Notes under the pieces: model-generated | Database searches by the model: none | What the model saw: only the letters and a program-made list of their open reading frames with translations | What the model was told of the DNA's origin: nothing | Translations under genes and position numbers: made by a program | DNA from: Candidatus Aenigmatarchaeota archaeon | Lineage (GTDB): Archaea; Aenigmatarchaeota; Aenigmatarchaeia; QMZP01; QMZT01 | Reading direction: 5' to 3' | Assembly (NCBI GenBank): GCA_026397315.1 | Contig: JAPLVC010000004.1 | Coordinates: 1 to 64,000, forward strand | Length of the DNA stretch: 64,000 nucleotides | Shown here: piece by piece, positions 1 through 64,000 of the stretch | Numbering within the stretch: the first letter of the stretch is position 1 | How the letters are laid out: the number at the start of each line of letters is the position of its first letter

Positions 1-2
1 AA

Positions 3-335
3 GGCTCATCATCAGACAGAGATTCCAAAGCCTTTTTTCGAAGAGGCATGAAGAGAATTTTCAACCTTGATAATGTACCCGACCGTTTTATAGATGACTT
101 TTACAAACAAGTTAGATGTGGCCTTTTTCATGATGGTATGACTAGGAAAAAAGTTATTTTATCTGGAAGTTTTGTTGATGCAATCAAAATCGAAATAGAT
201 AGTATTTCAATCAATACTCATAAATTTTTAGATAAAATAAAAGATGATTTAGCTAATTATCTATCTGATCTGAGAAATGACAAAAATCCCGAAAAAGACA
301 ATTTTGAAAGAGTCTTTTACTTCGGTCAAACCTAA
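3..335 (+). CDS. hypothetical protein, possibly 5'-truncated at window edge (frame is open upstream of the Met at 48)
   Basis: ORF 48..335 in AT-rich DNA; the reading frame stays open back to the window start; no recognisable motifs. Confidence 0.3.
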   Translation, partial: GSSSDRDSKAFFRRGMKRIFNLDNVPDRFIDDFYKQVRCGLFHDGMTRKKVILSGSFVDAIKIEIDSISINTHKFLDKIKDDLANYLSDLRNDKNPEKDNFERVFYFGQT

Positions 336-476
336 CGTGTCGATACCTTTTTAAAGTTTAATTCCAAGTAAAAATCGTCATGAAGAGTCGTTGTAAACCG
401 ACAGCTGGAAACGGTATACGACTTCAAACTCAAGGGTCTATCCCGGCCGGCGCATACGGCTTTTATTGCGTTTAAT

Positions 477-1310
477 TTAACCCATTTCAGCATTCTCTTC
501 TTCAATCGCGATTTTCTGTCCGAGCCTTTTCATGACGTTGCTCATGTATTTGTTAACTACACCGTATTTATCAGCGAGCGTGGTGTATTCGTTTCTCAAT
601 GCAACGGCGTCCGGTTCTTCCATCCCTTTAAGACGCCCGAATATGCCCGGGTCCCTTACAGCCGCCCGCCCTATCATCACGCCTTTGACGCCCATGTCCC
701 TCACGAAGGCGACTTTTTCGGCCGAGTCGATGTTACCGTTCGCTATGATGTCCTTGCCTGTCGCGACACAGTCAGGATAGACGGAATAGTCCGGTTTCGC
801 TTCGTAATGCTCTGAGCCGTGCCTTGCGTGGACAATGAAAAAATCCGCGTCGACGCCTCGAATGACGTTGAGGTACACCTTTCTCTGCTTCTCGAAAAGG
901 TTCATGCCGAGGCGCATCTTCACTGAGCACGGATACCCGTGATTCTTTACGGCGTTCACCATCCTGTTCAGCTTCGACACCCGTTTCATCATCGCGCACC
1001 CGAGGCCCTGTTTCACGTATTGCGGGCTTGGGCAGCCGATGTTGAAATTGAAGCCGGCAAACCCTCCAGTCGACTCGAACCGCCCAAGGAACGATTTCAG
1101 GTCGTCTTCCCGCAGGGCCACGAGCTGTATCTGCGATGGGACATCGTTGAGCAATTCTATTTTCCTTTCAGTGTTCCCGTTCCGCGCCGCCAGGCCGGAA
1201 AGCCTGGCCATCACCGTGAAAGTAAGGTCTGCGCCGTGCCGGAAGCACAGCTCCCTGAAGACGTTGTCAGTGATATCTTCCATGGGCGCCAGCATGAATA
1301 GAAGCTTCAT
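477..1310 (-). CDS. dus: tRNA-dihydrouridine synthase (Dus family, TIM-barrel flavoenzyme)
   Basis: N-terminus MKLLFMLAPMEDITDNVFR, NIGCPSP motif, typical Dus length. Start moved to the internal Met at 1310 from ORF end 1409, because the upstream 33 aa look like non-coding read-through. Confidence 0.8.
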   Translation of the reverse strand: MKLLFMLAPMEDITDNVFRELCFRHGADLTFTVMARLSGLAARNGNTERKIELLNDVPSQIQLVALREDDLKSFLGRFESTGGFAGFNFNIGCPSPQYVKQGLGCAMMKRVSKLNRMVNAVKNHGYPCSVKMRLGMNLFEKQRKVYLNVIRGVDADFFIVHARHGSEHYEAKPDYSVYPDCVATGKDIIANGNIDSAEKVAFVRDMGVKGVMIGRAAVRDPGIFGRLKGMEEPDAVALRNEYTTLADKYGVVNKYMSNVMKRLGQKIAIEEENAEMG

Positions 1311-1420
1311 CAAACGAGAATATGATGGCAGGCGTAATAAGCGTCGAGACGGCTTCTTACCTTGTTTGATGAGGATCACACTCTTCCGTTCAGTTATCGG
1401 CTGGCGCAAATATCATACTT

Positions 1421-2404
1421 CTAATATTTACCGCCGCTAGGGAAATTTCTGGCTGTTAATTCTCTATCCAGTTCGGTAAGTCTTCCTATGTTACCAAAAT
1501 TCGTTAAGTACAAACCGCCTATGCCTTTAAGGGCTTCTAGAAGATATGGCATCGCGGTCCCTGTACCTATTTTATCGGCGACTGCTTTTGCTCCCTCGGC
1601 CATACCTTCCATTCCCATTTTTGTGAATATTTTTTTTGTTACAGGGTGATCTGCTCCAAGATTGCTGCTGAAAAGTATGTACATCACATCTCTTGCGTCC
1701 GTTTTGAACGTTTCAGCTATTTCACCTGCCGCTTTTGCTATTATTCCCATGTACGCATTAAACGCTTCCAATTGCGGTGCAACTTGTGTTCTGTATACCT
1801 CTGCGTTGGCTTCAGCTCCTATAACTTTCACTTTTTTTTCTATCAGGGCTTTCATCGGTTCTATCATTTGTCGCATTTCTGTTTCGTATAGTTGCTTACC
1901 GAACTGCGTTACTTGTGGTGCTGTCGGTTGTTTTATTTTAATTGCGTCTATCTCAAAGCCCCAATCCGACAGAAATTCTCCCAAAAAATTCCGGGCATCA
2001 TCTTCTATTTTTTCTCTGCTTAGGAATATTTCTTCAAAACTCTTATTGTTGTAAATTTGCATTCCGAGCCTGGAATTCAATAATATACCAATCTGATTTT
2101 CTATATTTTCTGGCGATTTTATAATTACTTTTTCTGCATCGTTGGCCCTATATATCATCCCCATTGGCAAAACAACAGGATATTTGTCCGAACCGAAAAC
2201 CTCAAATGAAGTTTCATAGCTACGTGGTCTCAAATCCATTAATCTTATTTCGCTTATTCCCGGAACAGCTAGATGTAAACCGGGTTCAATTATGCCAGCT
2301 TTCTTTCCAAATCTGAATCTTACTCCCCTTTCAAACTCTTTGACTTTAATTACACCATTCTTCCTTTCAATCAAATTCATGATTACCACCACCTCTTTCA
2401 TCAA
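1421..2404 (-). CDS. SPFH/band-7 (stomatin/prohibitin-like) domain protein, apparently soluble (no N-terminal TM)
   Basis: ERGVRFRFGK...PGLHLAVPGISEIRLMDLR core typical of the SPFH domain; the coiled-coil-like middle region is Ala/Glu-rich; AT-rich codon usage unlike its neighbours. Confidence 0.6.
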   Translation of the reverse strand: MMKEVVVIMNLIERKNGVIKVKEFERGVRFRFGKKAGIIEPGLHLAVPGISEIRLMDLRPRSYETSFEVFGSDKYPVVLPMGMIYRANDAEKVIIKSPENIENQIGILLNSRLGMQIYNNKSFEEIFLSREKIEDDARNFLGEFLSDWGFEIDAIKIKQPTAPQVTQFGKQLYETEMRQMIEPMKALIEKKVKVIGAEANAEVYRTQVAPQLEAFNAYMGIIAKAAGEIAETFKTDARDVMYILFSSNLGADHPVTKKIFTKMGMEGMAEGAKAVADKIGTGTAMPYLLEALKGIGGLYLTNFGNIGRLTELDRELTARNFPSGGKY

Positions 2405-2412
2405 ATTTAATC

Positions 2413-3360
2413 TTATCGTCGTGAATCGCGTAAATCGAAATAATGCTCATTTACCGGATTGAGTGTTCCCATCAACTCCTTTATATCGAGTTCAAAACTC
2501 GCCGTCTCGGGTATAGCAAGAGTTATTTTATGATTAGCAACAAATTCCGATGCTGACGATTTCAAAAACAATTTGCATTTGGAAGAACTTCTATCATTTG
2601 GGTCAAAAAATACATCTGATATAAATCTGGAATATGGATTGCCGTGAAAACCATCAATAAAAACGGCGCCTTGCATGTGAAAAGGCAACGAGAAAGCAAT
2701 TTTTAAATTAGGTGTGCCTCCATAAAAGCCGATTTTACCATCATCATGACAAAGAATTGGTGGCGTATAAAAATTAAATTTCATACTTTTTTCCTGATGC
2801 ACTGGAATCTCAAATAGTGGTACATACCATATTTCACCATCACCTACGTTATGAGATATCTCTCTTATCAAGGCATTTTCGATTTCCGGTATCTTTTCAT
2901 CCTGCCATCCGAAAGATGGAAAACTTTTTATAAACGCGATGGTCGACGCTATGTTTTTATCCATATTATTTGAAAAAATGCTATTGTAACCATTGAGTTC
3001 TGGATAAAGGCCTACTTTGCCACAATGATAATCACCGGTTAAAAGATCTTTAGCTTCCGATACATGATGTTTTATTTTCACCGAAAACGGACGATATTCA
3101 AGAATAAGTGATCCTTTTTTTGCTTTTTCATCATCAACAAAATAAATACTTTCATGTTTAAATGCGGATGGAGGAAAATCACTAAAGTTCACACTGCGTC
3201 GTGAAAAATTAAATGTAGACTTTTTTATCTTCTCGAATATCTCTTTAAAACCTTCTTCAGATGAGCCAGTAACTCCGAGATTGTAATCTTTGTCGACTAA
3301 ATTTTTAGGGTCATATAGGATTTTCGCGACTTTATAATTCTTAGGCATGTCCATTGACAA
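2413..3360 (-). CDS. hypothetical protein (315 aa), co-oriented 8 bp downstream of the SPFH gene
   Basis: Long ORF in AT-rich DNA; no recognisable motif; tight spacing suggests an operon with the SPFH gene. Confidence 0.5.
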   Translation of the reverse strand: MSMDMPKNYKVAKILYDPKNLVDKDYNLGVTGSSEEGFKEIFEKIKKSTFNFSRRSVNFSDFPPSAFKHESIYFVDDEKAKKGSLILEYRPFSVKIKHHVSEAKDLLTGDYHCGKVGLYPELNGYNSIFSNNMDKNIASTIAFIKSFPSFGWQDEKIPEIENALIREISHNVGDGEIWYVPLFEIPVHQEKSMKFNFYTPPILCHDDGKIGFYGGTPNLKIAFSLPFHMQGAVFIDGFHGNPYSRFISDVFFDPNDRSSSKCKLFLKSSASEFVANHKITLAIPETASFELDIKELMGTLNPVNEHYFDLRDSRR

Positions 3361-3579
3361 TCCCCTTTGAAATGATAGATGTAGTCAGACATGTGCAGAA
3401 TAAGACCGTTCCCGTCATTTTCAGAGTTTGTATGGTATGAGTGTTCTCACTCATGAATAAAGATTCTCTATAAGGTTTTTAAGCACAGCGTGTCTATACG
3501 TTCCTTTATGCTGTCCGGCTAAATCTTAAATATCCTCTCGTGAGAAATAGAGAATAACAAAATTTTTAGGTCGCTGGTC

Positions 3580-4221
3580 ATGGTACTGAGGCATATCAGA
3601 AAGGTAAAGAACAGCTTTTCGTCGCTAGTCATGTCCATATTCAGAAAGCGGAAGAACCTGAAAATCGGCCTCTACGGTCCGGTCAATTCCGGCAAGACCA
3701 CGCTCGCGAACAAGATATGCATGGACTGGCTCGGCGAAGAGCTGGGCGTCGCTTCCGTCGTGCCGCACGAGACCCGCGAAATACAGATAAAGGAAAAGGT
3801 CACGATGAAGCTCGACGGGAAATCGCTGGCGTTCAACCTTGTCGACACGCCGGGCATTGCAACAAGGATTGACTTCGAGGATTTCATAAAGCACGGCATC
3901 TCCGAAGAGGATGCGAAACAGCGCGCGAAAGAGGCGACGCGCGGCGTGATCGAGTCGATAAAATGGCTCAACGACATGGACATGGTGCTTGTAGTTATGG
4001 ACTCGACCAGGAACCCGATGAGCCAGGTGAACATAACGATTCTCGGCAACCTCGACGCGAGGAAAATCCCGTTCATAATCGTCTCGAACAAGATAGACCT
4101 GAAGAAATCCGATACGACAAAAATACGCAACTCCTTCCCGGGCTACGACGTCATAGGCGTCTCGGCGAGGAACGGCGACATGATGAAAGAGCTTTACAGG
4201 ATGATGCTCAACGGGCTTTAA
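3580..4221 (+). CDS. small GTP-binding protein (archaeal Ras-like/Era-like GTPase)
   Basis: G1 GPVNSGKTT, G3 DTPG, G4 NKID motifs. True start may be the internal Met at 3631 (MSIFRKRKN). Confidence 0.8.
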   Translation: MVLRHIRKVKNSFSSLVMSIFRKRKNLKIGLYGPVNSGKTTLANKICMDWLGEELGVASVVPHETREIQIKEKVTMKLDGKSLAFNLVDTPGIATRIDFEDFIKHGISEEDAKQRAKEATRGVIESIKWLNDMDMVLVVMDSTRNPMSQVNITILGNLDARKIPFIIVSNKIDLKKSDTTKIRNSFPGYDVIGVSARNGDMMKELYRMMLNGL

Positions 4222-4234
4222 CGAGAGGAAATGC

Positions 4235-4573
4235 ATGATGAGGATAAAGTTCGTCCCATATGAGAAGCTGAAGAACAACCACGCAGCCGTTCTTGAAGAG
4301 CTTAAAGAGGGAATGATAATAGTGGTCGATGCGAAGCTCTCGCCTAAAGAGGAAGCCGAACTGATACAGGAGACCATGCGTGCCATAAACCAGCGCTTCG
4401 CGGGCATAGAGCTTGGCTCCATCGATTTCGCGCACGTCGACGGCGGCTGGAAATTCAGAAGCGCGCTGACGGAGAAGATTTCTGGCAAGAAGCGCGGCAT
4501 CACGCTGATAGGCCCGGCGAAGCTCATACGCAAGATAGAGCAGAAGCCGGAAGAGCTCATGCTTTACTTCTGA
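4235..4573 (+). CDS. conserved archaeal protein (DUF2073-like) co-transcribed with the GTPase
   Basis: 112-aa ORF 13 nt after the GTPase stop; this three-gene arrangement of GTPase, small protein and Zn-ribbon protein is recurrent in Euryarchaeota. Confidence 0.5.
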   Translation: MMRIKFVPYEKLKNNHAAVLEELKEGMIIVVDAKLSPKEEAELIQETMRAINQRFAGIELGSIDFAHVDGGWKFRSALTEKISGKKRGITLIGPAKLIRKIEQKPEELMLYF

Positions 4574-4663
4574 ATAGGAGCGCGGCGCGCGTTTTCTAAT
4601 ATATTAGCTTTTTGGCACATAATATCAAAATTACAAAATTTTTCATGAAAACCGTGATTAGCC

Positions 4664-5056
4664 ATGCCGAACAGGTGCACACGCTGCGGAAAGCTTCACC
4701 CGGACGAAGCTCCGTACCTGCTCAAGGCGGGATGCGATTGCGGCTCGAGATTCTTCTTCTTCGTCAAGGAAGAGTCGCTGGTCCAGGCCGAGAAAGAGAT
4801 AGATTCGCTCACGCCGGAAGACGTGAAGCACATAGAAAGCGACATCCGTTTCATCGTCTCTGAAACAGAGCGCGAAGTCGATGACGACGAGACCGTCGTG
4901 CTCGACGTCGAGGCGATACGCATCATAAAGCCAGGCAAATATCACATCGACCTGACAAACCTTTTTTCGCAGAAGCCCATCGTGATAAGGATAGGGTCCG
5001 GCAAATACAAGATAGACCTGTCCAGTCTCATGAAGGCGCGCATGCCCGTTGCCTGA
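4664..5056 (+). CDS. Zn-ribbon domain protein (CxxC...CxC) of the GTPase three-gene cluster
   Basis: N-terminal CTRCGK...CDCGSRFFFF zinc ribbon followed by an acidic segment. Confidence 0.55.
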   Translation: MPNRCTRCGKLHPDEAPYLLKAGCDCGSRFFFFVKEESLVQAEKEIDSLTPEDVKHIESDIRFIVSETEREVDDDETVVLDVEAIRIIKPGKYHIDLTNLFSQKPIVIRIGSGKYKIDLSSLMKARMPVA

Positions 5057-5082
5057 ATAAAACTGATTACATGGAGAAAAAA

Positions 5083-6015
5083 CTAAACGGCCTTGCCTAT
5101 TTTTATCCCGTCCTGTCTTACAGCGACGGTCATGAAATCGCGGGCCACAACGGAATTGTGGAAAACCTTTTTCGCCTCAGCTTCGATTTCCCTGAGATCC
5201 GTGTAGCGCCTTGAGAAATGTGTGAGTATGAGATTCTTGACACCAGCTTTCTTCGCGATTTCCGCGGCTTCCTTCGCGCCGGAATGCATCATGTCCTCCT
5301 TCGTCTCGATGAAGGTTGCGTCGTGTATGAGGACGTCCGCGTCTTTCGAGATAGCCAGCACGTTCTGGCAGGGCTCAGTATCGCCGGAATATACGACTTT
5401 TATGCCGGCCTTGCGGACGCCTACATCTTCGAGTTTTATTTTCTTCCCCTTGATCTCGACCTCTCCCTTGTCCTTCAGCGTGCCGACCATCTTGCCCTGC
5501 TTTAGGCCGTAAAGCTTTTCCGCTTTCTCTATGTCCACGTTGACCTTGTCCTTCTCGCGGAAGCAGTACGCCACCGACGGCACGGAATGCCTGGTCGGGA
5601 TGGAGGTTATCTCGAACTCGTCGTTCTCGAGGATTTTCATCTCCATGTTGCCCTCGGAAGGCACGTCTTTGGGAATGACCCTGAACCCCGAGCCCCAGTA
5701 ATCGAGGTCAAGAATGTCGCCTATGAAGCGCTCCGCGTCAGGGCCGTGGATATACAGCGGCCGCGACCGCCCTTCGAGGTTCATGGTATATAACAGGCCT
5801 ATGAGACCGACCCAGTGGTCCGCGTGCCAGTGCGTTATGAATATGTGGTCGAGCTTCATGAACGATATGCCGTTGGCTATTATCATCTGGCGCTGAGTCC
5901 CTTCTCCGCAGTCGAAGAGCATGTTGTGCGTGTCGTAGTGCAGGTAAATCGCGGAGTGGTTTCTCGTTTTTGTCGGCGGCCCGCTGCCCGTCCCGAGGAA
6001 CGTCATGTCAAGCAT
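5083..6015 (-). CDS. rnz: ribonuclease Z (tRNA 3' endonuclease, metallo-beta-lactamase fold)
   Basis: MLDMTFLGTGSG...HxHxDH motif ITHWHADHWVGL; length about 310 aa typical of the short tRNase Z form. Confidence 0.85.
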   Translation of the reverse strand: MLDMTFLGTGSGPPTKTRNHSAIYLHYDTHNMLFDCGEGTQRQMIIANGISFMKLDHIFITHWHADHWVGLIGLLYTMNLEGRSRPLYIHGPDAERFIGDILDLDYWGSGFRVIPKDVPSEGNMEMKILENDEFEITSIPTRHSVPSVAYCFREKDKVNVDIEKAEKLYGLKQGKMVGTLKDKGEVEIKGKKIKLEDVGVRKAGIKVVYSGDTEPCQNVLAISKDADVLIHDATFIETKEDMMHSGAKEAAEIAKKAGVKNLILTHFSRRYTDLREIEAEAKKVFHNSVVARDFMTVAVRQDGIKIGKAV

Positions 6016-6066
6016 AGAAATTAATTGTAGCCGTTATTTAATAATTCCGGACAAACCGGAAACCTT

Positions 6067-6429
6067 TCACAGCCGGATATTTTTCAAGTTCACTCCGTTC
6101 GCGGGTTCGCCCACTTCATGCTCATGCCTGAGAAAGTGGTCATAAGTTGTCTCGGTCGGGCTTTGCGGTGTTGGCGGATAGCATTTTACAGGTTCGAAGT
6201 CCGGGTGAGGCGCGCATGGCCTCGAGTCATTAGCTATCGCTGGAGCCAGATAGTCCCATCCGTCATCGCCTCGCAGAACCATTAAAGACATTTTTCCGAG
6301 GCCGAAGCCTTTATATGCTTTGACATGGCTGTTCTGTTTCCTCAGACTGTCGATTGCCGCTCCAAGGAAGGCGTTTTCAACCTGGTTGAATGACATGAAC
6401 AAGTCCACCTCTATTCGATTTATTAGCAA
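6067..6429 (-). CDS. hypothetical protein
   Basis: 120-aa ORF with an AT-rich promoter-like region upstream (6430-6550); no recognisable motif. Confidence 0.3.
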   Translation of the reverse strand: MLINRIEVDLFMSFNQVENAFLGAAIDSLRKQNSHVKAYKGFGLGKMSLMVLRGDDGWDYLAPAIANDSRPCAPHPDFEPVKCYPPTPQSPTETTYDHFLRHEHEVGEPANGVNLKNIRL

Positions 6430-6551
6430 TTATTATTGTGTTGACCTTTATATAGTTTTATATATATCATAGATAAAAAATATGTATTATAATACATAAT
6501 ATTTATTAGAATCATCGTGATATGCGCAGCAAAGCTCGTGTGCTTTGACGC

Positions 6552-7754
6552 CTACCATTCATTGAGCCTGAGGTCTACGTCTATCTTTTCATTAAATCTC
6601 ACGGCATCCGAATCGATCCTGACACCGTTCTTTATTTCGCATCCGTGTATTTTGGCAGCCTTTCCTATGAAAACACTGTCCATGGGGCTGTCAGAAACAA
6701 GCGAGTACTTTCCTATGACGCTATTTCTTATTTCCATGCCTTTCGCATCGTTCCCACCCGTTCTTAGTATGGTGTTCGTTCCCATCAGCACAGAATCCGA
6801 TATTTTCACGTCCGGCGCTATGGTGCAGTGATCGCCGACAACCGAGTGCCTGACGCTGCCGTATATCACTGGCTCGTCTTTGGATACGATTGAATTTTCT
6901 ATCAGGCCTCCGAAGCCCGTTTTAGCTCTGTCAACCTTTACCAGCGGTATCTTTATGCCCTTCACCCCGTCTATCAGCTCCATATTCGCTTTCAGCAGCA
7001 GTTGCGGCTGCCCCACATCGTTCCAGTAGTATTTTTCCCCGGGATAATAATGCACGTAAAGCAGACCTTTATCCATTACGTATTTCATCACGTGCTCGCC
7101 GAAATCAAAACCTCTCGACAGTTCTATGGCTTTAAGCATCGGCTCCACGGGGCCCGCGTAAATTCCAAGGCCCGCGAGATTGGAAATCGGCTCTTTGGGT
7201 TTCTCGGCCCATCCGGTTACCCGGCCGTTTTCGTCTATTTTGGGATTGCCGAAAGTCCCCTTTATCTCCTCCTCGGCCTTTGTCATCGCGCCTATCGTAG
7301 CTATCGCGCCATAGTTTTCCCAGTTGAATATTGCCCTTTTTATGAGTTCGCTGTAATCAACGTTGGTTATCTGGTCGCACGGGACGATTAACATGTAGTT
7401 GAAACCTTTAAACTTTTCCTCGGATTGTTTAACCGCGTCGGCAGTGCCCCTGAAATGCGGCCTGACGTCATTGGGAAAATACAACGGACTAGCTGTGGTA
7501 AATTCAAAGTTTTTTTCGAACCTGTAACCTTCAAACGTGAGCTTCTTGCGAACCTCATCACTGTTGAACTGAACCGGCACGACAAGACGGTCTATGTTCG
7601 CGTCATCTATCAAATCGGCGTTGTAGTATGCAAGCCTTTTGCCGGCGACTCTCAGCGTCGCCTTGGACTGCCATGGTCCGGTGTAGGGCCAGAGCCTTTC
7701 AGCCTTGCCTCCGACCAGCATGACAGCGACTACGCTATTTCCCTTGTATGGCAT
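6552..7754 (-). CDS. sugar-phosphate nucleotidyltransferase (glucose-1-phosphate adenylyl/thymidylyltransferase-like) with C-terminal left-handed beta-helix
   Basis: N-terminal VAVMLVGGKAERLWPYT nucleotide-binding motif; the C-terminal hexapeptide-like repeats are I/V-rich. Confidence 0.7.
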   Translation of the reverse strand: MPYKGNSVVAVMLVGGKAERLWPYTGPWQSKATLRVAGKRLAYYNADLIDDANIDRLVVPVQFNSDEVRKKLTFEGYRFEKNFEFTTASPLYFPNDVRPHFRGTADAVKQSEEKFKGFNYMLIVPCDQITNVDYSELIKRAIFNWENYGAIATIGAMTKAEEEIKGTFGNPKIDENGRVTGWAEKPKEPISNLAGLGIYAGPVEPMLKAIELSRGFDFGEHVMKYVMDKGLLYVHYYPGEKYYWNDVGQPQLLLKANMELIDGVKGIKIPLVKVDRAKTGFGGLIENSIVSKDEPVIYGSVRHSVVGDHCTIAPDVKISDSVLMGTNTILRTGGNDAKGMEIRNSVIGKYSLVSDSPMDSVFIGKAAKIHGCEIKNGVRIDSDAVRFNEKIDVDLRLNEW

Positions 7755-7867
7755 AATGTGTATCTGGAATCTAAGTTTTTAAAACTAAGTGGTGGTTAAA
7801 ACTGTCAAATCTGATAAGCGGGTCTTCTGCCAAAAACCGTTTTTAATACGCGAAACAAAAAACGAGC

Positions 7868-8917
7868 ATGGAACATGCGCATGCCAGGATACGCGAGGTT
7901 TCTGAGAGGATAACCAGCGCGGAATCCGGACGCAGGAAGCTGGCCGCTTTCCTCAGGAAGGCGGATGCAGGCTCCAGACTGGCACGCAAAGTCGCCATGG
8001 CGCTCCCGGACGGCATCAAAATCGCCGGCGTGGACGGCGGCATTGTCAAACGCTCGCTGCACGGCTTCGACCTGGTCATGGCGCGCGCCACGGGTGTGTG
8101 CTTCACATACGAAAATGGAAAAGTGAAGAAAGCCGAATATCATCCGGAGCGCATGCCGGAACCGGAACTTTTCGTGCTAGAAGCGCTTAATGAGCTCGAC
8201 TGGGTCCACTCCGCATCCATCATAAGGCAGAAGCTGGAGATACGCAATGCGCTCGAGACCGCGGAAAAATTCAGGCCCGCGCTCCTGCTGCTCGACGGAT
8301 CGATAGTCCCGCATTATTCGGACAGGCCGGCGAAGAACTCGAAGGTCCGCGAGAGCTTTGACGAGCTCATCTCGCTTTACAATAAGCTTTTCTCGTTCTG
8401 TTCTGAAAACGGCATAATGCTCGCGGGCGTGGTAGAAGATTCGAGGGGCACGAGATTCTGCGAGCTCGCGGGCGAGACGCTCGCTAGCGACGGCCAAAAC
8501 GAATGGGCGAGAAACGCCCTTGTAAACGCGAGGGACACTAGCCTGCTTTTTTGGATGCTTGAGGATGGAGAGCGCACGTTCGCTTTCCAGTATTCCGACA
8601 TCGACGAAAGCGGCGAGCACCCGCTCGCAAAAGAGTTCGGCAGCTTCGCCAGCAGGATATTCACGTTCTACCTGAAGACCGCAAAGTTCGACAGACCGGT
8701 CAGGGTCGACTTCATAGGTAACGAAAGCAACGCCGACACTTTCGCTAGTAAAATACTGGCTATATCTTCCCATCACTCAGGCTATGGCTTCCCCAGCGTT
8801 CTCATAGAGGCGGACCAGTCCGCGAAAATGGAGGAGAATGCCATAGAAAGCATATGCGACCAGATATCTGCGGCGTCAGGAGTCATGCGTCTCAGAAGGG
8901 ACAGCAGGCCATTCTGA
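7868..8917 (+). CDS. nurA: NurA-domain 5'-3' nuclease
   Basis: IAGVDGG and LLLLDGS motifs characteristic of the NurA fold; about 350 aa. Confidence 0.55.
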   Translation: MEHAHARIREVSERITSAESGRRKLAAFLRKADAGSRLARKVAMALPDGIKIAGVDGGIVKRSLHGFDLVMARATGVCFTYENGKVKKAEYHPERMPEPELFVLEALNELDWVHSASIIRQKLEIRNALETAEKFRPALLLLDGSIVPHYSDRPAKNSKVRESFDELISLYNKLFSFCSENGIMLAGVVEDSRGTRFCELAGETLASDGQNEWARNALVNARDTSLLFWMLEDGERTFAFQYSDIDESGEHPLAKEFGSFASRIFTFYLKTAKFDRPVRVDFIGNESNADTFASKILAISSHHSGYGFPSVLIEADQSAKMEENAIESICDQISAASGVMRLRRDSRPF

Positions 8918-8964
8918 ACCGATAACTTATTAAGAATGTTTCCAAAAATAAAAGTGGTGATAAT

Positions 8965-9558
8965 ATGACAGTCAAATTGGGTGAGGACATCAAACCGTCC
9001 GTCCAGCTTAAGAAATTGTATTATATGTATCTTTTTGCAGGCATGGCGATATTCGTGCTTTTGTTCGTCGTGCCGTTCCTGGCGTTTGGCACATACGATG
9101 CCTTGTTTGTCATTGCCATATTCCCGGGCATACCCGTGCTCATAGGCTTCGTCATAGCGCTGATATGGATACCGATGTATTACAACACCATATCATACAG
9201 GTTCAGCCACAGCGAGATGGTATGGAAGAGGGGCGTGTGGTTCAGGAAGACTGGCGTCGTCCCGTACAACAGGATAACCAACGTCGACATCGATCAGGGG
9301 CCGGTTTCCAGGAAGCTGGGCATAGCCTCCATAAAGGTGCAGACTGCCGGATACTCTTCACCCAGTGCAAGAGCGGCCGAGATACGCATAGACGGCATGA
9401 CGAATTTCGACGAAGTGAGAGACGTAATAATGACGTATGTCCGCGGCCAGAAGCCGATGGCAGTCGAAACTTACGATAAAGACGAGCCGGCGGACGTTGT
9501 CGGCGAGCTGGTGAAGATAAGGAAGCTCCTCGAGAAGCGCGGCGGCAGGAAGGGCTGA
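8965..9558 (+). CDS. membrane protein with bacterial PH (bPH_2/YdbS-YdbT-like) domain
   Basis: Two N-terminal TM helices followed by VPYNRITNVDIDQGPVSRKLGIASIKVQTAG, typical of the bPH_2 family. Confidence 0.65.
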   Translation: MTVKLGEDIKPSVQLKKLYYMYLFAGMAIFVLLFVVPFLAFGTYDALFVIAIFPGIPVLIGFVIALIWIPMYYNTISYRFSHSEMVWKRGVWFRKTGVVPYNRITNVDIDQGPVSRKLGIASIKVQTAGYSSPSARAAEIRIDGMTNFDEVRDVIMTYVRGQKPMAVETYDKDEPADVVGELVKIRKLLEKRGGRKG

Positions 9559-9588
9559 AAATTATTTAATCCCATTTTCCAATTCCTA

Positions 9589-10272
9589 GTGGTGAGTATG
9601 AAGATAAAAGCGATTCTATTCGACCTGGACAACACGCTGATAGACTTCATGCTGATGAAGCGCATGTCGTGCGAGGCCGCGATAGACGCGATGGTCAGCG
9701 CCGGCCTGAAGATGGACAGGCAGAAGGCGATGAAAATACTTTTCGAGCTATACGGAGCGAAGGGCATCGAATACAACCGCATCTTCCAGGAGTTCCTCAA
9801 AAAGACGACGGGCAAAGTGGACTACAGGATTCTTGCGGAGGGGATTGTCGCCTATCGCAAGGCACAGGTCTCTTACGTCAAGCCCTATGCGGGGACTGTC
9901 AGGACGCTCATGAAGCTCAGGGAAGCCGGCCTCAAGCTCGGCATAGTGTCGGACGCGCCGTCGATAAACGCGTGGATACGCCTCATAGAAATGAAGCTTG
10001 ACCACTTCTTCGACGTGGTCGTGACGTTCAACGACACTGGCGAGAAGAAGCCGTCGAAGTTCCCGTTCCTCAAGGCCGTTAAGGAGATAGGCGAGAGGCC
10101 GGAGAACATACTGTTCGTCGGCGACTGGCCGGAGCGCGACATACAGGGCGCGAAAGCGCTGGGGATGAGAACAGCATTCGCGAAATACGGCAGCATCAAG
10201 AAGCCGGGTCCGCAGCTGAGGGCCGACTACGTTCTCAGGAGCGTCGAGGACATACTGGAAATAGTGCGTTGA
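9589..10272 (+). CDS. HAD-superfamily hydrolase
   Basis: Motif I FDLDNTL, motif III K near residue 150, motif IV VGDWPERD. Confidence 0.8.
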   Translation: MVSMKIKAILFDLDNTLIDFMLMKRMSCEAAIDAMVSAGLKMDRQKAMKILFELYGAKGIEYNRIFQEFLKKTTGKVDYRILAEGIVAYRKAQVSYVKPYAGTVRTLMKLREAGLKLGIVSDAPSINAWIRLIEMKLDHFFDVVVTFNDTGEKKPSKFPFLKAVKEIGERPENILFVGDWPERDIQGAKALGMRTAFAKYGSIKKPGPQLRADYVLRSVEDILEIVR

Positions 10273-10353
10273 AAATAACGCGTGGAAACGCTTCTTTTAA
10301 CAATAAAAAGTTTTGCGTGCAAATAATATAATTGACACGATAGCGGTTTTCTG

Positions 10354-11124
10354 ATGAAAATCGATAAATATCAATACGGAGTACAATACGGACCAGTTCT
10401 TGACTTACAAGAATTTCAACATTACGATGGCCGCCGCGTAGAAACCATCAAACAGGAATTCTATAAAGGCAAAACCGTTGAAAAAATCGAAGATGTGGAA
10501 AAGCTTTTTTTCGAGAATCCTAATATCCCCGTGAACAAAAGATGGGTCGCACATAGCGCAATGGTCCATTATCTCGCCGAATGCATTGCTGAGTTCATGA
10601 CAATGGGACGGCAGGAAAGCATGGATTTGAGATATGCGGCACTGCTTCACGATGTCGGCAAAATATTATGTTACGATCCCAAGGCGCTCAACAGACGAGG
10701 CGGTCTAACTTCGGAGGAATCTGATGCCATGTTGTTTCACCCGGAAGTGGGCGTTGAAATACTGAAACGCCTGAACGAGGGAGACAGACTTGGGATAAAC
10801 GAAGCCATTCTGGCTGGCGTGGGAGACCATCATGAGCTTTACGATGGCAGCGGCTACCCGAGAGGTGCTGTGGGAAAGAAAATATCCAAGCCGGGCAGAA
10901 TATTGGCTATATTGGACAGTGTGGACGCCTGCTGCGGCGACAGGCCTTACAAAAAAGCACCCCTGAGCCCGGCACAAATCGCGCAGGACATAGAAGCCAA
11001 CAGCGGCATCAAATATGACCCTGACTTCTGCGACGCCTTCCTGGAAATGATAAGAAAGGACGGCAAGGCGTTCGATGCCATCAACACGAACAACCCCGTG
11101 CGCTCCCTTTTTTCGTTTGACTGA
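10354..11124 (+). CDS. HD-GYP domain phosphohydrolase
   Basis: LLHDVGK HD motif and DHHELYDGSGYP HD-GYP signature. Confidence 0.75.
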   Translation: MKIDKYQYGVQYGPVLDLQEFQHYDGRRVETIKQEFYKGKTVEKIEDVEKLFFENPNIPVNKRWVAHSAMVHYLAECIAEFMTMGRQESMDLRYAALLHDVGKILCYDPKALNRRGGLTSEESDAMLFHPEVGVEILKRLNEGDRLGINEAILAGVGDHHELYDGSGYPRGAVGKKISKPGRILAILDSVDACCGDRPYKKAPLSPAQIAQDIEANSGIKYDPDFCDAFLEMIRKDGKAFDAINTNNPVRSLFSFD

Positions 11125-11277
11125 CACGTTTTTTTGGCTGCCGTGAAATGCGTTTTTGAACGGAAGCTTTCCATTTCACTTCTATATAAAGGCCTCTTCT
11201 GTGGCCAATAAAAACCCCTGAAACAGTTAGTTCTCTCAATTCATGGGCGGCGAAAGCGGCCGCCGAGGAAGACCATC

Positions 11278-12096
11278 ATGGACAGCGCAGAATACAGCAA
11301 GGCCAATCCAAAAATCTCAGGAAATGGCATCGAGTATGACGACCCACTCATGTATAGCGATGAGAAGATAAAGGAAATATTGCGCTCGATGAAAGGGGAA
11401 ACTTTCAGGCAGCCTGAAGTTTTTCTCGACTGGCTTTTCAAAAAAATGGAAAGTTTGGGCGTTCATACGATGTGGCTAGGACACTCCGTAAAGGTCGGCG
11501 AGCTTGCCGAGGAAGCGATGCAGGAGCTGGCCGGATATGCCGACTTCAAGAAAAAGAAATACCCCTCGATCCGCATGGGCGGCATGCTGCATGACGTCGG
11601 CAAGATACTGGCTTTCGTGGGCGAGGACAGGGAATGCAGGTCGCTTAACGGCGAAATACGCATGACAGACAAGGACCTGAAATACATGAGACTGCATACT
11701 CTGGTAGGCCGGGGCTTCATAGAGGCGATGGATCCTAAAGGCAAGATTGGCATAAACAGAGATGAGATAAATGAATGCGTGCTCTACCATCACGAGGACT
11801 GGAGCGGCTCCGGATACCCGTCAAAGCTCAAGGGCGAGGAAATACCAAAATGCGCCCGTCTCCTGAGGGTCATCGACTTCATCGACGCTGCGGGTGACAA
11901 AACTAGGCTTTGGCATCCGACGCTCTCCCATCATGATATCAGGGAAAGGCTGAAAGCGGACGAAGGTGTTATGTACGATCCCGTTTTCGCAGGCATCTTC
12001 TACGGCATGCTTGGAAAAAAGCAGATCCACGACTACCTTCATTTAAGCAACGGCCACAACGGCAGCGGCGCGGGCGCCGTAAAACTTATTCAATAA
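11278..12096 (+). CDS. HD-GYP domain phosphohydrolase (paralog)
   Basis: MLHDVGK and YHHEDWSGSGYP signatures. Confidence 0.75.
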   Translation: MDSAEYSKANPKISGNGIEYDDPLMYSDEKIKEILRSMKGETFRQPEVFLDWLFKKMESLGVHTMWLGHSVKVGELAEEAMQELAGYADFKKKKYPSIRMGGMLHDVGKILAFVGEDRECRSLNGEIRMTDKDLKYMRLHTLVGRGFIEAMDPKGKIGINRDEINECVLYHHEDWSGSGYPSKLKGEEIPKCARLLRVIDFIDAAGDKTRLWHPTLSHHDIRERLKADEGVMYDPVFAGIFYGMLGKKQIHDYLHLSNGHNGSGAGAVKLIQ

Positions 12097-12715
12097 ACTT
12101 CTTGTCTATCTTCTTGATGCCCGGTATGAAGCCTATTCTCTCATCGATTTCGTGGAGGATGTTGTCGTAGAACTGGTGCGTATTCGGAAGCCTGAGCATC
12201 AAAGAGACGATGCCGCTCTTCGCGTCGAACTTTACGTCTTGGACGATGCCGACGGTCACTATGTCCTTGCCTATGCCGGGGTCCATGACGTGGCGTAATC
12301 GCGAGCGCAGAATGCTCTCGTTTATATCCTCTGGTTTCGCGATGCCGTGCTTTTCTTCATAGTTGCGTATCGCGGCCTTCAGCGCGTCTATCGCGAGGAC
12401 GGAACAGTGAATCTTCATGGGAGGCAGCCCGCCCAGCGCCTTCGTTACGTCGCTGAACTGCATCTTCTTGGCCTGGTCTATGGTCTTTCCTTTAGCCATC
12501 TCCGTCATTATGCTCGTCGTCGCGATGTTTGCGGCGCAGCCGTAAGACTTGAACTTGATGTCCTTGATGACCTTCGTTTTTGGGTCTATCCTGAGATACA
12601 GGTTGACCATGTCACCGCATGCCAGAGAGCCTTCCGTTACCTGAGCGTCGGCCTTCTGAATCTCGCCGACGTTCTTCGGCTTGGTGAAATATTCGATGAC
12701 TTTTTTCGAATACAT
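12086..12715 (-). CDS. Fe-S cluster scaffold: IscU/NifU-like N-terminal domain fused to a DUF59 (Fe-S assembly) C-terminal domain
   Basis: IscU Cys motifs LACGD, KSYGCAAN and HCSVLA; C-terminal HVMDPGIGKDIVTVGIVQDV typical of DUF59; divergent from iscS. Confidence 0.7.
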   Translation of the reverse strand: MYSKKVIEYFTKPKNVGEIQKADAQVTEGSLACGDMVNLYLRIDPKTKVIKDIKFKSYGCAANIATTSIMTEMAKGKTIDQAKKMQFSDVTKALGGLPPMKIHCSVLAIDALKAAIRNYEEKHGIAKPEDINESILRSRLRHVMDPGIGKDIVTVGIVQDVKFDAKSGIVSLMLRLPNTHQFYDNILHEIDERIGFIPGIKKIDKKFIE

Positions 12716-12867
12716 AACGCACCTCTAGAAAATTATAATATTAGTTATAAATGGATTACTTATATTTAAAGATTATAACGCCGTTATAACTTTTTAAACC
12801 CATGCAGACAATAATGAACATCACATCAAACATCACGTTTATCTGACCATGAAGATATGGTGATATT

Positions 12868-14025
12868 ATGGAAGCTTATCTCGACAACGGAGCGACCACG
12901 AAGGTCGACCCCCGCGTGCTGAAGGCGATGATGCCTTATTTCTCGACGGCGTATGGCAACGCGTCCTCGCTGCACAAACCCGGTAGAGATGCGAAGAAGG
13001 CGATGGACCTCGCGAGGGAAGCGATAGCGAAGAAGCTGAACGCCGAGGCGGGCGAAATAATTTTCACGTCCGGAGGCACGGAATCCGACAACCTGGCGAT
13101 ACGCGGCGCGGCATACGCGAACCGCGGCAAAGGCAAACATATCATCACGACCAAAATCGAGCATCCGGCCGTTCTCAACACGTGCCGTTCGCTAGCGAAC
13201 GACGGGTTCGATATCACGTTTCTCGACGTTGATGACGAAGGATTGGTCGATATATCGGCCCTTGAGAAAGCCATAAAAAAAGATACGATTCTCGTTTCCG
13301 TCATCCACGGCAACAACGAGGTTGGCACGATTCAGGATATCGCGTGCATAGGCGCTCTCTGCAGGCAGCGTGACGTATTGTTCCATACCGATGCCGTCCA
13401 GTCTTTCGGCAAAGTGCCGATAGATGTGAAGCGGATGAACATAGACCTGCTCTCGATTTCGGGGCACAAGTTCAACGGCCCCAAAGGCATCGGAGCGCTC
13501 TATGTGCGCAGCGGGGTGAAGCTGACGCCGCTCGCTTACGGCGGCCACCACGAATTCGGGCTGCGCCCGGGAACCGAAAATATTCCCGGTATCGTAGGCC
13601 TGGCGAAGGCCGCGGAGCTCATTGGCACGCGCGAGATAAAGCAAATGGCAAAATTGCGCGACACGCTTATCAAAGGGTTGCTCTCAATCCACGAATCGTA
13701 TCTCAACGGCCCTGGAATGAAAAATTCCGGCAGGCGCCTGTGCAACAACGCTAACGTCTCTTTCAAGGGAGTCGAGGGCGAAGCGCTGCTCATGTATCTG
13801 GACACGAAAGGCGTGCGCGTTTCTACGGGCTCGGCCTGCTCCAGCCGCGACGAGGGGCCGTCGCATGTTCTGAGCGCGCTAAACGTCGACCCGGAGTGCA
13901 TCATGGGTTCGCTCAGGTTCACGCTTTCCAAATTCACGACGCGGCAGGAAATCGATTACACGGTAAAGGCGACTAAAGAGACTGTCGCCCATCTCAGGAA
14001 GGTAAGCGGGCTGAGGAGCGCATGA
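12868..14025 (+). CDS. iscS: cysteine desulfurase (class V aminotransferase, IscS/NifS)
   Basis: PLP-lysine motif SISGHKFNGPKG, catalytic Cys in STGSACSS, about 385 aa. Confidence 0.9.
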   Translation: MEAYLDNGATTKVDPRVLKAMMPYFSTAYGNASSLHKPGRDAKKAMDLAREAIAKKLNAEAGEIIFTSGGTESDNLAIRGAAYANRGKGKHIITTKIEHPAVLNTCRSLANDGFDITFLDVDDEGLVDISALEKAIKKDTILVSVIHGNNEVGTIQDIACIGALCRQRDVLFHTDAVQSFGKVPIDVKRMNIDLLSISGHKFNGPKGIGALYVRSGVKLTPLAYGGHHEFGLRPGTENIPGIVGLAKAAELIGTREIKQMAKLRDTLIKGLLSIHESYLNGPGMKNSGRRLCNNANVSFKGVEGEALLMYLDTKGVRVSTGSACSSRDEGPSHVLSALNVDPECIMGSLRFTLSKFTTRQEIDYTVKATKETVAHLRKVSGLRSA

Positions 14026-14426
14026 ACACGAAAACAAGGCTTGCGATAGACGCGCTTATAGTGACGCAGGATAAGAAAGTCGTCCTCGTACGAAGGCGAT
14101 TCTTCCCGTTCATCGGCAGCTACGCGATTCCGGGCGGCTTCATAGAATTCGGCGAAGCCGTCGAGAAGACGTGCGTGCGCGAGGCCTTCGAGGAGACCGG
14201 CCTTAAAGTCAAGATAGTCAAGCTTCTGGGCGTTTATTCGAAGATGGGCCGCGACCCGAGAGGGCATACTGTTTCCATAATTTATCTTTGCAAGCCCGTC
14301 GGTGGCAGTATAATAGAAAGCTCGGACGAGACTTACGACGTCAAAGCGTTCAGCAGGAGCGAGCTGAGAAAACTCAAGTTCGCCTTCGACCACAAGAAAA
14401 TCCTGAAGGACGCGGGCCTTTTGTGA
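14022..14426 (+). CDS. NUDIX hydrolase
   Basis: Nudix box GGFIEFGEAVEKTCVREAFEETGL; overlaps the iscS stop by 4 nt. Confidence 0.85.
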   Translation: MNTKTRLAIDALIVTQDKKVVLVRRRFFPFIGSYAIPGGFIEFGEAVEKTCVREAFEETGLKVKIVKLLGVYSKMGRDPRGHTVSIIYLCKPVGGSIIESSDETYDVKAFSRSELRKLKFAFDHKKILKDAGLL

Positions 14427-14429
14427 AGG

Positions 14430-15542
14430 TTACAACCTCACGTCATCCTGAGTTTTGAAATTCCCGTTGTACTCGCCATTGCCCTTGCCGTTCAGCGACA
14501 GCGGCATCATGAAAGCGAATTCATCCCCCACGCTGAACATTTTACCGAGCTTGTGACGGGCCCTTCCCGAAAGCCTCCTGAGCGAGTTTTCGAAGACGGT
14601 CTTGTTCTTTGAGCCGTTGTGTATTATCCCGGAATTTCCAGTCACCAGTATGTCGTTGCAGAGGTTGAGAAACAGATTCCCTATTTTATAGTCGCTGACC
14701 AGGCCTTCGGTGATGTCGCCCATATACCCGCTGCCCAGCCTGAACTCGAAAACATACGCCGGACGAGACGCATCGACTCGCTCGTTGCTTGCAGACAGGT
14801 TGAAAGGGAACATTTCCGGGCGCATAACTATTTCGCTGAAAGAGCCGCTCTTCATGAGCTTTTCCGCGTCCTGTTTTCCCTCGCTCCATCTTATTTTAGC
14901 GCCTTTCTGTTTCTCCATGCCCAGAAAGTTTGGCGAAAGGGTGAACGCGTAGCCGTTCATGTTGCCAAGTCTTAACCGGTGGTATTCCGTAACGTCTTTT
15001 CCTTCGTAAAAAAGCTTGATGTCCCCGGTTTTCACATAAGTCGGCTTTTGGGCGTATTGCGTGACCATTAATTGCAGGAGTCTGGGCTGCTGGTCTATGA
15101 CGCATGGAACGCTTCCCTCGTTCGTTATGAACACCTTTATCCTACCATCTTCACCCATCTCAGCCATGTCATGCCTGTCCAGCGCGAGTGAGTAAATGCC
15201 GTTCCTGTTGAAGCCGATGACATTAAGACCCATCCTTGCCGCGCGGCTCCTGGTTTGCAGGCAAAGATACTCACCGTCGTTCAGCTCTGCGTTCACCGGA
15301 GTGTCGCCCGTCACGACCTGACCGGGCTCGATATCGAACGGCATTTTCAGCTTGTCTCCGTAGCGGCTGTAAAAGTCCGTGACAGGCACGTCTACGGTGA
15401 CTGGCGATTTGCCGTCCGTTATCTCGTAGTTTCCGAATACGGCCAGTTTGCCCAGCGTGGCTGAAGAAGGAAGGACCAAAAAATTCGATACGTCCAGATA
15501 GTGCCTGTCTTTCCAATGGCCCGTCTGCCTCGCGCCTATCAT
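14430..15542 (-). CDS. hypothetical protein (370 aa)
   Basis: Long ORF with GC-rich codon usage like the host backbone; no recognisable motif. Confidence 0.4.
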   Translation of the reverse strand: MIGARQTGHWKDRHYLDVSNFLVLPSSATLGKLAVFGNYEITDGKSPVTVDVPVTDFYSRYGDKLKMPFDIEPGQVVTGDTPVNAELNDGEYLCLQTRSRAARMGLNVIGFNRNGIYSLALDRHDMAEMGEDGRIKVFITNEGSVPCVIDQQPRLLQLMVTQYAQKPTYVKTGDIKLFYEGKDVTEYHRLRLGNMNGYAFTLSPNFLGMEKQKGAKIRWSEGKQDAEKLMKSGSFSEIVMRPEMFPFNLSASNERVDASRPAYVFEFRLGSGYMGDITEGLVSDYKIGNLFLNLCNDILVTGNSGIIHNGSKNKTVFENSLRRLSGRARHKLGKMFSVGDEFAFMMPLSLNGKGNGEYNGNFKTQDDVRL

Positions 15543-15652
15543 TTTACCACAAAATTCCTGAAGATTACAACTATCGCGGTAAGTTTTAAATCAGGATATT
15601 TTCCCACGCGTTTAAACGCGGGTATTTTAACCCGGACGTTCAAAATAATTTC

Positions 15653-16462
15653 ATGGCCAGGAAATTATTCTCTCTTTCAAGCGACTTCGGCGTCGGCACT
15701 CCCGGCATCGGCATAATGAGGTCCGTCATTCTTGAGATGTGCTCCGGCGCGGAGATAATAGACCTGTGGCACGGCATCCCGGGCTTCGAGATAACAGAGG
15801 GCGCGTGGACCATAGAAAGCGTCGCGCAGTTACCGGTGGGATATCATGTCTGCGTCGTCGACCCGGGAGTCGGAACGGAACGCAGGGGCATCATAATCAA
15901 GACGAAACGAGGCGATTACCTCATAGGGCCGGACAACGGCCTTCTGATACCCGCGACAAGAATGCTCGGCGGCATAGTTAAAGTAGTTGAAATAACGAAC
16001 GAGAAGTTCATGCGCAAACCAGTCTGCCCTGTTTTTCATGGTCGCGACGTCTTCGCGCCTGCAGCCGCGTGGCTCTCGAAAGGTGCCCGCATAGAGCAGT
16101 TCGGCCAGGAGATTGACCCGAAGAAGCTTGTCAAGGCGCCTTACGAGGAAGGGTCTGTCTCGAATGGCACCGTTTCTGGCGAAGTCATTCACGTAAACCA
16201 TTTCGGCAGCGTTGCTATTAACATCATCAATGACGAGTTCGCGAAATCGGGCATAAAATACAAGGACGACATCGAGATAGACACGAGCGTCAAGCGAATA
16301 AACACGAAATTCCTGAAAGCGTTCGGTGAGGTGACGAAGGGCGAGGTCATAGTCATTCCCGACGATTGCGGCAGAATTGAAATCGCCGTAAACCAGGGGC
16401 GTTTTGATGAAAAGTTCGGCGTCAAGGTCGGGGACAAGATAACGATAAAAAAATCATTGTGA
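15653..16462 (+). CDS. SAM hydroxide adenosyltransferase (DUF62; fluorinase/chlorinase-like SAM hydrolase)
   Basis: DFGVGTPGIG and VVDPGVGTERR motifs typical of the family, about 270 aa. Confidence 0.75.
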   Translation: MARKLFSLSSDFGVGTPGIGIMRSVILEMCSGAEIIDLWHGIPGFEITEGAWTIESVAQLPVGYHVCVVDPGVGTERRGIIIKTKRGDYLIGPDNGLLIPATRMLGGIVKVVEITNEKFMRKPVCPVFHGRDVFAPAAAWLSKGARIEQFGQEIDPKKLVKAPYEEGSVSNGTVSGEVIHVNHFGSVAINIINDEFAKSGIKYKDDIEIDTSVKRINTKFLKAFGEVTKGEVIVIPDDCGRIEIAVNQGRFDEKFGVKVGDKITIKKSL

Positions 16463-16480
16463 GAACCGAAGAGATACGTT

Positions 16481-17782
16481 ATGGTCAAAGGCGACTTGAA
16501 AATATTCGGCATGGCTCCTGAGTCGGGGAGATGGGTTCTTGTTATCGCCGGCCTGCTTATCGAGTTCTGCCTCGGCGCGGTTTACGCCTACAGCATTCTC
16601 AGCGTCCCGCTGAAGGAATTGTTCACGGCCCCCGTCGCCAGCGGCGGTTTCGGCCTGATAGTAAGCGCGACAGAAATGCAGCTGCCTTACATTGTTTCTT
16701 TGCTGGTATTCGCGCTCACCATGCCTCAGGTGGGCAAATACATAGAGAAATACGGGCCGAGAAAGATCGGCATGATAGGCGGAGTCGTCGTGGGCCTCGG
16801 CTGGTTCCTGGCGTCGTTCGCCACGTCTCCTATCAGCCTCGCGGTCCTTTATGGCATTGTCGCAGGCGTGGGAGTGGGCCTAGCCTACAACTGTCCCATC
16901 ACGACGATGGCCAGATGGTTCCCTGACAAGCGCGGTCTGGCGGTCGGACTGACACTCCTGGGATTCGGCTTCTCCGCTGCGGTCACGGGGCCGGTAGCAG
17001 ATTACCTTACGGCGAATTTCGGCGGCGTGTTCAACTCGTTCCGCATCATGGGTGTCGTTTTCCTTTTGCTCATAGTGGCGCTGTCCATGCTTTTGAAGTT
17101 TCCGCCTTCCGGCTGGTCACCTAAAGGATGGAAGCCTCCCAAGCCCAAAGCCAAGGTCGCAAAGACAGAATTCACTAGAAGCGAGATGACAAAGACCAGG
17201 GCATTCTACGCCCTGTGGATATGCTACACCATAGGCACGCTCGCGGGACTTATGGCCATAGGCCTGGCCAAGCCCGTCGGGCTCGAGATCGCTAACAATG
17301 CAGGCATGGCAGCCGTCGCAGCGTCCGCTTTAATGACGACTCTCATAATACCTTTCGCCTTCTTCAACGGCTGCGGCAGGCCGGTGTTCGGCTGGCTGAC
17401 GGACAGGCTCACGCCCCAGAGAGCTGTCATGATAACTTATCTGCTCATCATCGCCGCGTCGCTGCTGCTGTTCATGAACCCCGCGTCGCTGGCTGCTTAC
17501 ATGGTGAGCTTCGCCATGCTGTGGGCGTGCCTCGGAGGATGGCTGGCCATAGCGCCGACAGCCGCAGCAAGCTACTTCGGGACAAAGGACTACGCGAGAA
17601 ACTACGGCCTGATTTTCACAGCGTATGGCGCAGGCGCTGTCATCGGCAACCTGCTGGCAGGCCAGGCGAAAGACATTCTCGGCAGCTACGTGATGGTCCT
17701 GCCTTTCGTCGCAGTGATTGCGGCATTTGGCATGGTTATCGCTTTTGTGATGCTGAAACCGCCAAAACAGGCAGCAGGATAA
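16481..17782 (+). CDS. MFS transporter, oxalate/formate antiporter (OFA)-like
   Basis: 12 predicted TM segments; the MARWFPDKRGLAVG loop motif is typical of OFA-family MFS. Confidence 0.7.
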   Translation: MVKGDLKIFGMAPESGRWVLVIAGLLIEFCLGAVYAYSILSVPLKELFTAPVASGGFGLIVSATEMQLPYIVSLLVFALTMPQVGKYIEKYGPRKIGMIGGVVVGLGWFLASFATSPISLAVLYGIVAGVGVGLAYNCPITTMARWFPDKRGLAVGLTLLGFGFSAAVTGPVADYLTANFGGVFNSFRIMGVVFLLLIVALSMLLKFPPSGWSPKGWKPPKPKAKVAKTEFTRSEMTKTRAFYALWICYTIGTLAGLMAIGLAKPVGLEIANNAGMAAVAASALMTTLIIPFAFFNGCGRPVFGWLTDRLTPQRAVMITYLLIIAASLLLFMNPASLAAYMVSFAMLWACLGGWLAIAPTAAASYFGTKDYARNYGLIFTAYGAGAVIGNLLAGQAKDILGSYVMVLPFVAVIAAFGMVIAFVMLKPPKQAAG

Positions 17783-17832
17783 ATTATTTAAAAAACGCAA
17801 TTATTATTTCTATATTGATATTTCCGGAGAAT

Positions 17833-19815
17833 ATGGAAGTGATATTGATGAAAAATGTAAAATGGGTTGTCGAGGACGAAAAGAGGAAGCATGTTTACTG
17901 GCCTTCAGAACACATGAAAAAGAGGGCATGGGTTTCCGACCATTCCGTCTATCAGGAAGCTGAAAAGGATCCTGTGGCATTTCTTGCGAAAAAGGCGCAT
18001 GAAGGTCTTGACTGGAAAAAGAAATGGAACACGGAATACCATCACGACGAGCACAAGCCTTGGGATTTCAAATGGTTCATCGGGGGAGAGATAAACGCTT
18101 CCTACAACGCGCTGGACAGGCATGTTAAAGCCGGGAAAGCTGACAAGACGGCTTTCATATGGGTGCCAGAGCTGACCGAAGAGGCGCCGAAAAAAATAAC
18201 TTACAAGGAGCTCTATGACGAGGTAAACAAGTTCGCGAACGTGCTGAAAAAGCTCGGCGTCAAGAGAGGCGACAGGGTCGGCATATATCTGCCGATGATA
18301 CCGGAGGTCATAGTTTCAATGATGGCCTGCGCCAGGCTGGGAGCGGTGCACAGCGTCGTATTCTCCGCTTTCAGCGGCGAGTCGCTCAAGGACAGGCTCA
18401 TAGACGCCGACGCTAAAGTTCTGGTAACCGCGGACAGCTGCTACAGGAGAGGAAAGGTCTTGGACCTCAAGAGCAACGCGGACATAGGCGTCGCCGGGAC
18501 GGACGTGGAGCATGTCGTCGTGGTCAAAAGGACGGGCAACGCAATCACTTGGAACGATGCGAAGGACCAGTGGTGGCACGACCTCATGAAGGACGCGGAA
18601 GACTACTGCGAGCCCGAGTTCGTCGAGAGCAACGAGACTCTTTTCATACTTTACACGAGCGGCACGACAGGCAAGCCGAAGGGAATCGTGCACGATACAG
18701 GCGGCTATCTCACGCAGGCCTACTGGACGACTAAATGGAACTTCGACCTGCACGACGACGACATTTTCTGGTGCACGGCGGACATAGGCTGGGTGACAGG
18801 CCACACGTACGGCTGCTACGGCCCGCTGCTGGTAGGGGCGACGATGCTCATGTTCGAGGGAGCGCCGGACTATCCGGATCCGGGGAGATGGTGGAAGACA
18901 GTCGAGGATTATAAAGTGACGGTCTTCTACACCGCGCCGACCGCGATACGCATGTTCATGAAATTCGGAGACGAATGGGTGAAGAAGCACGACCTTGGGA
19001 CGCTGCGGCTGCTCGGCTCGGTAGGCGAGCCCATAAACCACGACGCGTGGATGTGGTATTTCGAAGTCATCGGCGGCGGACGCTGCCCGATAATAGACAC
19101 GTGGTGGCAGACCGAGACCGGCGGGACGCTCATCAACACGCTACCGGGCATCGGACCTTTCATACCCACGGTCTCCGGCCGCGACTTCCCCGGCAAGAAG
19201 CACGTCATCGTCAATGAGGAAGGCCAGGAAGTGAAGCCCGGTGAATCAGGATACCTCATTCAGAAACCGCCGTTCGCTCCAGGCATGTTCAGAGGCATAC
19301 ACAAGGACGAGAAAAAATACATCGAAAATTACTGGACCAGATTCCCCGGTCACTACGACACAAGTGACGGCGCGAGACTCAACGAGGACGACACCATCAG
19401 GATTACGGGAAGAGTCGATGATGTTATGAAGGTCGCAGGCCACAGGCTGTCGACAGGAGAGCTGGAGGACGCCATAAACAAACACCCGCTAGCGCGCGAG
19501 TCGGCGGTTGTTCCGAAGCCCGATAACATAAAGGGCGAGGTGCCGGTCGCCTTCATCATACTCAGGGACCCTTCGAAAGCGTCTGAAGAGCTGAAGAAGG
19601 ATATCGTGAAGCACATAGACAAGACCATAGGCCCGATAGCGAGGCCGTCTGAGATATATTTCGTCCACGACGTGCCCAAGACGAGGTCAGGCAAAATAAT
19701 GAGAAGAATCTTGCGCGCGTTAGTAAGGGGCGACGCTGACGTGGGAAGCACAATAACCCTGATGAACCCGGAGTGCGTCGAGGAGCTTAAGAAGATGGTG
19801 CAGCACCACGGCTAG
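17833..19815 (+). CDS. acs: acetyl-CoA synthetase (AMP-forming)
   Basis: YTSGTTGKPKG AMP-binding motif, WWQTETG, and the C-terminal PKTRSGKIMRR motif. The six-frame ORF extends upstream into the MFS gene, so the start was placed at the Met of MEVILMKNVKW. Confidence 0.9.
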   Translation: MEVILMKNVKWVVEDEKRKHVYWPSEHMKKRAWVSDHSVYQEAEKDPVAFLAKKAHEGLDWKKKWNTEYHHDEHKPWDFKWFIGGEINASYNALDRHVKAGKADKTAFIWVPELTEEAPKKITYKELYDEVNKFANVLKKLGVKRGDRVGIYLPMIPEVIVSMMACARLGAVHSVVFSAFSGESLKDRLIDADAKVLVTADSCYRRGKVLDLKSNADIGVAGTDVEHVVVVKRTGNAITWNDAKDQWWHDLMKDAEDYCEPEFVESNETLFILYTSGTTGKPKGIVHDTGGYLTQAYWTTKWNFDLHDDDIFWCTADIGWVTGHTYGCYGPLLVGATMLMFEGAPDYPDPGRWWKTVEDYKVTVFYTAPTAIRMFMKFGDEWVKKHDLGTLRLLGSVGEPINHDAWMWYFEVIGGGRCPIIDTWWQTETGGTLINTLPGIGPFIPTVSGRDFPGKKHVIVNEEGQEVKPGESGYLIQKPPFAPGMFRGIHKDEKKYIENYWTRFPGHYDTSDGARLNEDDTIRITGRVDDVMKVAGHRLSTGELEDAINKHPLARESAVVPKPDNIKGEVPVAFIILRDPSKASEELKKDIVKHIDKTIGPIARPSEIYFVHDVPKTRSGKIMRRILRALVRGDADVGSTITLMNPECVEELKKMVQHHG

Positions 19816-19840
19816 ATGCAAGGAAGCGCAAGGAATATGC

Positions 19841-20404
19841 ATGACTGTCATGAAAAATCTGGGAATCCCCAAAAGGGGCAGCGCATGCCTCGTCATAATC
19901 GACGTGCAGCAACGCTTCCGCGGGGCGATTTTCGAGTTCGGCAAAATGTCAGCCAGCGTAAGCAAGCTGGCCGAAGCGTTCAGGATGCTCGGCATCCCGA
20001 TAATAATCACCGAGCAGAACCCTGAGAAGCTCGGAAAAACGATTCCGGAAATCACCAATGAGCTTGGAGAGTTCAAGCCGGTCGCAAAAATGCATTTCTC
20101 CTGCTGCGACGAGAAGGATTTCATGAAAGCGCTTAAGGCGACGAAAGCGAAAGACGTCATTCTCTGCGGGCTCGAGACGCACGTGTGCGTGCTTAAAACG
20201 GCGTTAGATCTGATGAAAAGCGGCCGCAACGTCTACCTGGTCTGCGACGCAGTTTCGTCAAGAAAGGCGATGGATAGCGAAGTCGCCATAAAACGGCTCG
20301 TCCATTCTGGCGTTTTCCTGACAACTGTGGAATCAATAATTTTCCAGCTCATCGACAAGGCGGGCACGGAAGAATTCAGGAAGATTTTTCACCTGATAAA
20401 ATAA
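19841..20404 (+). CDS. isochorismatase-family cysteine hydrolase
   Basis: CLVIIDVQ N-terminal motif and catalytic Cys in LVCDAVS. Confidence 0.75.
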   Translation: MTVMKNLGIPKRGSACLVIIDVQQRFRGAIFEFGKMSASVSKLAEAFRMLGIPIIITEQNPEKLGKTIPEITNELGEFKPVAKMHFSCCDEKDFMKALKATKAKDVILCGLETHVCVLKTALDLMKSGRNVYLVCDAVSSRKAMDSEVAIKRLVHSGVFLTTVESIIFQLIDKAGTEEFRKIFHLIK

Positions 20405-20427
20405 AATTTAAAAAAGTACAACCGGTT

Positions 20428-21357
20428 TCACACGCTTATTCTTAATTTTCCCATCCCGCCCGTGTACAGGACGACTTTTCTGGCAGCGTCCTCGTTCATG
20501 ATGTAATCGCTCGACGGGCGAAAATCGCATCCAACGGCCCTGCCGATTTCAAGCTTCGGGTTCCCTAACATAAATCCGTTCTCGTATATCTCCACGAGCG
20601 GAGCCAGTGGGTTGGGCCTCGATGATGCGACAGCCGATTGGCCATCTTCCGAGCCCGGGCATGGTTTTAAATCAGATACCGCATCGTAAGCGGCAAACGT
20701 GGAAACTATGTCCTTTGCCCTTCCCGTCATCATGGCCGGCGTGTCTTTTACGTATTCGGCTTTTTCACAGTTTTTCAAATAGCTTATCGAACCGTCCTGG
20801 CCGCCCAGAATTGTATAATCCGGGCTTTTTCCCACCCTGACCATCCATTTTTTGTTTTTCCCGATGCCTTTGCCCACCAAAAAATTCACGAGCCTGTAAA
20901 CGCCTTCATGATGGCTGTTGCCCTGTCCCTTTTCTTTCTTGAGCCTTGCGTATTCGGTTATCAATCCCCATACACTGTGCGTGGCATGGCTCAAGCCAGA
21001 TTCAGTTATAAAACGATAATCATCCATGTCAGGATCGCTGCTCGGATAAAAGACTGGCGGATCCAGCACGTCTTTGCACCGGAGCAACTTATGCCTCATG
21101 TCCGCTCTTTTGAACAAAGAGAGGGCGTTAGCGCTGAGCCACGGTATTTCCATGACCCTTTGTGTGTTTTCAGCCACTTTCTCCCCGTTGGACAAGTCCA
21201 TGAAAATCTCATTCAGTATATTCATGCTGGTGCCGTGGGAAATGTTATGCAATTCCGAAAGAAGCCTCATTTCATTATTGTCAAAATCGGATGCGCTTGA
21301 AACCTTCGCTCTTATCTTTTTTATGCTTTCTGACAATGGCACATAGTTAGCTGTCAT
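20428..21357 (-). CDS. hypothetical protein (309 aa)
   Basis: Long ORF; no confident motif; C-terminal VVLYTGGMGKL is weakly reminiscent of sugar-kinase/ASKHA folds. Confidence 0.35.
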   Translation of the reverse strand: MTANYVPLSESIKKIRAKVSSASDFDNNEMRLLSELHNISHGTSMNILNEIFMDLSNGEKVAENTQRVMEIPWLSANALSLFKRADMRHKLLRCKDVLDPPVFYPSSDPDMDDYRFITESGLSHATHSVWGLITEYARLKKEKGQGNSHHEGVYRLVNFLVGKGIGKNKKWMVRVGKSPDYTILGGQDGSISYLKNCEKAEYVKDTPAMMTGRAKDIVSTFAAYDAVSDLKPCPGSEDGQSAVASSRPNPLAPLVEIYENGFMLGNPKLEIGRAVGCDFRPSSDYIMNEDAARKVVLYTGGMGKLRISV

Positions 21358-21519
21358 ATGTTATTCTAAAGTGGTAAATTTTAAATACTCAAGTTTTACC
21401 GCAGGCTTCCCCAGATCACTCACGGCGGTTTTTGGTATTTTCATCCCATATTTATATATTTCCGCTGCACGTTTATTTTCTATTAGGCTTTCAGTTTTCT
21501 TTAATTGTGAGTTGGTAAG

Positions 21520-22056
21520 ATGGACAAGATAACCGAGATTCGAATTCATGGAAGGGGAGGCCAGGGAGCGGTCACGACAGCAGAGCTCATGGCGGTCGCC
21601 GCGTTCAAAGACGGCAAGTTCAGCCAGGCCGTGCCCAAGTTCGGACCCGAACGCCGCGGCTCGCCTGTGGAAGCATACTGCAGGCTGGCGAAGGAATTCA
21701 TAACCCTGCGCACGCAGGTCTATGAGCCCGACTATGTGATAGTTCTCGACGAATCGCTAACGCACTCGCTCGACGTGACGACGGGTCTGAGGAAGGGTGG
21801 CGTCATACTCATCAATGCCGAAGGCAAGAAAGGCTTCGGCACATTCCCCACGTACACGGTCGACGCGAACAAGATTGCCATGGAAATTCTGGGCAGGCCG
21901 ATAGTCAACACCATAATGTTGGGAGCTTTCGCGAAGGCCACGAAACTGGTCACGCTGGAGAGCCTGGTAGAGGCGATAGGCGAGAGGTTCAGCGGCCCTG
22001 TAAAGGAAAAGAACATACTGGCGATAAAGCGCGCCTACGAGGAGACGAAAGCATGA
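21520..22056 (+). CDS. porG: pyruvate:ferredoxin oxidoreductase gamma subunit
   Basis: IRIHGRGGQGAVTTAELMAV N-terminus; 178 aa; first gene of a porGDAB cluster. Confidence 0.9.
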   Translation: MDKITEIRIHGRGGQGAVTTAELMAVAAFKDGKFSQAVPKFGPERRGSPVEAYCRLAKEFITLRTQVYEPDYVIVLDESLTHSLDVTTGLRKGGVILINAEGKKGFGTFPTYTVDANKIAMEILGRPIVNTIMLGAFAKATKLVTLESLVEAIGERFSGPVKEKNILAIKRAYEETKA

Positions 22057-22343
22057 CAGCCAAGGAGCATGACTTGAGCAGGGGCACCGTGTGCCCGAGC
22101 ACGAGCAACTCGAAGTCCAAGAAGACGGGCAGCTGGCGCTCCTTCAAGCCCGTTTTACTCAGCGACAAGTGTCGCGGATGCGGAATCTGCGCGCAGTATT
22201 GCCCGGAGGGCTGCATAGAGCTGCACGAAGTCGCCGGCAGCAAAACAAAAGTGGCGAAAGTTGATTATGATTATTGCAAAGGATGTTTGCTCTGCATGAC
22301 CCTTTGCCCGTTCAAGGCGATAGAGAAGAGCACGGAGAAGTAG
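22053..22343 (+). CDS. porD: pyruvate:ferredoxin oxidoreductase delta subunit (2x[4Fe-4S])
   Basis: [12 protein letters not shown] and [12 protein letters not shown] motifs; overlaps the porG stop. Confidence 0.9.
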
Positions 22344-22374
22344 TTGAGATAAATAATAATATAGGTAATGATAT

Positions 22375-23538
22375 TATGACAAAAAAAGTAATGGAAGGAA
22401 GCCACGCGATCGCTGAAGCCGTTAAATTGTGTGAACCGGGTGTAATAGCAGCTTACCCGATTACGCCACAATTATTCAATGAACTTAGCTTTATTGAATA
22501 GTGGATACTCACATAATCGAGCGGCTCTCGGAGATAATCGCGGACGGCGAGATGGACGCGAAATACGTTAACGTCGAGTCCGAGCATTCGGCCATGTCCG
22601 TCTGCCTGGGCGCGCAGGCGACAGGCGTGCGCACGTTCACCGCGTCTTCAAGCCAGGGCCTCGCGCTGATGTACGAGATGTTATATATCGTCTCAGGCAT
22701 GCGCCTTCCGGTCGTTATGGTCAACGCTAACCGCGCGCTTTCCGCGCCGCTTAACATATGGAACGACTGGTCCGACTCTTTCGGAGCCAGGGACTCGGGA
22801 TGGATACAGTTATACTGCGAGAGCGCGCAGGAAGCGCTTGATACGGTGATACAGGCGTACAAAATCGCGGAAGACGCTCGAGTGCGATTGCCCGTCATGG
22901 TCTGCATAGACGGCTTCTTCCTGTCTCATGTTTACGAGCCCGTCGACATACCCGACGCGCAAGCGGTGGGCAAGTTCCTGCCCAAGTTCGCCGGTCCTGT
23001 CATCGACTTTGACAAGCCGGTCAGCCAGGGCATGTGGGCCGGGCCGGAATGCTATCAGGATTTCAAGAAGGAGCAAAATGATGCCATGATCAGGGCGATG
23101 GAAGTCATACACGAGATCAACAAGGAGTTCAAGGAGCAGTTCGGCCGCGGCTACGGCAACGGGTTCATCGAGACGTACAACATGGAGAACGCCAAATACG
23201 CGCTGATAACCATGGGCTCGCTCGCAGGGACGGCGAAGCACGTCATCCGCGAGAACAAGATTCACGACGTCGGCCTCATACGCATCAAGAGCTTCAGGCC
23301 GTTCCCGTTCGCCGAGATAAAGAAGGCCATAAAGGACGTCCATGCCTTGGGTGTTCTGGAAAAGAATCTTTCACCAGGTTTGGGCGGGGCGCTGTGTCAC
23401 GAGGTCCGCGGCATGGTGAAGACGAAGAACGTCAGCTCGTTCATCGGCGGCCTCGGAGGGCGTGACGTCAAGATTGATGATTTCATGAAAATTTTCGATG
23501 ATATCCGCCATGAGAAAAAGGAGCTTGTCTGGGTGTAA
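22375..23538 (+). pseudogene. porA: pyruvate:ferredoxin oxidoreductase alpha subunit, interrupted after codon 41 by a 35-nt palindromic insertion that adds a frameshift and an in-frame stop
   Basis: N-terminal exon [32 protein letters not shown] (22375-22471, frame 2) is followed by inserted sequence up to the TAG at 22497-22499. The rest of PorA (THIIERLSEI...SEHSAMS...) continues from 22507 in frame 1 (GTG at 22501). The insertion 22472-22506 contains the inverted repeat tattcaat/attgaata. Confidence 0.7.
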
Positions 23539-23540
23539 CT

Positions 23541-24452
23541 ATGACGAATGAAACTAAGGCGAAAGGCTGCGAAGGATGCGCATTGTTCTTCCAGGGCGCG
23601 AGCAACTGTTCCGGATGCCCTGAGACAATTGCAGTCCGCACAATCCTCGGCGTCGCCGGCAGGAACACTGTGATAGTCAACGCGACGTCCTGCCTGGAAA
23701 TATTCAGCTCCCAGTATCCCAACACTTCCTGGGGCGTCAATTACATTCACGGAGCTTTCGAGAATACTGCGGCGATTGCTGGCGGCGTGTCGCTAGCCCT
23801 GGAAAAGCAGGGACGCGAAGCGAATGTGATTGCCATCGCGGGCGACGGAGGCACGCTCGACATAGGACTGCAGGCGCTGTCCGGCATGCTGGAGCGCGGA
23901 GAAAAGGTATGTTACATCTGCCTCGACAACGAGGCTTACATGAACACGGGCGTGCAGCGCTCGAGCGCGACGCCTTTCGGTGCGTCGACCACGACCAGCC
24001 CGTCGGGTTCGGTGAAACCCGGCAACCTGACCATGAAAAAATCGATAGTCGACATTGTTGCGGCGCATCACATCCCCTACATAGCGACCGCGACCGTCGG
24101 ACACGTCGACGACCTTAAGGCGAAAGTGGCGAAAGCGCTGAAGAAGGAGAACCAGCCGTCTTTCATCCACGTCCTGAACCCGTGCCCTCTGGGCTGGAGG
24201 TTCGACTCATGGAGAACCGTCGAAATGGCGAGGCTAGCTGTAGATACGGGCATGTGGATACTTTTCGAGAGCGAAAAAGGAAAGATGAAAATAACCAAGG
24301 AAGTCGTCGAGAGGAAACCGGTCGAGGAATATCTCAAGGCTCAAGGACGTTTTTCCCACTTATTTAAACCGGAGAACAATCATATTATAAAAAAGATTCA
24401 GGAGCACATGGACAGCGAATGGGAGCGGACTAACAAAATGTGTTCTGAATGA
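23541..24452 (+). CDS. porB: pyruvate:ferredoxin oxidoreductase beta subunit (TPP-binding)
   Basis: GCPETIAVRTIL, GDGG and LDNEAYMNTG TPP-binding motifs. Confidence 0.9.
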   Translation: MTNETKAKGCEGCALFFQGASNCSGCPETIAVRTILGVAGRNTVIVNATSCLEIFSSQYPNTSWGVNYIHGAFENTAAIAGGVSLALEKQGREANVIAIAGDGGTLDIGLQALSGMLERGEKVCYICLDNEAYMNTGVQRSSATPFGASTTTSPSGSVKPGNLTMKKSIVDIVAAHHIPYIATATVGHVDDLKAKVAKALKKENQPSFIHVLNPCPLGWRFDSWRTVEMARLAVDTGMWILFESEKGKMKITKEVVERKPVEEYLKAQGRFSHLFKPENNHIIKKIQEHMDSEWERTNKMCSE

Positions 24453-24497
24453 TCCGCCGGCAATCTGGCAATGTTTTCAAGACGGAGGTGTTTTGAT

Positions 24498-24689
24498 ATG
24501 TCTTTCAGAATAATACAGGACCACGGTGCGTGCATAGGATGCGGCGCGTGCGCAGCGGTATGCCCTGACAACTGGGCGATGGACGGAGCGAAAGCGAAGC
24601 CCAAGAAGACCGAAGTCAAGGAGCTTGGCTGTAACAAAGAAGCGATGGACGCCTGCCCGGTGCAGTGCATAAAGATGAAGAAACTCTGA
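24498..24689 (+). CDS. fdx: 4Fe-4S ferredoxin
   Basis: CIGCGACAAVCP motif plus a distal Cys (CPVQC); start placed at the Met preceded by GGAGGTG. Confidence 0.75.
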   Translation: MSFRIIQDHGACIGCGACAAVCPDNWAMDGAKAKPKKTEVKELGCNKEAMDACPVQCIKMKKL

Positions 24690-24720
24690 AGTTATTATAA
24701 AATTCCGAGGGGGAATTGAT

Positions 24721-25401
24721 ATGTTCGGTTTATTCAAAAAGAAAAAGGACGGCAAGCCAGTCTACATATTATCGGCTGCCCTGATAATAGCGGTCATAGC
24801 CATTTCGCTTTCGGCAATTTTCATATACAACATGAACAGGCCCGTAAACCCGAACGGCAACGGCAGCAATCAAACGGTCGGCGGCATCTCACTCGACAAC
24901 GACCCGATGCTCGGGCCAGCGGACGCGAAGGTCACGATAGTCGAATTCTCGGAATTCGTCTGCCCGTTCTGCGGGCGCTTCGCGCGTGATACTTTCCCGC
25001 AAATCAAGGCGAACTACATCGACACGAGCAAGGTGCGCTTCGTCTTCCGCGACTACATAGTCCATCCGACTGCACAAATCGCGTCGGAAGCGAGCGAGTG
25101 CGCGTATGAACAGGGGAACGACAAATACTGGGCCTACAACGAGAAGCTGTTCAACAACCAGGGCGCGCTGACCAGCGACGACCTTAAGGCGTACGCTAGC
25201 GCACTCGGCCTCGACACGGCGAAATTCAATGAATGCCTGGACTCCGGCAAGTACAAGGCCGACGTTGATAAAGACACGGCCGAAGGACGCTCGTACGGAG
25301 TGACAGGCACGCCGACGTTTTTCATCAACGGCAAGAAGTTCGTGGGCGCGCAGCCTTACGCAAAGTTCCAAGCTGAAATAGACGCGGCGCTAGCTGGCTG
25401 A
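24721..25401 (+). CDS. DsbA-family thiol:disulfide oxidoreductase, membrane-anchored
   Basis: N-terminal TM helix; thioredoxin-fold active site CPFC; TGTPTFFINGK motif. Confidence 0.8.
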   Translation: MFGLFKKKKDGKPVYILSAALIIAVIAISLSAIFIYNMNRPVNPNGNGSNQTVGGISLDNDPMLGPADAKVTIVEFSEFVCPFCGRFARDTFPQIKANYIDTSKVRFVFRDYIVHPTAQIASEASECAYEQGNDKYWAYNEKLFNNQGALTSDDLKAYASALGLDTAKFNECLDSGKYKADVDKDTAEGRSYGVTGTPTFFINGKKFVGAQPYAKFQAEIDAALAG

Positions 25402-25415
25402 TTGCACGCGGCAGC

Positions 25416-26717
25416 ATGCCGCTTCTTTTTATTTTAATTTTACAATTCCTTACCATGGAGCTCAGTCTTTCGGATTTCGACATCGAGATGCAGGATTACG
25501 AGGTCAGGAAAACCAGCAAGTTCGACAGGATATGGAAGATAGGCTTCGGCGGAAGCCTGAGCACGGTTCCGGAGTTCATGGGAAAGCTGGTTTATTTCGG
25601 CGCTTACGACCATTACATTTATGCCATCCGCAAAAATGACGGCAAGCTGGAATGGCAATTCAAAGGTGACGGCGGCTTCACTTTCGGCACGCTGGCAGAT
25701 GGCGGCATGCTGTATGCGGGCTCATATAACGGCACTTTTTACGCGCTTGACGCTTCGTCCGGAAAAATGGCATGGCATTTCAGGGCCGGCGACCAGATAA
25801 TGTGCATCCCCTGTTCTTACGGAAATAACGTTTATTTCGGTTCCAAGGACGGCTATGTTTACTGCCTTGACAAGAAGAACGGCAAGGAAGTCTGGAGGTT
25901 CAGAACAGGGGACTGCATAGCATCGGTCCCGACTATTTACAAAGGCACGTTGTTCATCGGCTCTTTTGACGGTTACGTTTATCAGATCGATGCCGTGAGC
26001 GGAAAGGAAGTCTGGAGGTTCAAGACGGGCGGTGAAATATGTAACAATTACCGGTTCACCATCAAAGACGACACGCTATACGTAAGCTCTTTCGACAACT
26101 ATCTTTACGCCATAAACATCAGGACAAAAAAAGTGATATGGCGCTTCAGAACCGGGCAGTACGGTAACGCCAGCAGCCCGCTGGCAACCGACAGCATGAT
26201 TTATCATGGCTCCAGGGATGGTGTGATGTACGCCATTGAAAACGGGACGGGCAGGGAGATTTGGAGATTCACGATCAACAGCCAGGAGATAATAGGCGGA
26301 ATACCGGTCCTACATCATGGCGTTTTGTACTTCAGCGCCGGCGACGGCAATGTGTATGCGCTCGTCCCGGAGACTGGAAAGGAGCTCTGGCGCTTCAAGA
26401 CGGGCGGGCAGATTTACGAGGGAGTGGGCATAGACGGTGACGTGCTTTACGTCGGCTCGTACGACTGCCACATTTACGCGGTTGACCTTGAAAGCAGGGA
26501 GGAAATCTGGAGATTCACCACCAACACGCTCCAGCAGTCGCAAATCCCCCCATTGAACGAGGGCTTCGAACTCGTCGTCAAGAAATCCGCTTCGGAAGAG
26601 AGCCTCGAAGAAAATGACAGGTATGAGGTCAACGTTTCCGCCGTTTCAGGCGGCGAATACAAGTCGGAAAGCGAGTATCAGATAAAAGTCGAATATCACC
26701 AGAAGATGAAATACTAA
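25416..26717 (+). CDS. PQQ-like beta-propeller repeat protein (no signal peptide)
   Basis: At least 8 repeats of the G-x-VY.GS.DG.[VL]YA[LI]D.x.[ST]G...W pattern; the C-terminal tail is rich in EY/KSEY. Confidence 0.7.
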   Translation: MPLLFILILQFLTMELSLSDFDIEMQDYEVRKTSKFDRIWKIGFGGSLSTVPEFMGKLVYFGAYDHYIYAIRKNDGKLEWQFKGDGGFTFGTLADGGMLYAGSYNGTFYALDASSGKMAWHFRAGDQIMCIPCSYGNNVYFGSKDGYVYCLDKKNGKEVWRFRTGDCIASVPTIYKGTLFIGSFDGYVYQIDAVSGKEVWRFKTGGEICNNYRFTIKDDTLYVSSFDNYLYAINIRTKKVIWRFRTGQYGNASSPLATDSMIYHGSRDGVMYAIENGTGREIWRFTINSQEIIGGIPVLHHGVLYFSAGDGNVYALVPETGKELWRFKTGGQIYEGVGIDGDVLYVGSYDCHIYAVDLESREEIWRFTTNTLQQSQIPPLNEGFELVVKKSASEESLEENDRYEVNVSAVSGGEYKSESEYQIKVEYHQKMKY

Positions 26718-26745
26718 ATAAAAACCCTTTTATCAATCTTATTTC

Positions 26746-28017
26746 ATGGATCAGTCATTCTCTTTCGAGGATTTTGCAATCGAGCTCGAGGAGTTCGAGA
26801 TCAATAAGAAACGCATGTTCGACCGCATGTGGAAAGTCGGCGAAGGCGGAAGCACATTGAACAGCCCGCTCGTTGTAGGGAGAACGGTTTATTTTGGCGC
26901 GATGGATTCTTACGTTTACGCGGTCGATGCTGAAACAGGAAATGAAAAATGGAGATACAAGACATCAAACCTCATATATTTCTCTTCACCCGTTGCCTGC
27001 AACGATGTCATCTACATAGGCAGCTACGATTACTGCCTGCATGCAATTTCCATGGAAGGCAAGAACATCTGGAAGTTCAGGACGGGCGGCGAGATCTTTT
27101 CGACGCCTTTGGTTTACGACGGCAAAATTTATTTCGGCTCGAGAGACGGATATGTTTATTGCATAGACGCGGCAAAAGGCAAGGAGCTCTGGAGATTCAA
27201 GACCGGCGGAGAGGTCGTGAGTTCGGCCACTGCAAAGGACGGGAGAGTTTTCATAGCCAGCTTTGACGGCAACATGTACTGCCTTGACGCCGAAACGGGC
27301 AAGGAAGTCTGGAGGTTCAAGACCGGGGAAGAGATACTGAGCTGTTCGAATTTTTTTGCCCACGAAAATATTTTGTACTTCGGTTCCATGGACAATTACT
27401 TGTATGCGGTCAACTGCAGAAACGGGAAGGAGATATGGAGGTTCAGAACCGGAAAATACGGAAATTCAGGCGTGCCCACGATACATAAAAACGTTCTCTA
27501 TCACGGATGCAGGGACGGCTATCTTTACGCGTTGAATCCTAATACCGGAAAGGAGATATGGAGGTTCAGGGCTGATGACGATGTGACAGGCTCGGACCCG
27601 TTTGTGTTCAAGGACAGGATATACTTTTGCGATGAAAGCGGGAACATATACGTTCTCAACACTGATGGCAAGCCGGTCTGGAGAGCAAAGATAAACGGTG
27701 CGAGCTGGGGGGTTCCCGCGATTTACAAAAACACGGTATTCTTCTGTTCCGCTGACTGTTATCTTCACGCATTAGATACCGATAGCGGAAAGGAATTATG
27801 GAGGTTCGCCACCTCGAATCTCATGAAAGCGTACATACCGCCTCCGCACGAAATCTTCGAGGCCACGGTCAAGAAGTCGCATTCTCAGGATGACGGGCAA
27901 GAGGCCGGCCGTAAATACGACTTCTCTCGCGCCGAAGCGGCGGACGGCAGCGAATATCATTTCAAGAGCGACTACCATTTCAAGTCCGAATATCAGCAGA
28001 AATCCGAGTACAAATGA
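26746..28017 (+). CDS. PQQ-like beta-propeller repeat protein (paralog of preceding gene)
   Basis: Same repeat pattern; the conserved C-terminal block IPP.E.FE..VKKS is followed by YHFKSDYHFKSEYQQKSEYK. Confidence 0.7.
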   Translation: MDQSFSFEDFAIELEEFEINKKRMFDRMWKVGEGGSTLNSPLVVGRTVYFGAMDSYVYAVDAETGNEKWRYKTSNLIYFSSPVACNDVIYIGSYDYCLHAISMEGKNIWKFRTGGEIFSTPLVYDGKIYFGSRDGYVYCIDAAKGKELWRFKTGGEVVSSATAKDGRVFIASFDGNMYCLDAETGKEVWRFKTGEEILSCSNFFAHENILYFGSMDNYLYAVNCRNGKEIWRFRTGKYGNSGVPTIHKNVLYHGCRDGYLYALNPNTGKEIWRFRADDDVTGSDPFVFKDRIYFCDESGNIYVLNTDGKPVWRAKINGASWGVPAIYKNTVFFCSADCYLHALDTDSGKELWRFATSNLMKAYIPPPHEIFEATVKKSHSQDDGQEAGRKYDFSRAEAADGSEYHFKSDYHFKSEYQQKSEYK

Positions 28018-29060
28018 GCACAAGCACCGGATTTAAAACTTTTACCGAATATTCAATCATGGGACTGTTCAGCAGCTACAATTTCAGGAAAAGCCTTTAC
28101 AAGAAACTGCTTGCCGATTACAAGACGCAGCTCATGGCGCACTGCGATTTCGATGCGCTACAGGCAGACAACTACATTACCGCGAACAGCGACAAGGTCG
28201 ATTTCGAGGTAAACAAAGCCGTTTTCATGAAGGCAGGCGAGTTCACGGAGACCGTGGCCAACAAGCCCGCGAACATGGAAGCCCTCAACGTGTCCCATAA
28301 GAGGTATGGCTACACCAAGCACGAAATTTTCGGCGACAGGGAAATACGACTCGAACTGACCCCCGTCAACGAGTTCCTCGATGATCCGCTGAGCATGGAA
28401 GAGCTGAACAAATACATCAAGGAAAAAGGCCTACCCAGCGACATCAAATTGCAGCAGGTACTCAGCGGCGATTTCAACGGACTTGTCGCGGAGTTCTACA
28501 GGCACTTCCTGGGCGACAAGCAGTTCAGACTTTACAAGCCGGATGCCCAGAACTTCACAGCCGAGAACGTTTACATGTTCCCGTGGCAATACCTGAGAGT
28601 CGCCGGAACAAAAGGAGGCGACTGCGAAGACAAGGCAATTTTCTTCACCAGGCTGACCACCATGCCCGCCAAGAACTCGCTTAGCCCGGAGGATTACAAA
28701 AGCATTCTTATGCCGCTCGTGCATGTGGTTGCCGGTGACCTGAAGAATTACGGCGGTCACGTGCAGGCGTCGTTCCTGGACACGGACAACCTCATGACGC
28801 ACAGGGTCGCGGAAACCACACTACATCCGCCCAGAGGCCAGAACGAGGACTCGTTTTTCAGCAGCCGCATAAGAAACGTCAGCAGCTTCGACGCGCTGCC
28901 CGTGCTGGGAAGAAGCGCAGAATGCGTGGAGAATTTGCACCTGGCCTTCAACGACGCGAGAATATGGAACAGGTTCAATCCAACACCGCCCAAGAAAGAT
29001 CGCAAACAGTTCGTTGCAGAGGCGGCATACGCTTTCGACGTTTCCAGTTTCAACTGGTAA
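28014..29060 (+). CDS. hypothetical protein, possible transglutaminase-like cysteine peptidase fold
   Basis: GDCEDKAIFF (G-x-C-x-x-x-A) followed by GGHVQASFLDTD (His/Asp candidates); overlaps the stop of the PQQ gene by 4 nt. Confidence 0.4.
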   Translation: MSTSTGFKTFTEYSIMGLFSSYNFRKSLYKKLLADYKTQLMAHCDFDALQADNYITANSDKVDFEVNKAVFMKAGEFTETVANKPANMEALNVSHKRYGYTKHEIFGDREIRLELTPVNEFLDDPLSMEELNKYIKEKGLPSDIKLQQVLSGDFNGLVAEFYRHFLGDKQFRLYKPDAQNFTAENVYMFPWQYLRVAGTKGGDCEDKAIFFTRLTTMPAKNSLSPEDYKSILMPLVHVVAGDLKNYGGHVQASFLDTDNLMTHRVAETTLHPPRGQNEDSFFSSRIRNVSSFDALPVLGRSAECVENLHLAFNDARIWNRFNPTPPKKDRKQFVAEAAYAFDVSSFNW

Positions 29061-29108
29061 TTTTACTTATTTATTCGGCTGCTTCCAACTATTCTATTAC
29101 TGGTAGCC

Positions 29109-30860
29109 ATGACCGAAAAGAAAGAAAAGAAAATGGACGTGCACAGTTCCAGCTTCAAGGAAATAGTCGAAGGCGAGGTTGTCAGGGAGTCCGAGCCTGT
29201 GCAAAAGAGAGTTAGGCCTGTCCCAAAGCCGATTCCGAGACCTGAGAAACCGAAGCTCGTTTTCTCGGATAAGGACGTTCAGGAAAAGAGCAAACAAAAA
29301 GAGCCGCACAGAAGTTCTGGTTTCAAAGTAATAGAGAACGGCGAATACATAGACGCAGAAAAGACGCCGCACGGCGACATAATAAACGCGCCAGAAGCGA
29401 AAAAACGCGAGAAGCCCGAACCGCCAGGGAAGCATGTCAAGGTCAAGATAACTGAAGGAGAGCCGGAGAAGGTTGACAGGAGCCTGAAAAATTCCATCGT
29501 CGAGGGCGTGTTCAACTCGGCTTCGGGAAGCATACAGACATCGTTCACCACGCCCCTCGCTCTCGCTTTAGGCGCCTCCAGCGTCCAGGTGGGCATACTC
29601 AATTCGCTGGAGAACCTGACGGGGACCGTTTCCCAGCTGCCCGGCGCCATGCTCACGAAATTCTGGAGCAGGAAGCACATATGGCTCATTGCGCAGGTGA
29701 TGGGCAAAATCCTGATATGGATTCCGATAATGTTGCTGCCACTATTACCGCTCGATAACAGGGTGTGGCTTCTCATCATACTGCTCGCAGCATCTAACTT
29801 CTTCATTTACGTGCGCTCGCCCGCGTGGTCGAGCCTCATGGGCGACCTCGTTCCCCCGAACGTCCGCGGCCGCTATTTCGGCAGAAGGAACATGTTCATC
29901 GCCGTTTCGGGTCTCTTAGCCACGCTGGCAGCGGGCTTCCTGCTGGAATACTGGGGCTTCCCTGGCATATTCCTGTTCTCGATAGTCCTGGCAGCTGTCG
30001 CGATATTCTTTTTCATGAGGATGTATGAGCCGCCGGTGGCGAAGGTTTTCCATTACAAATACAACTTCAGCTTCAGCCCCAGGGACTGGTGGACGAGCCT
30101 CAAAATAAACAAGGAGTTCGTAATATTCACCTCGTATCTCACGTTCATGAACTTCGCCGTCGACGTCGCCGCGCCGTTCTACGTCGTATACATGCTGAAG
30201 AACCTGAACATCGGCTACGAGTGGTTCGCCATAGCGATCGTCATAAGCGCCGTGTTCAGGGCGACGACGCAGCAGTACTGGGGCAGGATGGAGGATAAGT
30301 TCGGCAGCAGGAAGTTACTCATAATCTGCGGCATCATGAGCTGCTTCATCCCGTTCTTCTGGATGTTCGCCTCAAACATAATCCACGTGGTTCTGATAAA
30401 GATTTACGACGGCGTCATATTCTCGGGATTCGAGCTCGTCATTTTCAACTATCTCCTTGAGGTCACGCCCGCAAAGAACAGGCCGAAATACGTCGCAGCC
30501 CACAACTTCGTCACGGGATTCGGCACGGTCCTGGGCGACCTGTTCGGCGCTTTCCTCGTTTTCAACCTCGAAACTTCCAGCTTCATGTGGCTCGCCGGCC
30601 TGCAGATAGTCTTCCTTATCTCGTTCGGCCTCAGGATCGCATGCTGCTCCCTGCTGCTGGCCATAAGGAACATCGACATCAAGCAGAGCGATATCGTACC
30701 GGTTCGCTACGTGTTCTGGCAGGCGCTCGCCGTCGAACCCGTGCACGGCCTGAAGCATGCCATCACATTCACCTTCCGCTACCCGCCCAGGGTCGAGCGC
30801 GAGTTGCGCGACAGCGTGAAAAATCTGGAAAACAGAATAAAGCTCAAGATGAGCAGTTAG
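29109..30860 (+). CDS. MFS transporter with about 140-aa Lys/Pro/Glu-rich cytoplasmic N-terminal extension
   Basis: About 12 TM segments after residue 150; GRYFGRRN loop motif; the N-terminus is low-complexity (KPIPRPEKPK). Confidence 0.6.
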   Translation: MTEKKEKKMDVHSSSFKEIVEGEVVRESEPVQKRVRPVPKPIPRPEKPKLVFSDKDVQEKSKQKEPHRSSGFKVIENGEYIDAEKTPHGDIINAPEAKKREKPEPPGKHVKVKITEGEPEKVDRSLKNSIVEGVFNSASGSIQTSFTTPLALALGASSVQVGILNSLENLTGTVSQLPGAMLTKFWSRKHIWLIAQVMGKILIWIPIMLLPLLPLDNRVWLLIILLAASNFFIYVRSPAWSSLMGDLVPPNVRGRYFGRRNMFIAVSGLLATLAAGFLLEYWGFPGIFLFSIVLAAVAIFFFMRMYEPPVAKVFHYKYNFSFSPRDWWTSLKINKEFVIFTSYLTFMNFAVDVAAPFYVVYMLKNLNIGYEWFAIAIVISAVFRATTQQYWGRMEDKFGSRKLLIICGIMSCFIPFFWMFASNIIHVVLIKIYDGVIFSGFELVIFNYLLEVTPAKNRPKYVAAHNFVTGFGTVLGDLFGAFLVFNLETSSFMWLAGLQIVFLISFGLRIACCSLLLAIRNIDIKQSDIVPVRYVFWQALAVEPVHGLKHAITFTFRYPPRVERELRDSVKNLENRIKLKMSS

Positions 30861-30911
30861 TCGCTTTTCGCCGCGGTCAACAATTTATGTGAGCTCCTGC
30901 AATTCTCTATT

Positions 30912-31871
30912 ATGAAAACGATAATCCTGACGCATTCCGATTCTGACGGCATCTGCGCGGGCGCCATTGCCTTATCGAGATTCCCGGACGCAGAGGTCTT
31001 CTTCACCAAGCCCGTCTCTTTCATGGAAGATCTCAGGGCATGCGACGCGGACCGCATCATAATAACGGACATAGCCATCACGCACAAGGACATCCCCGAG
31101 ATTACCAGGATACTGGAGGACAAGGCCAGGGACGGCGATATTCTTTATTTCGACCACCACCCGCTGCCGGACAGCTCCAGAAAGCGGATGTCAGAAATAC
31201 TGAAGGAGTATGTTTTCGGCGAAGCCAGCGCCTCCGAGCTCATATACAAATACTACCAGGACGACATACCTGCCGAGCGCGTATGGCTGGCGATATACGG
31301 GGCGATAGGCGACTACGAGGAGAAGACAGAATTCGTACGAGAGCGCATGAACAACTGGGACGCGAGGGCGCTTCACTTCGAGGCCAGCATGATATTCCTC
31401 GGCATGAAGGACAATGACTTCGACGACTACGACTCGAAGAGAAAGATGGTCCAGACGCTCGCTTCCGGCAAAAACCCTTCAGACATCCCCGGCCTGATGG
31501 ACGCGGCGAGGCGCGCGGTGACGGACGAGTTTAGGCTTTACGAGCTCGTCAAGGACAATGCTGAAAAGTCGGGCGAAGTCGGATACGTGAAAGACGTATA
31601 TTCATTCGGCTTCCGAGGACCTTCCGCCCTCTTCGCGGCCACGGTCACAGACAGCCGCGTCGGGCTGGCGGCTTTCCTCAGGAAGAACAAGCTCGACATA
31701 ACCATGCGCTCCCGCGACTATTCGGTCAAGCTCAGCGAGCTGGCGGAAAAGGCAGGCGAAGCCGTCGGAGGCGCTGGTGGCGGACACTCGCACGCGGCCG
31801 GGGCGCGCATACCGCTCGACAAATTCGAGGATTTCGTCAGGGAAGTCAACAGGCTTCTCAAGACAATGTAA
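30912..31871 (+). CDS. DHH-family phosphoesterase (DHH-DHHA1; NrnA/RecJ-like)
   Basis: HSDSDGICAG motif I, DHH in YFDHHP, DHHA1 GGGH motif near the C-terminus. Confidence 0.75.
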   Translation: MKTIILTHSDSDGICAGAIALSRFPDAEVFFTKPVSFMEDLRACDADRIIITDIAITHKDIPEITRILEDKARDGDILYFDHHPLPDSSRKRMSEILKEYVFGEASASELIYKYYQDDIPAERVWLAIYGAIGDYEEKTEFVRERMNNWDARALHFEASMIFLGMKDNDFDDYDSKRKMVQTLASGKNPSDIPGLMDAARRAVTDEFRLYELVKDNAEKSGEVGYVKDVYSFGFRGPSALFAATVTDSRVGLAAFLRKNKLDITMRSRDYSVKLSELAEKAGEAVGGAGGGHSHAAGARIPLDKFEDFVREVNRLLKTM

Positions 31872-31896
31872 CGCTTAAGCATTTACGTGTGATGAG

Positions 31897-32553
31897 ATGA
31901 GGCGCAGTTTCGGCTTCTCGGAAAGGGAGCGCAGGATTCTTTCGAGACTGGACACTACTGCCAAAATACAGGATTTTCTCGACGGGCTCGAATATAACCT
32001 CGAGGAAAAGGGAGACACTTACTATTCCCCGAAGATGGTTCTCAAAAACATGAAGGCCAACTGCATCGAAGCCGCGATTTTCGCCGCGGCCGCGCTGCGC
32101 TTCCACGGCTTCCCGCCGCTTCTCCTCGACCTCACTTCGTCGAAGGAAGACACAGACCACGTCATCGCCGTCTTCAGGCATAAAGGCCACTGGGGCGCGA
32201 TAGGCAAGTCGAAATACACTTTCTTCACATACCGCGAGCCTGTTTACAAAACGATACGCGAGCTGGCCATGTCGTATTTCGACCTATACTTCAACTACTG
32301 GGGCAAGAAGACCATGCGCGGCTTCTTGAAGAAACCGCTCAACCTGAAAATTTTCGACAGGAAGAACTGGATGAATTCTGAAAAGCGCGTGTTCTACATC
32401 GCCACTTACCTGGATAAAATACCGCATGAAAAAATCCTCAGGAAAGGCATGGCAGTGAGCCTGCGGAAGGTGACGGATATCGACAGGGAAGCTGGCGAAC
32501 TCTGGATACGCAGAAAAGGCGTCATGAAGAAGCTGAAGAAAAAGGGATACTGA
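31897..32553 (+). CDS. transglutaminase-like superfamily protein (putative cysteine protease fold)
   Basis: KANCIEAAIFAAAALRFHGFPP (Cys motif) and DHVIAVFRHKGHWGAIG (His motif), resembling the transglutaminase-like core. Confidence 0.5.
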   Translation: MRRSFGFSERERRILSRLDTTAKIQDFLDGLEYNLEEKGDTYYSPKMVLKNMKANCIEAAIFAAAALRFHGFPPLLLDLTSSKEDTDHVIAVFRHKGHWGAIGKSKYTFFTYREPVYKTIRELAMSYFDLYFNYWGKKTMRGFLKKPLNLKIFDRKNWMNSEKRVFYIATYLDKIPHEKILRKGMAVSLRKVTDIDREAGELWIRRKGVMKKLKKKGY

Positions 32554-32586
32554 AGCTTTTTCTGCTGACGAAAGCAAATTATTATT

Positions 32587-33177
32587 ATGAACGCCTCACA
32601 GGGAGAGTTCGCCGTGAAGCTTGCGAGAAAAGCGCTGGAAGCCTGGACGGCGAAAGGCGAGATGGTCAAAAGGCCGGACAAGATTAGCAGGGAATTTCTC
32701 GATAAGTCAGGCGTCTTCACCACGCTCCACACGTATCCGGAGCGCGAGCTGCGGGGCTGCATAGGCTTCCCGACGCCGGTCATGCCGTTGGTCGACGCGA
32801 TAATCGAGTCCGCCGTGAGCGCGGCGCAGGACCCGCGCTTCCCCGACTTGGAGAAGGAAGAGCTGAAGAAGATAATAGTCGAGGTGTCAATCCTGACCAA
32901 GCCGCAGAAGATAAACGCCAAAAAACCCGAGGATTACGCGAAGAAAATAATCATAGGCCGCGACGGCCTGATAATACGCAAGGGCTTCCATTCAGGACTT
33001 CTTCTGCCGCAGGTCGCGACCGAATACGGCTGGGACGCCAGAACTTTTCTCGAGCATCTGTGCATGAAAGCCTCGCTGCCATCGGACGCGTGGCTGTCAC
33101 CAGCGACTGAGATATTCAGCTTCCATTCGGAAATATTCAGCGAGAAAAAGCCCAACGGCAAAATAGAAAAGACATGA
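32587..33177 (+). CDS. AMMECR1 domain protein
   Basis: GVFTTLHTY...LRGCIGFPTP motif characteristic of AMMECR1. Confidence 0.85.
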   Translation: MNASQGEFAVKLARKALEAWTAKGEMVKRPDKISREFLDKSGVFTTLHTYPERELRGCIGFPTPVMPLVDAIIESAVSAAQDPRFPDLEKEELKKIIVEVSILTKPQKINAKKPEDYAKKIIIGRDGLIIRKGFHSGLLLPQVATEYGWDARTFLEHLCMKASLPSDAWLSPATEIFSFHSEIFSEKKPNGKIEKT

Positions 33178-33231
33178 TTTTCCCTCTTACAGCCTTTTTA
33201 TAACACTGCACCAATTTCTTACAGATAGGCC

Positions 33232-33513
33232 ATGGCAAAACTTGTCATAAAAAAGAACATGTCGAAGGAGAAATTCGACAGGAAAAAAATAGCGAGAGGT
33301 ATAGAGGAAGCTTCCAAGAGGGCGAAGCTGAAGGGATTCAAGGCGAAGTATATCGCCACAAAGGTTTCAAAGAGGGTAGAGAAAGAATTCAGCAAATGCG
33401 CGGAAATAAGAACATCCGAAATCCGCACGTGCGTCCTGAAAGAACTGGAGAAGGAAGACAAAAAAGCCGCAGAAGAGTTCAGGAGCCACAGGAAAGACAT
33501 ATTGTTTAAATAA
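33232..33513 (+). CDS. ATP-cone domain protein
   Basis: VIKKNMSKEKFDRKKIARGIEEA matches the ATP-cone pattern (V.KR.G..E.F...KI...I..A). Confidence 0.5.
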   Translation: MAKLVIKKNMSKEKFDRKKIARGIEEASKRAKLKGFKAKYIATKVSKRVEKEFSKCAEIRTSEIRTCVLKELEKEDKKAAEEFRSHRKDILFK

Positions 33514-33594
33514 ACCCTCTAACATCGCTGCCCGAAAAGATTTTATCAGGATTTTTTACATCCATTCATGCCCGCCTTTTTCAAAGAAAATTAG

Positions 33595-33862
33595 CGCCGG
33601 GAACAGGATTCGAACCTGTGTGGGCCTGCGAGCGAAAGACGCGCTTTCCGCGTCGTTTACTTTTCGCCCACCGGATCTCCTGAAAGGATTACTGGGGTTG
33701 CTCCTCATATTCCGCCGATCAGAGTCAAGCCATGAAGTCATCGCAAGCGAATGGCATGCTCACGCATGCCGACTGCCCGCTCTTAAGATCCAGTTTTCAA
33801 GTCCGGCGCGTGCGTAGGCCAGCAAAGTTTCCTTTACCGGTTTACCACTCCGCCATCCCGGC
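33595..33862 (-). tRNA. tRNA-Ser(UGA) candidate (type II: 3-bp D stem, long variable arm) with a roughly 120-nt canonical intron at 37/38 and two further putative insertions; CCA not encoded
   Basis: Minus strand reads 5' GCCGGGA-TG-GCGGAGTGGTAAACCGG...CCGGA-CTTGAA | about 120 nt | A-TCCGG-TGGGCGAAA[~36 nt]GCCCA-CACAGG-TTCGAAT-CCTGT-TCCCGGC-G. The acceptor 7/7 pairs perfectly, the T-arm is canonical GGTTCGAATCC, and the anticodon loop is CTTGAAA. Confidence 0.55.
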
Positions 33863-33885
33863 GTAATTCTAATTAAGTAAAGCTT

Positions 33886-33897
33886 TGCTTTAAATGT
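33886..33897 (-). promoter_or_regulatory. putative archaeal TATA box (TTTAAA) about 30 nt upstream of the tRNA 5' end
   Basis: The minus strand reads ...CATTTAAAGCAAAGC... 28-33 nt upstream of G1 of the tRNA. Confidence 0.3.
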
Positions 33898-34024
33898 TTT
33901 CCGGGAATCCGTGGTCAAAATCCCGAATTCGGGTTACCCTGACGATGTGAATTGAACATATGCGTTTCTGGGCATATTCCTGATCATAATATGTGTTTAA
34001 ATAGTTTACTACGATATAGTAATT

Positions 34025-34597
34025 ATGTTTAAGACTACAGACATGTACTCCGTCTTAAAAACCAGAATTAGAAATCCAATTTGCAGATACAGATACCTAG
34101 ATAATAAACTATATGAACCAAGTTCATTTTATATTAACCTCGGTAAAGGAAGTGTTGGTTTGGATGGTTATCATCCAGATAAAAAAGTGTCAAGGCCGCG
34201 CAGATTCCTTCCCGGCACAGTTGTAGAAGAAGTTCCCGACACGGATACCGTAAAACGACTGAGAGCTTATACTGGTCAAGTCGAAATTCCACTGATGAGA
34301 GAGTTCGTTCCCATGGCCATCAAAGGTTTAGGTAGAATAGGAGAAACTGCTGCTTGTAAATATGGATTTAAAGGCGACGTTGAATTAGATATCAGACACG
34401 ACGCTGGGATTATCCGTAACTCTCCTAACAAAAATTTCTATGGAGAGGTTGAAGCAACAACGGATAAGCTTCAGCTGGTCATGCCCATGATTGATACGGT
34501 TCAGACAATGCAAGAAGCTTTAATTGGTTACAGAGAAGGTGCGGAACAATTTTTAACGGATTTCGTATCCGGAATGAACCGTAAAATTTTTGTATAG
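34025..34597 (+). CDS. hypothetical protein (190 aa) in an AT-rich segment next to the tRNA
   Basis: ORF with AT-rich codon usage; no recognisable motif. Confidence 0.4.
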   Translation: MFKTTDMYSVLKTRIRNPICRYRYLDNKLYEPSSFYINLGKGSVGLDGYHPDKKVSRPRRFLPGTVVEEVPDTDTVKRLRAYTGQVEIPLMREFVPMAIKGLGRIGETAACKYGFKGDVELDIRHDAGIIRNSPNKNFYGEVEATTDKLQLVMPMIDTVQTMQEALIGYREGAEQFLTDFVSGMNRKIFV

Positions 34598-34634
34598 GTT
34601 AAATTTTAATTTGCGCCCAAGAGCGCGGCTTGCC

Positions 34635-34841
34635 TTATTCTATTTTCAGGTCGTGCTTGAAGTCGTTCTTTTCGGCTTTCTGCAGCGGCCACGCTTCGTC
34701 TATTATCATGTCGGGTATGCTTTGGTCCAGGACCGGAAAAGCGAGCTCGCATCTCCTGCACAGGACGAACATGCCTTTTTCGTGTATGTCTCCCTTGCAC
34801 CTGGGGCACGCCATCAGCTCGAACAGCTTGGAATCTATCAT
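34635..34841 (-). CDS. Trm112-like Zn-ribbon protein (methyltransferase activator family)
   Basis: LMACPRCKGDI...VLCRRC; 68 aa; matches the Trm112/UPF0434 LxCPxCKG pattern. Confidence 0.6.
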   Translation of the reverse strand: MIDSKLFELMACPRCKGDIHEKGMFVLCRRCELAFPVLDQSIPDMIIDEAWPLQKAEKNDFKHDLKIE

Positions 34842-34887
34842 ACCATTTAAAAATTAGTTGGCGGTTTTAAATGCGTTTTTAAGGCGT

Positions 34888-35187
34888 TTAAACATCCAAA
34901 CCGGAGCTTTTTTCGAGCTCTTTCTTCGCCTGCTTCTTTTCCTTCTTTATTTCTTCCTTGAGCTTGGGTAGCTTCATCAGGAAACCGCACTTCGGGCATG
35001 TGAAAGAGAACGGTCTTATCCAAGGCGTTTCCTCGTGCTTCGCCAGGCCGCACTCCGGACAGACGTAATCCATGTGCGCGGTTTCAGTCCCGCTGGGCAC
35101 CATCACGCGCATCTTGCCCTTTTCCTCGCCTTTCGAGTTCTTCATTACCCTGTTGCTGACGAACTTGTATTTGTTCATAGTAATCAT
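34888..35187 (-). CDS. Zn-ribbon domain protein (CPECG...CPKCG), Lys-rich C-terminus
   Basis: Two CxxC pairs 22 residues apart; C-terminal KLKEEIKKEKKQAKKELEK. Confidence 0.4.
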   Translation of the reverse strand: MITMNKYKFVSNRVMKNSKGEEKGKMRVMVPSGTETAHMDYVCPECGLAKHEETPWIRPFSFTCPKCGFLMKLPKLKEEIKKEKKQAKKELEKSSGLDV

Positions 35188-35210
35188 TATTGCGTTGCCT
35201 TCTTAAAAAT

Positions 35211-36620
35211 TCATGCGGTTTCCTGGGGCACGAAACTGTGCAGCTTTCTCCTGTGCCTCAGCCAGTATCCTGACTTGAACAGCACGTATGCCAGCAGGAA
35301 ACCAGCGAAGTTTCCTATCGGGAAGCCGAGCCACACGCCGTCGAGCCCCATAAACGAGGCGAAAAAATACGACATGGATATGACGACAATCCACCGCGTT
35401 ATGTTTATCACCAGCTGGAGGTCTGTCCTCCCTGCCGCCTGCAGCGCGCCGCCGAGGACGAAATTGAGACCCATGAAAACGTAGCCGAGAGCTATTATCC
35501 TGAAATACATCGCGCCCGTAGCAAGGATTGCCGGGTCGTTCGTGAACGGGGCGAAAAGCATTTCCGGCGAAAAAAACCATATCGCCGAGAAGAAAAGCAT
35601 GAAGAGTATCGTGGCGTAAGAAGCCTTCTTCACTCCCTCGTGCGCCCTGTCCGGCTTCTCCGCGCCGAGGTTCTGGCCGACGAACGGAATGAGTGCTATC
35701 ATGAGGCCTATCGAAGGAAGGATGGCTATAGATTCCAGGCGTATGCCCACGCCGAAAGCCGCTATCGCAGACATCCCGAACGTGCCGACGAGCCCCATCA
35801 GGAGGAACATGCCTATGCTGTTGAACGACTGGCTTATCGACGAGGGAAGGCCTATGGAGAATATTTTTTTCACCAGCTTCGAGTCGAATTTGAAGCACTC
35901 CATCTTTATGCACAGCGACGTCTTGCCTGAGAATATGTGGTAAAAATTCAGCACAGCGACTATCGCTATCGTCGCAACCGTCGCTATCGCAGCGCCTGCG
36001 ACGCCCATGGCGGGGACCGGCCCGAAGCCGAATATCAGGAGCGGGTCGAGTATCACGTTCGCTACGACGCCGGCAACGAGGTTCTTCGTCGGCGTGATCG
36101 TGTTGCCGTCCGCCTGTATTATGCCCTGCGATATCATGCCCAGGAACTGCAGGATGAAGCCGAAGAATATGATGTTCATGTACTGCAGCGTCATCTCGAG
36201 CGTGGAACCGCTTATGCCCATCAGGCCGAATATCTGCCTCGAGAACAATAGTCCCACGGCCGCCACGGCCGCGCCTGAAGCGAGAGCCATCACTATCGCG
36301 TGCATCGATATGTTGGCCGCATCTTTATTCCTGCCCGCGCCTATGGAATGGGAGATAAGCGCCGTCGAGCCGATGTTAAGCCCGGACGCTATGGCTATCG
36401 AGATGAAGAATACCGGGAACGTGACGCTTATCGCAGCGAGCGCGTCGGAGCCCATCATGCTCACGAAGAACGTGTCCGTGAGATTGAAGGCTATCTGCAG
36501 CGAAGTGCCTATTATCACGGGAAGGGCGAGCATGAAAAGCGTTCTTGTCGTGTCGCCTTTAGTCAGATCCCTTTCGCCTCTTTTCATATTCCTGAGTTTT
36601 CCCAGCACAATCGCACCCAA
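35211..36620 (-). CDS. MATE-family multidrug/oligosaccharidyl-lipid efflux transporter
   Basis: 469 aa, 12 TM segments, two internal repeats with GLP/GLG motifs typical of MATE. Confidence 0.8.
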   Translation of the reverse strand: MGAIVLGKLRNMKRGERDLTKGDTTRTLFMLALPVIIGTSLQIAFNLTDTFFVSMMGSDALAAISVTFPVFFISIAIASGLNIGSTALISHSIGAGRNKDAANISMHAIVMALASGAAVAAVGLLFSRQIFGLMGISGSTLEMTLQYMNIIFFGFILQFLGMISQGIIQADGNTITPTKNLVAGVVANVILDPLLIFGFGPVPAMGVAGAAIATVATIAIVAVLNFYHIFSGKTSLCIKMECFKFDSKLVKKIFSIGLPSSISQSFNSIGMFLLMGLVGTFGMSAIAAFGVGIRLESIAILPSIGLMIALIPFVGQNLGAEKPDRAHEGVKKASYATILFMLFFSAIWFFSPEMLFAPFTNDPAILATGAMYFRIIALGYVFMGLNFVLGGALQAAGRTDLQLVINITRWIVVISMSYFFASFMGLDGVWLGFPIGNFAGFLLAYVLFKSGYWLRHRRKLHSFVPQETA

Positions 36621-36686
36621 TGCCTTGAATTATACTTGTATTGCGGAACTTCCTTATTAAATTGAGGTTCGCTATCCGAACCATCG

Positions 36687-37646
36687 TCAGAAAATGACCC
36701 CTGCAATGAAAGCTACCATGGCTATGAACATCCCTATTTTCAAACGCCTGCTTATGCGCGTGTAGCCCTTTTTCTTTCGCTGCTCTCTCAGCACGGAGTA
36801 GATGCAGGAGACGAACAGCGCGTCCGCCACAAGGACGACAACAAAGTAGCTTGCCCTGAGATAGCCGAAATAATAGGGAATCGCTGAAAGCACGACGGCC
36901 ACCAGCAAACAGAATAGGGCTATGACTATCATCATCCTCTCGTTGTAGCGCAGCCTGGCTCCGTCGTCTGTCATGCTGAAGCGCTCGCCGCGTTTTTTCT
37001 TCCCGGAAGACGCGATTCTTTTCAGGAAGCTCTTCCTGTCGCCTTCCATGTCCTCCATGTCCTTGACTATCTCCCTCGATACGTTCACCATCATCGCGAG
37101 CGCGGTCAGGACGAGCGCGAAGCCTATCCTGTCATTGAAGAAAGCGGCCGCGCCGAAAAAGAACACAGACCCCACAAGATAGCCGATCGTTATGTTGCCT
37201 ATGAAAACCTTGTGCTGCAGCGTCCACGAGTAGACGACGAGCAGCGCGGTGTTTAAGATGGCTATGAAGAAGCAGGCCCAGCTTATGGTGAGCGCGCAGA
37301 AGTTGCCTAGCACGAAGAGCAAGACAGCAAACACGAGCGCCCCGCGTCTCGATACCGCGCCTGAAGGGATTGGTCGGCGCGGCCTGTTGACCTTGTCCGC
37401 CTCGACGTCGAAGTAGTCGTTTATCACGTTGCCTGCGCCGGTTATCGCGACGACGGCCAGCGCAACCAGCATGAACTGCGCGCTGAACAGGCCGTTAATG
37501 CCTCCGATAGCGATGAGCGCGCCTATCAACGCTCCAGCAGCCGCCATTAAGCAGTTGCCCGGCCTCATCATGCCCAGCATCTCGACTAAGTCCATAATAT
37601 AATCTTTGAGCCAATTCGTATAAAAATCCGGAAAACGATCGCGCAC
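36687..37646 (-). CDS. UbiA-family prenyltransferase (digeranylgeranylglyceryl phosphate synthase-like)
   Basis: NDYFDVEADKVNRPRRPIPSG (NDxxDxxxD) motif; 8-9 TM helices. Confidence 0.7.
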   Translation of the reverse strand: MRDRFPDFYTNWLKDYIMDLVEMLGMMRPGNCLMAAAGALIGALIAIGGINGLFSAQFMLVALAVVAITGAGNVINDYFDVEADKVNRPRRPIPSGAVSRRGALVFAVLLFVLGNFCALTISWACFFIAILNTALLVVYSWTLQHKVFIGNITIGYLVGSVFFFGAAAFFNDRIGFALVLTALAMMVNVSREIVKDMEDMEGDRKSFLKRIASSGKKKRGERFSMTDDGARLRYNERMMIVIALFCLLVAVVLSAIPYYFGYLRASYFVVVLVADALFVSCIYSVLREQRKKKGYTRISRRLKIGMFIAMVAFIAGVIF

Positions 37647-37649
37647 GCC

Positions 37650-37832
37650 TTAAACTGTCTTGCGCTCTTTCTTGATTGCCCTCAGCTGCTTCTTGCGGCA
37701 TTTCCTGCACTTGATTTTCTTCGCCTTCACTTTCACCGGGTCGGCCCTGATGCGCGCGCCGCATGCCTGGCAGATGAATATGTGCGTGAAAAGCCTCGCC
37801 TCAGCCTCGGGGAATTTTAGTTTGCTCATCAA
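37650..37832 (-). CDS. rpl40e: 50S ribosomal protein L40e
   Basis: KFPEAEARLF...CQACGARIRA...KCRKCRKK; 60 aa; zinc-binding L40e signature. Confidence 0.8.
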   Translation of the reverse strand: MMSKLKFPEAEARLFTHIFICQACGARIRADPVKVKAKKIKCRKCRKKQLRAIKKERKTV

Positions 37833-37899
37833 AACACCATAATATACACATATACTCCATGTATATATTTAAATTTATGTCGGACTTCCGGCCGGACCT

Positions 37900-39426
37900 T
37901 CAGAGCTTCAGGAATCCCTTGCCAGCCCTCTTCAGCGAGATGTGCCTTTCCCAGTCTTCCGTCTTCTCCGGGTAGTCCTCCCTGAAGTGGCAGCCCCTCG
38001 ATTCGGTGCGCGCAAGAGCGGCGCTAACGACGAGCCTCGCCGCCAGAAGTATGTTGTTTATCTCGATTATCTCTTCGTTGACGCCTTCTTTCTTGGACAT
38101 GTAAGCCTGCATGAGCGATATCTCCCTGAGCGCTTTTATCAAATCTTTCTCGTTCCTCACTATGCCCGCGTGCTTCCACATAACCGACTTCAGTCGCGTC
38201 TTCAGCTCCGTCGGGCGGTCGCTGGCGACGCTCATCTGCCTGGTATTTACAAAGCCAATCTCCCTGCCGACGTTGTAGGCATGCGCCGATTCCGCCGCTC
38301 GCGATGAGAACACAAGCGACTCGAGAAGCGAATTCGACGCGAGCCTGTTCGCGCCGTGCACGCCGGTGCACGCCACTTCGCCAAAAGCGTAAAGCCCTGG
38401 GACGTTCGTTTTTCCGTCGATGTCCGTCTTCAGCCCGCCGCAGGTATAATGGGCGACAGGCTCGACGGGTATCCTATCTTTAGTGATATCGATGCCGTTC
38501 TCGAGGCACGTCCTGTAAATCGTCGGGAATCGTTCTTTCACGAACGCCTTGCCAATATGAGTCATGTCAAGATAAACCGTGCCGTTTCTCAGCTCACTGA
38601 ACATCGCGCGCGACACCTCGTCCCTGCGGGCAAGCTCCTCGACGAAGCGCTTCCCGTCATCGTTAACCAGCTTCGCGCCCTCGCCGCGGACCGCTTCGGA
38701 TATCAGAAAGAAAGGCTTTCCCTTGCGGCGAAGCGCCGTGGGATGGAACTGCACGAACTCGATATCCTCCACGTCACAGCCTGCGCGGAAGCCCATAGCC
38801 AGCCCGTCGCCGGTCGCGATTTCGGGATTCGAAGTGTTCTCGTAAATCTCGCACAATCCGCCAGTCGCGATAGCGACGGCTTTCGCGAAGAATTCAACCA
38901 TCCGTTTTTTGCCGACGTCGAAGACACGCGCGCCTATGCACGCGCCGTCCTTGAGTATGAGGTCGAAGGCCACGTGCTTCTCGAAGATGCGGATGCCGTT
39001 CCTGCGCGCGTTCTCGATCATCGCCTTCTCGATTTCCGCGCCCGTCATGTCGCCGCGGTGGACGATGCGCTTTCTCGAATGCCCGCCTTCTTGCCCTAGT
39101 TGCAGGCCGCCCGCTTTCGCGTCCTTGTCGAACGTCGCTCCCAGCGCCATCAGATTCTCGATCTCGTCTGGCGCCTGCTTCACCATAATCTCGACTGCGT
39201 ACTTGTCGCATAAACCATCGCCGGATTTCAGCGTGTCGCGCACGTGCAGATTGAAGCTATCGGTTTTAGAAAACACGGCCGCAATGCCGCCCTGGGCGAA
39301 GTTAGTGTTCGATTCGACGGCGTCTTTCTTCGTGACCAGACAGACACTGCCATACTCCAAGGCCTGCAGCGCGAAGTTGAGTCCTGCAATCCCGGAACCT
39401 ATGACCAGAAAATCAGACTTTATCAT
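37900..39426 (-). CDS. nadB: L-aspartate oxidase
   Basis: FAD-binding DFLVIGSGIAGL; succinate dehydrogenase/fumarate reductase flavoprotein-family motifs; about 508 aa. Confidence 0.9.
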   Translation of the reverse strand: MIKSDFLVIGSGIAGLNFALQALEYGSVCLVTKKDAVESNTNFAQGGIAAVFSKTDSFNLHVRDTLKSGDGLCDKYAVEIMVKQAPDEIENLMALGATFDKDAKAGGLQLGQEGGHSRKRIVHRGDMTGAEIEKAMIENARRNGIRIFEKHVAFDLILKDGACIGARVFDVGKKRMVEFFAKAVAIATGGLCEIYENTSNPEIATGDGLAMGFRAGCDVEDIEFVQFHPTALRRKGKPFFLISEAVRGEGAKLVNDDGKRFVEELARRDEVSRAMFSELRNGTVYLDMTHIGKAFVKERFPTIYRTCLENGIDITKDRIPVEPVAHYTCGGLKTDIDGKTNVPGLYAFGEVACTGVHGANRLASNSLLESLVFSSRAAESAHAYNVGREIGFVNTRQMSVASDRPTELKTRLKSVMWKHAGIVRNEKDLIKALREISLMQAYMSKKEGVNEEIIEINNILLAARLVVSAALARTESRGCHFREDYPEKTEDWERHISLKRAGKGFLKL

Positions 39427-39458
39427 TAAGGGTTAATTGTTTGCATGGGTTTAAAATA

Positions 39459-40361
39459 TTACTTGAGCTTCAGCATCCTGTCGAGAGCGCGTCTCGCCTT
39501 CTCCGCGATCGCTGCATCAACCTTAACTTCATTCGTCCCGTCACGGAGGCAAGCGTATACTTTCTCGAGCGTCGTCTTCTTCATGTTCTGGCACGCGCCG
39601 GCAGCTGGATAAAATTTCTTCCCCTTGACCTCGCGGCGCAGCCGCTCGCACATCCCCTCTTCGGTCACGACTATGAATTCCTTCGCTTTGGACGTTTTCG
39701 CGTATTTTATCATGCCGCCCGTGCCGCACACATGATCAGCCAGCTTCAGCACGTCCTCCGGGTTTTCAGGATGGGCCATCACCTTCGCTTTCGGATGTCG
39801 CCATTTGAGCTTCTTCACGGCCTTCGGGTCGACTGCGTCGTGCACGACACAGAAGCCCGGCCACGGTATTATCTTCTTCCTCGTCTTCGTCTGCACGTAT
39901 TTCGCCATGTTGTAGTCCGGCACGAATATGATCTCGTGCGCGGAGACCTCCTCGACGGCTTCCTTGAAGTTCGCCGATGTGCAGCACACGTCTGATTCGG
40001 CCTTCGTCGCGGCGTTCGTGTTTATGTATGCGACCACGCCCGCCCGCGGGTACTCGGTCTTTTTCTGGCGCAGCTTTCCGGCAGTAGCCATCGCGGCCAT
40101 CGGGCATTTCGCTTCGACGTCCGGAATCAGCACGCGCTTCGCCGGGTTCAGCAGTTTCGCCGATTCGGCCATGAAATCCACTCCGCAGAAAACAATGACT
40201 TTCGCTTTCGTTCGCTTCGCTCGTATGGCCAGCTCCAGGGAATCTCCTATGAAATCAGCAACATCATAAATCTCGGGGCGCTGGTAGTTGTGGACGAGGA
40301 TTATCGCATTCTTCGCCTTCTTCAGCTCTTTGATCTTCCTGATGAGCTCCTGAGTTTTCAT
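39459..40361 (-). CDS. nadA: quinolinate synthase A
   Basis: Three-repeat NadA fold with conserved Cys residues; about 300 aa; immediately upstream of nadB on the same strand. Confidence 0.9.
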   Translation of the reverse strand: MKTQELIRKIKELKKAKNAIILVHNYQRPEIYDVADFIGDSLELAIRAKRTKAKVIVFCGVDFMAESAKLLNPAKRVLIPDVEAKCPMAAMATAGKLRQKKTEYPRAGVVAYINTNAATKAESDVCCTSANFKEAVEEVSAHEIIFVPDYNMAKYVQTKTRKKIIPWPGFCVVHDAVDPKAVKKLKWRHPKAKVMAHPENPEDVLKLADHVCGTGGMIKYAKTSKAKEFIVVTEEGMCERLRREVKGKKFYPAAGACQNMKKTTLEKVYACLRDGTNEVKVDAAIAEKARRALDRMLKLK

Positions 40362-40444
40362 GATGGCACCTGACCTTTTGATATTCTGGCTTCAGGATAC
40401 ATAAATAAATTAATTGCTAACTCCCAACGCATTATCGTGAGACA

Positions 40445-40963
40445 ATGGAGGTAATGGAGTCCGCGGCAGCATCGCTGCCCAAATATCCGCGCATAAAATG
40501 CAACCAGAACAGCATACACCTTCTTTACGGCGGGGGCTTCATGCCGGAAGAAAACGCGAACGCAGAATATCTGGGCAGGCTCATAGTCAAAACGCCGACC
40601 ACCGAGCTTTACAGGGCTATGTTCTTCAAACCGCTGGAAGGCACGCCCCGACTTTTCATGATCGACTCGAATATCCTCGGGTGGCACGCGCAAGGTTCGG
40701 ACATACGCGACCTTGCCTTGGATCCGCCGCTGAACAAATATTACAGGAACGCCAGTTTGATAGTCGTTGGCCCGGACGAGGCTCTCGTGGAAAAATATTT
40801 CGAATTTTTCAAGGGAGACTCGGGCTTCATAGAGGACTCGTTCCTGCAGTCAGGCACGGACAGGCATTTCGCCATAATAGACTTCACACTGAAGCACACG
40901 CTGATTTCCTACGAGAATACAAGGGAAGCCCTGCTCAAAAAGGGGCTTAATCATTCAATCTGA
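40445..40963 (+). CDS. hypothetical protein (172 aa)
   Basis: ORF with host-like codon usage; no recognisable motif. Confidence 0.4.
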   Translation: MEVMESAAASLPKYPRIKCNQNSIHLLYGGGFMPEENANAEYLGRLIVKTPTTELYRAMFFKPLEGTPRLFMIDSNILGWHAQGSDIRDLALDPPLNKYYRNASLIVVGPDEALVEKYFEFFKGDSGFIEDSFLQSGTDRHFAIIDFTLKHTLISYENTREALLKKGLNHSI

Positions 40964-40997
40964 TTGTTTTTCAAGAAACAATAATCCAACGGCAGTT

Positions 40998-41360
40998 CTA
41001 AAGCTTTTCCTTCCCGGACTTCAGCGTGCCCGAGACGCGCACGGTCTGGAATATCGCCTTCGAATCGCCTATCTGGCGGACGAGCGCTAAAGCGAACTTC
41101 ACGTCGTCCACGTATTTGTGCGAGCACTGGATGACGCCTTCCCTGTCGCTCCACAGGTTGCGGATGACCCACGGCTTCGCCTTCGCCATGCCGCTCTCGC
41201 CCATCCAGCCGAGCATCGAGCCCATGATGGCATTGCGCGCTTCGGAAAAATCGAGCCTCATGCTGGACTGGATCCTGAAGAATACGTATCGTTTCCGCTC
41301 GACCTGGCTGGGCATGTGCTTCAGCCTCGACGGCTTCTTTGCATGCGTCTTTTCGGCCAT
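40998..41360 (-). CDS. rnp2: RNase P protein component 2 (Pop5/Rpp14 family)
   Basis: RKRYVFFRI...AKPWVIRNLWSDREGVIQCSHKYVDDVKFALALV...VRVSGTLK aligns closely to archaeal Pop5. Confidence 0.8.
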   Translation of the reverse strand: MAEKTHAKKPSRLKHMPSQVERKRYVFFRIQSSMRLDFSEARNAIMGSMLGWMGESGMAKAKPWVIRNLWSDREGVIQCSHKYVDDVKFALALVRQIGDSKAIFQTVRVSGTLKSGKEKL

Positions 41361-41503
41361 GTTTGATTATTCTCCTCCGTTGTTATTATATTGCATATAT
41401 AATCTGTAATATAATCTGTAATATATAATTAGGGGTTTGTTCCTACTTATGAGTATTTAAAACCTATCTACATATAAAAAGTATCAAAAATAATTACTTA
41501 GGA

Positions 41504-41971
41504 GTGTTAAAAAAGCAACAATTTAATTTGATGAAATTTCCAGAGGACTTTTATATGATCGCTGCCGATTACAGGGAGCCGGTGAACCTGGACTCGATTG
41601 AAATCAACCTTACGGCGAGCATGATATGCTCCAACATGAACCGCCTCTGCATACTCTACCTTCTCAAGAAATCTGACAAAAACTGCATGCAGGCCGAGAA
41701 GATCGCCTCGACTCTTGGAATCTCGCACCGCACTGTTCTTTACCATCTTGACATTCTCAAGGACTACGGCCTGGTCGAGGTAAGAGAGTTCAGAAAAAAG
41801 GGTGCGAAGCTGCTGCGTTCCGTGTGGGGACTCAGCGAGGAGAACGGGACCAGCGTCGAAAAGGTATTCGGCCGCATCTGCAAGAAATTCGACATTAAAG
41901 AGATAGAAAAAATGCTCGGCGAGAACTGCGGTGCCACACTATCCAGGAAAAGAAACCCGATGGACAACTAA
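41504..41971 (+). CDS. ArsR-family winged-helix transcriptional regulator
   Basis: ASMICSNMNRLCILYLLKKSDKNCMQAEKIASTLGISHRTVLYHLDILKDYGLVE HTH. Confidence 0.7.
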   Translation: MLKKQQFNLMKFPEDFYMIAADYREPVNLDSIEINLTASMICSNMNRLCILYLLKKSDKNCMQAEKIASTLGISHRTVLYHLDILKDYGLVEVREFRKKGAKLLRSVWGLSEENGTSVEKVFGRICKKFDIKEIEKMLGENCGATLSRKRNPMDN

Positions 41972-42315
41972 GATAAAATCATCCAAGCCAGTCTAATTTT
42001 CATGCAAGCCTCATTTTAGTTCTAAAATATTATCGGGCACAAGCGGCTTGGTATCAAACCAGTTTCATACTGGTTTCAAATAACCTACAACCATCCCGGG
42101 AATTTTTTTCATGGATGTTTTATTTTCCTATTTGTGAGTGAATACACTTTTTGCAACATTTTTCTTGGAACAAAGTAGGTTTATAAACGTTTCGAAAATT
42201 TTCGGTAAGTATATAAAGATTCATCCGAACGTCAAAGCAATGCATGAACTTTTAGTACACGATTTAGCAGGTTTTGAGTTAGAGTTTTATAATATAGAAA
42301 AGGATTTTTGGTGAG

Positions 42316-45300
42316 GTGAGTCAGATGAATACGAATAAGATGAAGGCATACGTCGGCGCCGTAGGCGCGACGAAACTGACTGCCATAATCGTTATGGCTT
42401 GTATTCTGGGGGTTTTCGCTGTCTCGATGGCTAGCGTTTTTGCCGAATCCAATGCTCAAATCTACACAACGGATATCGAAGGTATAGCGAAATTAGATTT
42501 CACCCCTGATTCAATAGTATATATACACGGCACGAGTTTCTCACCTAACTCGTCAATAAGCATCACCCTCACCAGGCCAGGCCAATATTCATATTCAGAA
42601 TCCTGTGGTCCAGAATATTGCGATATATCGAACATTTTTGGCGGTCCACCTGAAATAGAAACAGGTTTCGACGCACCACAGACCTCGAATGAAGAGGGAG
42701 ATTTCGTTTATAGATATGACTTAGACGGTATAGTCGGAGAATACACAGTCACAGTCACCGATGGCGCAGATGTAAAGACTTTTGTTTTCACCGACGCGAG
42801 AAATATTAACTGGGCCAAATTGAACGGAACAAGTACTGTAACAGTTCTACCCAGCACTAGCATCACAGCTTCTGTGAATGTTACAACAACCAGTACAGAT
42901 CATGACTGGAAATGCACAAAATATAAAATAGAGGGTGGAAGTAACATCACTGTAAATCACGGAAACCATTATGGACAAGGTACATACATAGAATCATTTT
43001 CTATAACAGCACCTGCGACACCTGGCATCTATGATGTCAGTTTTTGGGCCTTTGATGATAATGATTGCACAAGTGGCCAAAGTATTGAAAAGAAATTGGT
43101 AGATGGCATAACAGTCACATCACCTGCTATTTGCGGTAATGGTGTAAAAGAAGGCTCTGAAGGATGCGACGATGGTAACACAGCAAATGGCGATGGTTGT
43201 AATTCCGGTTGTCAAGTAGAAACTGGATGGGCATGCACAGGGACACAGCCGAGTGTTTGCACTCCTGCCTGTGGTAATGGTATTATAACTTCACCTGAAA
43301 CCTGCGACGATGGCAACACGGCCAGTAGTGATGGATGTAGCAATGTTTGTCAGACAGAGAATGGCTGGACGTGCACAGGCACTCCAAGCGTTTGCACTGT
43401 AGCAAACCAGAATCTTACGCAGTCCTGCGGCATAGACATGGCGCTTGTGATAGACGTTTCCGGCAGCATAGACAGCACAGAACTTGCACAGATGAAGACG
43501 GCTCTTAATAGTTTTGTTGACGCATTCCTTCCGAACACACCGACGAAAATAGCTGTCATCAAGTTCGATACGACAGCAACAGTTATTCACGCATACTCAA
43601 ATGATGCCACATCCCTGAAGAACGCCATTAATGGCGCAAGTGGCGGTGGATACACCAACTGGCAGGATGCTCTTCTTGACACCCATTCATTGTATGACCA
43701 CAGGATTGACAAGCCTGATTTGTACGTTTTCGCTTCTGACGGAGAACCGAACAGATACGGCGACCCGGCAGTAAGTGCCACGACACCTGTAGCTGTCGCA
43801 CACGCTGTTACTGAAGCGAACCACATAAAACTTCACGGCATCAGAATAATAACGCTTGGAATAGGAACAGGAGGCAGCTCATCTCTTATAAACAACCTCA
43901 AGGCGATTTCAAGCAATGACGCTTATTACGACACGAATTTCGAAACTATTGCAGATGACCTCGCCGACCTTGCCAACGATTTGTGCGGCGGGACAATAAA
44001 CGTCCAGAAATTCGTTGACGGCAACACCGCTGCCGACTGGCAGTTCGCTGTCACTGGCGGAACTTCGAACCCACCGTCAGGTTACACAGGAACTGACGGC
44101 TTTATCACTTTTGACATAGACACCAGCGGCGGAAATGCGACCGTCAGCGTGACGGAAACAGTACAGAACGGTAATAGTTTCACGAGCGCCCACTGTTATA
44201 GTGATTCGCAGCACCAGAACGAAGTCGGAACACCGGGACAGGGAACAGTGGTCAGCATACAAGTCGGTGCGAACGACGCGATTTACTGCGAGTTCAACAA
44301 CCACCACAACGTTTGCTCTGAATACTCGACAGAAGGCAGCTGCAACGCGCAGACTGGCCTTTGTACATGGTGCCCGCAGTGTAATCAGCATCATCAATGG
44401 AGTAGCCTGCTTGGCGGAGACCAGTGCGTCCCTGCAGGTGCATGCCCGAACCCCTACACATGTGAATACGGGGAATGCGGCGCCGAATGCGAAGATGACG
44501 AAAGACCTTGCACGGCATACTGCGACCAGAGTCTGAATTATTATGGGGCAGGAATTTGCGGAAATGATTGCACCTGCAATTATCCATCACCAACTCCCTG
44601 CGACGATGGTGACAAATGCACGACAGACGGATGTAGTAATGCTAATGGATGCGCACCACATGAACCAGTCGACTGCAACGACAATAATATATGCACGATA
44701 GATTCATGCGACCCATCAGTCGGCTGTTCTAACGTAAGGATACCTACCGAAACTTCTTGCACCGACCAGATAGACAACGATTGCGACGGCAAGACAGACT
44801 GCGCTGACACCGATTGTGCGGGAACTCCTACATGCTTCTACCAGAGACCGTGCGATGCCCCAACCGATATCTGTCAATGGAACAAAGTTCTTCCGCTTGG
44901 CTCAGAGAACTGCTGCGGCTGCAATCTCGGTTTCAATACCTATTGGCCGCTTAACACTCAAGCAAGCGCAGAATGCACTTTCACTGCTGATGCAAACATG
45001 AAACAGAAACTTTACATCTCGGTGAACAACGATGTGATAAGATGCACGCTTAACGGAAACGTAATTTTCGAAAACCAACAGCACGAAGGCTGTGCGGAAA
45101 TAAATCCTAGAAACGGTTATACCGTTCCTATTAGTCCGACTGCCGGTGTAAACACAATAATTTGCGAAATAAATGACAGAGGTTCGATGACGCACTTCGA
45201 TGCATGCGTTGTTGAAAAACAATGTTTTAACAACGCTGATTGTGACAATGGTTTATACTGCGACGGCATTGAATATTGCGATCAAAACAATCAGTGTCAG

Positions 45301-48300
45301 CCAGGAACTCCTGCTGACTGTTCAGACCAATTTTTCTGCACCGTTAATGAAAGATGTGAAGAAGGAACGAGTACATATGAATGTTTATCTGACCCACTTG
45401 ACTGCTCCGGAAACGACATCCAAGGAATAGCGACTTGCACGAACGACCCTGACAACTACGCATGGACTTTTGATTTCAGAAGCCTCTTCACAAGCATCTG
45501 CGATGACGATAACAATGTTTGTACGAGTGGTAGTGAAGACATATCACACACATGCGCAGATGCTAATGCGACCGACGGCGGACCGGTTATTCTGCCTCAG
45601 GGAGGCGTGAGCACATGCACGGCTGAGTGCGATAGCTATGGAACGGAATGCCAGCCGTACCTTAACCCAGCGAATGATTATTGTTATTACAATGGACAAT
45701 GTAACACGAATCCGACAGTATGCCAGTGTGCTTATTCAGGCGTGCCATGCCCGGACCCTGGTTACATAGATGAAAATAGGATCTGCCACTATGGCGAGAG
45801 ATCCTGCACCGCAAACGGATGTGTTTATCGATACAACGACCCAATGGGCTGCAAGGACATCTGCGATCCGGTTTTGGGACCGCAGGACACGACAGGCCCG
45901 ATCACCGACATTCTTAAGATAACGCCGAACCCGACTTGCGGTAAGATAAGCTTCAACGCGACCATAACCGAGAACTGCACCAACATCTCGGACGGACTAT
46001 ATGCGATAGATATTGGGATAGATTTCTGCCCGTTTCCGGGTTACGGAGGCTATCAGGTTCTTCCGCTTGACGACAGCTCATATGATGGAGACAAAATGCA
46101 GGAGCTTGTAGGCAAGATTAACCTGATGCTGACGGGCTACAACGACGGACGCCACACCCTTTACGTCAGGGGCAAGAACACTGACGGCACATGGGGCAAC
46201 TGCGATTCATACGGCTTCGCCTTGGACACTCTGGCGCCCGCGACAGAATCGCAGAGCATAACGCCCAACATGGCGTGCGGCAGCAATCCTTACTTCGTAG
46301 CGAGAATTTGCGACCCATTCAACGAGTCAGGCATGTGCGGCGCGGAATACTACATAGATGATTTCACACAGGGAAACGGCGAAGGAATACCGATGTACCC
46401 GGTCGACGGACAGTGGAACGACGCATGCGAGTACGTTTACGCGTGGGTTGACATAAGCCAGGTTTCTGAAGGGACGCATTACATAAAGGCTCACGGCATT
46501 GACTGCACAGGATGCAACTGGGGCAAAATTGAGAACTTCGCTCCGGTATGGTTCATAAAAGACACTGTAGCTCCGGTATCGACAAAGACTGTCGGAACGC
46601 CGAAGATACAGTGCAGCAGCGACGTGGGAGAGTGCTGGTTCATAACCCAGGGCACTGAGATAACCATGAACGCCCAGGACTCTGATCCGGGCTTCGGCGA
46701 ATACTCAGGAAACCTGAACATATCTTCGCACTACCCGTACTACCAGGGATACGTTAACATTTATTACAGACAGAGATGGAAGGAGAACTACGATTCAGAA
46801 GAGTGGGGAACGTGGAGCAGCTGGACTCTTTACACGGGTCCGTTCAAGTTCACGGAAGACTCACTCCACGAGATAGAGTACTACTCTACGGACGCCTGTG
46901 CCAACAACGAAACATCGAAATTCGAGCTTGACATAGTCGACACTCAGCCACCCGAGACCGCAAAAGACGTCTTGGGCCCGAAAGTCGCAGGCGACGGCAA
47001 CCCGATACACTACTACATAACAGATGACAGCACGATAAAACTTACATGCACAGACCCGCAGCCTCACCCGGTAGACCAGGTCACTCTTAACTGGGCGGTT
47101 TACTACAGTGAGAACTGCACGAACCCGACATGGAGCAGCGAGCCGATAATGAGCGGCCATGAGCAGGGCGGCTACAAGGAGATAACGAACCTTCAGGACT
47201 CGTGCCACAAGATTGTTTACAGCTGCGTCGACGCGCTCAACAACGTTGAAACAGAGCACGTCGAGATAGACGCGGTCGACAACAAGTATCCGCTTGTAGA
47301 AAAGGCGGTAGACGAGCCGAAGGTGCCATACACACTTCCCATCCAATACATGGGCACGGAACCGTTTGATGTGGCAGACCAAGCATGGTATGTCAACCAG
47401 AACACGCTGATAACGCTGACATGCACCGACCAGCTGCCTCATCCGGTCGACGATGTCAAGATATACTACAAATATTATGTGGACGGCGTGCAGCATCAGA
47501 ACTGGACGGAATACACCGCACCATTCACATACAACGAGGACACGTACCACAATCTCTACTACTACTGCGTTGACGCCCTTGGAAACAAGGGACCGACGCA
47601 CGTCGAATTGGACGTGGTTGACACGCAGGCTCCGACCTCGGTGAAAACGCTGACAGGCGCGAAGCACGCATGCACACCTGAAGAGGCGAGCATGTACGGC
47701 ATAGCGGACTGCTCGTTCATAACGCACGACACAAAAGTCGAGCTGTCCTGCACCGACGGCAACCCGCACCCGGTTGATGACGTCGAGCTTCACTACAAGA
47801 TTGAGTGGAAGCTGAACTGGGAAGGCAGCTGGCAGACCCTTAGGGACCAGACAGTAGAAGACAATTACACGAGCTTCTACTACGAGGATCTTCCGGTAGA
47901 ATACCAGGATTCGTTCCACAAGCTCACTTGGTACTGCGTAGATGCGCTTGACAACACGGAGAGCCAGCACGTAGAATTGGACATTGTTGATACACAGGCG
48001 CCGCAGACCGTGAAGACGGTCTCGATGCCGAAATACGCAGGCCCGATAGGCAGCGGCATAGACTACTACATAACCAAGGATACTGTAATCAATCTGACAT
48101 GCACAGACGGCAACCCGCACCCGGTTGACCATGTAACCCTTAACTGGAAAATTTACTGGAGCAGCGAATGCGGACCAAACGCTGTCTGGAGTATAGATCC
48201 GATAGCAAGCGGTGCAGAGGGAGACGGCAACGTTCTGATAACCAACCTCGGCGATTCATGCCACAAGCTTGTCTACAACTGCGTCGACCAGCTCGGCAAC

Positions 48301-51300
48301 GCTGAAAACACACAGGTCGAGATAGACGCGGTCGACAACCAGGCGCCAATCGGAACAAAGAACGTTGGCCAGCCTAACGTGCCCTGCGTCGGCGAAGTAG
48401 AATGCACGCAGTTCGACTACTGGGTTCGTGACCACGTCACGACGGTAACGCTTGACTGCACCGACGCACAGCCGCATCCGATCGGCGGAGAGCTGATGTG
48501 CTACAAGATGGGCTACGACGTCCCAGCGACGCCAGACCTTACACAGCAATATTGCACGCAGTTCGGCGGCAAAATGGAAGCTGACGGATACTGCTGCGTA
48601 GACGTCGATGGCAGCAAGAACTATGTATTCAATTTCACGGAAGATTCCGTGCACACACTGGGTTACTACTGCAAGGACGCATTCGGAAACGCCAACGGCC
48701 TTGACACGGAGACGTTCAAGGTAGACTCGATCGCTCCTAACACAACAAAGACTTATGAGGGACCGTTCTACACCGATGGCAAGTCAGACTGGATAGACAC
48801 CGTATCAACGGTAAAACTTACTGCAACTGATGGCGGAGAGATATGCCACGTAGACGGCACGACCACATACTACGCGGTCACACAGGTGAACGAATCGTTC
48901 TGCTACGATCCGGCAGCGAACTGCCAGCAGATGCACACATACGAGCAAGGCGTCTGGAACACATACACTAGCGCATTCCCGGTCGCTGAGTCATGCCACC
49001 TGATAGAGTTCTACAGCGTGGACGTGCTCGGCAACAAGGAACCGATAAAGCACCAATGCGTGTTCTCAGACCACACAGCTCCAGCCACAAACAAGACTTA
49101 CGGAACACCGCTAGTGGAAGCTGTCACAGGAGGTTATCCGAAGTGGATAACTTCAGCGACACCGATAACCCTTACAGCTGAGGACCAGCTGCCGCACCCG
49201 TCCGGACTGAAAGAAACAAAGTACAGGGTGACGCTTGTGAACGACCTGAACTGCTACGAAGCGTGCAATGCAGAAAGCATCGGCGCATGGAACACCTACA
49301 CGGTGCCGTTCACAATCACGGAAGACTCCTGCCACATGATAGAGTACTTCAGCATAGACAACGTCCAGAAGACCGAGCCGGTCAAGAAGCAGTGCATATT
49401 CGTGGACAACAAGGCGCCGATATCGAACAAGACGTTCGACGGCTTCAACGTCCCGTGCAGCGAACTGACTTGCAGGACTGAAGGCAGCTGTGATTACTAC
49501 ATAAACCAGAACACGAAGATAATACTCAGCTGCACCGACCAGCTCCCGCACCCGGTCGACGACGTCAAGATATACTACAAATACACTGTTGACGATCAGC
49601 CACACGAATCATACTCGGACTGGACGCTATACACTGCTCCAATACAATATAATGAAGATTCGAAACACACTCTCGAATGGTACTGCGAGGACGCCCTTGG
49701 AAACAGGGAGCAGACTCACACCCAGATAGAGAGAGTAGACACAACACCTCCGACGACAGTCAAGACGTTCAGCAAACCGACATACCCTGAAGATTTGAAC
49801 CAGAACGGAACAATAGACAACGAGCAGGAACAGAATTACTGGGTCACTTCGGACACTGCGATAACGCTGACCACGACTGACGGCGGACCAATATGCGCAG
49901 CAGGCTCTTCAAAGCTTTACTACACGGTAAAGTGGGACAAGAACTGCGACGGCGACTTCAATGATTTCGGCGAAGTCGTGATAAATAATCAACACGTGCA
50001 TGTGAACGCAACCACGTGCGAACTCAAGAAGACCTTGTATCTGGAAGGCGAGTGCCTGCATGAGATAAGATGGCATGCAGTCGACGCTCTTGGAAACGTT
50101 GAAACAGAACACGTGCAGCAGCACAAGGTCGACAACAGTCCTCCGCACATACTGATACTTAAGCCGGTCGACGGCTGGTATTCGAAGGGCGAGGACATAC
50201 CCGCGATAGCTGAAGTCAAGGATCTCAACAGTGCGGACAGCCCGTGCGAGCAGTTCAGGAACAACTGCAACGAGCTCGGCGAGAACTGTGCGGTAGGCAT
50301 CGAGGACGGAGCGCAGTGCTACGCCTTCCTTGTGAACCTTGAGTTCCTTAACATGAACCCGATGGAAATATTCGACCTGAGCGACGTGACGAGATATAAT
50401 CTCGAAACGAACGGAACGCTCCTTTACAATGCGGCAGCGCAGGAATGCCAGGGCTATGCAGTAATCCCCGAGAACAGCGACGTGCAGAGCGGCATCCACA
50501 TATTCGTCGTCGAAGCTGAAGACAGCCTCGGCAACTACGCCAACAGCATCGACGAGATAAGGCTTGCGATAGACCAGGCATGCGGCGGCGGCTGCTGGAG
50601 CAGCGACCCGTACGACCTGTGCGAGCCACAGTGCGTTGAGGACGTCCTTCAGGACATAATAACGACATGGAACCTGCCGAAGATAGGCATAGACACGAAC
50701 GCACCGGAAGTTGTGATAACGGCACCGGTTGACACAGAGGGCTATTACGTTGACAAGGGACAGCTTGCTGTCTCGGCTGACGTGACCGAGTCCGGCATAA
50801 CGTGCGCGATAACTTCAGGCACGCCGTGCTACGTGAAAATCGACGGGACATCAATCGGAACTCTGTACTATGATAATAACGAGAAGGAATGCACTGGTAC
50901 GCTTGTGGTGCCCGAGGATGTGCCTAACGGCATGGAAGTTCCATTGACAGTCGAAGTCTCCGACAACTGCGGCAACATCGGAAAGGGAGTGGTTTATGTC
51001 ACGGTTGACACCATGAACCCGGCACCGGTGATACTTGCAGCGGAGGACGTCGAGAACCCGCCATACGACACTGATGGCAACTACGACCTTGTATGGACTG
51101 GCGGAACCGACACGAACTTCAAACAATTCGATATAGTAATAGATGGCACGACCTACTACGACGTGACGCAGCCTTACGAAGGCCTTTCGGCCGAGGGCAG
51201 GCACACGTACAAGGTCATCGCTACCGACGAAGTCGACAAGATTGCAACTTCCAACGAAGTGGTAGTCTGGGTCGACACTGTAGCACCTGGACTGGACGTG

Positions 51301-52425
51301 ACGGGAAGCACACCCAACATGGGATTCTTCCTGTTCACATACACCGCGATTGATCCAAACCCGAGCTCCGGCATGCAGCCGCTTCAGGTGATTGGCGGTT
51401 TCGGAGGCATCTGCTCGAACACGCTTCCGGCAGGCTTCTGCATGGTCGCAGGCACGAATGATGCAATACTTAAAGCATGCGACAACGCGGGCAACTGCGT
51501 CAGCCACTCGACTGAAGGCACTGAAACCGACGTGACCCCGCCTTCGATAATCTACTCGAGCCCGAGCGGCAAGATAGAGCAGAACGAAGAGCTTAAACTG
51601 GAAGTAACGACAAACGAGCCGGCATACTGCTATTACGGCACGGAAGACAACTGGGCCACGATGACACAGATGAGCACATCTGTAAACATAGACCATTCGA
51701 TTGACCTTCCAAGCCCGCTTGCAGACGGCCTTTATGTCTACCACGTCCAGTGCAGGGACTTCGCAGGCAACATAATGGACAGCTCGAAAACGATAGTGTT
51801 CTACGTGAACACTGACGGCCAGTACTGCTACAGCACGGACATGACTGCAGGATGGAACACGTTCTTCCTGCCACAGCTGATACTGGACGACATCAACTTC
51901 AACTGCGGCTATGAGCCGTACGAGACAGCTGATGTACTGGGCTCGCTTGAAGGCAAGTACAGCATAGTGTGGTACTACGATGAGAGCGAAGGGTGGCTGT
52001 TCTACACGCCACAATATCCGGAGTTCTCGACACTGACGCAGTTCAGCGACCAGACAAGCAATCCATACTACATAAAGATGACCGGGCCGGCAAAGCTCGG
52101 ACTCCAGTGCGAGGATGAATGTGTCAGCAACTACTGCGGTGATGGCCAAGTCAACGGCGACGAGCAGTGCGAACTTCCTGACGATAATAACAACGAATAC
52201 TGCACCCAGACGACGCAGCAATGCTACCAAGATACTCACAAGACGCAATACAGGGACGCATACGGCTACTGTGATGAATCGTGCGGCTGCATGGAAGATC
52301 AGGAGTGGGGATCGCCCCAGTGCTTAAAGGACAGCTGCGGAGCGACGTGTGGCGGCGACAGCGACTGCTCGCAAGGACAATACTGCAACACAGAAATTTG
52401 CCAGTGTATGAACATACCTGATTAG
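42316..52425 (+). CDS. giant secreted/surface protein (3369 aa). It has an N-terminal signal/anchor helix, two Cys-rich repeats (CGNG..EGCDDGN..DGC), a VWA domain with MIDAS motif, a Cys/Asp-rich block, about 12 tandem modules of roughly 130 aa, and a Cys-rich C-terminus
   Basis: A single uninterrupted ORF preceded by GGTGAGGTGA. VWA motif is LVIDVSGSID...TNWQDAL. The repeated module consensus is VDTQAP..VKT...C...I..DT.I.L.CTDG.PHPVD.V...YK......Y..PF.Y.EDS.H.L.YYCVDALGN.E..HVELD. Confidence 0.85.
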   Translation: MSQMNTNKMKAYVGAVGATKLTAIIVMACILGVFAVSMASVFAESNAQIYTTDIEGIAKLDFTPDSIVYIHGTSFSPNSSISITLTRPGQYSYSESCGPEYCDISNIFGGPPEIETGFDAPQTSNEEGDFVYRYDLDGIVGEYTVTVTDGADVKTFVFTDARNINWAKLNGTSTVTVLPSTSITASVNVTTTSTDHDWKCTKYKIEGGSNITVNHGNHYGQGTYIESFSITAPATPGIYDVSFWAFDDNDCTSGQSIEKKLVDGITVTSPAICGNGVKEGSEGCDDGNTANGDGCNSGCQVETGWACTGTQPSVCTPACGNGIITSPETCDDGNTASSDGCSNVCQTENGWTCTGTPSVCTVANQNLTQSCGIDMALVIDVSGSIDSTELAQMKTALNSFVDAFLPNTPTKIAVIKFDTTATVIHAYSNDATSLKNAINGASGGGYTNWQDALLDTHSLYDHRIDKPDLYVFASDGEPNRYGDPAVSATTPVAVAHAVTEANHIKLHGIRIITLGIGTGGSSSLINNLKAISSNDAYYDTNFETIADDLADLANDLCGGTINVQKFVDGNTAADWQFAVTGGTSNPPSGYTGTDGFITFDIDTSGGNATVSVTETVQNGNSFTSAHCYSDSQHQNEVGTPGQGTVVSIQVGANDAIYCEFNNHHNVCSEYSTEGSCNAQTGLCTWCPQCNQHHQWSSLLGGDQCVPAGACPNPYTCEYGECGAECEDDERPCTAYCDQSLNYYGAGICGNDCTCNYPSPTPCDDGDKCTTDGCSNANGCAPHEPVDCNDNNICTIDSCDPSVGCSNVRIPTETSCTDQIDNDCDGKTDCADTDCAGTPTCFYQRPCDAPTDICQWNKVLPLGSENCCGCNLGFNTYWPLNTQASAECTFTADANMKQKLYISVNNDVIRCTLNGNVIFENQQHEGCAEINPRNGYTVPISPTAGVNTIICEINDRGSMTHFDACVVEKQCFNNADCDNGLYCDGIEYCDQNNQCQPGTPADCSDQFFCTVNERCEEGTSTYECLSDPLDCSGNDIQGIATCTNDPDNYAWTFDFRSLFTSICDDDNNVCTSGSEDISHTCADANATDGGPVILPQGGVSTCTAECDSYGTECQPYLNPANDYCYYNGQCNTNPTVCQCAYSGVPCPDPGYIDENRICHYGERSCTANGCVYRYNDPMGCKDICDPVLGPQDTTGPITDILKITPNPTCGKISFNATITENCTNISDGLYAIDIGIDFCPFPGYGGYQVLPLDDSSYDGDKMQELVGKINLMLTGYNDGRHTLYVRGKNTDGTWGNCDSYGFALDTLAPATESQSITPNMACGSNPYFVARICDPFNESGMCGAEYYIDDFTQGNGEGIPMYPVDGQWNDACEYVYAWVDISQVSEGTHYIKAHGIDCTGCNWGKIENFAPVWFIKDTVAPVSTKTVGTPKIQCSSDVGECWFITQGTEITMNAQDSDPGFGEYSGNLNISSHYPYYQGYVNIYYRQRWKENYDSEEWGTWSSWTLYTGPFKFTEDSLHEIEYYSTDACANNETSKFELDIVDTQPPETAKDVLGPKVAGDGNPIHYYITDDSTIKLTCTDPQPHPVDQVTLNWAVYYSENCTNPTWSSEPIMSGHEQGGYKEITNLQDSCHKIVYSCVDALNNVETEHVEIDAVDNKYPLVEKAVDEPKVPYTLPIQYMGTEPFDVADQAWYVNQNTLITLTCTDQLPHPVDDVKIYYKYYVDGVQHQNWTEYTAPFTYNEDTYHNLYYYCVDALGNKGPTHVELDVVDTQAPTSVKTLTGAKHACTPEEASMYGIADCSFITHDTKVELSCTDGNPHPVDDVELHYKIEWKLNWEGSWQTLRDQTVEDNYTSFYYEDLPVEYQDSFHKLTWYCVDALDNTESQHVELDIVDTQAPQTVKTVSMPKYAGPIGSGIDYYITKDTVINLTCTDGNPHPVDHVTLNWKIYWSSECGPNAVWSIDPIASGAEGDGNVLITNLGDSCHKLVYNCVDQLGNAENTQVEIDAVDNQAPIGTKNVGQPNVPCVGEVECTQFDYWVRDHVTTVTLDCTDAQPHPIGGELMCYKMGYDVPATPDLTQQYCTQFGGKMEADGYCCVDVDGSKNYVFNFTEDSVHTLGYYCKDAFGNANGLDTETFKVDSIAPNTTKTYEGPFYTDGKSDWIDTVSTVKLTATDGGEICHVDGTTTYYAVTQVNESFCYDPAANCQQMHTYEQGVWNTYTSAFPVAESCHLIEFYSVDVLGNKEPIKHQCVFSDHTAPATNKTYGTPLVEAVTGGYPKWITSATPITLTAEDQLPHPSGLKETKYRVTLVNDLNCYEACNAESIGAWNTYTVPFTITEDSCHMIEYFSIDNVQKTEPVKKQCIFVDNKAPISNKTFDGFNVPCSELTCRTEGSCDYYINQNTKIILSCTDQLPHPVDDVKIYYKYTVDDQPHESYSDWTLYTAPIQYNEDSKHTLEWYCEDALGNREQTHTQIERVDTTPPTTVKTFSKPTYPEDLNQNGTIDNEQEQNYWVTSDTAITLTTTDGGPICAAGSSKLYYTVKWDKNCDGDFNDFGEVVINNQHVHVNATTCELKKTLYLEGECLHEIRWHAVDALGNVETEHVQQHKVDNSPPHILILKPVDGWYSKGEDIPAIAEVKDLNSADSPCEQFRNNCNELGENCAVGIEDGAQCYAFLVNLEFLNMNPMEIFDLSDVTRYNLETNGTLLYNAAAQECQGYAVIPENSDVQSGIHIFVVEAEDSLGNYANSIDEIRLAIDQACGGGCWSSDPYDLCEPQCVEDVLQDIITTWNLPKIGIDTNAPEVVITAPVDTEGYYVDKGQLAVSADVTESGITCAITSGTPCYVKIDGTSIGTLYYDNNEKECTGTLVVPEDVPNGMEVPLTVEVSDNCGNIGKGVVYVTVDTMNPAPVILAAEDVENPPYDTDGNYDLVWTGGTDTNFKQFDIVIDGTTYYDVTQPYEGLSAEGRHTYKVIATDEVDKIATSNEVVVWVDTVAPGLDVTGSTPNMGFFLFTYTAIDPNPSSGMQPLQVIGGFGGICSNTLPAGFCMVAGTNDAILKACDNAGNCVSHSTEGTETDVTPPSIIYSSPSGKIEQNEELKLEVTTNEPAYCYYGTEDNWATMTQMSTSVNIDHSIDLPSPLADGLYVYHVQCRDFAGNIMDSSKTIVFYVNTDGQYCYSTDMTAGWNTFFLPQLILDDINFNCGYEPYETADVLGSLEGKYSIVWYYDESEGWLFYTPQYPEFSTLTQFSDQTSNPYYIKMTGPAKLGLQCEDECVSNYCGDGQVNGDEQCELPDDNNNEYCTQTTQQCYQDTHKTQYRDAYGYCDESCGCMEDQEWGSPQCLKDSCGATCGGDSDCSQGQYCNTEICQCMNIPD
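46228..50160 (+). repeat. in-frame tandem array of about 12 divergent modules of roughly 330-390 nt each within the giant gene (protein-level repeats)
   Basis: Module starts recognisable at about 46228, 46561, 46940, 47275, 47614, 47983, 48328, 48721, 49066, 49404, 49738 and 50130 (V-D-[TN]-x-[AP]-P motif). Confidence 0.6.
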
Positions 52426-52526
52426 ATGGGCCAAAGAGGCCCTTTCCTCTTTTATTTACTATTCAGGAGGAAAAAGAACCCAAAAGGTATATAAAGATAG
52501 ATTACATATAAAAAGTAAGGTAAACT

Positions 52527-53699
52527 ATGAAAAATAACTTCGCATTATCCGGAATCGTTTTTGTATCTTTGATTTTTGTTTTAGCCCAGTCCGCTTACGC
52601 CACCAGTTTTCCATGCGCTTTCGGCGGAACAGTCACAGTCAACGGTAATCCGATTGCCGGAGAACAGGTTACAGCATATCTGAACGGAACTGGAGTGCTT
52701 GTGGGCGAAGGCAAAAACACGAGCGCCGGATATGGCATCTCGATAGTCGATGCCAGCGACCAGTATGTCTTTTTCAAAGTCATGGGCACGCTTGCCAATG
52801 AAGGTTTGCAAAACTGCGTTGAAGGAACTTTCACACAGCTTAACCTTACGGTGGATGACGGTGATAACGATGGCTACAATGTTCTTGAAGATTGCAACGA
52901 CTCGAATGCGGCTGTGAACCCAGGCGCGGCCGAGATTTGCAACGGCATAGATGACAATTGTAATGGTGTTATTGACGAAGGTTTCAGCGACCTCAACACT
53001 TCATGTACTGTAGGCATAGGAGGCTGCGCGAGAACCGGAGTCAAGATATGTTCTGCTGACAAGCTTTCAGTTGTCTGCAGCGTCACTGCTGGAGCACCGA
53101 GCTACGAAGCATGCGGTGACGGCATAGACAACGACTGCAACGGCCTCACCGACGAGATCTGCGGCGGCGGTGGCGGCGGTGGAGGCGGTGGCGGCTCAAG
53201 CGCTTACTGTGGCGACGGCAATCTCCAGAAATACAGGGGCGAAGAGTGCGAGCTGAACATCGCATGCAACGGCACGGGCCTGACATGCAACCTTACAAGC
53301 TGCAAGTGCGTCGAATGCACCGAGAGCTGGGCATGCGGAGAGTGGGGACAGTGCGCTGGCGGCGTTCAGACGAGGACTTGCGTCGACGCGAACACGTGCG
53401 GCACGGTCCTGCAGAAACCATCCGAGAGCCAGACCTGCACCGGAAGCGGCAGCAGCGGCACCCAGATAACGAATCTTGGCGCGATAGTGTGCGGCAACGG
53501 CGTGTGCAACGACGGCGAAACATGCGAGAACTGCCCGGCGGACTGCCAGTGCGCTGGAGCGAACGCGCAGGAAAATCAGGGCTTCAACATATTAGGCGTA
53601 TTCACCGGAGCGCCCGGCTTGAGCCTGCTTGGCCTGCTTGCGCTGGCAATAATCATAGCGATTCTGTTCTTCACGACGCGCAAGAAGAAAAAGAAGTAA
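52527..53699 (+). CDS. secreted Cys-rich surface protein with MopE-like putative metal-binding repeats, a poly-Gly linker and a PGF-CTERM-like C-terminal anchor
   Basis: Signal peptide ends at AQSAYA; DCNDSNAAVNPGAAEICNGIDDNCNGVIDEG and CGDGIDNDCNGLTDE motifs; GGGGGGGGGGGSS linker; C-terminus GAPGLSLLGLLALAIIIAILFFTTRKKKKK. Confidence 0.7.
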   Translation: MKNNFALSGIVFVSLIFVLAQSAYATSFPCAFGGTVTVNGNPIAGEQVTAYLNGTGVLVGEGKNTSAGYGISIVDASDQYVFFKVMGTLANEGLQNCVEGTFTQLNLTVDDGDNDGYNVLEDCNDSNAAVNPGAAEICNGIDDNCNGVIDEGFSDLNTSCTVGIGGCARTGVKICSADKLSVVCSVTAGAPSYEACGDGIDNDCNGLTDEICGGGGGGGGGGGSSAYCGDGNLQKYRGEECELNIACNGTGLTCNLTSCKCVECTESWACGEWGQCAGGVQTRTCVDANTCGTVLQKPSESQTCTGSGSSGTQITNLGAIVCGNGVCNDGETCENCPADCQCAGANAQENQGFNILGVFTGAPGLSLLGLLALAIIIAILFFTTRKKKKK

Positions 53700-53700
53700 A

Positions 53701-54132
53701 TTATTTTTCTTCTTTTGCTTTTATTTCATCTTCAGTCTTTACTTTAATCCCGTTCTTCTTCAGCAGCGCGGCCGTTATGCCGTCGCCTTTCACCAGTTTT
53801 CCTGAGAACGAGCCGTCGTAGATTTCGCCTGAGCCGCACGAAGGCGATTTGGCCTTTAGTATCGCTTCCTTGCATCCGGCGAGTTTCGCTATTTTCAGCA
53901 TTTCTGCAGCGCCTTTCGCCAGCGCTTTCTTCACATCCCTGCCGTCGCATGCGAAGGCGCGGCCGTTTATGAGTTCGGTTGCCAGCCTGGGAGTGGTCAG
54001 GCCTCCGAGCTGCTCGGGGCAGACTGGAATCGCCTTGCCTTTCCTGACCATTTCCATGACTTTTTTGCTGGATTTGGAATTGCCGTCATACCTGCATTTC
54101 ACGCCCGCGAGGCATGCGCTCACAAGTTTCAT
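53701..54132 (-). CDS. DUF523 (TudS-like) [4Fe-4S]-binding protein
   Basis: SACLAGVKCRYDG N-terminal motif characteristic of DUF523. Confidence 0.7.
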   Translation of the reverse strand: MKLVSACLAGVKCRYDGNSKSSKKVMEMVRKGKAIPVCPEQLGGLTTPRLATELINGRAFACDGRDVKKALAKGAAEMLKIAKLAGCKEAILKAKSPSCGSGEIYDGSFSGKLVKGDGITAALLKKNGIKVKTEDEIKAKEEK

Positions 54133-54142
54133 TGAATCACCG

Positions 54143-54721
54143 TCAAATCATTTTTCTTATCTCTTCGTTGAACCTCTTCGCCCTTTCGAGAGACGTTTTT
54201 GCCTTGTTTTGCATGGCAGACAAGCCCATCTCGTAAGTGAACCTGGCCCTTTTCCTTCTTTCGTGAAAATAATCGTCCATTAATCCCTTGGCTTTTTCCC
54301 TGCCGAGCATCTGGGTCGCGTCTTCCTCCGCGTCGGCGAAGTCTTCCACAATCTTCTTCTGAAGTTTGCCCGTGAGGTAGAAATAATAAACGAACGCGTC
54401 GAACGTAACGGCATGGATCGAATCCTCGGTCTTTATTTTAACTCCTTCATTTTCAAGCAGTGCCCTCGCCATGTAAAACATCGAATAATAACTCGCGTTT
54501 ATCACCCACAGGAAGCCGTTGAAATCCCGGAAGCCGGTTGATTCTTTCAGGTTTTTGTCGGTCGAAACTCCAAAAAGCAAAAGAGCTGACTCCAGCGAAT
54601 TTCTGGCGTTGTCCAGGAAGAACTGCACGAACCTGCTGTCGCCTCCCTTCGTTATGACGCCTCTTCTTATGCAACTCTCGGCATTCCTTTTCGCTTCCCC
54701 TATTCTTTTATCATCTAGCAT
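54143..54721 (-). CDS. HEPN-domain protein (putative toxin of a HEPN/MNT pair)
   Basis: All-alpha 192-aa protein immediately downstream of, and overlapping, the MNT gene; Rx4-6H-like motif near HERRKRARF. Confidence 0.5.
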   Translation of the reverse strand: MLDDKRIGEAKRNAESCIRRGVITKGGDSRFVQFFLDNARNSLESALLLFGVSTDKNLKESTGFRDFNGFLWVINASYYSMFYMARALLENEGVKIKTEDSIHAVTFDAFVYYFYLTGKLQKKIVEDFADAEEDATQMLGREKAKGLMDDYFHERRKRARFTYEMGLSAMQNKAKTSLERAKRFNEEIRKMI

Positions 54722-55319
54722 TTTTCAGCAACCTGTAATAATTTTCAGCGCCGAACAATAAAATATGGCTGTCCAAAGACTCGTTCATGACGTTTGCCTG
54801 ATCCCTTTTGGCGAGCATTTCGCAAGCGCTTTCGACGGATATCGCATTGCAGTCGAATTTCAGGCTGAACCTGGAAGATATCGTATCCATGAATTTTTCC
54901 GCGGCTTCGGTTTTGTTCCCGTCTTCCAATATGATCAGGGTGTCGACGTCCGAGCCTTTCGTTTCCTTGCATTTCGCGTAAGAGCCGAAAAGCAGCATCG
55001 TAAAGTAGTCCATCTTTATCCCTTCAAGCGCGTCCTTTACGAAAAGTCCGATAGTTTTGTTCTTTTCGAGGAATTCTGCCATCCTAAGGCCTTCCACGTA
55101 GCTTAAAATGGAATGATTTTCCTTGTAGTTCAAAGACACCAGGTTGTGGGTATCCTTTTCCAGCAGCTTGTTCTCAATGAGAGCTTTCACGGATCTGTGC
55201 ATAAGCGGATATGGCTTGCCTGCCGTTTCCGCGACCTGTCTTACGCTAAATTTCTCAGTTATTTTCGAGACAAAAATTTTCATTATTGCCAGCTGAGTCT
55301 TGGTTAACATCACTATCAC
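54711..55319 (-). CDS. minimal nucleotidyltransferase (MNT) with N-terminal winged-helix domain (putative antitoxin)
   Basis: LFGSYAKCKETKGSDVDTLIIL (GS-x9-13-DxD) motif; N-terminal HTH; 11-nt overlap with the HEPN gene. Confidence 0.7.
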   Translation of the reverse strand: MIVMLTKTQLAIMKIFVSKITEKFSVRQVAETAGKPYPLMHRSVKALIENKLLEKDTHNLVSLNYKENHSILSYVEGLRMAEFLEKNKTIGLFVKDALEGIKMDYFTMLLFGSYAKCKETKGSDVDTLIILEDGNKTEAAEKFMDTISSRFSLKFDCNAISVESACEMLAKRDQANVMNESLDSHILLFGAENYYRLLKNAR

Positions 55320-55451
55320 TATTTTGATATAATATTATATCTTTTTAGTTATATTTAAGCTTTCATGTTTTTAATATCGCAAAGTATACGCAGGTTATAA
55401 AAAAATATAACCCTGGTATAAAATAAGCAGATTTGAAGGTGACAGTCTCGA

Positions 55452-56144
55452 TTACTCCACTTCCACGCCGGGCATGATCCACTTCCCGCCCAATCGCTTT
55501 CGATTCTCCAGCAGCATCTTGCCGGATATGGCGATTTTGGAGTATTTCGGGTTGAGGCCCAGCAGCCTCGCGAACGAGAGGAGTTCCGACGGCGCCCGCA
55601 GGTCGTACGGGTCGACAGCGCCTGACGTAAGAATGAAGGGAGGCTTGTATTTCCTGACCAGCTTCGCGTTCTCCAGCATGCTCGAGAAAACGTCCGCTCG
55701 CGTCTTCCTGTTAGATATAAGCACGTTCCTCATGTTGAATTCGATAGCTACGTTGTTCTTTTTCGCGAGCTTGGCCATCACAAGATCGATGCCGCCATCG
55801 TTCCTGCCCATTTCCGGGTGCGCTAAAACGTCGATTTCAGGCGTTTCACAAGCGACTCTGTTGACCTCTATGTTGCCTCCGTGGACGAGAATCACTTCGA
55901 CTGCCTTCCGCGCCTTCCTGGCGAGCTTCTGCATCTGGTCGGGGTGGCTGGTCTCGATCTTGAGGCCGAAAGACACGTCTAAGGGGGATTTGGAAGGCAT
56001 GGAGGCGAACTGGTCGCGAAGGGCGGAAACGTCTTCGAGCGACTTGCTTACGAAGCATACGCCTTTCCATCCCATGCGTTCGAGAAGCGTGAGCATGCCG
56101 TTCACGTCGACCTCGGCGTGCACATGATATTCGTAGAAACTCAT
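55452..56144 (-). CDS. rnp3: RNase P protein component 3 (Rpp30, TIM-barrel)
   Basis: MSFYEYHVHAE start; GIDLVMAKLAKKNNVAIEFNMRNVLISN...AKLVRKYKPPFILTSGA aligns to archaeal Rpp30. Confidence 0.7.
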   Translation of the reverse strand: MSFYEYHVHAEVDVNGMLTLLERMGWKGVCFVSKSLEDVSALRDQFASMPSKSPLDVSFGLKIETSHPDQMQKLARKARKAVEVILVHGGNIEVNRVACETPEIDVLAHPEMGRNDGGIDLVMAKLAKKNNVAIEFNMRNVLISNRKTRADVFSSMLENAKLVRKYKPPFILTSGAVDPYDLRAPSELLSFARLLGLNPKYSKIAISGKMLLENRKRLGGKWIMPGVEVE

Positions 56145-56199
56145 GAAACCCCTAATCTATAATTGGTTTAGCGGGGTTTTAAAATAATCAATACAATAA

Positions 56200-56856
56200 A
56201 TGAACGTTATGGCTGGCATGGACGCGGCAACGGACGAATTCTACGAGCGGCGGGAGCGTATGGTATCGGAGCTGGTCACGCAGGGCCTGCTCAGGACTGA
56301 GAAAATAATAAAGGCGTTCCTCGAGGTCCCGAGGCACGTGTTCGGGGGCGAGCAGAACGAACGCTTCGCCTATGGCGATTACCCGATACCCATCCCGGAC
56401 AGCCAGACCGTGAGCGCGCCTCACATGGTCGCGGCCATGACAGAGCTGCTGAGACCTGAAAGGAAGGATAAGGTGCTGGAAATCGGCAGCGGCTCAGGCT
56501 ACCAGGCGGCAATCCTGTCGAAGCTGGTGAAAAAGGTATACACGACGGAGATAAGCCCTGAGCTCGCAGCTTTCGCCAGGTCGAATCTCAAAAAAGCCGG
56601 CGCCAATAACGTCGAAGTCATGCTCGCGGATGGCAGCGAGGGCTACGCTAAAGCGAAGCCATACGATAAGATAATAGTCACCTGCGCCACGCCAGAGATA
56701 TTCGACGCGTGGCTGGCGCAGCTCAAGGTCGGCGGGATTCTGATAGCACCGCTAGGGAGCGGATTCTACCAGGAGCTGATACACATAAAAAAGACTGCCA
56801 AAGGCATTGAAAAAAATAACTACGGCAGCGTGGCTTTCGTGCCGCTGAGAAGGTAA
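56200..56856 (+). CDS. pcm: protein-L-isoaspartate O-methyltransferase
   Basis: VLEIGSGSGYQAAIL SAM motif, DSQTVSAPHMVA motif, about 218 aa. Confidence 0.9.
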   Translation: MNVMAGMDAATDEFYERRERMVSELVTQGLLRTEKIIKAFLEVPRHVFGGEQNERFAYGDYPIPIPDSQTVSAPHMVAAMTELLRPERKDKVLEIGSGSGYQAAILSKLVKKVYTTEISPELAAFARSNLKKAGANNVEVMLADGSEGYAKAKPYDKIIVTCATPEIFDAWLAQLKVGGILIAPLGSGFYQELIHIKKTAKGIEKNNYGSVAFVPLRR

Positions 56857-56861
56857 AAAAT

Positions 56862-57191
56862 TTATTGTAAAGTGTATTTTTCTGGCATGGCGTTCTCAAA
56901 GTTTATGCTCTGTGCTAAAAAGGACATCGAACCGTTTCTATTTGGCACCAAAGACCCTGGCATTATGTCCAGATCTTTTACATCTCCTTTTTGCAAGCCT
57001 CTCATCATGGATGAATATTCTTCAGAACTTAATTCCGTGAGTTTCATCACACCGTTCAATGATTCAGAGCCAATATAAACAGTTTTTGTGGATATGTCCG
57101 CGACTAGATAATTTTGCTCGCCTGTTCTTTTGAAACCTCCGAAAACAAAAACTCTCCTGGCAGATATCGATTCTTCCCTAGTCATTTCCAT
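56862..57191 (-). CDS. hypothetical protein (109 aa)
   Basis: ORF only. Confidence 0.3.
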   Translation of the reverse strand: MEMTREESISARRVFVFGGFKRTGEQNYLVADISTKTVYIGSESLNGVMKLTELSSEEYSSMMRGLQKGDVKDLDIMPGSLVPNRNGSMSFLAQSINFENAMPEKYTLQ

Positions 57192-57204
57192 CTTTACACC
57201 CTAT

Positions 57205-57768
57205 TTATAACTGAACCGTCGGTCTGGCCTTTCCGGCGCTTATCTGAAACGCCTTTTTACCCTTTTGCCCGTAGAAATCAGTCCAGTACGTCCTGCCATA
57301 TTCGGCCTCGTGAAAAGGTCTCGCTTCAACGCCGTCAAAGCCTGCGTTTTTCAGCATCTCAATGATTATTTTTTTATTCATTGCGCCATTGCCGTTTGAA
57401 ACAGCGTTATCTTCATGTATGGAGAATGAAAATTTACCGCCGGATGCCAGCTTTTTCAGAACCAGCTCGAACAACCTCTGATGGTAATCGCCAGAGTTGA
57501 AACCGTTGTTGTAATAGCCCACGGCCATGTTTGAGTAAACGCCATTTACAGAGCCGTCAGGTATTTTTCCCAAACCCTCGATGAAATCCCCTTCCATGTA
57601 TGCGCAGTTTCCTACGCCTTTGGATCTGGCGTGCCTTTGAGATATTGACTCGTTGATGCCCTTGCTTATGCTGTAAAAATCAATCTGAGGAAATCTTGAG
57701 GCATATTGAAATGCCTTGTCATCCCTGGAGCTGTCTCCTAGATGAACCATTTTGTATTTTCCCATCAT
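57205..57768 (-). CDS. hypothetical protein (187 aa), weak methyltransferase-fold resemblance
   Basis: ORF; LFELVLKKLASGGKF is weakly similar to a methyltransferase motif. Confidence 0.3.
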   Translation of the reverse strand: MMGKYKMVHLGDSSRDDKAFQYASRFPQIDFYSISKGINESISQRHARSKGVGNCAYMEGDFIEGLGKIPDGSVNGVYSNMAVGYYNNGFNSGDYHQRLFELVLKKLASGGKFSFSIHEDNAVSNGNGAMNKKIIIEMLKNAGFDGVEARPFHEAEYGRTYWTDFYGQKGKKAFQISAGKARPTVQL

Positions 57769-57934
57769 ACCAACCCTTAATATTAACTACTTTATAGTAG
57801 TATTCTATTACTTATAAAGCTTTTTCCGCCCGTTTCTGGACTAAAAAATGGCGATTTTTATTGCTTACGGGTTAGCCGAAGCTATCCGATTTATGAGAAT
57901 AAAAACAGAGAACAAAAAGAAAGGTGCGGCGCCT

Positions 57935-58162
57935 TTACGCGCCTCCGGCCATGCCGATTATCTGCAACGCCACGACCAGGCCGAAAATGATTATGGTTTC
58001 CGGGATGACCGTAATGATAAGACCCTTCGCGAAGAGACTTTCCTTCTCCGCCATGGCGCCTATCGCCGACGTTCCCAGCTCTTTTTCAGCCCACGCCGTC
58101 GCTATCGCACTTATGCATATCGTCGCTGCTGCTGCGATTACTGCTATATCAGACATATTCAC
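57935..58162 (-). CDS. atpK: A/V-type ATP synthase proteolipid (subunit K/c), stand-alone
   Basis: Two-TM 75-aa protein; AIGAMAEKESLFAKGLIITVIPETIIIFGLVVAL carries the conserved carboxylate in PET. Confidence 0.65.
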   Translation of the reverse strand: MNMSDIAVIAAAATICISAIATAWAEKELGTSAIGAMAEKESLFAKGLIITVIPETIIIFGLVVALQIIGMAGGA

Positions 58163-58332
58163 ACCTCCGTTTGAACATTATCGCGTTGTTTTTCAGTGCC
58201 GGATACCGTTGAACAATATCCAGATTAATAATTATCACGCATATTTATATACTTTACTTTTGTTACTATTTAATAGTTATTATAGTTAGTCGCATTTAAT
58301 TCGCAAATACGGCCCCTCATGCGCATTTGCTT

Positions 58333-58800
58333 TCAGTATTCCGGATCCTTCTTAATGAATTTGCGCAGCTCGCCCGTTCCTCCGGCCTTCAGCTTGAAAA
58401 GGAGCGTGCTTACCTCTGCCGGCTTCAGTTCCCTGACATCGTCGCCCGTTCCGACAAAAATCGCAGGTTCGGTCTGGTATTCGTCTGCGGGCCGGCTTAA
58501 TGGCTGATCGCCGATGAATTCATAGAAAGGGCCGTTCTCATTGAGCCTCTTGATATCCGTCATGAAGTCTCTCAGCATGACATCATCTGCTATCAGGCCT
58601 TCCCACGCGCTTATGCGGTCCCTTTTTCCTACGCTCCTGCGTTTCCCGTCAGTAAGCCTGACGCAGCTTACGGGCGTTTCCCCGTCGAACTCCAGAACGT
58701 ATCTTTTGCCGTTCTGGTTGTATGCAAAGTGACCCAATAACCCGATGCTGTTTTGGACGGCTTTCACGTATTCGTTTTTGTCGTAGTGGAACTCCGCCAT
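58333..58800 (-). CDS. hypothetical protein (155 aa)
   Basis: ORF only. Confidence 0.35.
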   Translation of the reverse strand: MAEFHYDKNEYVKAVQNSIGLLGHFAYNQNGKRYVLEFDGETPVSCVRLTDGKRRSVGKRDRISAWEGLIADDVMLRDFMTDIKRLNENGPFYEFIGDQPLSRPADEYQTEPAIFVGTGDDVRELKPAEVSTLLFKLKAGGTGELRKFIKKDPEY

Positions 58801-58884
58801 GTTTTATATTTGTGAAAAAATCTTAAAAAACGGCAGTTATCCAAAAAATTGAAAACAAATAAAAAAAGAGAAAAATGGGGTTGT

Positions 58885-59097
58885 TCACCCCTGCTGCAAA
58901 AGCTCGGTTTCCATGTCTTGGACCGTCATGCCTTCAAGCGCCTGGTCCAGTTCTTGGTCGACCGTGTTGAAAGCCTGGCCTTCAGCGCTTGCCGTTGTTT
59001 TGGCCGTGCCTCCGCCGGTCGCCGGCGTCTGCGTGCAGCCGCTTACCATGACTGTCGCCACGAGCGCCACTAACGCGAGTGCCAGTAGTATTTTCAT
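58885..59097 (-). CDS. small secreted lipoprotein-like protein
   Basis: Signal peptide with lipobox-like VSGC; Thr/Ala/Gly-rich. Confidence 0.4.
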   Translation of the reverse strand: MKILLALALVALVATVMVSGCTQTPATGGGTAKTTASAEGQAFNTVDQELDQALEGMTVQDMETELLQQG

Positions 59098-59106
59098 TTT
59101 ATCACC

Positions 59107-60024
59107 TTACTGGCCCTCCGAGTTCAGATCTGGCGCGTTGTCGACGTTCTCGCCTCTCTGAAGCCTGTCCTTGACCCTTTCCCTGACGTTCTTCAGCCAT
59201 TCCGGCGCGTTGTTCATGACGTCAGCGCGCTTCTCCGTGTACTTGTTGTACATGTTGGCGAGCTTGTCGCATATGGCGTTGTCGCTGCTGATGGTGCCGT
59301 TGGTGATGTTCTTGCACTTCTCTATTATGTCTGCCCTGCAGTTCGCGTCGTCCAGATGGAGCTTGCAGTAAGCCCAGTTCACAACCTTGCACCTGTTGTC
59401 AGTTGGGTTCTGCTCGCAGAAGGTCTTTATTTTATCAGCGCAGCTTATGCCTTCCTTCTCCGGGTCGCAGATTATGCCTCCGACAGCCTTTATTGTCGCC
59501 TTGCATTTGACGGGGTTGTTCTTGCAGTAATCCTTGACGTTGTCCGCTACCTCTTCGGCTTTCCAGACTTTCGGCGCCTGTATGACGTACGCGTTGTAGG
59601 TCACGCCGTTAAGCGTAAGCGAACCAGCCCACACCTCGCCGTTGCCTTTGACGTAGGAGTTCAGCGAAAGCGAGCCCAGCTGAGTCGTGCCGTTGACGTC
59701 GTACACGTTCGCCGTGGCCGTGCCGTTGCCTATCACCACGTCCTTGAGCCTGTATTTGGTTTCCCCGAAGTGAAGCACGCCAGTCTTTACTATCGTCTCG
59801 GTGCCATTCGCGTCAGTGACGCTCACCCCGGCTATGCCGACTTTTATCATCTCGAAGTCCATCGCATTCGATTGCGACGTCGCTATGCCGTAGCCGAGCG
59901 CTCCCATGGTGTGTATCTTTACGCGCGCCTGGCCCTGAGACCCCAGCGTTTCGTCCGCCATTACCGCCGCTCCTGTCACGCCTATGACCAGAAGGGCGAT
60001 TGCCATTACGAATAATTTTTTCAT
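59107..60024 (-). CDS. secreted protein with Cys-rich C-terminal domain
   Basis: N-terminal signal peptide; 12 Cys in the last 120 aa; 9 nt downstream of the small lipoprotein gene. Confidence 0.5.
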   Translation of the reverse strand: MKKLFVMAIALLVIGVTGAAVMADETLGSQGQARVKIHTMGALGYGIATSQSNAMDFEMIKVGIAGVSVTDANGTETIVKTGVLHFGETKYRLKDVVIGNGTATANVYDVNGTTQLGSLSLNSYVKGNGEVWAGSLTLNGVTYNAYVIQAPKVWKAEEVADNVKDYCKNNPVKCKATIKAVGGIICDPEKEGISCADKIKTFCEQNPTDNRCKVVNWAYCKLHLDDANCRADIIEKCKNITNGTISSDNAICDKLANMYNKYTEKRADVMNNAPEWLKNVRERVKDRLQRGENVDNAPDLNSEGQ

Positions 60025-60151
60025 TTCAATTGCCTCCTATTTTATATTCAAATATTCTGCTGCGGAACCGCCGTGGCGACTCCGTGGAACATTTATGCTA
60101 ATACTATACCGTTTCGCCTATTAGAAAACTCGCTGCAACAATGTGAAACAA

Positions 60152-61006
60152 TCATTTTTTGTAGAAGAGGCGGTTCGTCCTGCCGACGCGTTCTTTCTCG
60201 ACGAGGCCTTTCTTCTCCAGCTTCATGATTATTCTGGTCATCTTCGCCCGCGAGAAGCCCAATTCCTTCTCTATCTTTTTCTGCATTATTCTTCCTTCTT
60301 TCGACAGGATGAAAAGGACCTTGCGCTCGTCCTCCGAGAAGCCGCGCTCGAATTCGCATTTCATCTTCTTCCTGTAATGGCCGACAAGATACGTCACAAC
60401 TGCGATGAAGACTATCGAGATTATTATGCCAGTCGCTAGCGAATAGTCGCTGCTGGTGTTGTAGAACTTGAACGAAAGCATGACGCTCTGCGGGTTTTCC
60501 AGCGTCCAGCTCAGGCAGATTCTCTGGCCGTCGCTTAGCGTCTCGTATCCGTCCGGATAAATCACGTCCCTGTAGACGGCGAAACCCTCAGGCAGGTAGG
60601 CCTTCATGTTCATTACGCTGGTGACGGGAGGCTTGAGGCTCGTCGAAAAGCTGTATATGCCGTTGCCTGCGAAAACAAGGTCATGCGCGACGAAGCTTAT
60701 GACCAGCGTCTTCGTCCCCTCGGGCGCGGTAAACCTTACATTGTATTCGCTGCCTGTCTTTTCGAGCGAGTAGTCCAGGACATTCCCGTCCGCGGTCACG
60801 TAAAGCCCGCTGACGTCGCCGAGCACCGCGTAGTTCAGGGAGCTCGCGTTAAGCGGCGCAGCAAAGCGCATGGATATTCCCTCCTGCACGCTCGCGTCCG
60901 GCATTACGTTGAACGTGATGTTGTATTCGGAAATGTCAAGGGCGCTGACAGTCTGTGCCAGTGAAAAAAACAGCATGATGAGGACGCATAGTTTTAACGG
61001 GTTCAT
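60152..61006 (-). CDS. membrane-anchored transcriptional regulator: signal peptide, extracytoplasmic domain, one TM helix, cytoplasmic winged-helix (MarR/TrmB-like)
   Basis: TM helix GIIISIVFIAVVTYLV; C-terminal VLFILSKEGRIMQKKIEKELGFSRAKMTRIIMKLEKKGLVEK. Confidence 0.55.
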   Translation of the reverse strand: MNPLKLCVLIMLFFSLAQTVSALDISEYNITFNVMPDASVQEGISMRFAAPLNASSLNYAVLGDVSGLYVTADGNVLDYSLEKTGSEYNVRFTAPEGTKTLVISFVAHDLVFAGNGIYSFSTSLKPPVTSVMNMKAYLPEGFAVYRDVIYPDGYETLSDGQRICLSWTLENPQSVMLSFKFYNTSSDYSLATGIIISIVFIAVVTYLVGHYRKKMKCEFERGFSEDERKVLFILSKEGRIMQKKIEKELGFSRAKMTRIIMKLEKKGLVEKERVGRTNRLFYKK

Positions 61007-61039
61007 GAGTGAATTTTGAGCCGCATACTTAAAAATATT

Positions 61040-62149
61040 TCATGGCTTCGCGCCGATGTCTATGTCGCTCAGCTTGGCCTTTTTCCCTGCTTTTATCCTG
61101 AGCTCGGTCAGAAGCGTTTCTCTCCAGTTTTCCACAATGCCACCGACCTGGCTTTTGATAAGTCTCCTGGTTTCCCTCTCGCCTGATTTTTTGGAGAGAT
61201 TTTCGTATAATTCACCCAAAGGCTTGCAGAAATATCCGCATTCCTCTCCCATGTACGAAAGCCTCAAGAAGTTGGTTATGAGCTGCTGCTTTTCCAAAGA
61301 GTCGTCGCCCAGCTGCGATAATACTTTGGAGAGGCCCATGATCATGCGGTATTCATTCTCCCCCGGGTTTTCTCCGAGAACGAACCTTATGGTTTTTTGA
61401 GCCAGCCTGTAATTCGCCCCAAAGCTTCGATTTATGATTTTCATGGCAGTGCTCATATAATTATGTTTCTGGTAGATTTCCTGGAAGTCTCCCTTGTAAA
61501 AAACGCCTCTTTCCAAGTCTCTTCTGGCAGGAGAGTCTGAAGCATCTTCGATTATTCTCATGAGGCAGATGTTTTCTTTGTCAAGCCCGTCCATTCTCCC
61601 TTCCAGTTTCCTGAGCCTTATTTTCATTGCAATCATGTTTTCTTTGCTCAGGTCGCATCCTCTGAAGGCGTTTTCCACTTTTATCTCCTGGAATTCCCCT
61701 CTTATCTGGCGGTATACTTCCCTGGGAACAAAAGGATCGCCTTTTACGTATAATATGTCCTCCCCCCATTCCGACGTTTCAATGTCAAAAACCGCATTGT
61801 TTTTCCTGAGATATTCTTTCACTGTTTCAAGCGGAATCAGCTGGCCGTATATTTCACTGTTTTTGGCCGGCCGGTGCGGCGTGCCGGAGAGATTCTCATT
61901 TCTCGGAATTTTTCTGTCACGCGCGCCAAGTTTTCTTTCAGCTAAGCCTTCATAATGTTCTTTTATCCTTTCAAACGTTTCTCCGCTGAAATAGAGAATC
62001 CTGTGACCGTCTCCATTCGCGCTTAAAAGTTCTTTGTGAAATTTCGAGCTTCGTGTTGATGGATTAAAATTAACATTGTATTCTTCTTTCATGTATTTTC
62101 TGACATCGGCTAGAGTAGTAGAATCTTCCGGCAAAGCGACAGAATGCAT
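61040..62149 (-). CDS. hypothetical protein (369 aa)
   Basis: ORF only; no motif recognised. Confidence 0.4.
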   Translation of the reverse strand: MHSVALPEDSTTLADVRKYMKEEYNVNFNPSTRSSKFHKELLSANGDGHRILYFSGETFERIKEHYEGLAERKLGARDRKIPRNENLSGTPHRPAKNSEIYGQLIPLETVKEYLRKNNAVFDIETSEWGEDILYVKGDPFVPREVYRQIRGEFQEIKVENAFRGCDLSKENMIAMKIRLRKLEGRMDGLDKENICLMRIIEDASDSPARRDLERGVFYKGDFQEIYQKHNYMSTAMKIINRSFGANYRLAQKTIRFVLGENPGENEYRMIMGLSKVLSQLGDDSLEKQQLITNFLRLSYMGEECGYFCKPLGELYENLSKKSGERETRRLIKSQVGGIVENWRETLLTELRIKAGKKAKLSDIDIGAKP

Positions 62150-62215
62150 TAAAAAAGTAGGGTAAAAAATTTTAAAAAGGGGACTTGTTCTCAGTCCGTC
62201 CCCCTTTCAAAGCAT

Positions 62216-62806
62216 TTATTCCTTTTTGTGCTCTTTCGCCTCGGCATGCTCAGGCTTGTGCTCTTTGTGCTCGTGCGCCGCTTCAGTGTGAGCTTCCTTG
62301 TGTTCCGGCTTGTGCTCTTTCGCTTCAGTGTGCTCGGCTTTGTGCTCTTCGTGCTTGTGCTCAGCCTTCGCTTCGTGTTTTTCCTCGTGCTTCGCTTCTT
62401 TATGTTCTTCCGCCTTGTGTTCGGCCTTTGCTTCCTCTTTGCCGAAAAGCTTCGCGAGCGAGTCCTTGCCGTAAACGACGGCTTTCATGTTTACCTGGAC
62501 TATGTCTTCCGAGAACGTATTGCCTCTAATAAGCTTCCTGCGCCTCTCGCCCTTTTCCGTCGGGTGGAAACCAGGACCGCTCGTAAGCAGCATCTTTTTC
62601 CTGATGGCTCCCGGTATGTCCTGTCTCATGGGGAAGCCCTGCTTGTCAGAACCGCCGGTCAGCTGGAATTCGTAGCCGTGCAGCCCGAGAAAATCGCCCT
62701 TGACTTTTTCGCCGATTCTCCTGCCGATAAGGCCGGATTCCTTCTCACCGACTTCTTTCTGGAACGTATGCTTCGTCTTCGGATCCGATACAACTATCTT
62801 GAACAC
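62216..62806 (-). CDS. rps6e: 30S ribosomal protein S6e with a roughly 65-aa His/Glu/Lys-rich repetitive C-terminal extension
   Basis: MFKIVVSDPKTKHTFQKEV...TGGSDKQGFPMRQDIPG is the S6e core; the tail is KAEHKAEEHKEAKHEEKHEAKAEHKHEEHK... Confidence 0.8.
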   Translation of the reverse strand: MFKIVVSDPKTKHTFQKEVGEKESGLIGRRIGEKVKGDFLGLHGYEFQLTGGSDKQGFPMRQDIPGAIRKKMLLTSGPGFHPTEKGERRRKLIRGNTFSEDIVQVNMKAVVYGKDSLAKLFGKEEAKAEHKAEEHKEAKHEEKHEAKAEHKHEEHKAEHTEAKEHKPEHKEAHTEAAHEHKEHKPEHAEAKEHKKE

Positions 62807-62864
62807 ATTTTCACCTCTCCTCAGGCCGGCCCATACTGCGAGCCATTCCGAGTTGACAATTACT

Positions 62865-63215
62865 TCACTGGTCGCCTTTAAAAAGCTTCACCAGCTGCTC
62901 TCCGAGCCACGGGTGCTGGCTGTAAATTTCCGGAGTGCCATTGTTTAAAAACAGTTCTTTTAGTTTCGCCGCATCAATTTGTCCTACGCGGCCGTTTTCC
63001 ATGTCGAGCAGTGTTTGCTGGCCGCCTTCGATAAAACTAGTGACGGTTATTTTATTGTGACTCAGGGGTTTGCTGTTTTTTACCTGGTTTTCGCTTCTTT
63101 CATATTGTATGCTGCCCACCAGCTTGCCATCGTTGTATATGCCCAAAAGCGCCGCTTCGCTGTGCGCATTTGGCACTATCTGATAGCCTGTCTTTTTATC
63201 TTTTTCTGGTGCCAT
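62865..63215 (-). CDS. hypothetical protein (116 aa)
   Basis: ORF only. Confidence 0.35.
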   Translation of the reverse strand: MAPEKDKKTGYQIVPNAHSEAALLGIYNDGKLVGSIQYERSENQVKNSKPLSHNKITVTSFIEGGQQTLLDMENGRVGQIDAAKLKELFLNNGTPEIYSQHPWLGEQLVKLFKGDQ

Positions 63216-63255
63216 GAAATAAATCTTGAAAACAAGTTTTTTATAGGGCGCCTGT

Positions 63256-64000
63256 TCACACTTTCTGGGGAATTTTCCTCACGACTGGCGGTTTCCTGGC
63301 CAGTGGAGAGGCGAGCTTCTGCCTCACCTTCTGTGCGTGCATGTCCACCGCGCGCGCGTATTTCTCGCCGTTGTAGGCTCTGAGCGCCTTCATTATGTCT
63401 TTGCGGCCGCCCTTCTTCCACAGCATGTTGGCGCATGAGCCTATGGCGTCCTCTATGCCGTCCGGCTCGAACCCGTCGCCGTCAAGGTCGTATGAATATT
63501 TCCTGAGGCTTGTGGGCATGAGCTGTGCCGGCGTCGAAGCGCCAGTGAATGAGCCTTTAAGCGCGAAAACGTCGGTTATGCCTTTCTCCCTGACAAACTT
63601 CAGGAACTCTGTCGTGTATTCGTAGAAAAGGTCTTTCCTTTCAGTGAAAACGTAGTTGGACATCACGGCGTTTAATATGGGACAATCTCCCTTGTTTTTG
63701 CCGAAAAGCGATTCCACGTTAAGAACGGCAGTTATGTATTCCCTTTTTATGCCCGGGAAAAGCTTCTCCGCCTCGTCCAGCCACTCTTTACGCTTTTCCA
63801 TGAAGTTTATGCTGTCCTGCGTGGACTCGTTCCTCATGTACCTGTGCTCCTTGGGGTTGGTCAGGTCGATTTTATTGTACTTTTTCCTGAGCGGGTTCGG
63901 GTCGAACAGCCTGAACTGGGGATCTTTTACCAGTTCAACAATCTCTTTGTAGCCGTCCTTGTCCAGCCTCTCAATCAGCTTCGCAGTCTCCGCCAGGTAT
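63256..64000 (-). CDS. lytic murein transglycosylase B-like protein (partial, N-terminus beyond window end)
   Basis: YSYDLDGDGFEPDGIEDAIGSCANML resembles the MltB family EF-hand-like YDFDGDG...ALAS.ANYL block; the reading frame is open to position 64000. Confidence 0.5.
   Translation of the reverse strand, partial: YLAETAKLIERLDKDGYKEIVELVKDPQFRLFDPNPLRKKYNKIDLTNPKEHRYMRNESTQDSINFMEKRKEWLDEAEKLFPGIKREYITAVLNVESLFGKNKGDCPILNAVMSNYVFTERKDLFYEYTTEFLKFVREKGITDVFALKGSFTGASTPAQLMPTSLRKYSYDLDGDGFEPDGIEDAIGSCANMLWKKGGRKDIMKALRAYNGEKYARAVDMHAQKVRQKLASPLARKPPVVRKIPQKV

What the first reader, a model, noticed from the sequence alone, without database searches (positions are those of the whole stretch)
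22472..22506. porA split by a 35-nt palindromic insertion (frameshift plus in-frame stop) inside an otherwise intact porGDAB operon
Translation shows the PorA N-terminus (through AYPITPQ) in one frame and the remainder (THIIERL...) in another. They are separated by 35 nt that contain the inverted repeat tattcaat(N12)attgaata and a TAG. POR is central to the acetyl-CoA metabolism implied by the neighbouring acs and ferredoxin genes, so this is either an assembly or sequencing artefact, a recent inactivation, or a small structured insertion that is bypassed or edited.
Basis: seen in the sequence. Interest (0 to 1): 0.6.

Follow-up and report, generated by a model that had tools for sequence, protein, structure and literature searches.

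The report
Archaeal splicing intron inside porA
The 35 bases that seem to break the pyruvate:ferredoxin oxidoreductase alpha gene of this DPANN archaeon have the shape of an archaeal tRNA-type (bulge-helix-bulge) intron and sit at the same codon boundary in 18 other distinct related sequences, so the gene is almost certainly repaired at the RNA level, which in the papers I could search has been described for the coding region of only one other archaeal gene family (cbf5).

Summary
porA (Candidatus Aenigmarchaeota) is interrupted by exactly 35 nt (22472-22506) between Gln32 and Thr33. It is not an artefact or a pseudogene.

- **Geometry.** The insert and its flanks form a relaxed bulge-helix-bulge (HBh') motif: exon CCAC pairs with intron GUGG, followed by a 3-nt bulge and an 11-bp hairpin. 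The two cuts needed to restore ...YPITPQ|THIIE... each fall 2 nt after a strand of the 4-bp helix. That is the rule for the archaeal splicing endonuclease EndA.
- **Conservation.** Nineteen distinct porA sequences carry an insert at this same junction. Lengths are 20-35 nt and cover all three classes mod 3. Every insert has an in-frame stop. The hairpin sequences are unrelated, yet the geometry is conserved with strong covariation.
- **Patchy distribution.** Close relatives lack the insert precisely at the predicted junction.
- **Selection.** Exon 1 is under purifying selection.
- **In-window control.** The window also holds a hidden tRNA-Ser(UGA) gene with three introns that obey the same rule.

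Most likely mechanism: EndA cleavage followed by RtcB ligation of the porGDAB mRNA. No RNA data were available. The EndA and RtcB genes are not in the window.

In the searchable literature, mRNA BHB introns are reported only for crenarchaeal cbf5 (coding region) and Haloferax HVO_1309 (5'UTR).

The parts
22376..22471 (+). porA exon 1 (32 codons, MTKK...AYPITPQ)
   Evidence: Conserved peptide with mostly synonymous change among insert-bearing relatives.
22472..22506 (+). 35-nt BHB-type (HBh') intron. 26% G+C. In-frame TAG at 22499-22501.
22466..22469 (+). H helix, 5' strand (exon, CCAC = Pro CCA plus the first base of Gln CAA)
   Evidence: Pairs with 22501-22504. 96% of cells are paired across 19 sequences. 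The third pair covaries A-U to G-C in 4 sequences.
22470..22472 (+). 5' three-nucleotide bulge AA|U. The 5' splice site lies between 22471 and 22472.
   Evidence: Unpaired in the MFE fold and in most relatives. The cut is 2 nt after H, as at tRNA position 37/38 (PMC4090602).
22473..22500 (+). Inner helix h': 11-bp stem 22473-83 / 22490-500 with loop CUUAGC 22484-89
   Evidence: The outer 6 pairs all show compensatory changes.
22501..22504 (+). H helix, 3' strand (intron, GUGG)
22505..22507 (+). 3' splice-site trinucleotide AU|A, cut between 22506 and 22507. It lies in a 9-nt against 2-nt internal loop, not a strict 3-nt bulge.
   Evidence: The cut is 2 nt after H3' in all 19 sequences.
22507..23538 (+). 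porA exon 2 (THIIERL... to the stop)
   Evidence: The spliced protein aligns without a gap across the junction to PFOR alpha chain 9bt4_B, E = 5.4e-104.
22458..22519 (+). Possible outer exon-exon helix h: CGAUUA 22458-63 with UAAUCG 22514-19
   Evidence: Present in the MFE fold. Pairing potential is 83% in insert-bearing genes and 77.5% in 103 insert-free homologues, so it is a by-product of conserved codons and is not evidence for the structure.
21520..22343 (+). porG (21520-22056) and porD (22053-22343), intact, upstream in the same operon
   Evidence: Pfam POR and Fer4 assignments on the identical contig L168.
23541..24452 (+). porB, intact
   Evidence: TPP_enzyme_C on L168.
33595..33862 (-). 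In-window control: a tRNA-Ser(UGA) gene with three BHB introns. They are 33842-33812 (31 nt, D-loop), 33795-33677 (119 nt, position 37/38) and 33661-33626 (36 nt, variable arm).
   Evidence: Each intron obeys the '4-bp H plus 2 nt' rule. Removing all three gives an 82-nt sequence that ARAGORN calls tRNA-Ser(tga) with a normal cloverleaf.

Best explanation
The 35 nt are an archaeal bulge-helix-bulge intron of the relaxed HBh' type, sitting inside the coding sequence of porA.

In the porGDAB transcript, exon bases CCAC pair with intron bases GUGG to form the central 4-bp helix. The 5' splice site lies in a 3-nt bulge (AA|U) between that helix and an 11-bp intron hairpin. The 3' splice site (AU|A) lies 2 nt beyond the other strand of the helix.

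The proposed steps are as follows. The tRNA-splicing endonuclease EndA cuts both sites. The RNA ligase RtcB joins the exons, and probably circularises the 35-mer. The ribosome then reads an uninterrupted ...AYPITPQTHIIERL... PorA of 375 aa. Unspliced mRNA would end translation at the intron's in-frame stop.

Shown here: the sequence geometry, its conservation and covariation, the precise presence/absence polymorphism, selection on both exons, and BHB introns in a tRNA of the same genome.

Inferred: that EndA and RtcB act on this mRNA. There are no RNA data, and the enzyme genes are not in the window.
For: (1) Geometry. The fold gives CCAC/GUGG, a 3-nt bulge and an 11-bp hairpin. The only two cuts that restore the conserved YPITPQ|THI motif fall 2 nt after each H strand. 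This is the rule described for archaeal pre-tRNA introns (PMC4090602).

(2) Conservation. 19 distinct porA sequences, 57-95% identical in protein to the window, carry an insert at the same Q|T junction. Lengths are 20, 28, 29, 30, 31 and 35 nt.

(3) Covariation. 91% of cells are paired, against 26-47% when the partner columns are slid. The covariation score is 0.511 against 0.167 +/- 0.022 in shuffles (0 of 500 reach it). All 6 tested h' pairs change on both sides. One H pair switches A-U to G-C. RNAalifold run on the raw sequences finds the same h' pairs.

(4) Lengths mod 3 are 0, 1 and 2, and every insert carries an in-frame stop. Only removal at the RNA level serves all of them.

(5) Precise absence in close relatives. 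L006 and L097 are about 88% identical in DNA. L002, L081 and L085 also lack the insert within the 35-nt clade.

(6) Exon 1 shows mostly synonymous change. The spliced protein aligns ungapped to solved PFOR alpha, E = 5.4e-104.

(7) The same window holds a tRNA-Ser(UGA) with three introns that obey the same rule. Two are at non-canonical positions, and one of those has no adjacent outer helix, like the porA 3' site.

(8) The identical 35 nt are present in a Logan assembly of SRR20698647.
Against: - No transcript, circular-intron or peptide evidence was available.
- The 3' splice site is not in a strict 3-nt bulge. It sits in a 9-nt against 2-nt internal loop.
- The outer helix h shows no sign of selection. 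Cleavage therefore needs an endonuclease that accepts relaxed motifs.
- The EndA type of Aenigmarchaeota was not determined. EndA and RtcB are not in the window.
- Three lineages (L097, L164, L165) have a C.A mismatch in the 4-bp helix.
- By structure alone the motif is not rarer than chance in 64 kb.
Confidence: 0.86

Rival explanations
1. Split gene. PorA is made as two polypeptides: a 41-aa N-terminal peptide, and a 345-aa protein re-initiated at GTG 22501. The two would assemble without any RNA splicing.
For: A GTG lies in frame 6 nt before exon 2 in the window and in most relatives. Gene callers do call a 345-aa product.
Against: That GTG is simply the first three bases of the H3' strand GUGG. 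In L097 and L098/L099 the strand is GCAG or GCGG, and no start codon exists in the exon-2 frame after the last stop. L164 and L165 also lack the GTG at -6. They have only an ATG at -27 and a GTG at -21, which are in different places and not conserved. This model does not explain the conserved H helix, bulge and hairpin geometry or the covariation. It also does not explain why the break always falls exactly between Q and T inside the invariant YPITPQTH motif.
Confidence: 0.04
2. Inactivating insertion. porA is a pseudogene and the lineage has lost POR.
For: There is a frame break and an in-frame stop.
Against: The insert persists across lineages whose PorA is only about 57-60% identical to the window protein. 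Both exons show strong purifying selection. The operon partners are intact. Translation-initiation signals upstream of exon 1 are retained in relatives (GGAGG before the ATG in L160 and L161).
Confidence: 0.03
3. Translational recoding. The ribosome hops over the insert (as in T4 gene 60 bypassing), or shifts frame or reads through.
For: There is a stable hairpin right after the last sense codon and a stop codon within the gap.
Against: There is no matching take-off and landing codon pair: CAA before the insert, GAU, GUC, GAG or GGC before exon 2. Lengths mod 3 are 0, 1 and 2, so no single frameshift fits. In the 30-nt inserts, read-through would add 10 residues inside the invariant YPITPQTH motif. 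The exon CCAC / intron GUGG pairing and its A-U to G-C covariation have no role in bypassing.
Confidence: 0.03
4. Assembly or sequencing artefact, or chimeric reads.
For: None beyond the oddity itself.
Against: The same 35-mer is in an independent Logan assembly. Near-identical variants with loop substitutions are in L001 and L080. Unrelated insert sequences sit at the same site in many samples and assemblers.
Confidence: 0.01
5. Small mobile DNA element (MITE-like) that happens to target this site.
For: It has a terminal inverted repeat and is AT-rich. Its distribution among close relatives is patchy.
Against: There is a single copy in 64 kb even allowing 3 mismatches. There is no target-site duplication at the borders. 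Inserts in different clades share no sequence, only RNA geometry that includes exon bases.
Confidence: 0.03

Closest known systems
BHB intron in cbf5 pre-mRNA of Crenarchaeota (Watanabe 2002; Yoshinari 2006; Yokobori 2009, PMC2738675)
   Same: A short intron inside a protein-coding sequence. The cleavage motif is a relaxed BHB. The distribution is patchy, with gains or losses among related species. Removal by EndA is linked to enzymes with broad substrate range.
   Different: The gene differs (a central-metabolism oxidoreductase subunit, not an RNA pseudouridine synthase). The lineage differs (DPANN phylum Aenigmarchaeota, not Crenarchaeota). The intron sequences are unrelated. Splicing of cbf5 was shown experimentally; here it is inferred.
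BHB intron in the 5'UTR of Haloferax volcanii HVO_1309 mRNA (Schwarz 2020, PMC7714728; PMC10485636)
   Same: An mRNA substrate of the archaeal splicing endonuclease outside tRNA and rRNA.
   Different: That intron lies in the untranslated leader and does not interrupt the reading frame. The porA intron must be removed exactly to the nucleotide for the protein to be made.
Non-canonical tRNA introns with hBH / HBh' motifs (Marck & Grosjean 2003; Thermoproteales, ARMAN, other DPANN; PMC4090602, PMC5829648)
   Same: The same structural rule applies: a 4-bp H helix, cuts 2 nt after each strand, and one flanking helix that may be weak. The window's own tRNA-Ser has three such introns.
   Different: The host RNA is a polycistronic mRNA. 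The exon part of the motif is constrained by codons (Pro-Gln), not by tRNA structure.
HAC1 / XBP1 unconventional mRNA splicing in eukaryotes (Ire1 plus tRNA ligase / RtcB)
   Same: A protein-only cut-and-ligate removal of a short intron from an mRNA changes the reading frame. An RtcB-type ligase is used in metazoa (own knowledge; PMC8718801 abstract).
   Different: The endonuclease differs (Ire1, recognising stem-loops) and the process is stress-regulated. No homology of the intron is implied.
Phage T4 gene 60 translational bypass
   Same: A short non-coding gap with a hairpin and a stop codon lies inside an essential gene (own knowledge).
   Different: Bypassing needs matched take-off and landing codons and works on the ribosome. 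These features are absent here.

Membership tests
Archaeal BHB (EndA-dependent) intron | Central 4-bp helix H formed between exon and intron | tested here: met
   CCAC 22466-69 pairs with GUGG 22501-04. 96% of cells are paired in 19 sequences. There is one covarying pair, A-U to G-C. Three sequences have a C.A mismatch.
Archaeal BHB (EndA-dependent) intron | Both splice sites lie 2 nt 3' of an H strand, symmetric on the two strands | tested here: met
   The cuts required by protein homology (22471|22472 and 22506|22507) fit exactly. The same holds for all 19 sequences. The rule is taken from PMC4090602.
Archaeal BHB (EndA-dependent) intron | Two 3-nt bulges flanking H | tested here: inconclusive
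   The 5' bulge is a clean 3-nt bulge (AAU). The 3' site lies in a 9-nt against 2-nt internal loop. The motif is therefore the relaxed HBh' form, not the strict hBHBh' form.
Archaeal BHB (EndA-dependent) intron | Flanking helices h' (inner) and h (outer) | tested here: inconclusive
   h' is met: an 11-bp stem with 6 of 6 tested pairs compensatory. For h, the pairing potential (83%) is not above that of insert-free homologues (77.5%).
Archaeal BHB (EndA-dependent) intron | Removal restores a functional product | tested here: met
   The spliced ORF of 375 aa aligns ungapped across the junction with PFOR alpha 9bt4_B, E = 5.4e-104, and with full-length relatives.
Archaeal BHB (EndA-dependent) intron | Host encodes EndA and an RtcB-type ligase, and uses them | not testable with these tools
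   Neither gene is among the roughly 50 window ORFs scanned, and the rest of the genome could not be reached. Indirect support: a three-intron tRNA-Ser in the window. That these enzymes are universal in Archaea is my own knowledge.
Archaeal BHB (EndA-dependent) intron | Spliced RNA and excised (often circular) intron detectable | not testable with these tools
   No transcriptome data are available.
cbf5-type mRNA intron family | Located in cbf5 of Crenarchaeota, homologous insertion site | tested here: not met
   The host gene is porA of Aenigmarchaeota. It works like the cbf5 intron but is not a member of that family.
Translational bypass (gene 60 type) | Identical take-off and landing codons flanking the gap | tested here: not met
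   CAA/CAG before the insert, GAU, GUC, GAG, GGC or GAC before exon 2.
Programmed ribosomal frameshift | A constant frame change at a slippery site | tested here: not met
   Insert lengths are 0, 1 and 2 mod 3. The frame-0 and exon-2 frames overlap by only about 4 nt in the window.
Group I / group II self-splicing intron | Ribozyme core (hundreds of nt) recognisable by Rfam | tested here: not met
   Inserts are 20-35 nt. There were no Rfam matches in the window.
MITE / insertion sequence | Multiple copies and a target-site duplication | tested here: not met
   There is one copy in 64 kb at up to 3 mismatches. There is no direct repeat at the borders.

The most novel reading that the evidence does not exclude
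The porA intron may be more than a tolerated passenger. One reading is that it is a conserved control point: POR synthesis is gated by the activity of the tRNA-splicing machinery, or by folding of the HBh' motif on a nascent, translated mRNA, and the universal in-frame stop serves as a safety device. An alternative reading is that BHB introns in Aenigmarchaeota are mobile at the DNA level and re-invade this one site. The site is pre-adapted because the Pro-Ile-Thr and Ile-Ile-Glu codons already pair with each other. Either reading would explain why closely related genomes differ by precise presence or absence of the intron.
Probability: 0.15. Interest if true: 0.85.

Novelty: new member of a known kind. 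Interest (0 to 1): 0.78.

Why it matters
- **A second, independent case.** In the papers I could search, protein-coding genes split by tRNA-type introns have been described in Archaea for a single gene family, cbf5 of Crenarchaeota, plus one 5'UTR case in Haloferax. Reviews state that more are likely to exist. This case is in a different superphylum (DPANN) and in a core energy-metabolism gene.
- **A ready comparative series.** There are about ten diverged intron versions, with precise presence/absence even between genes that are 88% identical. That series allows study of how such introns are gained, kept and lost.
- **A practical annotation problem.** Gene callers report a 345-aa truncated PorA or a pseudogene in many Aenigmarchaeota MAGs. 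Metabolic reconstructions may therefore wrongly score POR as defective.
- **A prediction about the enzyme.** The Aenigmarchaeota endonuclease should accept relaxed motifs in a non-tRNA context. This is directly testable in vitro.

Tried and rejected
- **Generic window scans for other HBh' motifs**. These gave many weak hits at chance level. Only porA has a long stem and joins two ORF halves of a known protein. No second coding-sequence intron was found.
- **Pfam scan of about 50 window ORFs**. No other visibly split gene, and no EndA or RtcB.
- **ARAGORN on the window and 38 related loci, and Rfam**. Nothing was found. The tRNA-Ser had to be worked out by hand. ARAGORN applied to enumerated deletions was too permissive to decide the borders, so BHB geometry was used instead.
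- **Outer exon-exon helix h.** I first thought it was part of the motif, then rejected it as evidence, because insert-free homologues have nearly the same pairing potential.
- **Large ORF-containing intron in L162/L163.** I briefly suspected this because a 406-aa minus-strand gene lies upstream of exon 2. It is only a neighbouring gene. Exon 1 lies directly next to a 30-31-nt insert.
- **Literature**. I found no report of a porA or Aenigmarchaeota mRNA intron. The library lacks most subscription journals (for example PNAS 2011;108:4782 was not held), so an earlier report cannot be excluded.

Full report
**1. The observation**

- porA starts at ATG 22376. It encodes [32 protein letters not shown] up to caa 22469-71.
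- The next 35 nt (22472-22506, ttattcaatgaacttagctttattgaatagtggat) carry an in-frame TAG at 22499-501.
- The rest of PorA (THIIERL...) resumes at 22507 in another frame and runs to the stop at 23538.
- tblastn with a joined protein places residues 1-32 at 22376-22471 and residues 33-375 at 22507-23535.
- porG, porD and porB are intact.
- The 35-mer is unique in the window, even allowing 3 mismatches.

**2. Anatomy**

Folded as RNA, exon bases CCAC (22466-69) pair with intron bases GUGG (22501-04).
- Between CCAC and the next helix lie three unpaired bases, AAU (22470-72).
- Then comes an 11-bp hairpin (22473-83 / 22490-500) with loop CUUAGC.
- The two cuts that protein homology requires are 22471|22472 and 22506|22507. 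Each lies exactly 2 nt 3' of one strand of the 4-bp helix.
- This is the rule for the archaeal bulge-helix-bulge (BHB) motif. In pre-tRNAs, positions 32-35 form the 4-bp helix with the intron, and the enzyme cuts after position 37 (PMC4090602).
- The 5' site is a textbook bulge flanked by H and h'.
- The 3' site lies in a larger internal loop (9 nt against 2 nt), closed by an exon-exon helix CGAUUA/UAAUCG.
- The motif is therefore the relaxed HBh' form.

**3. Organism and relatives**

The best PorA matches are Candidatus Aenigmarchaeota (DPANN). The window context is archaeal: RNase P Pop5 and p30, S6e, NurA, OapC.

In the protein database, 15 of the 120 listed relatives are N-terminally truncated to about 334-352 aa. 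This hinted that the same break occurs in them. I fetched DNA from genome and metagenome collections and by exact protein look-up. This gave 19 distinct sequences with an insert at exactly the Q32|T33 junction:
- window, L001, L003, L013, L017, L080, L082, L084, L086, L097, L098, L150;
- L160 through L167, after removing duplicates.

Insert lengths are 20, 28, 29, 30, 31 and 35 nt. The hairpin sequences of different clades are unrelated. Yet an unconstrained fold gives ((((...(hairpin))))) for nearly all of them.

**4. Covariation**

I made a length-normalised alignment: the exon flanks, the outer six pairs of h', H, and the loop masked. Counting the proposed pairs gave:
- 91.1% of cells paired, against 26-47% when the 3' partners are slid by 1-3 columns.
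- Covariation score 0.511, against 0.167 +/- 0.022 in shuffles (0 of 500 reach it).
- All six h' pairs change on both sides.
- In H, the third pair is A-U in 15 sequences and G-C in 4. The exon Pro codon CCA becomes CCG together with intron GUGG becoming GCGG or GCAG.
- Three sequences have a C.A mismatch at the second H pair.

RNAalifold on the raw, un-normalised sequences independently predicts the same six h' pairs, all with compensatory changes.

The outer helix h is 83% paired. Its potential in 103 insert-free homologues, including bacterial ones, is 77.5%. It is therefore explained by conserved Pro-Ile-Thr and Ile-Ile/Val-Glu codons, and I do not count it as evidence.

**5. Chance**

By structure alone, a motif with a stem of 11 bp or more occurs 0.4 times per shuffled window. 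The fold z-score is only -1.5. So the hairpin on its own proves nothing. The weight comes from the nucleotide-exact coincidence with the protein-defined junction, and from recurrence with covariation.

**6. Why RNA removal and not something else**

- *Frameshift or read-through.* Lengths mod 3 are 0, 1 and 2, and every insert has an in-frame stop. No single frameshift works. Read-through would insert residues into the invariant YPITPQTH motif.
- *Translational bypass.* There are no matched take-off and landing codons.
- *Split gene.* The in-frame GTG 6 nt before exon 2 is just the first three bases of GUGG.
  - L097 and L098/L099, where that strand is GCAG or GCGG, have no start codon at all in the exon-2 frame after the last stop.
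  - L164 and L165 also lack the GTG. They have only a non-conserved upstream ATG at -27 and a GTG at -21.
  - A split-gene model therefore fails as a general explanation.
- *Pseudogene.* Exon 1 changes mostly synonymously: 20 synonymous against 2 non-synonymous codons in L161, and 16 against 2 in L084. Strong ribosome-binding sites precede exon 1 in L160 and L161. The spliced protein aligns without a gap across the junction to solved PFOR alpha 9bt4_B (VISAYPITPQTHIVEDLSQ), E = 5.4e-104.
- *Assembly artefact.* This is excluded by the many independent assemblies. An identical copy is present in a Logan assembly.

**7. Evolution**

On a neighbour-joining PorA tree, insert-bearing and insert-free genes are interleaved.
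- L006 (none) and L097 (28 nt) are about 88% identical in DNA. They differ by a precise absence at the predicted junction.
- L002, L081 and L085 lack the insert within the 35-nt clade.
- L007 against L013, and L004 against L162, are further such pairs.

Within clades the intron sequence is inherited with small changes. In the 35-nt family the differences are in the loop, plus compensatory stem changes. The simplest reading is an old intron with repeated exact losses. Repeated gain at one favoured site is not excluded.

**8. In-window control**

While checking a gene-free stretch, I found a tRNA on the minus strand (33862-33595). ARAGORN and Rfam both miss it.
- Its acceptor stem, D-loop, anticodon stem and T-arm are canonical, but the gene is 268 nt long.
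- Applying the same rule, a 4-bp H helix with cuts 2 nt after each strand, identifies three introns:
  - 31 nt in the D-loop (H = GUGG/CUAC);
  - 119 nt at position 37/38 (H = CUUG/CAGG);
  - 36 nt in the variable arm (H = GCGA/UCGC).
- Removing them gives an 82-nt sequence that ARAGORN calls tRNA-Ser(tga). It has a normal cloverleaf and a GGGC-GAAA-GCCC variable arm.
- This organism must therefore splice BHB introns at non-canonical positions.
- The D-loop intron, like porA, has no outer helix directly next to its 3' site.

This supports the mechanism, but it is not a direct test of it.

**9. Comparison with what is known**

Reviews and primary papers in the searchable library report two mRNA substrates of the archaeal endonuclease:
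- the cbf5 coding-sequence intron of some Crenarchaeota;
- the 5'UTR intron of Haloferax HVO_1309.

One review states that more are likely to be found. I found no report for porA or for Aenigmarchaeota. The library does not cover most subscription journals.

The porA intron works like the cbf5 intron but is not homologous to it. I therefore file it as a new member of a known kind.

**10. Verdict**

- Confidence in the BHB-intron explanation: about 0.86.
- Still unproven: the enzymatic step on this mRNA, and the type of EndA.
- Interest: 0.78. A specialist in archaeal RNA processing would find a conserved coding-sequence BHB intron in a DPANN metabolic gene notable and immediately testable. It also corrects a recurrent mis-annotation of PorA.

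Noticed in passing
window 33595-33862, minus strand: A hidden tRNA-Ser(UGA) gene carries three BHB introns: 33842-33812 (31 nt, D-loop), 33795-33677 (119 nt, position 37/38) and 33661-33626 (36 nt, variable arm). ARAGORN and Rfam both miss it. After removing the introns, ARAGORN calls the 82-nt product tRNA-Ser(tga).
   Followed up: yes
L162 2526-4035 (NCBI GCA_974432145.1, contig CDDBCN010000003.1): In this relative the porB gene next to the intron-bearing porA encodes 666 aa. It has Pfam hits to Intein_splicing and (faint) LAGLIDADG_3. The same operon therefore seems to carry both an RNA-level and a protein-level intervening sequence.
   Followed up: no
L006 3001-4110 versus L097 2001-3138: Two porA genes about 88% identical in DNA differ by precise absence or presence of the 28-nt intron at the predicted splice junction. 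Similar pairs are L002/L003, L081/L082, L007/L013 and L004/L162. This indicates repeated exact loss, or gain.
   Followed up: partly
all 19 distinct intron-bearing porA sequences: Every intron, even the 20-nt ones and those whose length is a multiple of 3, contains a stop codon in the exon-1 frame. This may be chance in AT-rich sequence. It may also reflect selection against translating unspliced mRNA into an aberrant PorA.
   Followed up: partly
window 17812-17847, plus strand: An AT-rich inverted repeat with BHB-like spacing (ATAT, tg|a, an 8-bp stem rich in G-U pairs, ATAT, tg|) ends immediately before the ATG of the acetyl-CoA synthetase gene. Motifs of this strength are expected several times per window by chance, so it is probably a terminator or operator and not an intron.
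   Followed up: no
window 42316-52425 (+) and 52527-53699 (+): There is a single ORF of 3369 aa, followed by a 390-aa protein with MopE-type metal-binding repeats. These are presumably giant surface proteins of the kind common in DPANN archaea.
   Followed up: no
window 22458-22463 / 22514-22519 and the homologous positions in 103 intron-free porA genes: The codons for Pro-Ile-Thr upstream and Ile-Ile/Val-Glu downstream of the junction are mutually complementary in most PorA genes, including bacterial ones (77.5% of positions pair). This pre-existing helix may have made the site permissive for fixing a BHB intron.
   Followed up: partly
L163-L166 (CutA1 gene); L162 and L163 (minus-strand gene): In several relatives the operon is rearranged. 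A CutA1 gene sits between porD and porA in L164-L166, and a cut CutA1 gene lies upstream in L163. A 406-408-aa minus-strand gene with no Pfam match sits just upstream of porA in L162 and L163. The intron is nonetheless retained at the same codon boundary.
   Followed up: no

Follow-up and report, generated by a model that had tools for sequence, protein, structure and literature searches.

The segment between positions 33862 and 33595 on the minus strand of the window (the whole 64,000-nt stretch of DNA analyzed in this study) is, as read from its sequence, a genuine gene for tRNA-Ser(UGA) of an Aenigmarchaeota (DPANN) archaeon that is interrupted by three introns of the protein-spliced type. 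With its introns the gene spans 268 nt, and in silico splicing reduces it to 82 nt. We consider it highly probable that the explanation holds as a whole, i.e., that this is a functional tRNA-Ser(UGA) gene composed of four exons and three bulge-helix-bulge (BHB) introns, that it is matured by the splicing pathway proposed below, and that the core of one intron plays a role of its own. This is an essential tRNA gene that is missed or miscalled by ARAGORN and the Rfam tRNA model, and such misses make DPANN MAGs appear short of tRNAs. The finding extends multi-intron tRNAs to the Aenigmarchaeota.

Structure, surroundings, and detection of the tRNA-Ser(UGA) gene

On the minus strand, tRNA nucleotide G1 lies at 33862 and the discriminator G73 at 33595, and four exons of 20, 16, 15, and 31 nt are separated by introns in the D-loop (31 nt), at position 37/38 (119 nt), and in the variable loop (36 nt). 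Exon 1 (33843 to 33862) holds the 5′ strand of the acceptor stem, U8 and G9, the 5′ strand of the D stem, and the D-loop up to ...GGUA, and it is identical or nearly so in nine orthologs. After gene nucleotide 20, intron 1 (33812 to 33842) interrupts the D-loop at about position 21/22. Exon 2 (33796 to 33811) contributes the 3′ strand of the D stem (CGC), G26, the 5′ strand of the anticodon stem, and the loop sequence CUUGAA with the anticodon UGA, and it is followed at the canonical position 37/38 by intron 2 (33677 to 33795). Exon 3 (33662 to 33676) runs from A38 through the 3′ strand of the anticodon stem and U44 to the 5′ strand of the variable stem (GGGC) and its loop GAAA. Intron 3 (33626 to 33661) sits at the variable loop/stem junction, where one ortholog provides an intron-less allele, and exon 4 (33595 to 33625) supplies the 3′ strand of the variable stem (GCCC), an A, C48, the T arm, the 3′ strand of the acceptor stem, and G73. 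CCA is not encoded at the 3′ end of the gene.

Removal of 33842 to 33812, 33795 to 33677, and 33661 to 33626 yielded a sequence of 82 nt that ARAGORN called as tRNA-Ser(tga) without introns and drew as a clean class-II cloverleaf, in agreement with the amino acid and anticodon assigned in an earlier sequence-only reading of this DNA. All of the exonic elements listed in that reading are present on the minus strand: the acceptor GCCGGGA/UCCCGGC followed by G73, the 3-bp D stem GCG/CGC, the anticodon stem CCGGA/UCCGG with the loop CUUGAAA, the variable arm reading UGGGCGAAA...GCCCA, and the T arm reading ACAGG-UUCGAAU-CCUGU. The spliced cloverleaf also contains G18G19, a U54-U60 T-loop, and a variable stem of 4 bp with GAAA as its loop, and a G15:C48 pair is possible in it. 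The long variable arm, G73, the UGA anticodon, the 3-bp D stem, and the G18G19 loop are the features of a class-II archaeal tRNA-Ser. The same reading had postulated three insertions, and these are now supported by intron-less alleles, by BHB motifs, and by the ARAGORN call on the spliced sequence. Two of its insert sizes (about 120 and 36 nt) agree with the 119 and 36 nt found here, whereas the insert of about 28 nt that it placed between the D arm and the anticodon stem proved to be one of 31 nt inside the D-loop.

Elements resembling transcription signals flank the gene. A TATA-like box, ATTTAAAG (33888 to 33895, minus strand), is located 26 to 33 nt upstream of tRNA nucleotide 1, and a TTTAAA-type box occurs at an equal upstream distance in every ortholog. 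Judged by the architecture of archaeal promoters, this box would serve as the promoter. An oligo-T tract, TTTTCTTT (33583 to 33590, minus strand), lies 5 nt past G73, and T-runs are found downstream of the gene in all orthologs; the tract is likely a transcription terminator. The folding energy of the 268-nt precursor is −115.6 kcal/mol (z = −4.7 versus shuffled sequences).

The neighborhood of the gene is ordinary, with genes for an MFS transporter, a DHH phosphoesterase, an ATP-cone protein, MatE, and UbiA flanking it. An AMMECR1-family protein encoded at 32587 to 33177 is 100% identical to a MAG protein filed at NCBI under "Candidatus Aenigmarchaeota archaeon," and its next relatives are also from Aenigmarchaeota. 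Three tRNA maturation genes, all on the minus strand, occur in the window and encode a dihydrouridine synthase (Dus; 477 to 1409), tRNase Z (5083 to 6015), and RNase P p30 (55452 to 56144). EndA, RtcB, and L7Ae were absent from the 60 (of 65 called) window ORFs scanned against Pfam. Directly upstream of the tRNA promoter, a 190-aa ORF (34025 to 34597, plus strand) had no Pfam or PHROG match. A low-GC stretch coincides with this ORF and with 33900 to 34100 (33 to 44% versus about 51%). Neither of the syntenic contigs L001 and L002 contains the ORF, which may therefore be an insertion beside the tRNA gene. By far the largest ORF of the window is a single one of 3369 aa at 42316 to 52425 (plus strand).

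We found that ARAGORN, in both default and intron modes, reported no tRNA in the whole 64-kb window and that Rfam at gathering thresholds gave no match to the gene; at permissive thresholds, Rfam recovered the T arm fragment alone at 14 bits, together with a chance miRNA match. When the intron mode of ARAGORN was applied to the orthologs described below, a tRNA-Lys(ctt) with a 189-nt intron was called in L001, a tRNA-Thr(tgt) with a 166-nt intron in L129, and, in L075, a tRNA-Ser(tga) with an intron of 147 nt wrongly placed after position 38. The window gene and those of L002, L003, L127, and L130 received no call in this mode. Finders that allow for one intron only may mislabel or miss the tRNA-Ser(UGA) gene in these MAGs.

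Intron boundaries, bulge-helix-bulge motifs, and intron turnover

Orthologs were obtained from three sources. Contigs with AMMECR1 proteins 78 to 92% identical to that of the window gave L001, L002, and L003/L004; an exact-protein look-up for the neighboring gene had returned no match, and homologues were used to reach these related contigs. All four of them keep both the synteny and the interrupted gene. A scan of a genome collection with the 3′ end pattern yielded L075, from a 1.1-Mb Aenigmarchaeota contig, and a 22-mer of the long intron, used to scan metagenomes, yielded L127, L128, L129, and L130. Together with the window gene, the set comprises nine distinct orthologs, one of which (L128) is cut by the contig end. 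Orthologs are contained in the JGI sediment samples Ga0315274, Ga0315275, Ga0315282, Ga0315286, and Ga0315295.

Natural intron-less alleles occur for both noncanonical sites. The D-loop insertion is absent from L075 and L129, the D arm of which reads GCG-GAG(C)GG(U/C)AA-CGC-G, i.e., the window sequence minus the 31 nt of intron 1. Likewise, the variable-arm intron is missing from L130, where the sequence UGGGCGAAAGCCCG is identical to the window exons as joined by removal of the 36 nt of intron 3. Since these alleles read as joined exons, they fix the boundaries of the D-loop and variable-arm introns. For intron 2, the same 119 nt were delimited by the BHB scan and, independently, by ARAGORN, which placed an intron(37,119) after position 37 once the two noncanonical inserts had been removed. 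All eight complete orthologs, the window gene included, splice in silico to an 82-nt tRNA-Ser(UGA), and ARAGORN indicated that intron removal restores a canonical cloverleaf in the window gene and in the seven others, as is characteristic of BHB introns. Among the exons, 8 of 82 positions vary across the orthologs, with covariation at 3:70 (C-G to U-A) and 49:65 (A-U to G-C). The interiors of the insertions diverge freely, in contrast to the near-invariant exons.

We then examined the junctions for BHB motifs, a check proposed in the sequence-only reading, using a geometry in which each strand consists of a 4-nt central-helix strand followed by a 3-nt bulge in which cleavage follows the second base. 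At the cuts defined by comparison, all three introns show a 4/4 central helix and two 3-nt bulges. For intron 1, the central helix is GUGG/CUAC and the bulges are UA|A and GC|A; its inner part consists of an A.C apposition (A-U in L003, L127, L128, and L130) and a CCGG/CUGG helix with a small hairpin as its cap. Of the intron-bearing orthologs, 7/7 have a 4/4 central helix, with pairing kept while the intron strand varies among CUAC, CUAU, CCAC, and CUGC, and a cut pair shifted by 1 nt yields an identical product. For intron 2, the anticodon stem forms the outer helix (6 to 7 bp), the central helix is CUUG/CAGG, and the bulges are AA|A and AG|A; a 4/4 central helix is present in 9/9 orthologs (intron strand CAGG, CGGG, or CAAG). 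For intron 3, an outer GG/CC and a central GCGA/UCGC are combined with the bulges AA|A and AG|G. All four pairs of this central helix form in the window clade and L127 and three of the four in L075; L128 has the helix in a different register, and that of L129 is poor. Upon shuffling of the introns, a 4/4 central helix arose at the fixed cut pair in 5%, 3.9%, and 1% of cases for the D-loop, 37/38, and variable-arm introns, respectively (about 2 × 10−5 jointly).

The helices that flank these motifs are short or displaced. In the D-loop BHB, no outer helix stacks directly, since G13 and A14 offset the D stem; an inner helix is nearly lacking at 37/38; and the flanks of the variable-arm BHB are of 2 bp only. 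Thus, all three BHBs are relaxed forms that need an EndA of broad specificity, as has been reported for relaxed BHBs (PMC5829648). When used alone, a strict BHB scan returned numerous rival candidates in the GC-rich variable arm and overlooked the D-loop BHB owing to the interruptions in its flanking helices. Comparison with the intron-less alleles was needed.

In principle, the 37/38 insertion might be the only intron, with the D-loop and variable-arm inserts retained as expansion segments of the mature RNA. Such a reading could draw on the compact hairpins into which both insertions fold and on the tolerance of class-II tRNAs for long variable arms, but it has to face orthologs in which one of the two insertions is cleanly missing and the exons read as joined, BHBs that fall exactly at the boundaries (7/7 for the D-loop and most of eight orthologs for the variable arm), and interiors that are free to diverge beside constrained exons. 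Furthermore, from established knowledge of tRNA structure, a 31-nt insert between A21 and A22 would break the contacts between D-loop and T-loop, and we regard retention as very unlikely. The extent of the variable-arm intron is a separate matter, since a nested and stricter BHB, GCGA-AAAG-(UA|A)-ACG...CGU-CUUU-(CG|C)-UCGC (33633 to 33657, minus strand), would excise 25 nt (33657 to 33633). With 4 outer, 4 central, and 3 inner pairs, it is the top-scoring BHB of the variable-arm region in both scans, and the remainder could still form GG-GCGA-(AA|A)...UCGC-(AG|G)-CC, leading to the same final product by a second, 11-nt excision. Sequential intron removal of this kind has been described in archaeal tRNAs (PMC8450103). 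If the 25-nt excision were the single step, however, a 26-nt variable region would result, which the ARAGORN drawing shows as unpaired and devoid of a variable stem, and this conflicts with the intron-less allele of L130. On the nested route, the 11-nt second intron would leave the 4-nt GUAC between the strands of the central helix, which permits at most one pair with a 2-nt loop. The window clade is identical at the nested BHB and the interiors of the other orthologs are unrelated, so that conservation is uninformative here. The nested motif may be due to chance or may represent the first step of a two-step excision; overall, we judge a 25-nt intron to be improbable and retain the 36-nt intron.

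Two further readings concern the gene itself. The view taken here is limited to 64 kb of the genome, and a window-specific low-GC ORF adjoins the gene; both would fit a pseudogene in decay or a tRNA-like relic left by a mobile element, the real tRNA-Ser(UGA) gene lying elsewhere. Against such decay stand exons that are strongly constrained and carry compensatory changes across nine orthologs, a promoter box and a terminator that are conserved, a stable synteny, and the fact that every intron-site variant restores the same 82-nt tRNA, which renders this reading extremely unlikely. The ARAGORN intron-mode calls on L001, L129, and L075 would in turn be in line with a simpler, single-intron tRNA of another identity, an outcome that the sequence-only reading had named as its refutation. 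These calls are mutually inconsistent (Lys, Thr, and Ser) for nearly identical genes, they ignore the BHB sites and the intron-less alleles, and the search was empty for the window and four of the orthologs. Taking the BHB sites, the contradictory calls, and the uniform 82-nt splice products together, we ruled out a single-intron tRNA of other identity, the chance of which is practically nil.

Some relatives of the window gene carry even more introns. In L127 (249 to 644, minus strand), the gene is 396 nt long and has four introns, in the D-loop (39 nt), at 37/38 (133 nt), in the variable loop (67 nt), and in the T-loop (75 nt). By its sequence, L127 thus appears to exceed the published maximum of three introns per archaeal tRNA gene, which is given in reviews and in the tRNAscan-SE 2.0 paper (PMC4033280, PMC8450103). 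The extra intron, present in L127 and L130 (211 to 493), is bounded by a strict BHB at 59/60, ACAGG-UUCG-(AA|U)...(C/U)GAA-(AA|U or UU|U)-CCUGU. In the truncated L128 (1 to 370), the start of the same fourth intron is visible before the contig end, and L128 is probably a four-intron gene as well. For the substrate limits of EndA, these relatives provide a testable lead.

Which of the four intron sites are occupied differs from one close relative to another. The short 95-nt intron at 37/38 is common to L075 and L130, yet these two differ at the D-loop, variable, and T-loop sites, indicating precise and recent intron gains or losses. The nine orthologs thus amount to a natural experiment, offering exact before/after alleles for the gain and loss of BHB introns. 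Five contigs of Bathyarchaeia and Iainarchaeum (L102, L073, L028, L104, and L124) carry tRNA genes that share this 3′ end and, judging by their length of 136 to 167 nt, may contain one or two introns; L102 and L073 show an apparent D-loop insertion, and L124 shows an AT-rich insertion in the 37/38 region.

The conserved core of the 37/38 intron

Intron 2 contains a 60-nt core (33686 to 33745, minus strand) that is about as constant as the exons, with 48/60 columns invariant and a mean identity of 96% over nine orthologs, and every other intron part turns over. It is adjoined by a variable hairpin (33743 to 33780, minus strand) between the invariant flanks ...nGA and (G/A)AUGA, which forms a closed stem-loop in 9/9 orthologs despite unrelated sequences and lengths of 15 to 46 nt. 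A covariance model of the core, searched against the window and 96 loci (nearly all archaeal), matched solely this intron in this clade, and no other copy of the core was found in 0.75 Mb of archaeal tRNA-Ser loci plus the window.

Within the core, RNAalifold predicted the stem of a C′/D′-like K-loop hairpin (33698 to 33728, minus strand), UUG(A)CUCU-GA-UCGGCGGAAUAU-GA-GGAG-CAA, the boxes of which are a D′-like CUGA and a C′-like AUGAGGA. The arrangement CUGA-N10-AUGAkGA allows the C-G, U.k, G.A, and A.G pairing plus the stem extension of an internal D′/C′ K-loop. Across the two boxes, variation is confined to the base that faces the U of CUGA (G, U, or A), at the 3b.3n position. In K-turns, this position is non-Watson-Crick. 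The K-loop stem itself is invariant across the orthologs and shows no compensatory changes, and it is the sequence pattern that fits a K-loop. From this pattern, the hairpin is predicted to bind L7Ae. The core is probably a selected structured element that putatively binds L7Ae, and its exon-like conservation is a testable lead toward a possible intron-borne functional RNA.

The sequence-only reading had raised the possibility that the long intron hosts a C/D-box sRNA or a homing element. The former idea is met halfway by the C′/D′-like K-loop motif, but we rejected a canonical C/D sRNA: CUGA occurs only once, the C′-like box has no terminal D box downstream of it, the spacer is 15 nt rather than 12 nt, and the C-like GCGAUGA becomes GCAAUGA in L127. 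The would-be guide sequences of the intron pair with each other. No Rfam sRNA family matched intron 2 at gathering or permissive thresholds. When the core was searched for antisense matches to the mature tRNA and to the precursor, the BHB helix alone was returned and nothing else conserved of at least 7 pairs, and no methylation target was found within the tRNA itself. As for a homing element, 119 nt is too short for a homing endonuclease gene.

Several other candidates were discarded. An H/ACA element composed of an upper stem and a K-loop has no ACA/ANA box after the lower stem and no pocket geometry. A small hairpin, GCrAUG-AnUU-CAUGGC, is doubtful, as its outer pair, an A.C in L003 and L129, overlaps the closing helix of the variable hairpin. 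Conservation of the core by protein coding (ORFs 33556 to 33741, minus strand, and 33620 to 33817, plus strand) was dismissed, for the orthologs differ by nontriplet indels. Group I and group II introns had no Rfam match at gathering thresholds or at E-values up to 10, and the introns measure 31 to 119 nt. The GA flanks of the variable hairpin may form a classical K-turn, but no 3-nt bulge and no convincing C stem were seen there.

Among the roles that could be assigned to the core, L7Ae binding combined with a function as a scaffold for precursor folding, or as an atypical small RNP after excision, is the most likely one, and it constitutes the weakest step of the explanation. We propose only tentatively, and with less than even confidence, that intron 2 goes beyond a spacer, acting either in excised and circularized form as a circularly permuted, atypical C/D-type RNP or as an L7Ae-dependent scaffold that presents several BHBs, in the same clade in which four intron sites are gained and lost and four-intron genes occur.

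Proposed maturation and comparison with known systems

The pathway that we envisage is modeled on the established archaeal route of transcription, trimming, EndA cleavage, RtcB ligation, and CCA addition. A precursor of about 270 nt would be transcribed from the TATA box to the T-run, and its ends would be trimmed by RNase P and tRNase Z. Archaeal EndA would then cut after the second base of each 3-nt bulge, at six sites in total, and an RtcB-type ligase would join the four exons, with the introns probably being circularized. Addition of CCA would complete a class-II tRNA of 82 nt (85 nt with CCA) that reads UCA/UCG. The gene structure, the exact boundaries with their BHB geometry, the conservation among orthologs, the promoter-like box, and the T-tract are shown by the sequences; on the established route, the gene would be expressed and spliced, and circular introns would probably be formed.

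The layout of the gene is known in archaea, and what is new here is the Aenigmarchaeota lineage, for which no prior description of multi-intron tRNA genes was found in the literature searched. Such genes had been thought, in the sequence-only reading, to be confined to a few archaeal lineages; they are in fact documented in Thermoproteales, other Crenarchaeota, Korarchaeum, Methanopyrus kandleri, N. equitans, ARMAN, and other DPANN archaea (PMC4033280, PMC5829648). D-loop introns with relaxed BHBs, introns at 59/60, and multi-intron tRNAs are all documented substrates of archaeal EndA (PMC5829648, PMC3239211, PMC4033280, PMC8450103), and L3-loop EndAs have been reported in several DPANN lineages (PMC5829648).

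With respect to the intron core, the closest parallel is the intron of the euryarchaeal pre-tRNA-Trp that carries a box C/D guide RNA (d'Orval et al. 2001, cited in PMC7994747). Both are long 37/38 introns with GA-type K-turn/K-loop boxes, and the CUGA and AUGAnGA boxes of intron 2 fold exactly like a C′/D′ K-loop. In contrast to the pre-tRNA-Trp guide, intron 2 has no terminal D box, its C-like box and CUGA are 15 nt rather than 12 nt apart, its would-be guides self-pair, and complementarity of at least 7 pairs to the mature tRNA was not found besides the BHB helix.

The pre-tRNA-Glu(UUC) of M. kandleri likewise combines a relaxed D-loop intron near A21 (of the HBh′ form there) with a canonical 37/38 intron (PMC5829648). 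It is a different tRNA from a different phylum that was tested biochemically, whereas the gene described here is known from sequence and has a third intron in the variable loop. Pre-tRNAs of ARMAN-2 (Micrarchaeota, DPANN) contain introns at 59/60 and 53/54 that are cut by an epsilon2 EndA (PMC3239211). The 59/60 T-loop site of this archaeon, which also belongs to DPANN, is that of the fourth intron in L127 and L130, whereas the window copy is without a T-loop intron.

In Thermoproteales and other Crenarchaeota, multi-intron genes of similar overall design have been described (Sugahara et al. 2007/2008; for reviews, PMC4033280 and PMC8450103). As in the present gene, several BHB introns occupy canonical and noncanonical sites, with up to three introns per gene, the BHBs are relaxed, and the genes are missed by ordinary finders. 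Unlike those genes, the one reported here comes from an Aenigmarchaeota/DPANN MAG of about 50% GC, with related contigs that are all environmental metagenome assemblies; it includes one unusually long intron of 119 nt with an exon-like conserved core, and its orthologs reach four introns.

Follow-up and report, generated by a model that had tools for sequence, protein, structure and literature searches.

The window analysed here, a stretch of 64,000 nucleotides from an uncultured Candidatus Aenigmatarchaeota archaeon of the DPANN group, carries the genes of two RNase P protein subunits, Pop5 and Rpp30, on the same strand and separated by an interval of 14,091 bp (41361-55451). Profile matches bear out the gene calls and coordinates of a first-pass annotation of this DNA, which had placed the two genes about 14 kb apart. 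The content that it listed for the interval was also recovered, namely the genes for an ArsR-like regulator, a giant protein of 3369 aa, a MopE-like protein, DUF523 and a nucleotidyltransferase (NTase); only the HEPN partner of the latter is a weak call. The features are the following.

40998-41360, minus strand: Pop5 (rnp2), RNase P protein subunit (PF01900, E=3.5e-14), a conserved flank of the slot
41361-41530, no strand: divergent ArsR/Pop5 spacer, of which about 60 nt form a conserved core (alignment of 11 loci)
41504-41971, plus strand: ArsR-like winged-HTH regulator (HTH_20/HTH_5)
41972-42324, no strand: spacer 5' of the giant gene, with TATA-like boxes in a palindrome at 42180-42217
42316-52425, plus strand: giant secreted protein, 3369 aa, VWA and DUF4215 by Pfam, start at GTG 42316
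aa 11-45 of the giant: N-terminal signal/anchor
nt ~43117-43395: two DUF4215 Cys-rich repeats of the giant
nt 43435-43953: VWA domain of the giant, with a DxSxS MIDAS motif
nt 44317-45885: Cys-rich insert of the giant (aa 668-1190)
nt ~46639-50130: about 10 Ig-like repeats of the giant, 111-131 aa each
between these repeats and the C-terminal module: further beta-rich region of the giant
nt ~52120-52422: C-terminal Cys-rich module of the giant
52527-53699, plus strand: Cys-rich MopE-motif protein, 390 aa (PF11617, E=4.5e-19)
53701-54132, minus strand: DUF523/2-thiouracil desulfurase family protein (PF04463, E=5.4e-45), co-directional with Rpp30
54143-54721, minus strand: all-helical partner, 192 aa, weakly HEPN-like (Pfam HEPN E=8.6e-4, below the gathering score)
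54711-55319, minus strand: wHTH-nucleotidyltransferase of the Pol-beta superfamily, 202 aa (Polbeta/NTP_transf_2 above Pfam cut-offs)
55320-55451, no strand: spacer between the Rpp30 stop and the NTase cassette, AT-rich (GC 0.25)
55452-56144, minus strand: Rpp30 (rnp3), RNase P protein subunit (PF01876, E=1.6e-36), the other conserved flank
56200-56856, plus strand: PCMT methyltransferase (PF01135, E=5.7e-57), divergent from Rpp30

The window Rpp30 has a 100% identical counterpart at NCBI, a protein from a Ca. Aenigmarchaeota MAG, and the Pop5 homologues (n=43) are all of Aenigmatarchaeota type. An independent assembly (L001; surveyed loci bear L numbers) is 100% identical over 53936-57959, and confirms the window block in that part only.

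The ArsR-like gene is the constant resident of the slot between Rpp30 and Pop5. It adjoins Pop5 in all informative loci of the clade, L006 excepted, with orthologues of 65-77% identity in L005, L007 and L092-L105. Its NCBIfam ArsR/SmtB score of 32.7 bits lies below the cut-off of 55, and translation probably begins at ATG 41531 or 41555. The gene diverges from Pop5 over a conserved, putative promoter region: in the 11-locus alignment, the core of the spacer holds a CACT-N5-AGTG palindrome beside ArsR and back-to-back TATA-like boxes, and we take it for a putative bidirectional promoter with an operator. The encoded protein may regulate its own gene and the surface cassette that follows.

AT-rich sequence at 41380-42315 and 55320-55450 had been interpreted as the junctions of an inserted block. 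The two outermost spacers, 41361-41503 (GC 0.238, the lowest value) and 55320-55451, are indeed the richest in A+T among the window's 34 intergenic spacers; however, 41380-42315 is no junction, but the ArsR gene (GC 0.476) between the spacers 41361-41503 and 41972-42315 (GC 0.331). Every spacer of the window is AT-rich (median GC 0.36 versus 0.507 overall). Judged from their sequence, both edges are spacers of the usual kind, with promoters, and the one on the Pop5 side has a sequence conserved across the clade.

The giant gene is more likely to start at ATG 42325, which is preceded by a Shine-Dalgarno-like site, GGTGAGGTGAG, than at GTG 42316. Its product would be exported by the Sec pathway and present a VWA domain with MIDAS, Cys-rich modules and a stalk built of the Ig-like repeats. 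A hydropathy analysis over the protein revealed a single hydrophobic segment, which is N-terminal, and no second TM segment. AF2 models the repeat unit as a 7-strand beta-sandwich (pLDDT 87), for which a Foldseek search of the PDB returned FN3/Ig-like matches, weak only. At the level of sequence identity and codon usage, the giant gene has a mosaic build. Over residues 14-667 the protein matches the N-termini of P0165/P0168, products of another locus (L090/L091), with 46-53% identity; over residues 1698-3367 it matches the slot giants of L005, L003 and L012 with 46-54% identity. GC3 steps at ~45.9 kb from 0.35-0.53 to 0.60-0.75. Such proteins would diversify by domain shuffling among paralogous giant genes. 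The SPEARE proteins of Nanohaloarchaeota are reportedly giant surface proteins of DPANN archaea; the window protein is likewise very large, secreted, multi-domain and encoded in a small DPANN genome, with a presumed function in host interaction. The likeness is one of description; the window giant is composed of VWA, DUF4215, Cys-rich and Ig-like repeat parts, and its function is deduced.

The MopE-motif protein comprises a signal peptide, a Gly run, a Cys/Trp repeat module, a C-terminal TM anchor and a KKKKK tail. Its orthologues lie directly 3' of the giant gene in L002, L003, L012 and L105, and also at a second locus in L090/L091, where the whole triad of giant, anchored Cys-rich partner and ArsR-like gene recurs. 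The giant and its anchored partner would act jointly as a cell-surface adhesin, probably in the host or substrate attachment expected of DPANN archaea, and adhesion is probably what the surface proteins of the slot serve. An interaction between the two is without sequence support, because the C-terminal Cys-rich module of the giant has only a short CGDG...ECE motif in common with the partner (BLASTP E=0.11). A possible, though clearly less probable, alternative would be that the pair forms a structural, S-layer-like part of the envelope or binds substrate, mineral or polysaccharide, rather than attaching to a host. Ig-like stalks and Cys-rich modules are also known in S-layer and carbohydrate-binding proteins, and the Foldseek matches of the repeat unit include Ig-like domains of Sas6 and CBM-associated proteins. 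However, VWA/MIDAS domains are classically ligand-binding, and the cassette is absent in L097 and replaced by an unrelated giant in L007, which would be unusual for an essential envelope protein. Also in line with an envelope role, the attachment features named in a study of Aenigmarchaeota genomes are the S-layer, archaellum and pili only (PMC8407114).

The Rpp30 end of the slot collects two-gene NTase cassettes and small enzymes, co-directional with Rpp30. The window version consists of the wHTH-NTase with its HEPN-like partner, a candidate of the PADLOC PDC-M05 type, and of DUF523, an orthologue of which occupies the same position in L002. The NTase bears a GSx10DVD active-site motif and an HVO_A0114-like HTH at its N-terminus, and matches PDC-M05A with E=4.6e-13; the partner, whose gene overlaps the NTase gene by 11 nt, matches PDC-M05B with E=1.2e-3. 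The R-x4-6-H catalytic motif was looked for in the partner sequence and is absent, and the single-sequence AF2 model of this protein (pLDDT 48) is too low in confidence for use. Two overlapping genes with a Pol-beta-type NTase are what the cassette has in common with MNT-HEPN/AbiE pairs and PDC-M05, and relatives hold AbiE genes at the same spot (AbiEii+AbiEi in L002 and L003, an unknown gene with AbiEii in L004). A methyltransferase adjoins Rpp30 in L014 and MgtC in L021; L007 and L012 have nothing at this spot. Unlike classical MNT and HEPN proteins, those of the window are larger (202 and 192 aa), the NTase has its N-terminal wHTH, and the partner falls short of both the HEPN motif and the Pfam threshold. 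Such NTase pairs are putative modules for addiction or defence, of a type characteristic of variable regions.

Adjacency of Rpp30 and Pop5 is usual in archaea, in the context of a superoperon (PMC4919917). That the two genes are often neighbours, as the first-pass annotation had it for archaeal genomes, is confirmed within Aenigmatarchaeota: in our survey of the phylum, Pop5 lies at most 2.7 kb downstream of Rpp30 on the same strand at 63 of 80 loci (at most 120 bp at 38 of them, 129-2657 bp at a further 25), often as part of the superoperon. The complete order Rpp30-Pop5-PsmA-SBDS-Rrp4-Rrp41-Rrp42 is present in L015 and L028, which are distant Aenigmatarchaeota, and psmA falls inside the surveyed flank in 55 loci. 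Since 63 of the 80 loci keep Pop5 close behind Rpp30, the split is a derived state. The window retains the first two genes of the archaeal exosome/proteasome superoperon in their order and strand; unlike the superoperon, it has a first break of 14.1 kb of mostly antisense genes between them, and a second one after Pop5, where nadA/nadB stand in place of psmA. Neither psmA nor the part of the superoperon beyond it was found in any locus of the wider clade.

The depth of the split is apparent from the same survey, as Rpp30 and Pop5 are separated in all loci with an Rpp30 identity of at least 57%. On the Rpp30 tree, the loci split by a giant gene group together (L014, L013, L011, L007, the window, L003, L012, L004 and L010), and L021 joins near them at an unresolved node. 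Because our trees are neighbour-joining trees of one or two proteins, without support values, one ancient insertion is argued here from parsimony. The cargo, on the other hand, varies between relatives. The slot measures 670 bp in L097 (Rpp30->ArsR<-Pop5, ArsR only), 6145 bp in L007/L009 (ArsR and a 1751-aa beta-helix/HYR protein), about 12,069 bp in L010 and L005 (ArsR, an AbiE pair, giants of 1332 aa and 762 aa, MopE-like, DUF523 and a second AbiE pair) and 14,091 bp in the window. CAVSBQ010000002.1, which contains L010/L005, has flanking genes that are only 66-72% identical in protein to those of the window, yet its Rpp30 and Pop5 enclose homologues of the ArsR, giant, MopE-like and DUF523 genes, arranged as in the window; the expectation that relatives would not share the genes of the block is thus in part contradicted. 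From genome to genome, homology among the giant and MopE-like genes is partial, and the Rpp30-adjacent cassettes differ. L006 is 84-90% identical to the window in nucleotide sequence over 32.4-41.4 kb (87% beside Pop5); the similarity stops at ~41400, where L006 has a wHTH-NTase gene instead.

We consider it likely that the interval represents, in this genome, an old slot of fixed position and variable content, which broke the ancestral Rpp30-Pop5 operon in one family-level clade of Ca. Aenigmatarchaeota. The best reading of this slot is an ancient insertion turned replacement-type flexible island for surface proteins, with a replaceable cassette, two genes in the window, that lies downstream of the ArsR-like gene and antisense to the RNase P genes. 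Replacement-type flexible genomic islands, or hypervariable cell-surface loci, are a concept from prokaryotic population genomics. The slot is like them in its fixed position between conserved core genes, in surface-protein cargo that is different or non-homologous between relatives, and in being accompanied by TA/defence-like cassettes and devoid of mobility genes. Unlike them, it has a constant ArsR-like regulator and interrupts an RNase P operon, and its variation is seen among species- to family-level MAGs, not in one population. As flexible genomic islands go, the slot is of an ordinary kind, and it does not stem from a recent insertion. What stands of the accessory surface island proposed in the first-pass annotation is the insertion relative to the ancestral order of the phylum, the variable surface and TA-like cargo and the ArsR-only interval of L097; a restriction to this genome or a recent acquisition is not supported, the split being clade-wide.

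It is rather unlikely that the founding event brought in the ArsR-like gene alone, with the L097 state ancestral and giant cassettes recruited later, several times independently. Besides the content of L097, such a course would account for the large differences in domain content among the slot giants (VWA in the window and L100, beta-helix/HYR in L007, Big/Ig in L005, L003 and L012), and the triad found elsewhere in related genomes would be a possible donor. However, on the neighbour-joining tree L097 is nested in giant-bearing lineages as the sister of L007, and the outgroup L105 has a giant and a MopE-like gene too, so that the state of L097 is most simply explained by cassette loss. Moreover, the window, L005, L003 and L012 share homologous MopE-like genes, and their giants are homologous over the C-terminal two-thirds.

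We regard it as highly improbable that the block is a recent mobile island, that is, an integrative element particular to this genome. Its AT-rich edges and the different sequence of the close relative L006 directly upstream of Pop5 might suggest so, as might composition: GC3 of the block genes is 0.60-0.67 versus 0.73-0.84 in the neighbours, the 5' third of the giant gene (5' 3.6 kb) is clearly atypical, and the tetranucleotide correlation falls to 0.32-0.46 over 42-52 kb. The tetranucleotide deviation is, however, limited to a single gene that is highly repetitive and skewed in amino-acid composition, and elsewhere in the block (52-56 kb) the correlation is 0.91. Homologous genes occur in the same order in genomes with an Rpp30 identity of just 57-74%, and the spacer beside Pop5 is conserved throughout the clade. 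No mobility signatures were present at the slot: searches at the block gave no flanking direct repeats, no tRNA and no Rfam matches, and Pfam domain searches detected no integrase or transposase domain in any block gene. A genome-specific, recent integrative element is largely refuted by the synteny survey. Nevertheless, since GC3 is lower and the 5' third of the giant gene atypical, part of the cargo within the old slot could have been exchanged horizontally more recently.

That there was no insertion, Rpp30 and Pop5 being unlinked in this lineage and brought near each other by rearrangement, is scarcely credible: in a sister group (L016, L018-L020, L022, L023) the first 8-10 kb downstream of Rpp30 hold no Pop5, and the superoperon from psmA onward is missing throughout the wider clade, but the window clade retains the ancestral order and strand of both genes, L097 has just 670 bp between them, and L025 and L063, outgroups from the same PCMT-linked group, have Rpp30 and Pop5 directly adjacent. 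The divergent pairing of PCMT with Rpp30 is common to all clade relatives of the window, and PCMT serves as a conserved-flank marker of the clade.

The 14,091 bp that separate Pop5 from Rpp30, two RNase P protein genes lying on the minus strand, hold two gene sets of opposite orientation: the ArsR-like, giant and MopE-motif genes on the plus strand, and the nucleotidyltransferase (NTase), helical-protein and DUF523 genes on the minus strand. This block is the present content of an old, clade-wide slot, which behaves like a replacement-type flexible island. The gene map and coordinates proposed in the first-pass annotation were borne out by ORF listing and Pfam scans, and are as follows.

37900-39426, minus strand: nadB (ORF listing and Pfam)
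39459-40361, minus strand: nadA (ORF listing and Pfam)
40998-41360, minus strand: Pop5 (PF01900, E=3.5e-14)
41504-41971, plus strand: ArsR-like HTH gene (Pfam)
42316-52425, plus strand: giant gene, ORF of 3369 aa, probable start ATG 42325 (Pfam)
52527-53699, plus strand: 390-aa 'MopE-motif' protein (PF11617)
53701-54132, minus strand: DUF523/2-thiouracil desulfurase, downstream of and co-directional with Rpp30 (Pfam)
54143-54721, minus strand: 192-aa helical protein, overlapping the NTase gene, downstream of and co-directional with Rpp30
54711-55319, minus strand: winged-helix (wHTH)-nucleotidyltransferase, downstream of and co-directional with Rpp30 (Pfam)
55452-56144, minus strand: Rpp30 (PF01876, E=1.6e-36)
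56200-56856, plus strand: PCMT, divergent from Rpp30

Rpp30 of the window has a 100% identical counterpart in an NCBI Ca. Aenigmarchaeota MAG, which places the organism among the DPANN archaea. For the MopE-like and DUF523 proteins, look-ups by exact sequence returned no record, so that independent assembly support of the window is limited to 53936-57959.

The block was initially regarded as an accessory surface island inserted into a conserved housekeeping neighbourhood, and interruption of that neighbourhood was confirmed. A profile scan of species-representative genomes for Rpp30 gave 80 Aenigmatarchaeota loci with 10-kb flanks, in which Pop5 was located by an HMM built from 43 homologues. 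It was found at most 120 bp downstream of Rpp30, on the same strand, in 38 of the 80 loci, and 129-2657 bp downstream in a further 25; the order was reversed in one locus, and 16 had no Pop5 within the locus sequence (10-kb flanks). Thus, adjacency of the two genes is ancestral in the phylum, and their split in the window is a derived state. Genes intervening in the 25 small-gap loci are small, ordinary and co-directional (NUDIX, CutA1, hydrolases, HAD, LAGLIDADG). At L015 and L028 Rpp30 and Pop5 are followed by PsmA, SBDS, Rrp4, Rrp41 and Rrp42, an order which represents the classical archaeal superoperon (PMC4919917). The window differs from this exosome/proteasome superoperon, in which Pop5 comes directly after Rpp30 and PsmA onward after Pop5, both in the distance between the two genes and in the presence of nadA and nadB where PsmA would be expected. 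Indeed, psmA is inside the flank in 55 loci, none of them from the window clade or its sister groups, and no match to PsmA, SBDS, Rrp4, Rrp41 or Rrp42 was obtained in the whole window or the window-clade loci. The locus is a dated, well-framed case of the erosion of a near-universal archaeal operon (Rpp30-Pop5 and the exosome/proteasome genes) within a reduced lineage of the DPANN.

A phylum-wide hot spot for toxin-antitoxin (TA) genes at the Rpp30-Pop5 junction was considered and rejected on the basis of the small inserts in distant orders, which are NUDIX, CutA1, alpha/beta-hydrolases, HAD, an MFS fragment and LAGLIDADG/intein-like ORFs. Two distant Aenigmatarchaeota have ORFs of the last kind, 387-431 aa in size, separating Rpp30 from Pop5 (L076:9561-10724 and L079:10883-12178).

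The block is, however, no recent accessory acquisition, as the slot is clade-wide and the split is seen in all relatives with Rpp30 at least 57% identical to that of the window. At each of these loci (L003, L004, L010-L014) Rpp30 is followed by convergent MopE-like and giant genes, and the same arrangement was found at L021 (46%). When a neighbour-joining tree was built from Rpp30, a single small protein and without support values, these loci except L021 clustered together, with L021 attached nearby at an unresolved node. The frame of the slot, with PCMT divergent from Rpp30 at one end and ArsR divergent from Pop5-nadA-nadB-UbiA at the other, is shared by the window, L005/L010, L007, L009 and L097, and is partially present at L003, L004, L011-L014 and L092-L105. 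Within this frame, nadA and nadB beside Pop5 are intact in the window and decaying in relatives: nadA is split (148 and 138 aa) and nadB fragmented at L005:10788-14308, nadB is split at L099:3360-4860, and neither gene lies between Pop5 and UbiA at L103-L105.

The content of the slot varies between relatives. The best-resolved relative is a 1.1-Mb contig, CAVSBQ010000002.1 (L002/L010 and L005), with a Rpp30-Pop5 distance of approximately 12,069 bp by record coordinates. There, PCMT is divergent from Rpp30, which is followed in the same direction by AbiEii, AbiEi-like and DUF523 genes, and these are met by oppositely oriented genes running from Pop5's side: ArsR (divergent from Pop5), genes for 210 aa, AbiEii, 1332 aa and 762 aa, and the MopE-like gene. 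A split nadA, nadB and UbiA lie beyond Pop5. The 6145-bp interval of L007 and L009 contains only ArsR and a gene for a 1751-aa beta-helix/HYR/Ig protein, and phmmer and BLASTP detected no similarity between the L007 giant and that of the window. A Pop5 profile scan of metagenomes provided 14 additional loci. Apart from ArsR, oriented towards Rpp30 and away from Pop5, nothing lies between the two RNase P genes of L097 (region L097:8638-10348), where the interval is 670 bp, while ArsR is accompanied by an AbiE pair at L092 and L096, and by giants at L093, L100 and L105. An extra insertion between ArsR and Pop5 at L095 (L095:2664-6082) consists of a methylpurine-DNA-glycosylase (MPG) fragment and a gene for 990 aa whose product combines an HNH-associated repeat with a methyltransferase domain. 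Loss is the simplest explanation of the ArsR-only state of L097: in the Pop5+UbiA tree the sister of this locus is L007, which has a giant, and a giant is also present, with a MopE-like gene, in the outgroup L105.

Even the closest relative, L006 (GCA_043808015.1; about 88% nucleotide identity), differs from the window at the Pop5 edge. It shows 84-90% nucleotide identity to the window over 32.4-41.4 kb, and 87% beside Pop5; the similarity ends at about 41400, some 40 bp upstream of the Pop5 start, and is followed by a wHTH-NTase gene 29% identical to that at 54711-55319 of the window and then by the contig end. We thus regard the slot as old and positionally fixed, with cargo turnover from the genus level upward. 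It resembles replacement-type flexible islands in occupying the same position between the same core genes in many genomes, and in having cargo that is non-homologous or absent among relatives, as illustrated by interval sizes of 0.67, 6.1, 12.1 and 14.1 kb, by the dissimilar L007 giant and by L097 with ArsR only.

AT-rich junctions had been proposed to bound the block, and the two flanking spacers, 41361-41503 (GC 0.238) and 55320-55451 (0.25), are indeed the lowest in GC among the 34 intergenic spacers of the window; however, all 34 are AT-rich (median GC 0.36 vs 0.507 overall), and the left 'junction', assigned to 41380-42315, contains the ArsR gene (GC 0.476). Short direct repeats at the two edges, whose presence was suggested as a check, were not found, no repeat family having copies at both. 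No tRNA was detected across the 64-kb window (ARAGORN), Rfam yielded no match with the gathering cut-off or under the looser limit of E<=0.1, and Pfam scans of all seven block genes revealed no integrase, recombinase or transposase. Within the block, GC3 is clearly atypical only over the first 3.6 kb of the giant gene (0.35-0.53 over 42316-45915), and amounts to 0.60-0.67 in the other block genes vs 0.73-0.84 in their neighbours. A tetranucleotide deviation over 42-52 kb was rejected as evidence of foreign origin, because it is confined to a single repetitive gene.

The Rpp30-proximal genes were originally described as a HEPN/MNT pair, which is a fair working label for the cassette type but not an established family membership. 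The NTase, with an N-terminal wHTH, scores above the Pfam cut-offs for Polbeta and NTP_transf_2 and carries a GSx10DVD motif (GSYAKCKETKGSDVD at aa 112), as expected for the Pol-beta NTase of MNT-HEPN pairs (G[SG]-x9-13-DxD). The HEPN partner of such pairs has an R-x4-6-H RNase motif, whereas no such motif is present in the weakly HEPN-like helical protein encoded at 54143-54721, which scores 19.9 bits against Pfam HEPN, below the gathering cut-off of 22. In comparison with the PADLOC candidate defence system PDC-M05, composed of adjacent M05A and M05B genes, the NTase matches PDC-M05A at E=4.6e-13 over nearly the full profile length, and the helical protein matches PDC-M05B weakly (E=1.2e-3 over 53 residues). 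A PDB sequence search with the latter gave no match, and its single-sequence AF2 model had a pLDDT of 48, too low to use. The same position is occupied in relatives by AbiEii and AbiEi (L002, L003), an unknown gene and AbiEii (L004), a methyltransferase (L014), MgtC (L021) or nothing (L007, L012). A canonical MNT/HepT pair lies beyond PCMT at L097 (7011-7782).

The probable start of the giant protein, ATG 42325, is preceded by a GGTGAGGTGAG site, and its single hydrophobic segment spans aa 11-45, with no other TM segment. From the N-terminus, it comprises two DUF4215 Cys-rich repeats, a VWA domain (PF00092, E=3.6e-13, aa 374-546), a Cys-rich insert some 520 aa long, roughly 10 repeats of 111-131 aa each, further beta-rich sequence and a C-terminal Cys-rich module. 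As in VWA proteins that bind ligands through a metal-ion-dependent adhesion site (MIDAS), the DxSxS...T...D site appears intact; IDVSGS (DxSxS) was read from the sequence, and the T and D positions were assigned by eye only. AlphaFold, supplied with the internal repeat alignment, confidently modelled the repeat unit as a 7-strand beta-sandwich (pLDDT 87.4, pTM 0.80), for which PDB matches were weak and FN3/Ig-like (E>=0.03). Three segments of the giant searched against PDB sequences matched nothing beyond part of pappalysin-2 that resembles DUF4215 and one VWA-like hit. The homology search with the N-terminus was dominated by Myxococcota and oomycete DUF4215 repeat proteins, and the informative hits were limited to those with about 50% coverage.

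Judged from sequence comparisons, the giant gene is a mosaic. Residues 14-667 are 46-53% identical to the N-termini of P0165 and P0168, giants of 1830-1870 aa encoded at L090 and L091, while residues 1698-3367 match the slot giants of L005, L003 and L012 with 46-54% identity. GC3 changes sharply from the low values of the first 3.6 kb to 0.60-0.75 over 45916-52425, and the step falls in the N-terminal portion lacking from the L005 and L003 slot giants. Relative to their own genomes, GC3 is likewise low for the unrelated giant of L007 and for the VWA-type N-terminal portions at L100 and L090. This may reflect either module exchange between lineages or weak codon adaptation.

The 390-aa protein, putative partner of the giant, starts with a signal peptide and ends in a TM helix and a KKKKK tail, and matches PF11617 with 68.8 bits vs a cut-off of 27. 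PF11617 is the Cys-rich motif of copper-binding MopE proteins; the remainder of the 390-aa protein, a Cys/Trp module and TM anchor, has its counterparts in archaeal partner proteins and not in MopE. Such proteins are found in related archaea at a different, unrelated locus (L090:10001-16900 and L091:6032-13049). The giant DUF4215/VWA protein there (P0165 or P0168) gives the closest match at full coverage to residues 1-667 of the window giant. Downstream of it come a protein of 302-306 aa, which combines a signal peptide and Cys/Trp repeats with a C-terminal anchor, and then an ArsR-like gene whose product is 32-41% identical to that of the window. The chief evidence for joint action of the three members is that this triad recurs at two loci. 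Tethering of the giant by the partner is a hypothesis only, since similarity between the C-terminal Cys-rich module of the giant and the MopE-like partner, considered as possible evidence for it, was not significant (E=0.11). The L090 triad is flanked by MNT/HepT and wHTH-NTase pairs.

The ArsR-like gene adjoins Pop5, in divergent orientation, in every informative clade locus except L006. Its orthologues in L005 and L007 are 65-77% identical to the window protein, and phmmer matches in L092-L105 are as strong. We use the name 'ArsR-like HTH', because the NCBIfam ArsR/SmtB subfamily score (32.7) is below the cut-off of 55 and no CVC-type metal-site motif is visible in the sequence; ArsR/SmtB metalloregulators combine a wHTH with a metal site (e.g. 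ELCVCDL, or alpha5 His/Asp/Glu ligands), and an HTH is present here according to Pfam. Alignment of the ArsR/Pop5 spacer revealed a conserved core of about 60 nt (window 41420-41500), kept in 9 of 11 related loci. It contains a CACT-N5-AGTG palindrome adjoining ArsR, TTTTTAACACTC-N-TAAGTGATTA, and then TTTATATGTAGATAAGTTTTTTATAC, two back-to-back TATA-like boxes, and we read it as a putative bidirectional promoter with an operator. As GTG 41504 falls inside the palindrome and the ArsR proteins of relatives start 20-27 residues later, the actual ArsR start is probably ATG 41531 or 41555.

Variable surface loci are a known phenomenon, and no new type of genetic system is revealed by this locus; it shows a fixed chromosomal slot becoming a turnover site for surface proteins and TA-like cassettes. 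The conserved regulator gene and its putative promoter anchor the slot, in which surface-protein cassettes are replaced, occasionally lost and probably shuffled, with nucleotidyltransferase cassettes changing alongside. To our knowledge, Aenigmatarchaeota have no cultured member and no known host, and the giant VWA/Ig-repeat proteins, the anchored Cys-rich partners and the ArsR-like regulator are candidate attachment proteins of this group. Judged from domain content and topology only, the best candidate function of the cargo is cell-surface adhesion to a host or substrate, with roughly an even chance of being correct. A considerably bolder and rather improbable possibility is that the ArsR-like, giant VWA/Ig-repeat and anchored Cys-rich proteins form an undescribed regulated attachment module of Aenigmatarchaeota, residing at at least two loci, with domain shuffling between copies and a bidirectional promoter/operator shared with Pop5. 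If this were true, the cell would link its production of an RNase P subunit (growth) to that of the adhesin (host contact). Giant surface proteins of DPANN archaea as such are already known (e.g. PMC6642349). To follow surface variation in natural populations, the conserved flanks, PCMT/Rpp30 and Pop5/nadA, could be used as anchors for PCR or read recruitment.

Several genes elsewhere in the window, at 1421-3360, 34025-34597 and 56862-57191, are markedly low in GC (0.35-0.40 vs 0.51 for the window) and may be foreign; among them are an SPFH/Band-7 gene and three ORFs that Pfam did not match. The gene pair at 56862-57768 sits where L002 and L097 have a MNT/HepT pair. At 63256-63837, this archaeal contig encodes a bacterial-type lytic transglycosylase domain (SLT_2, E=5e-27).
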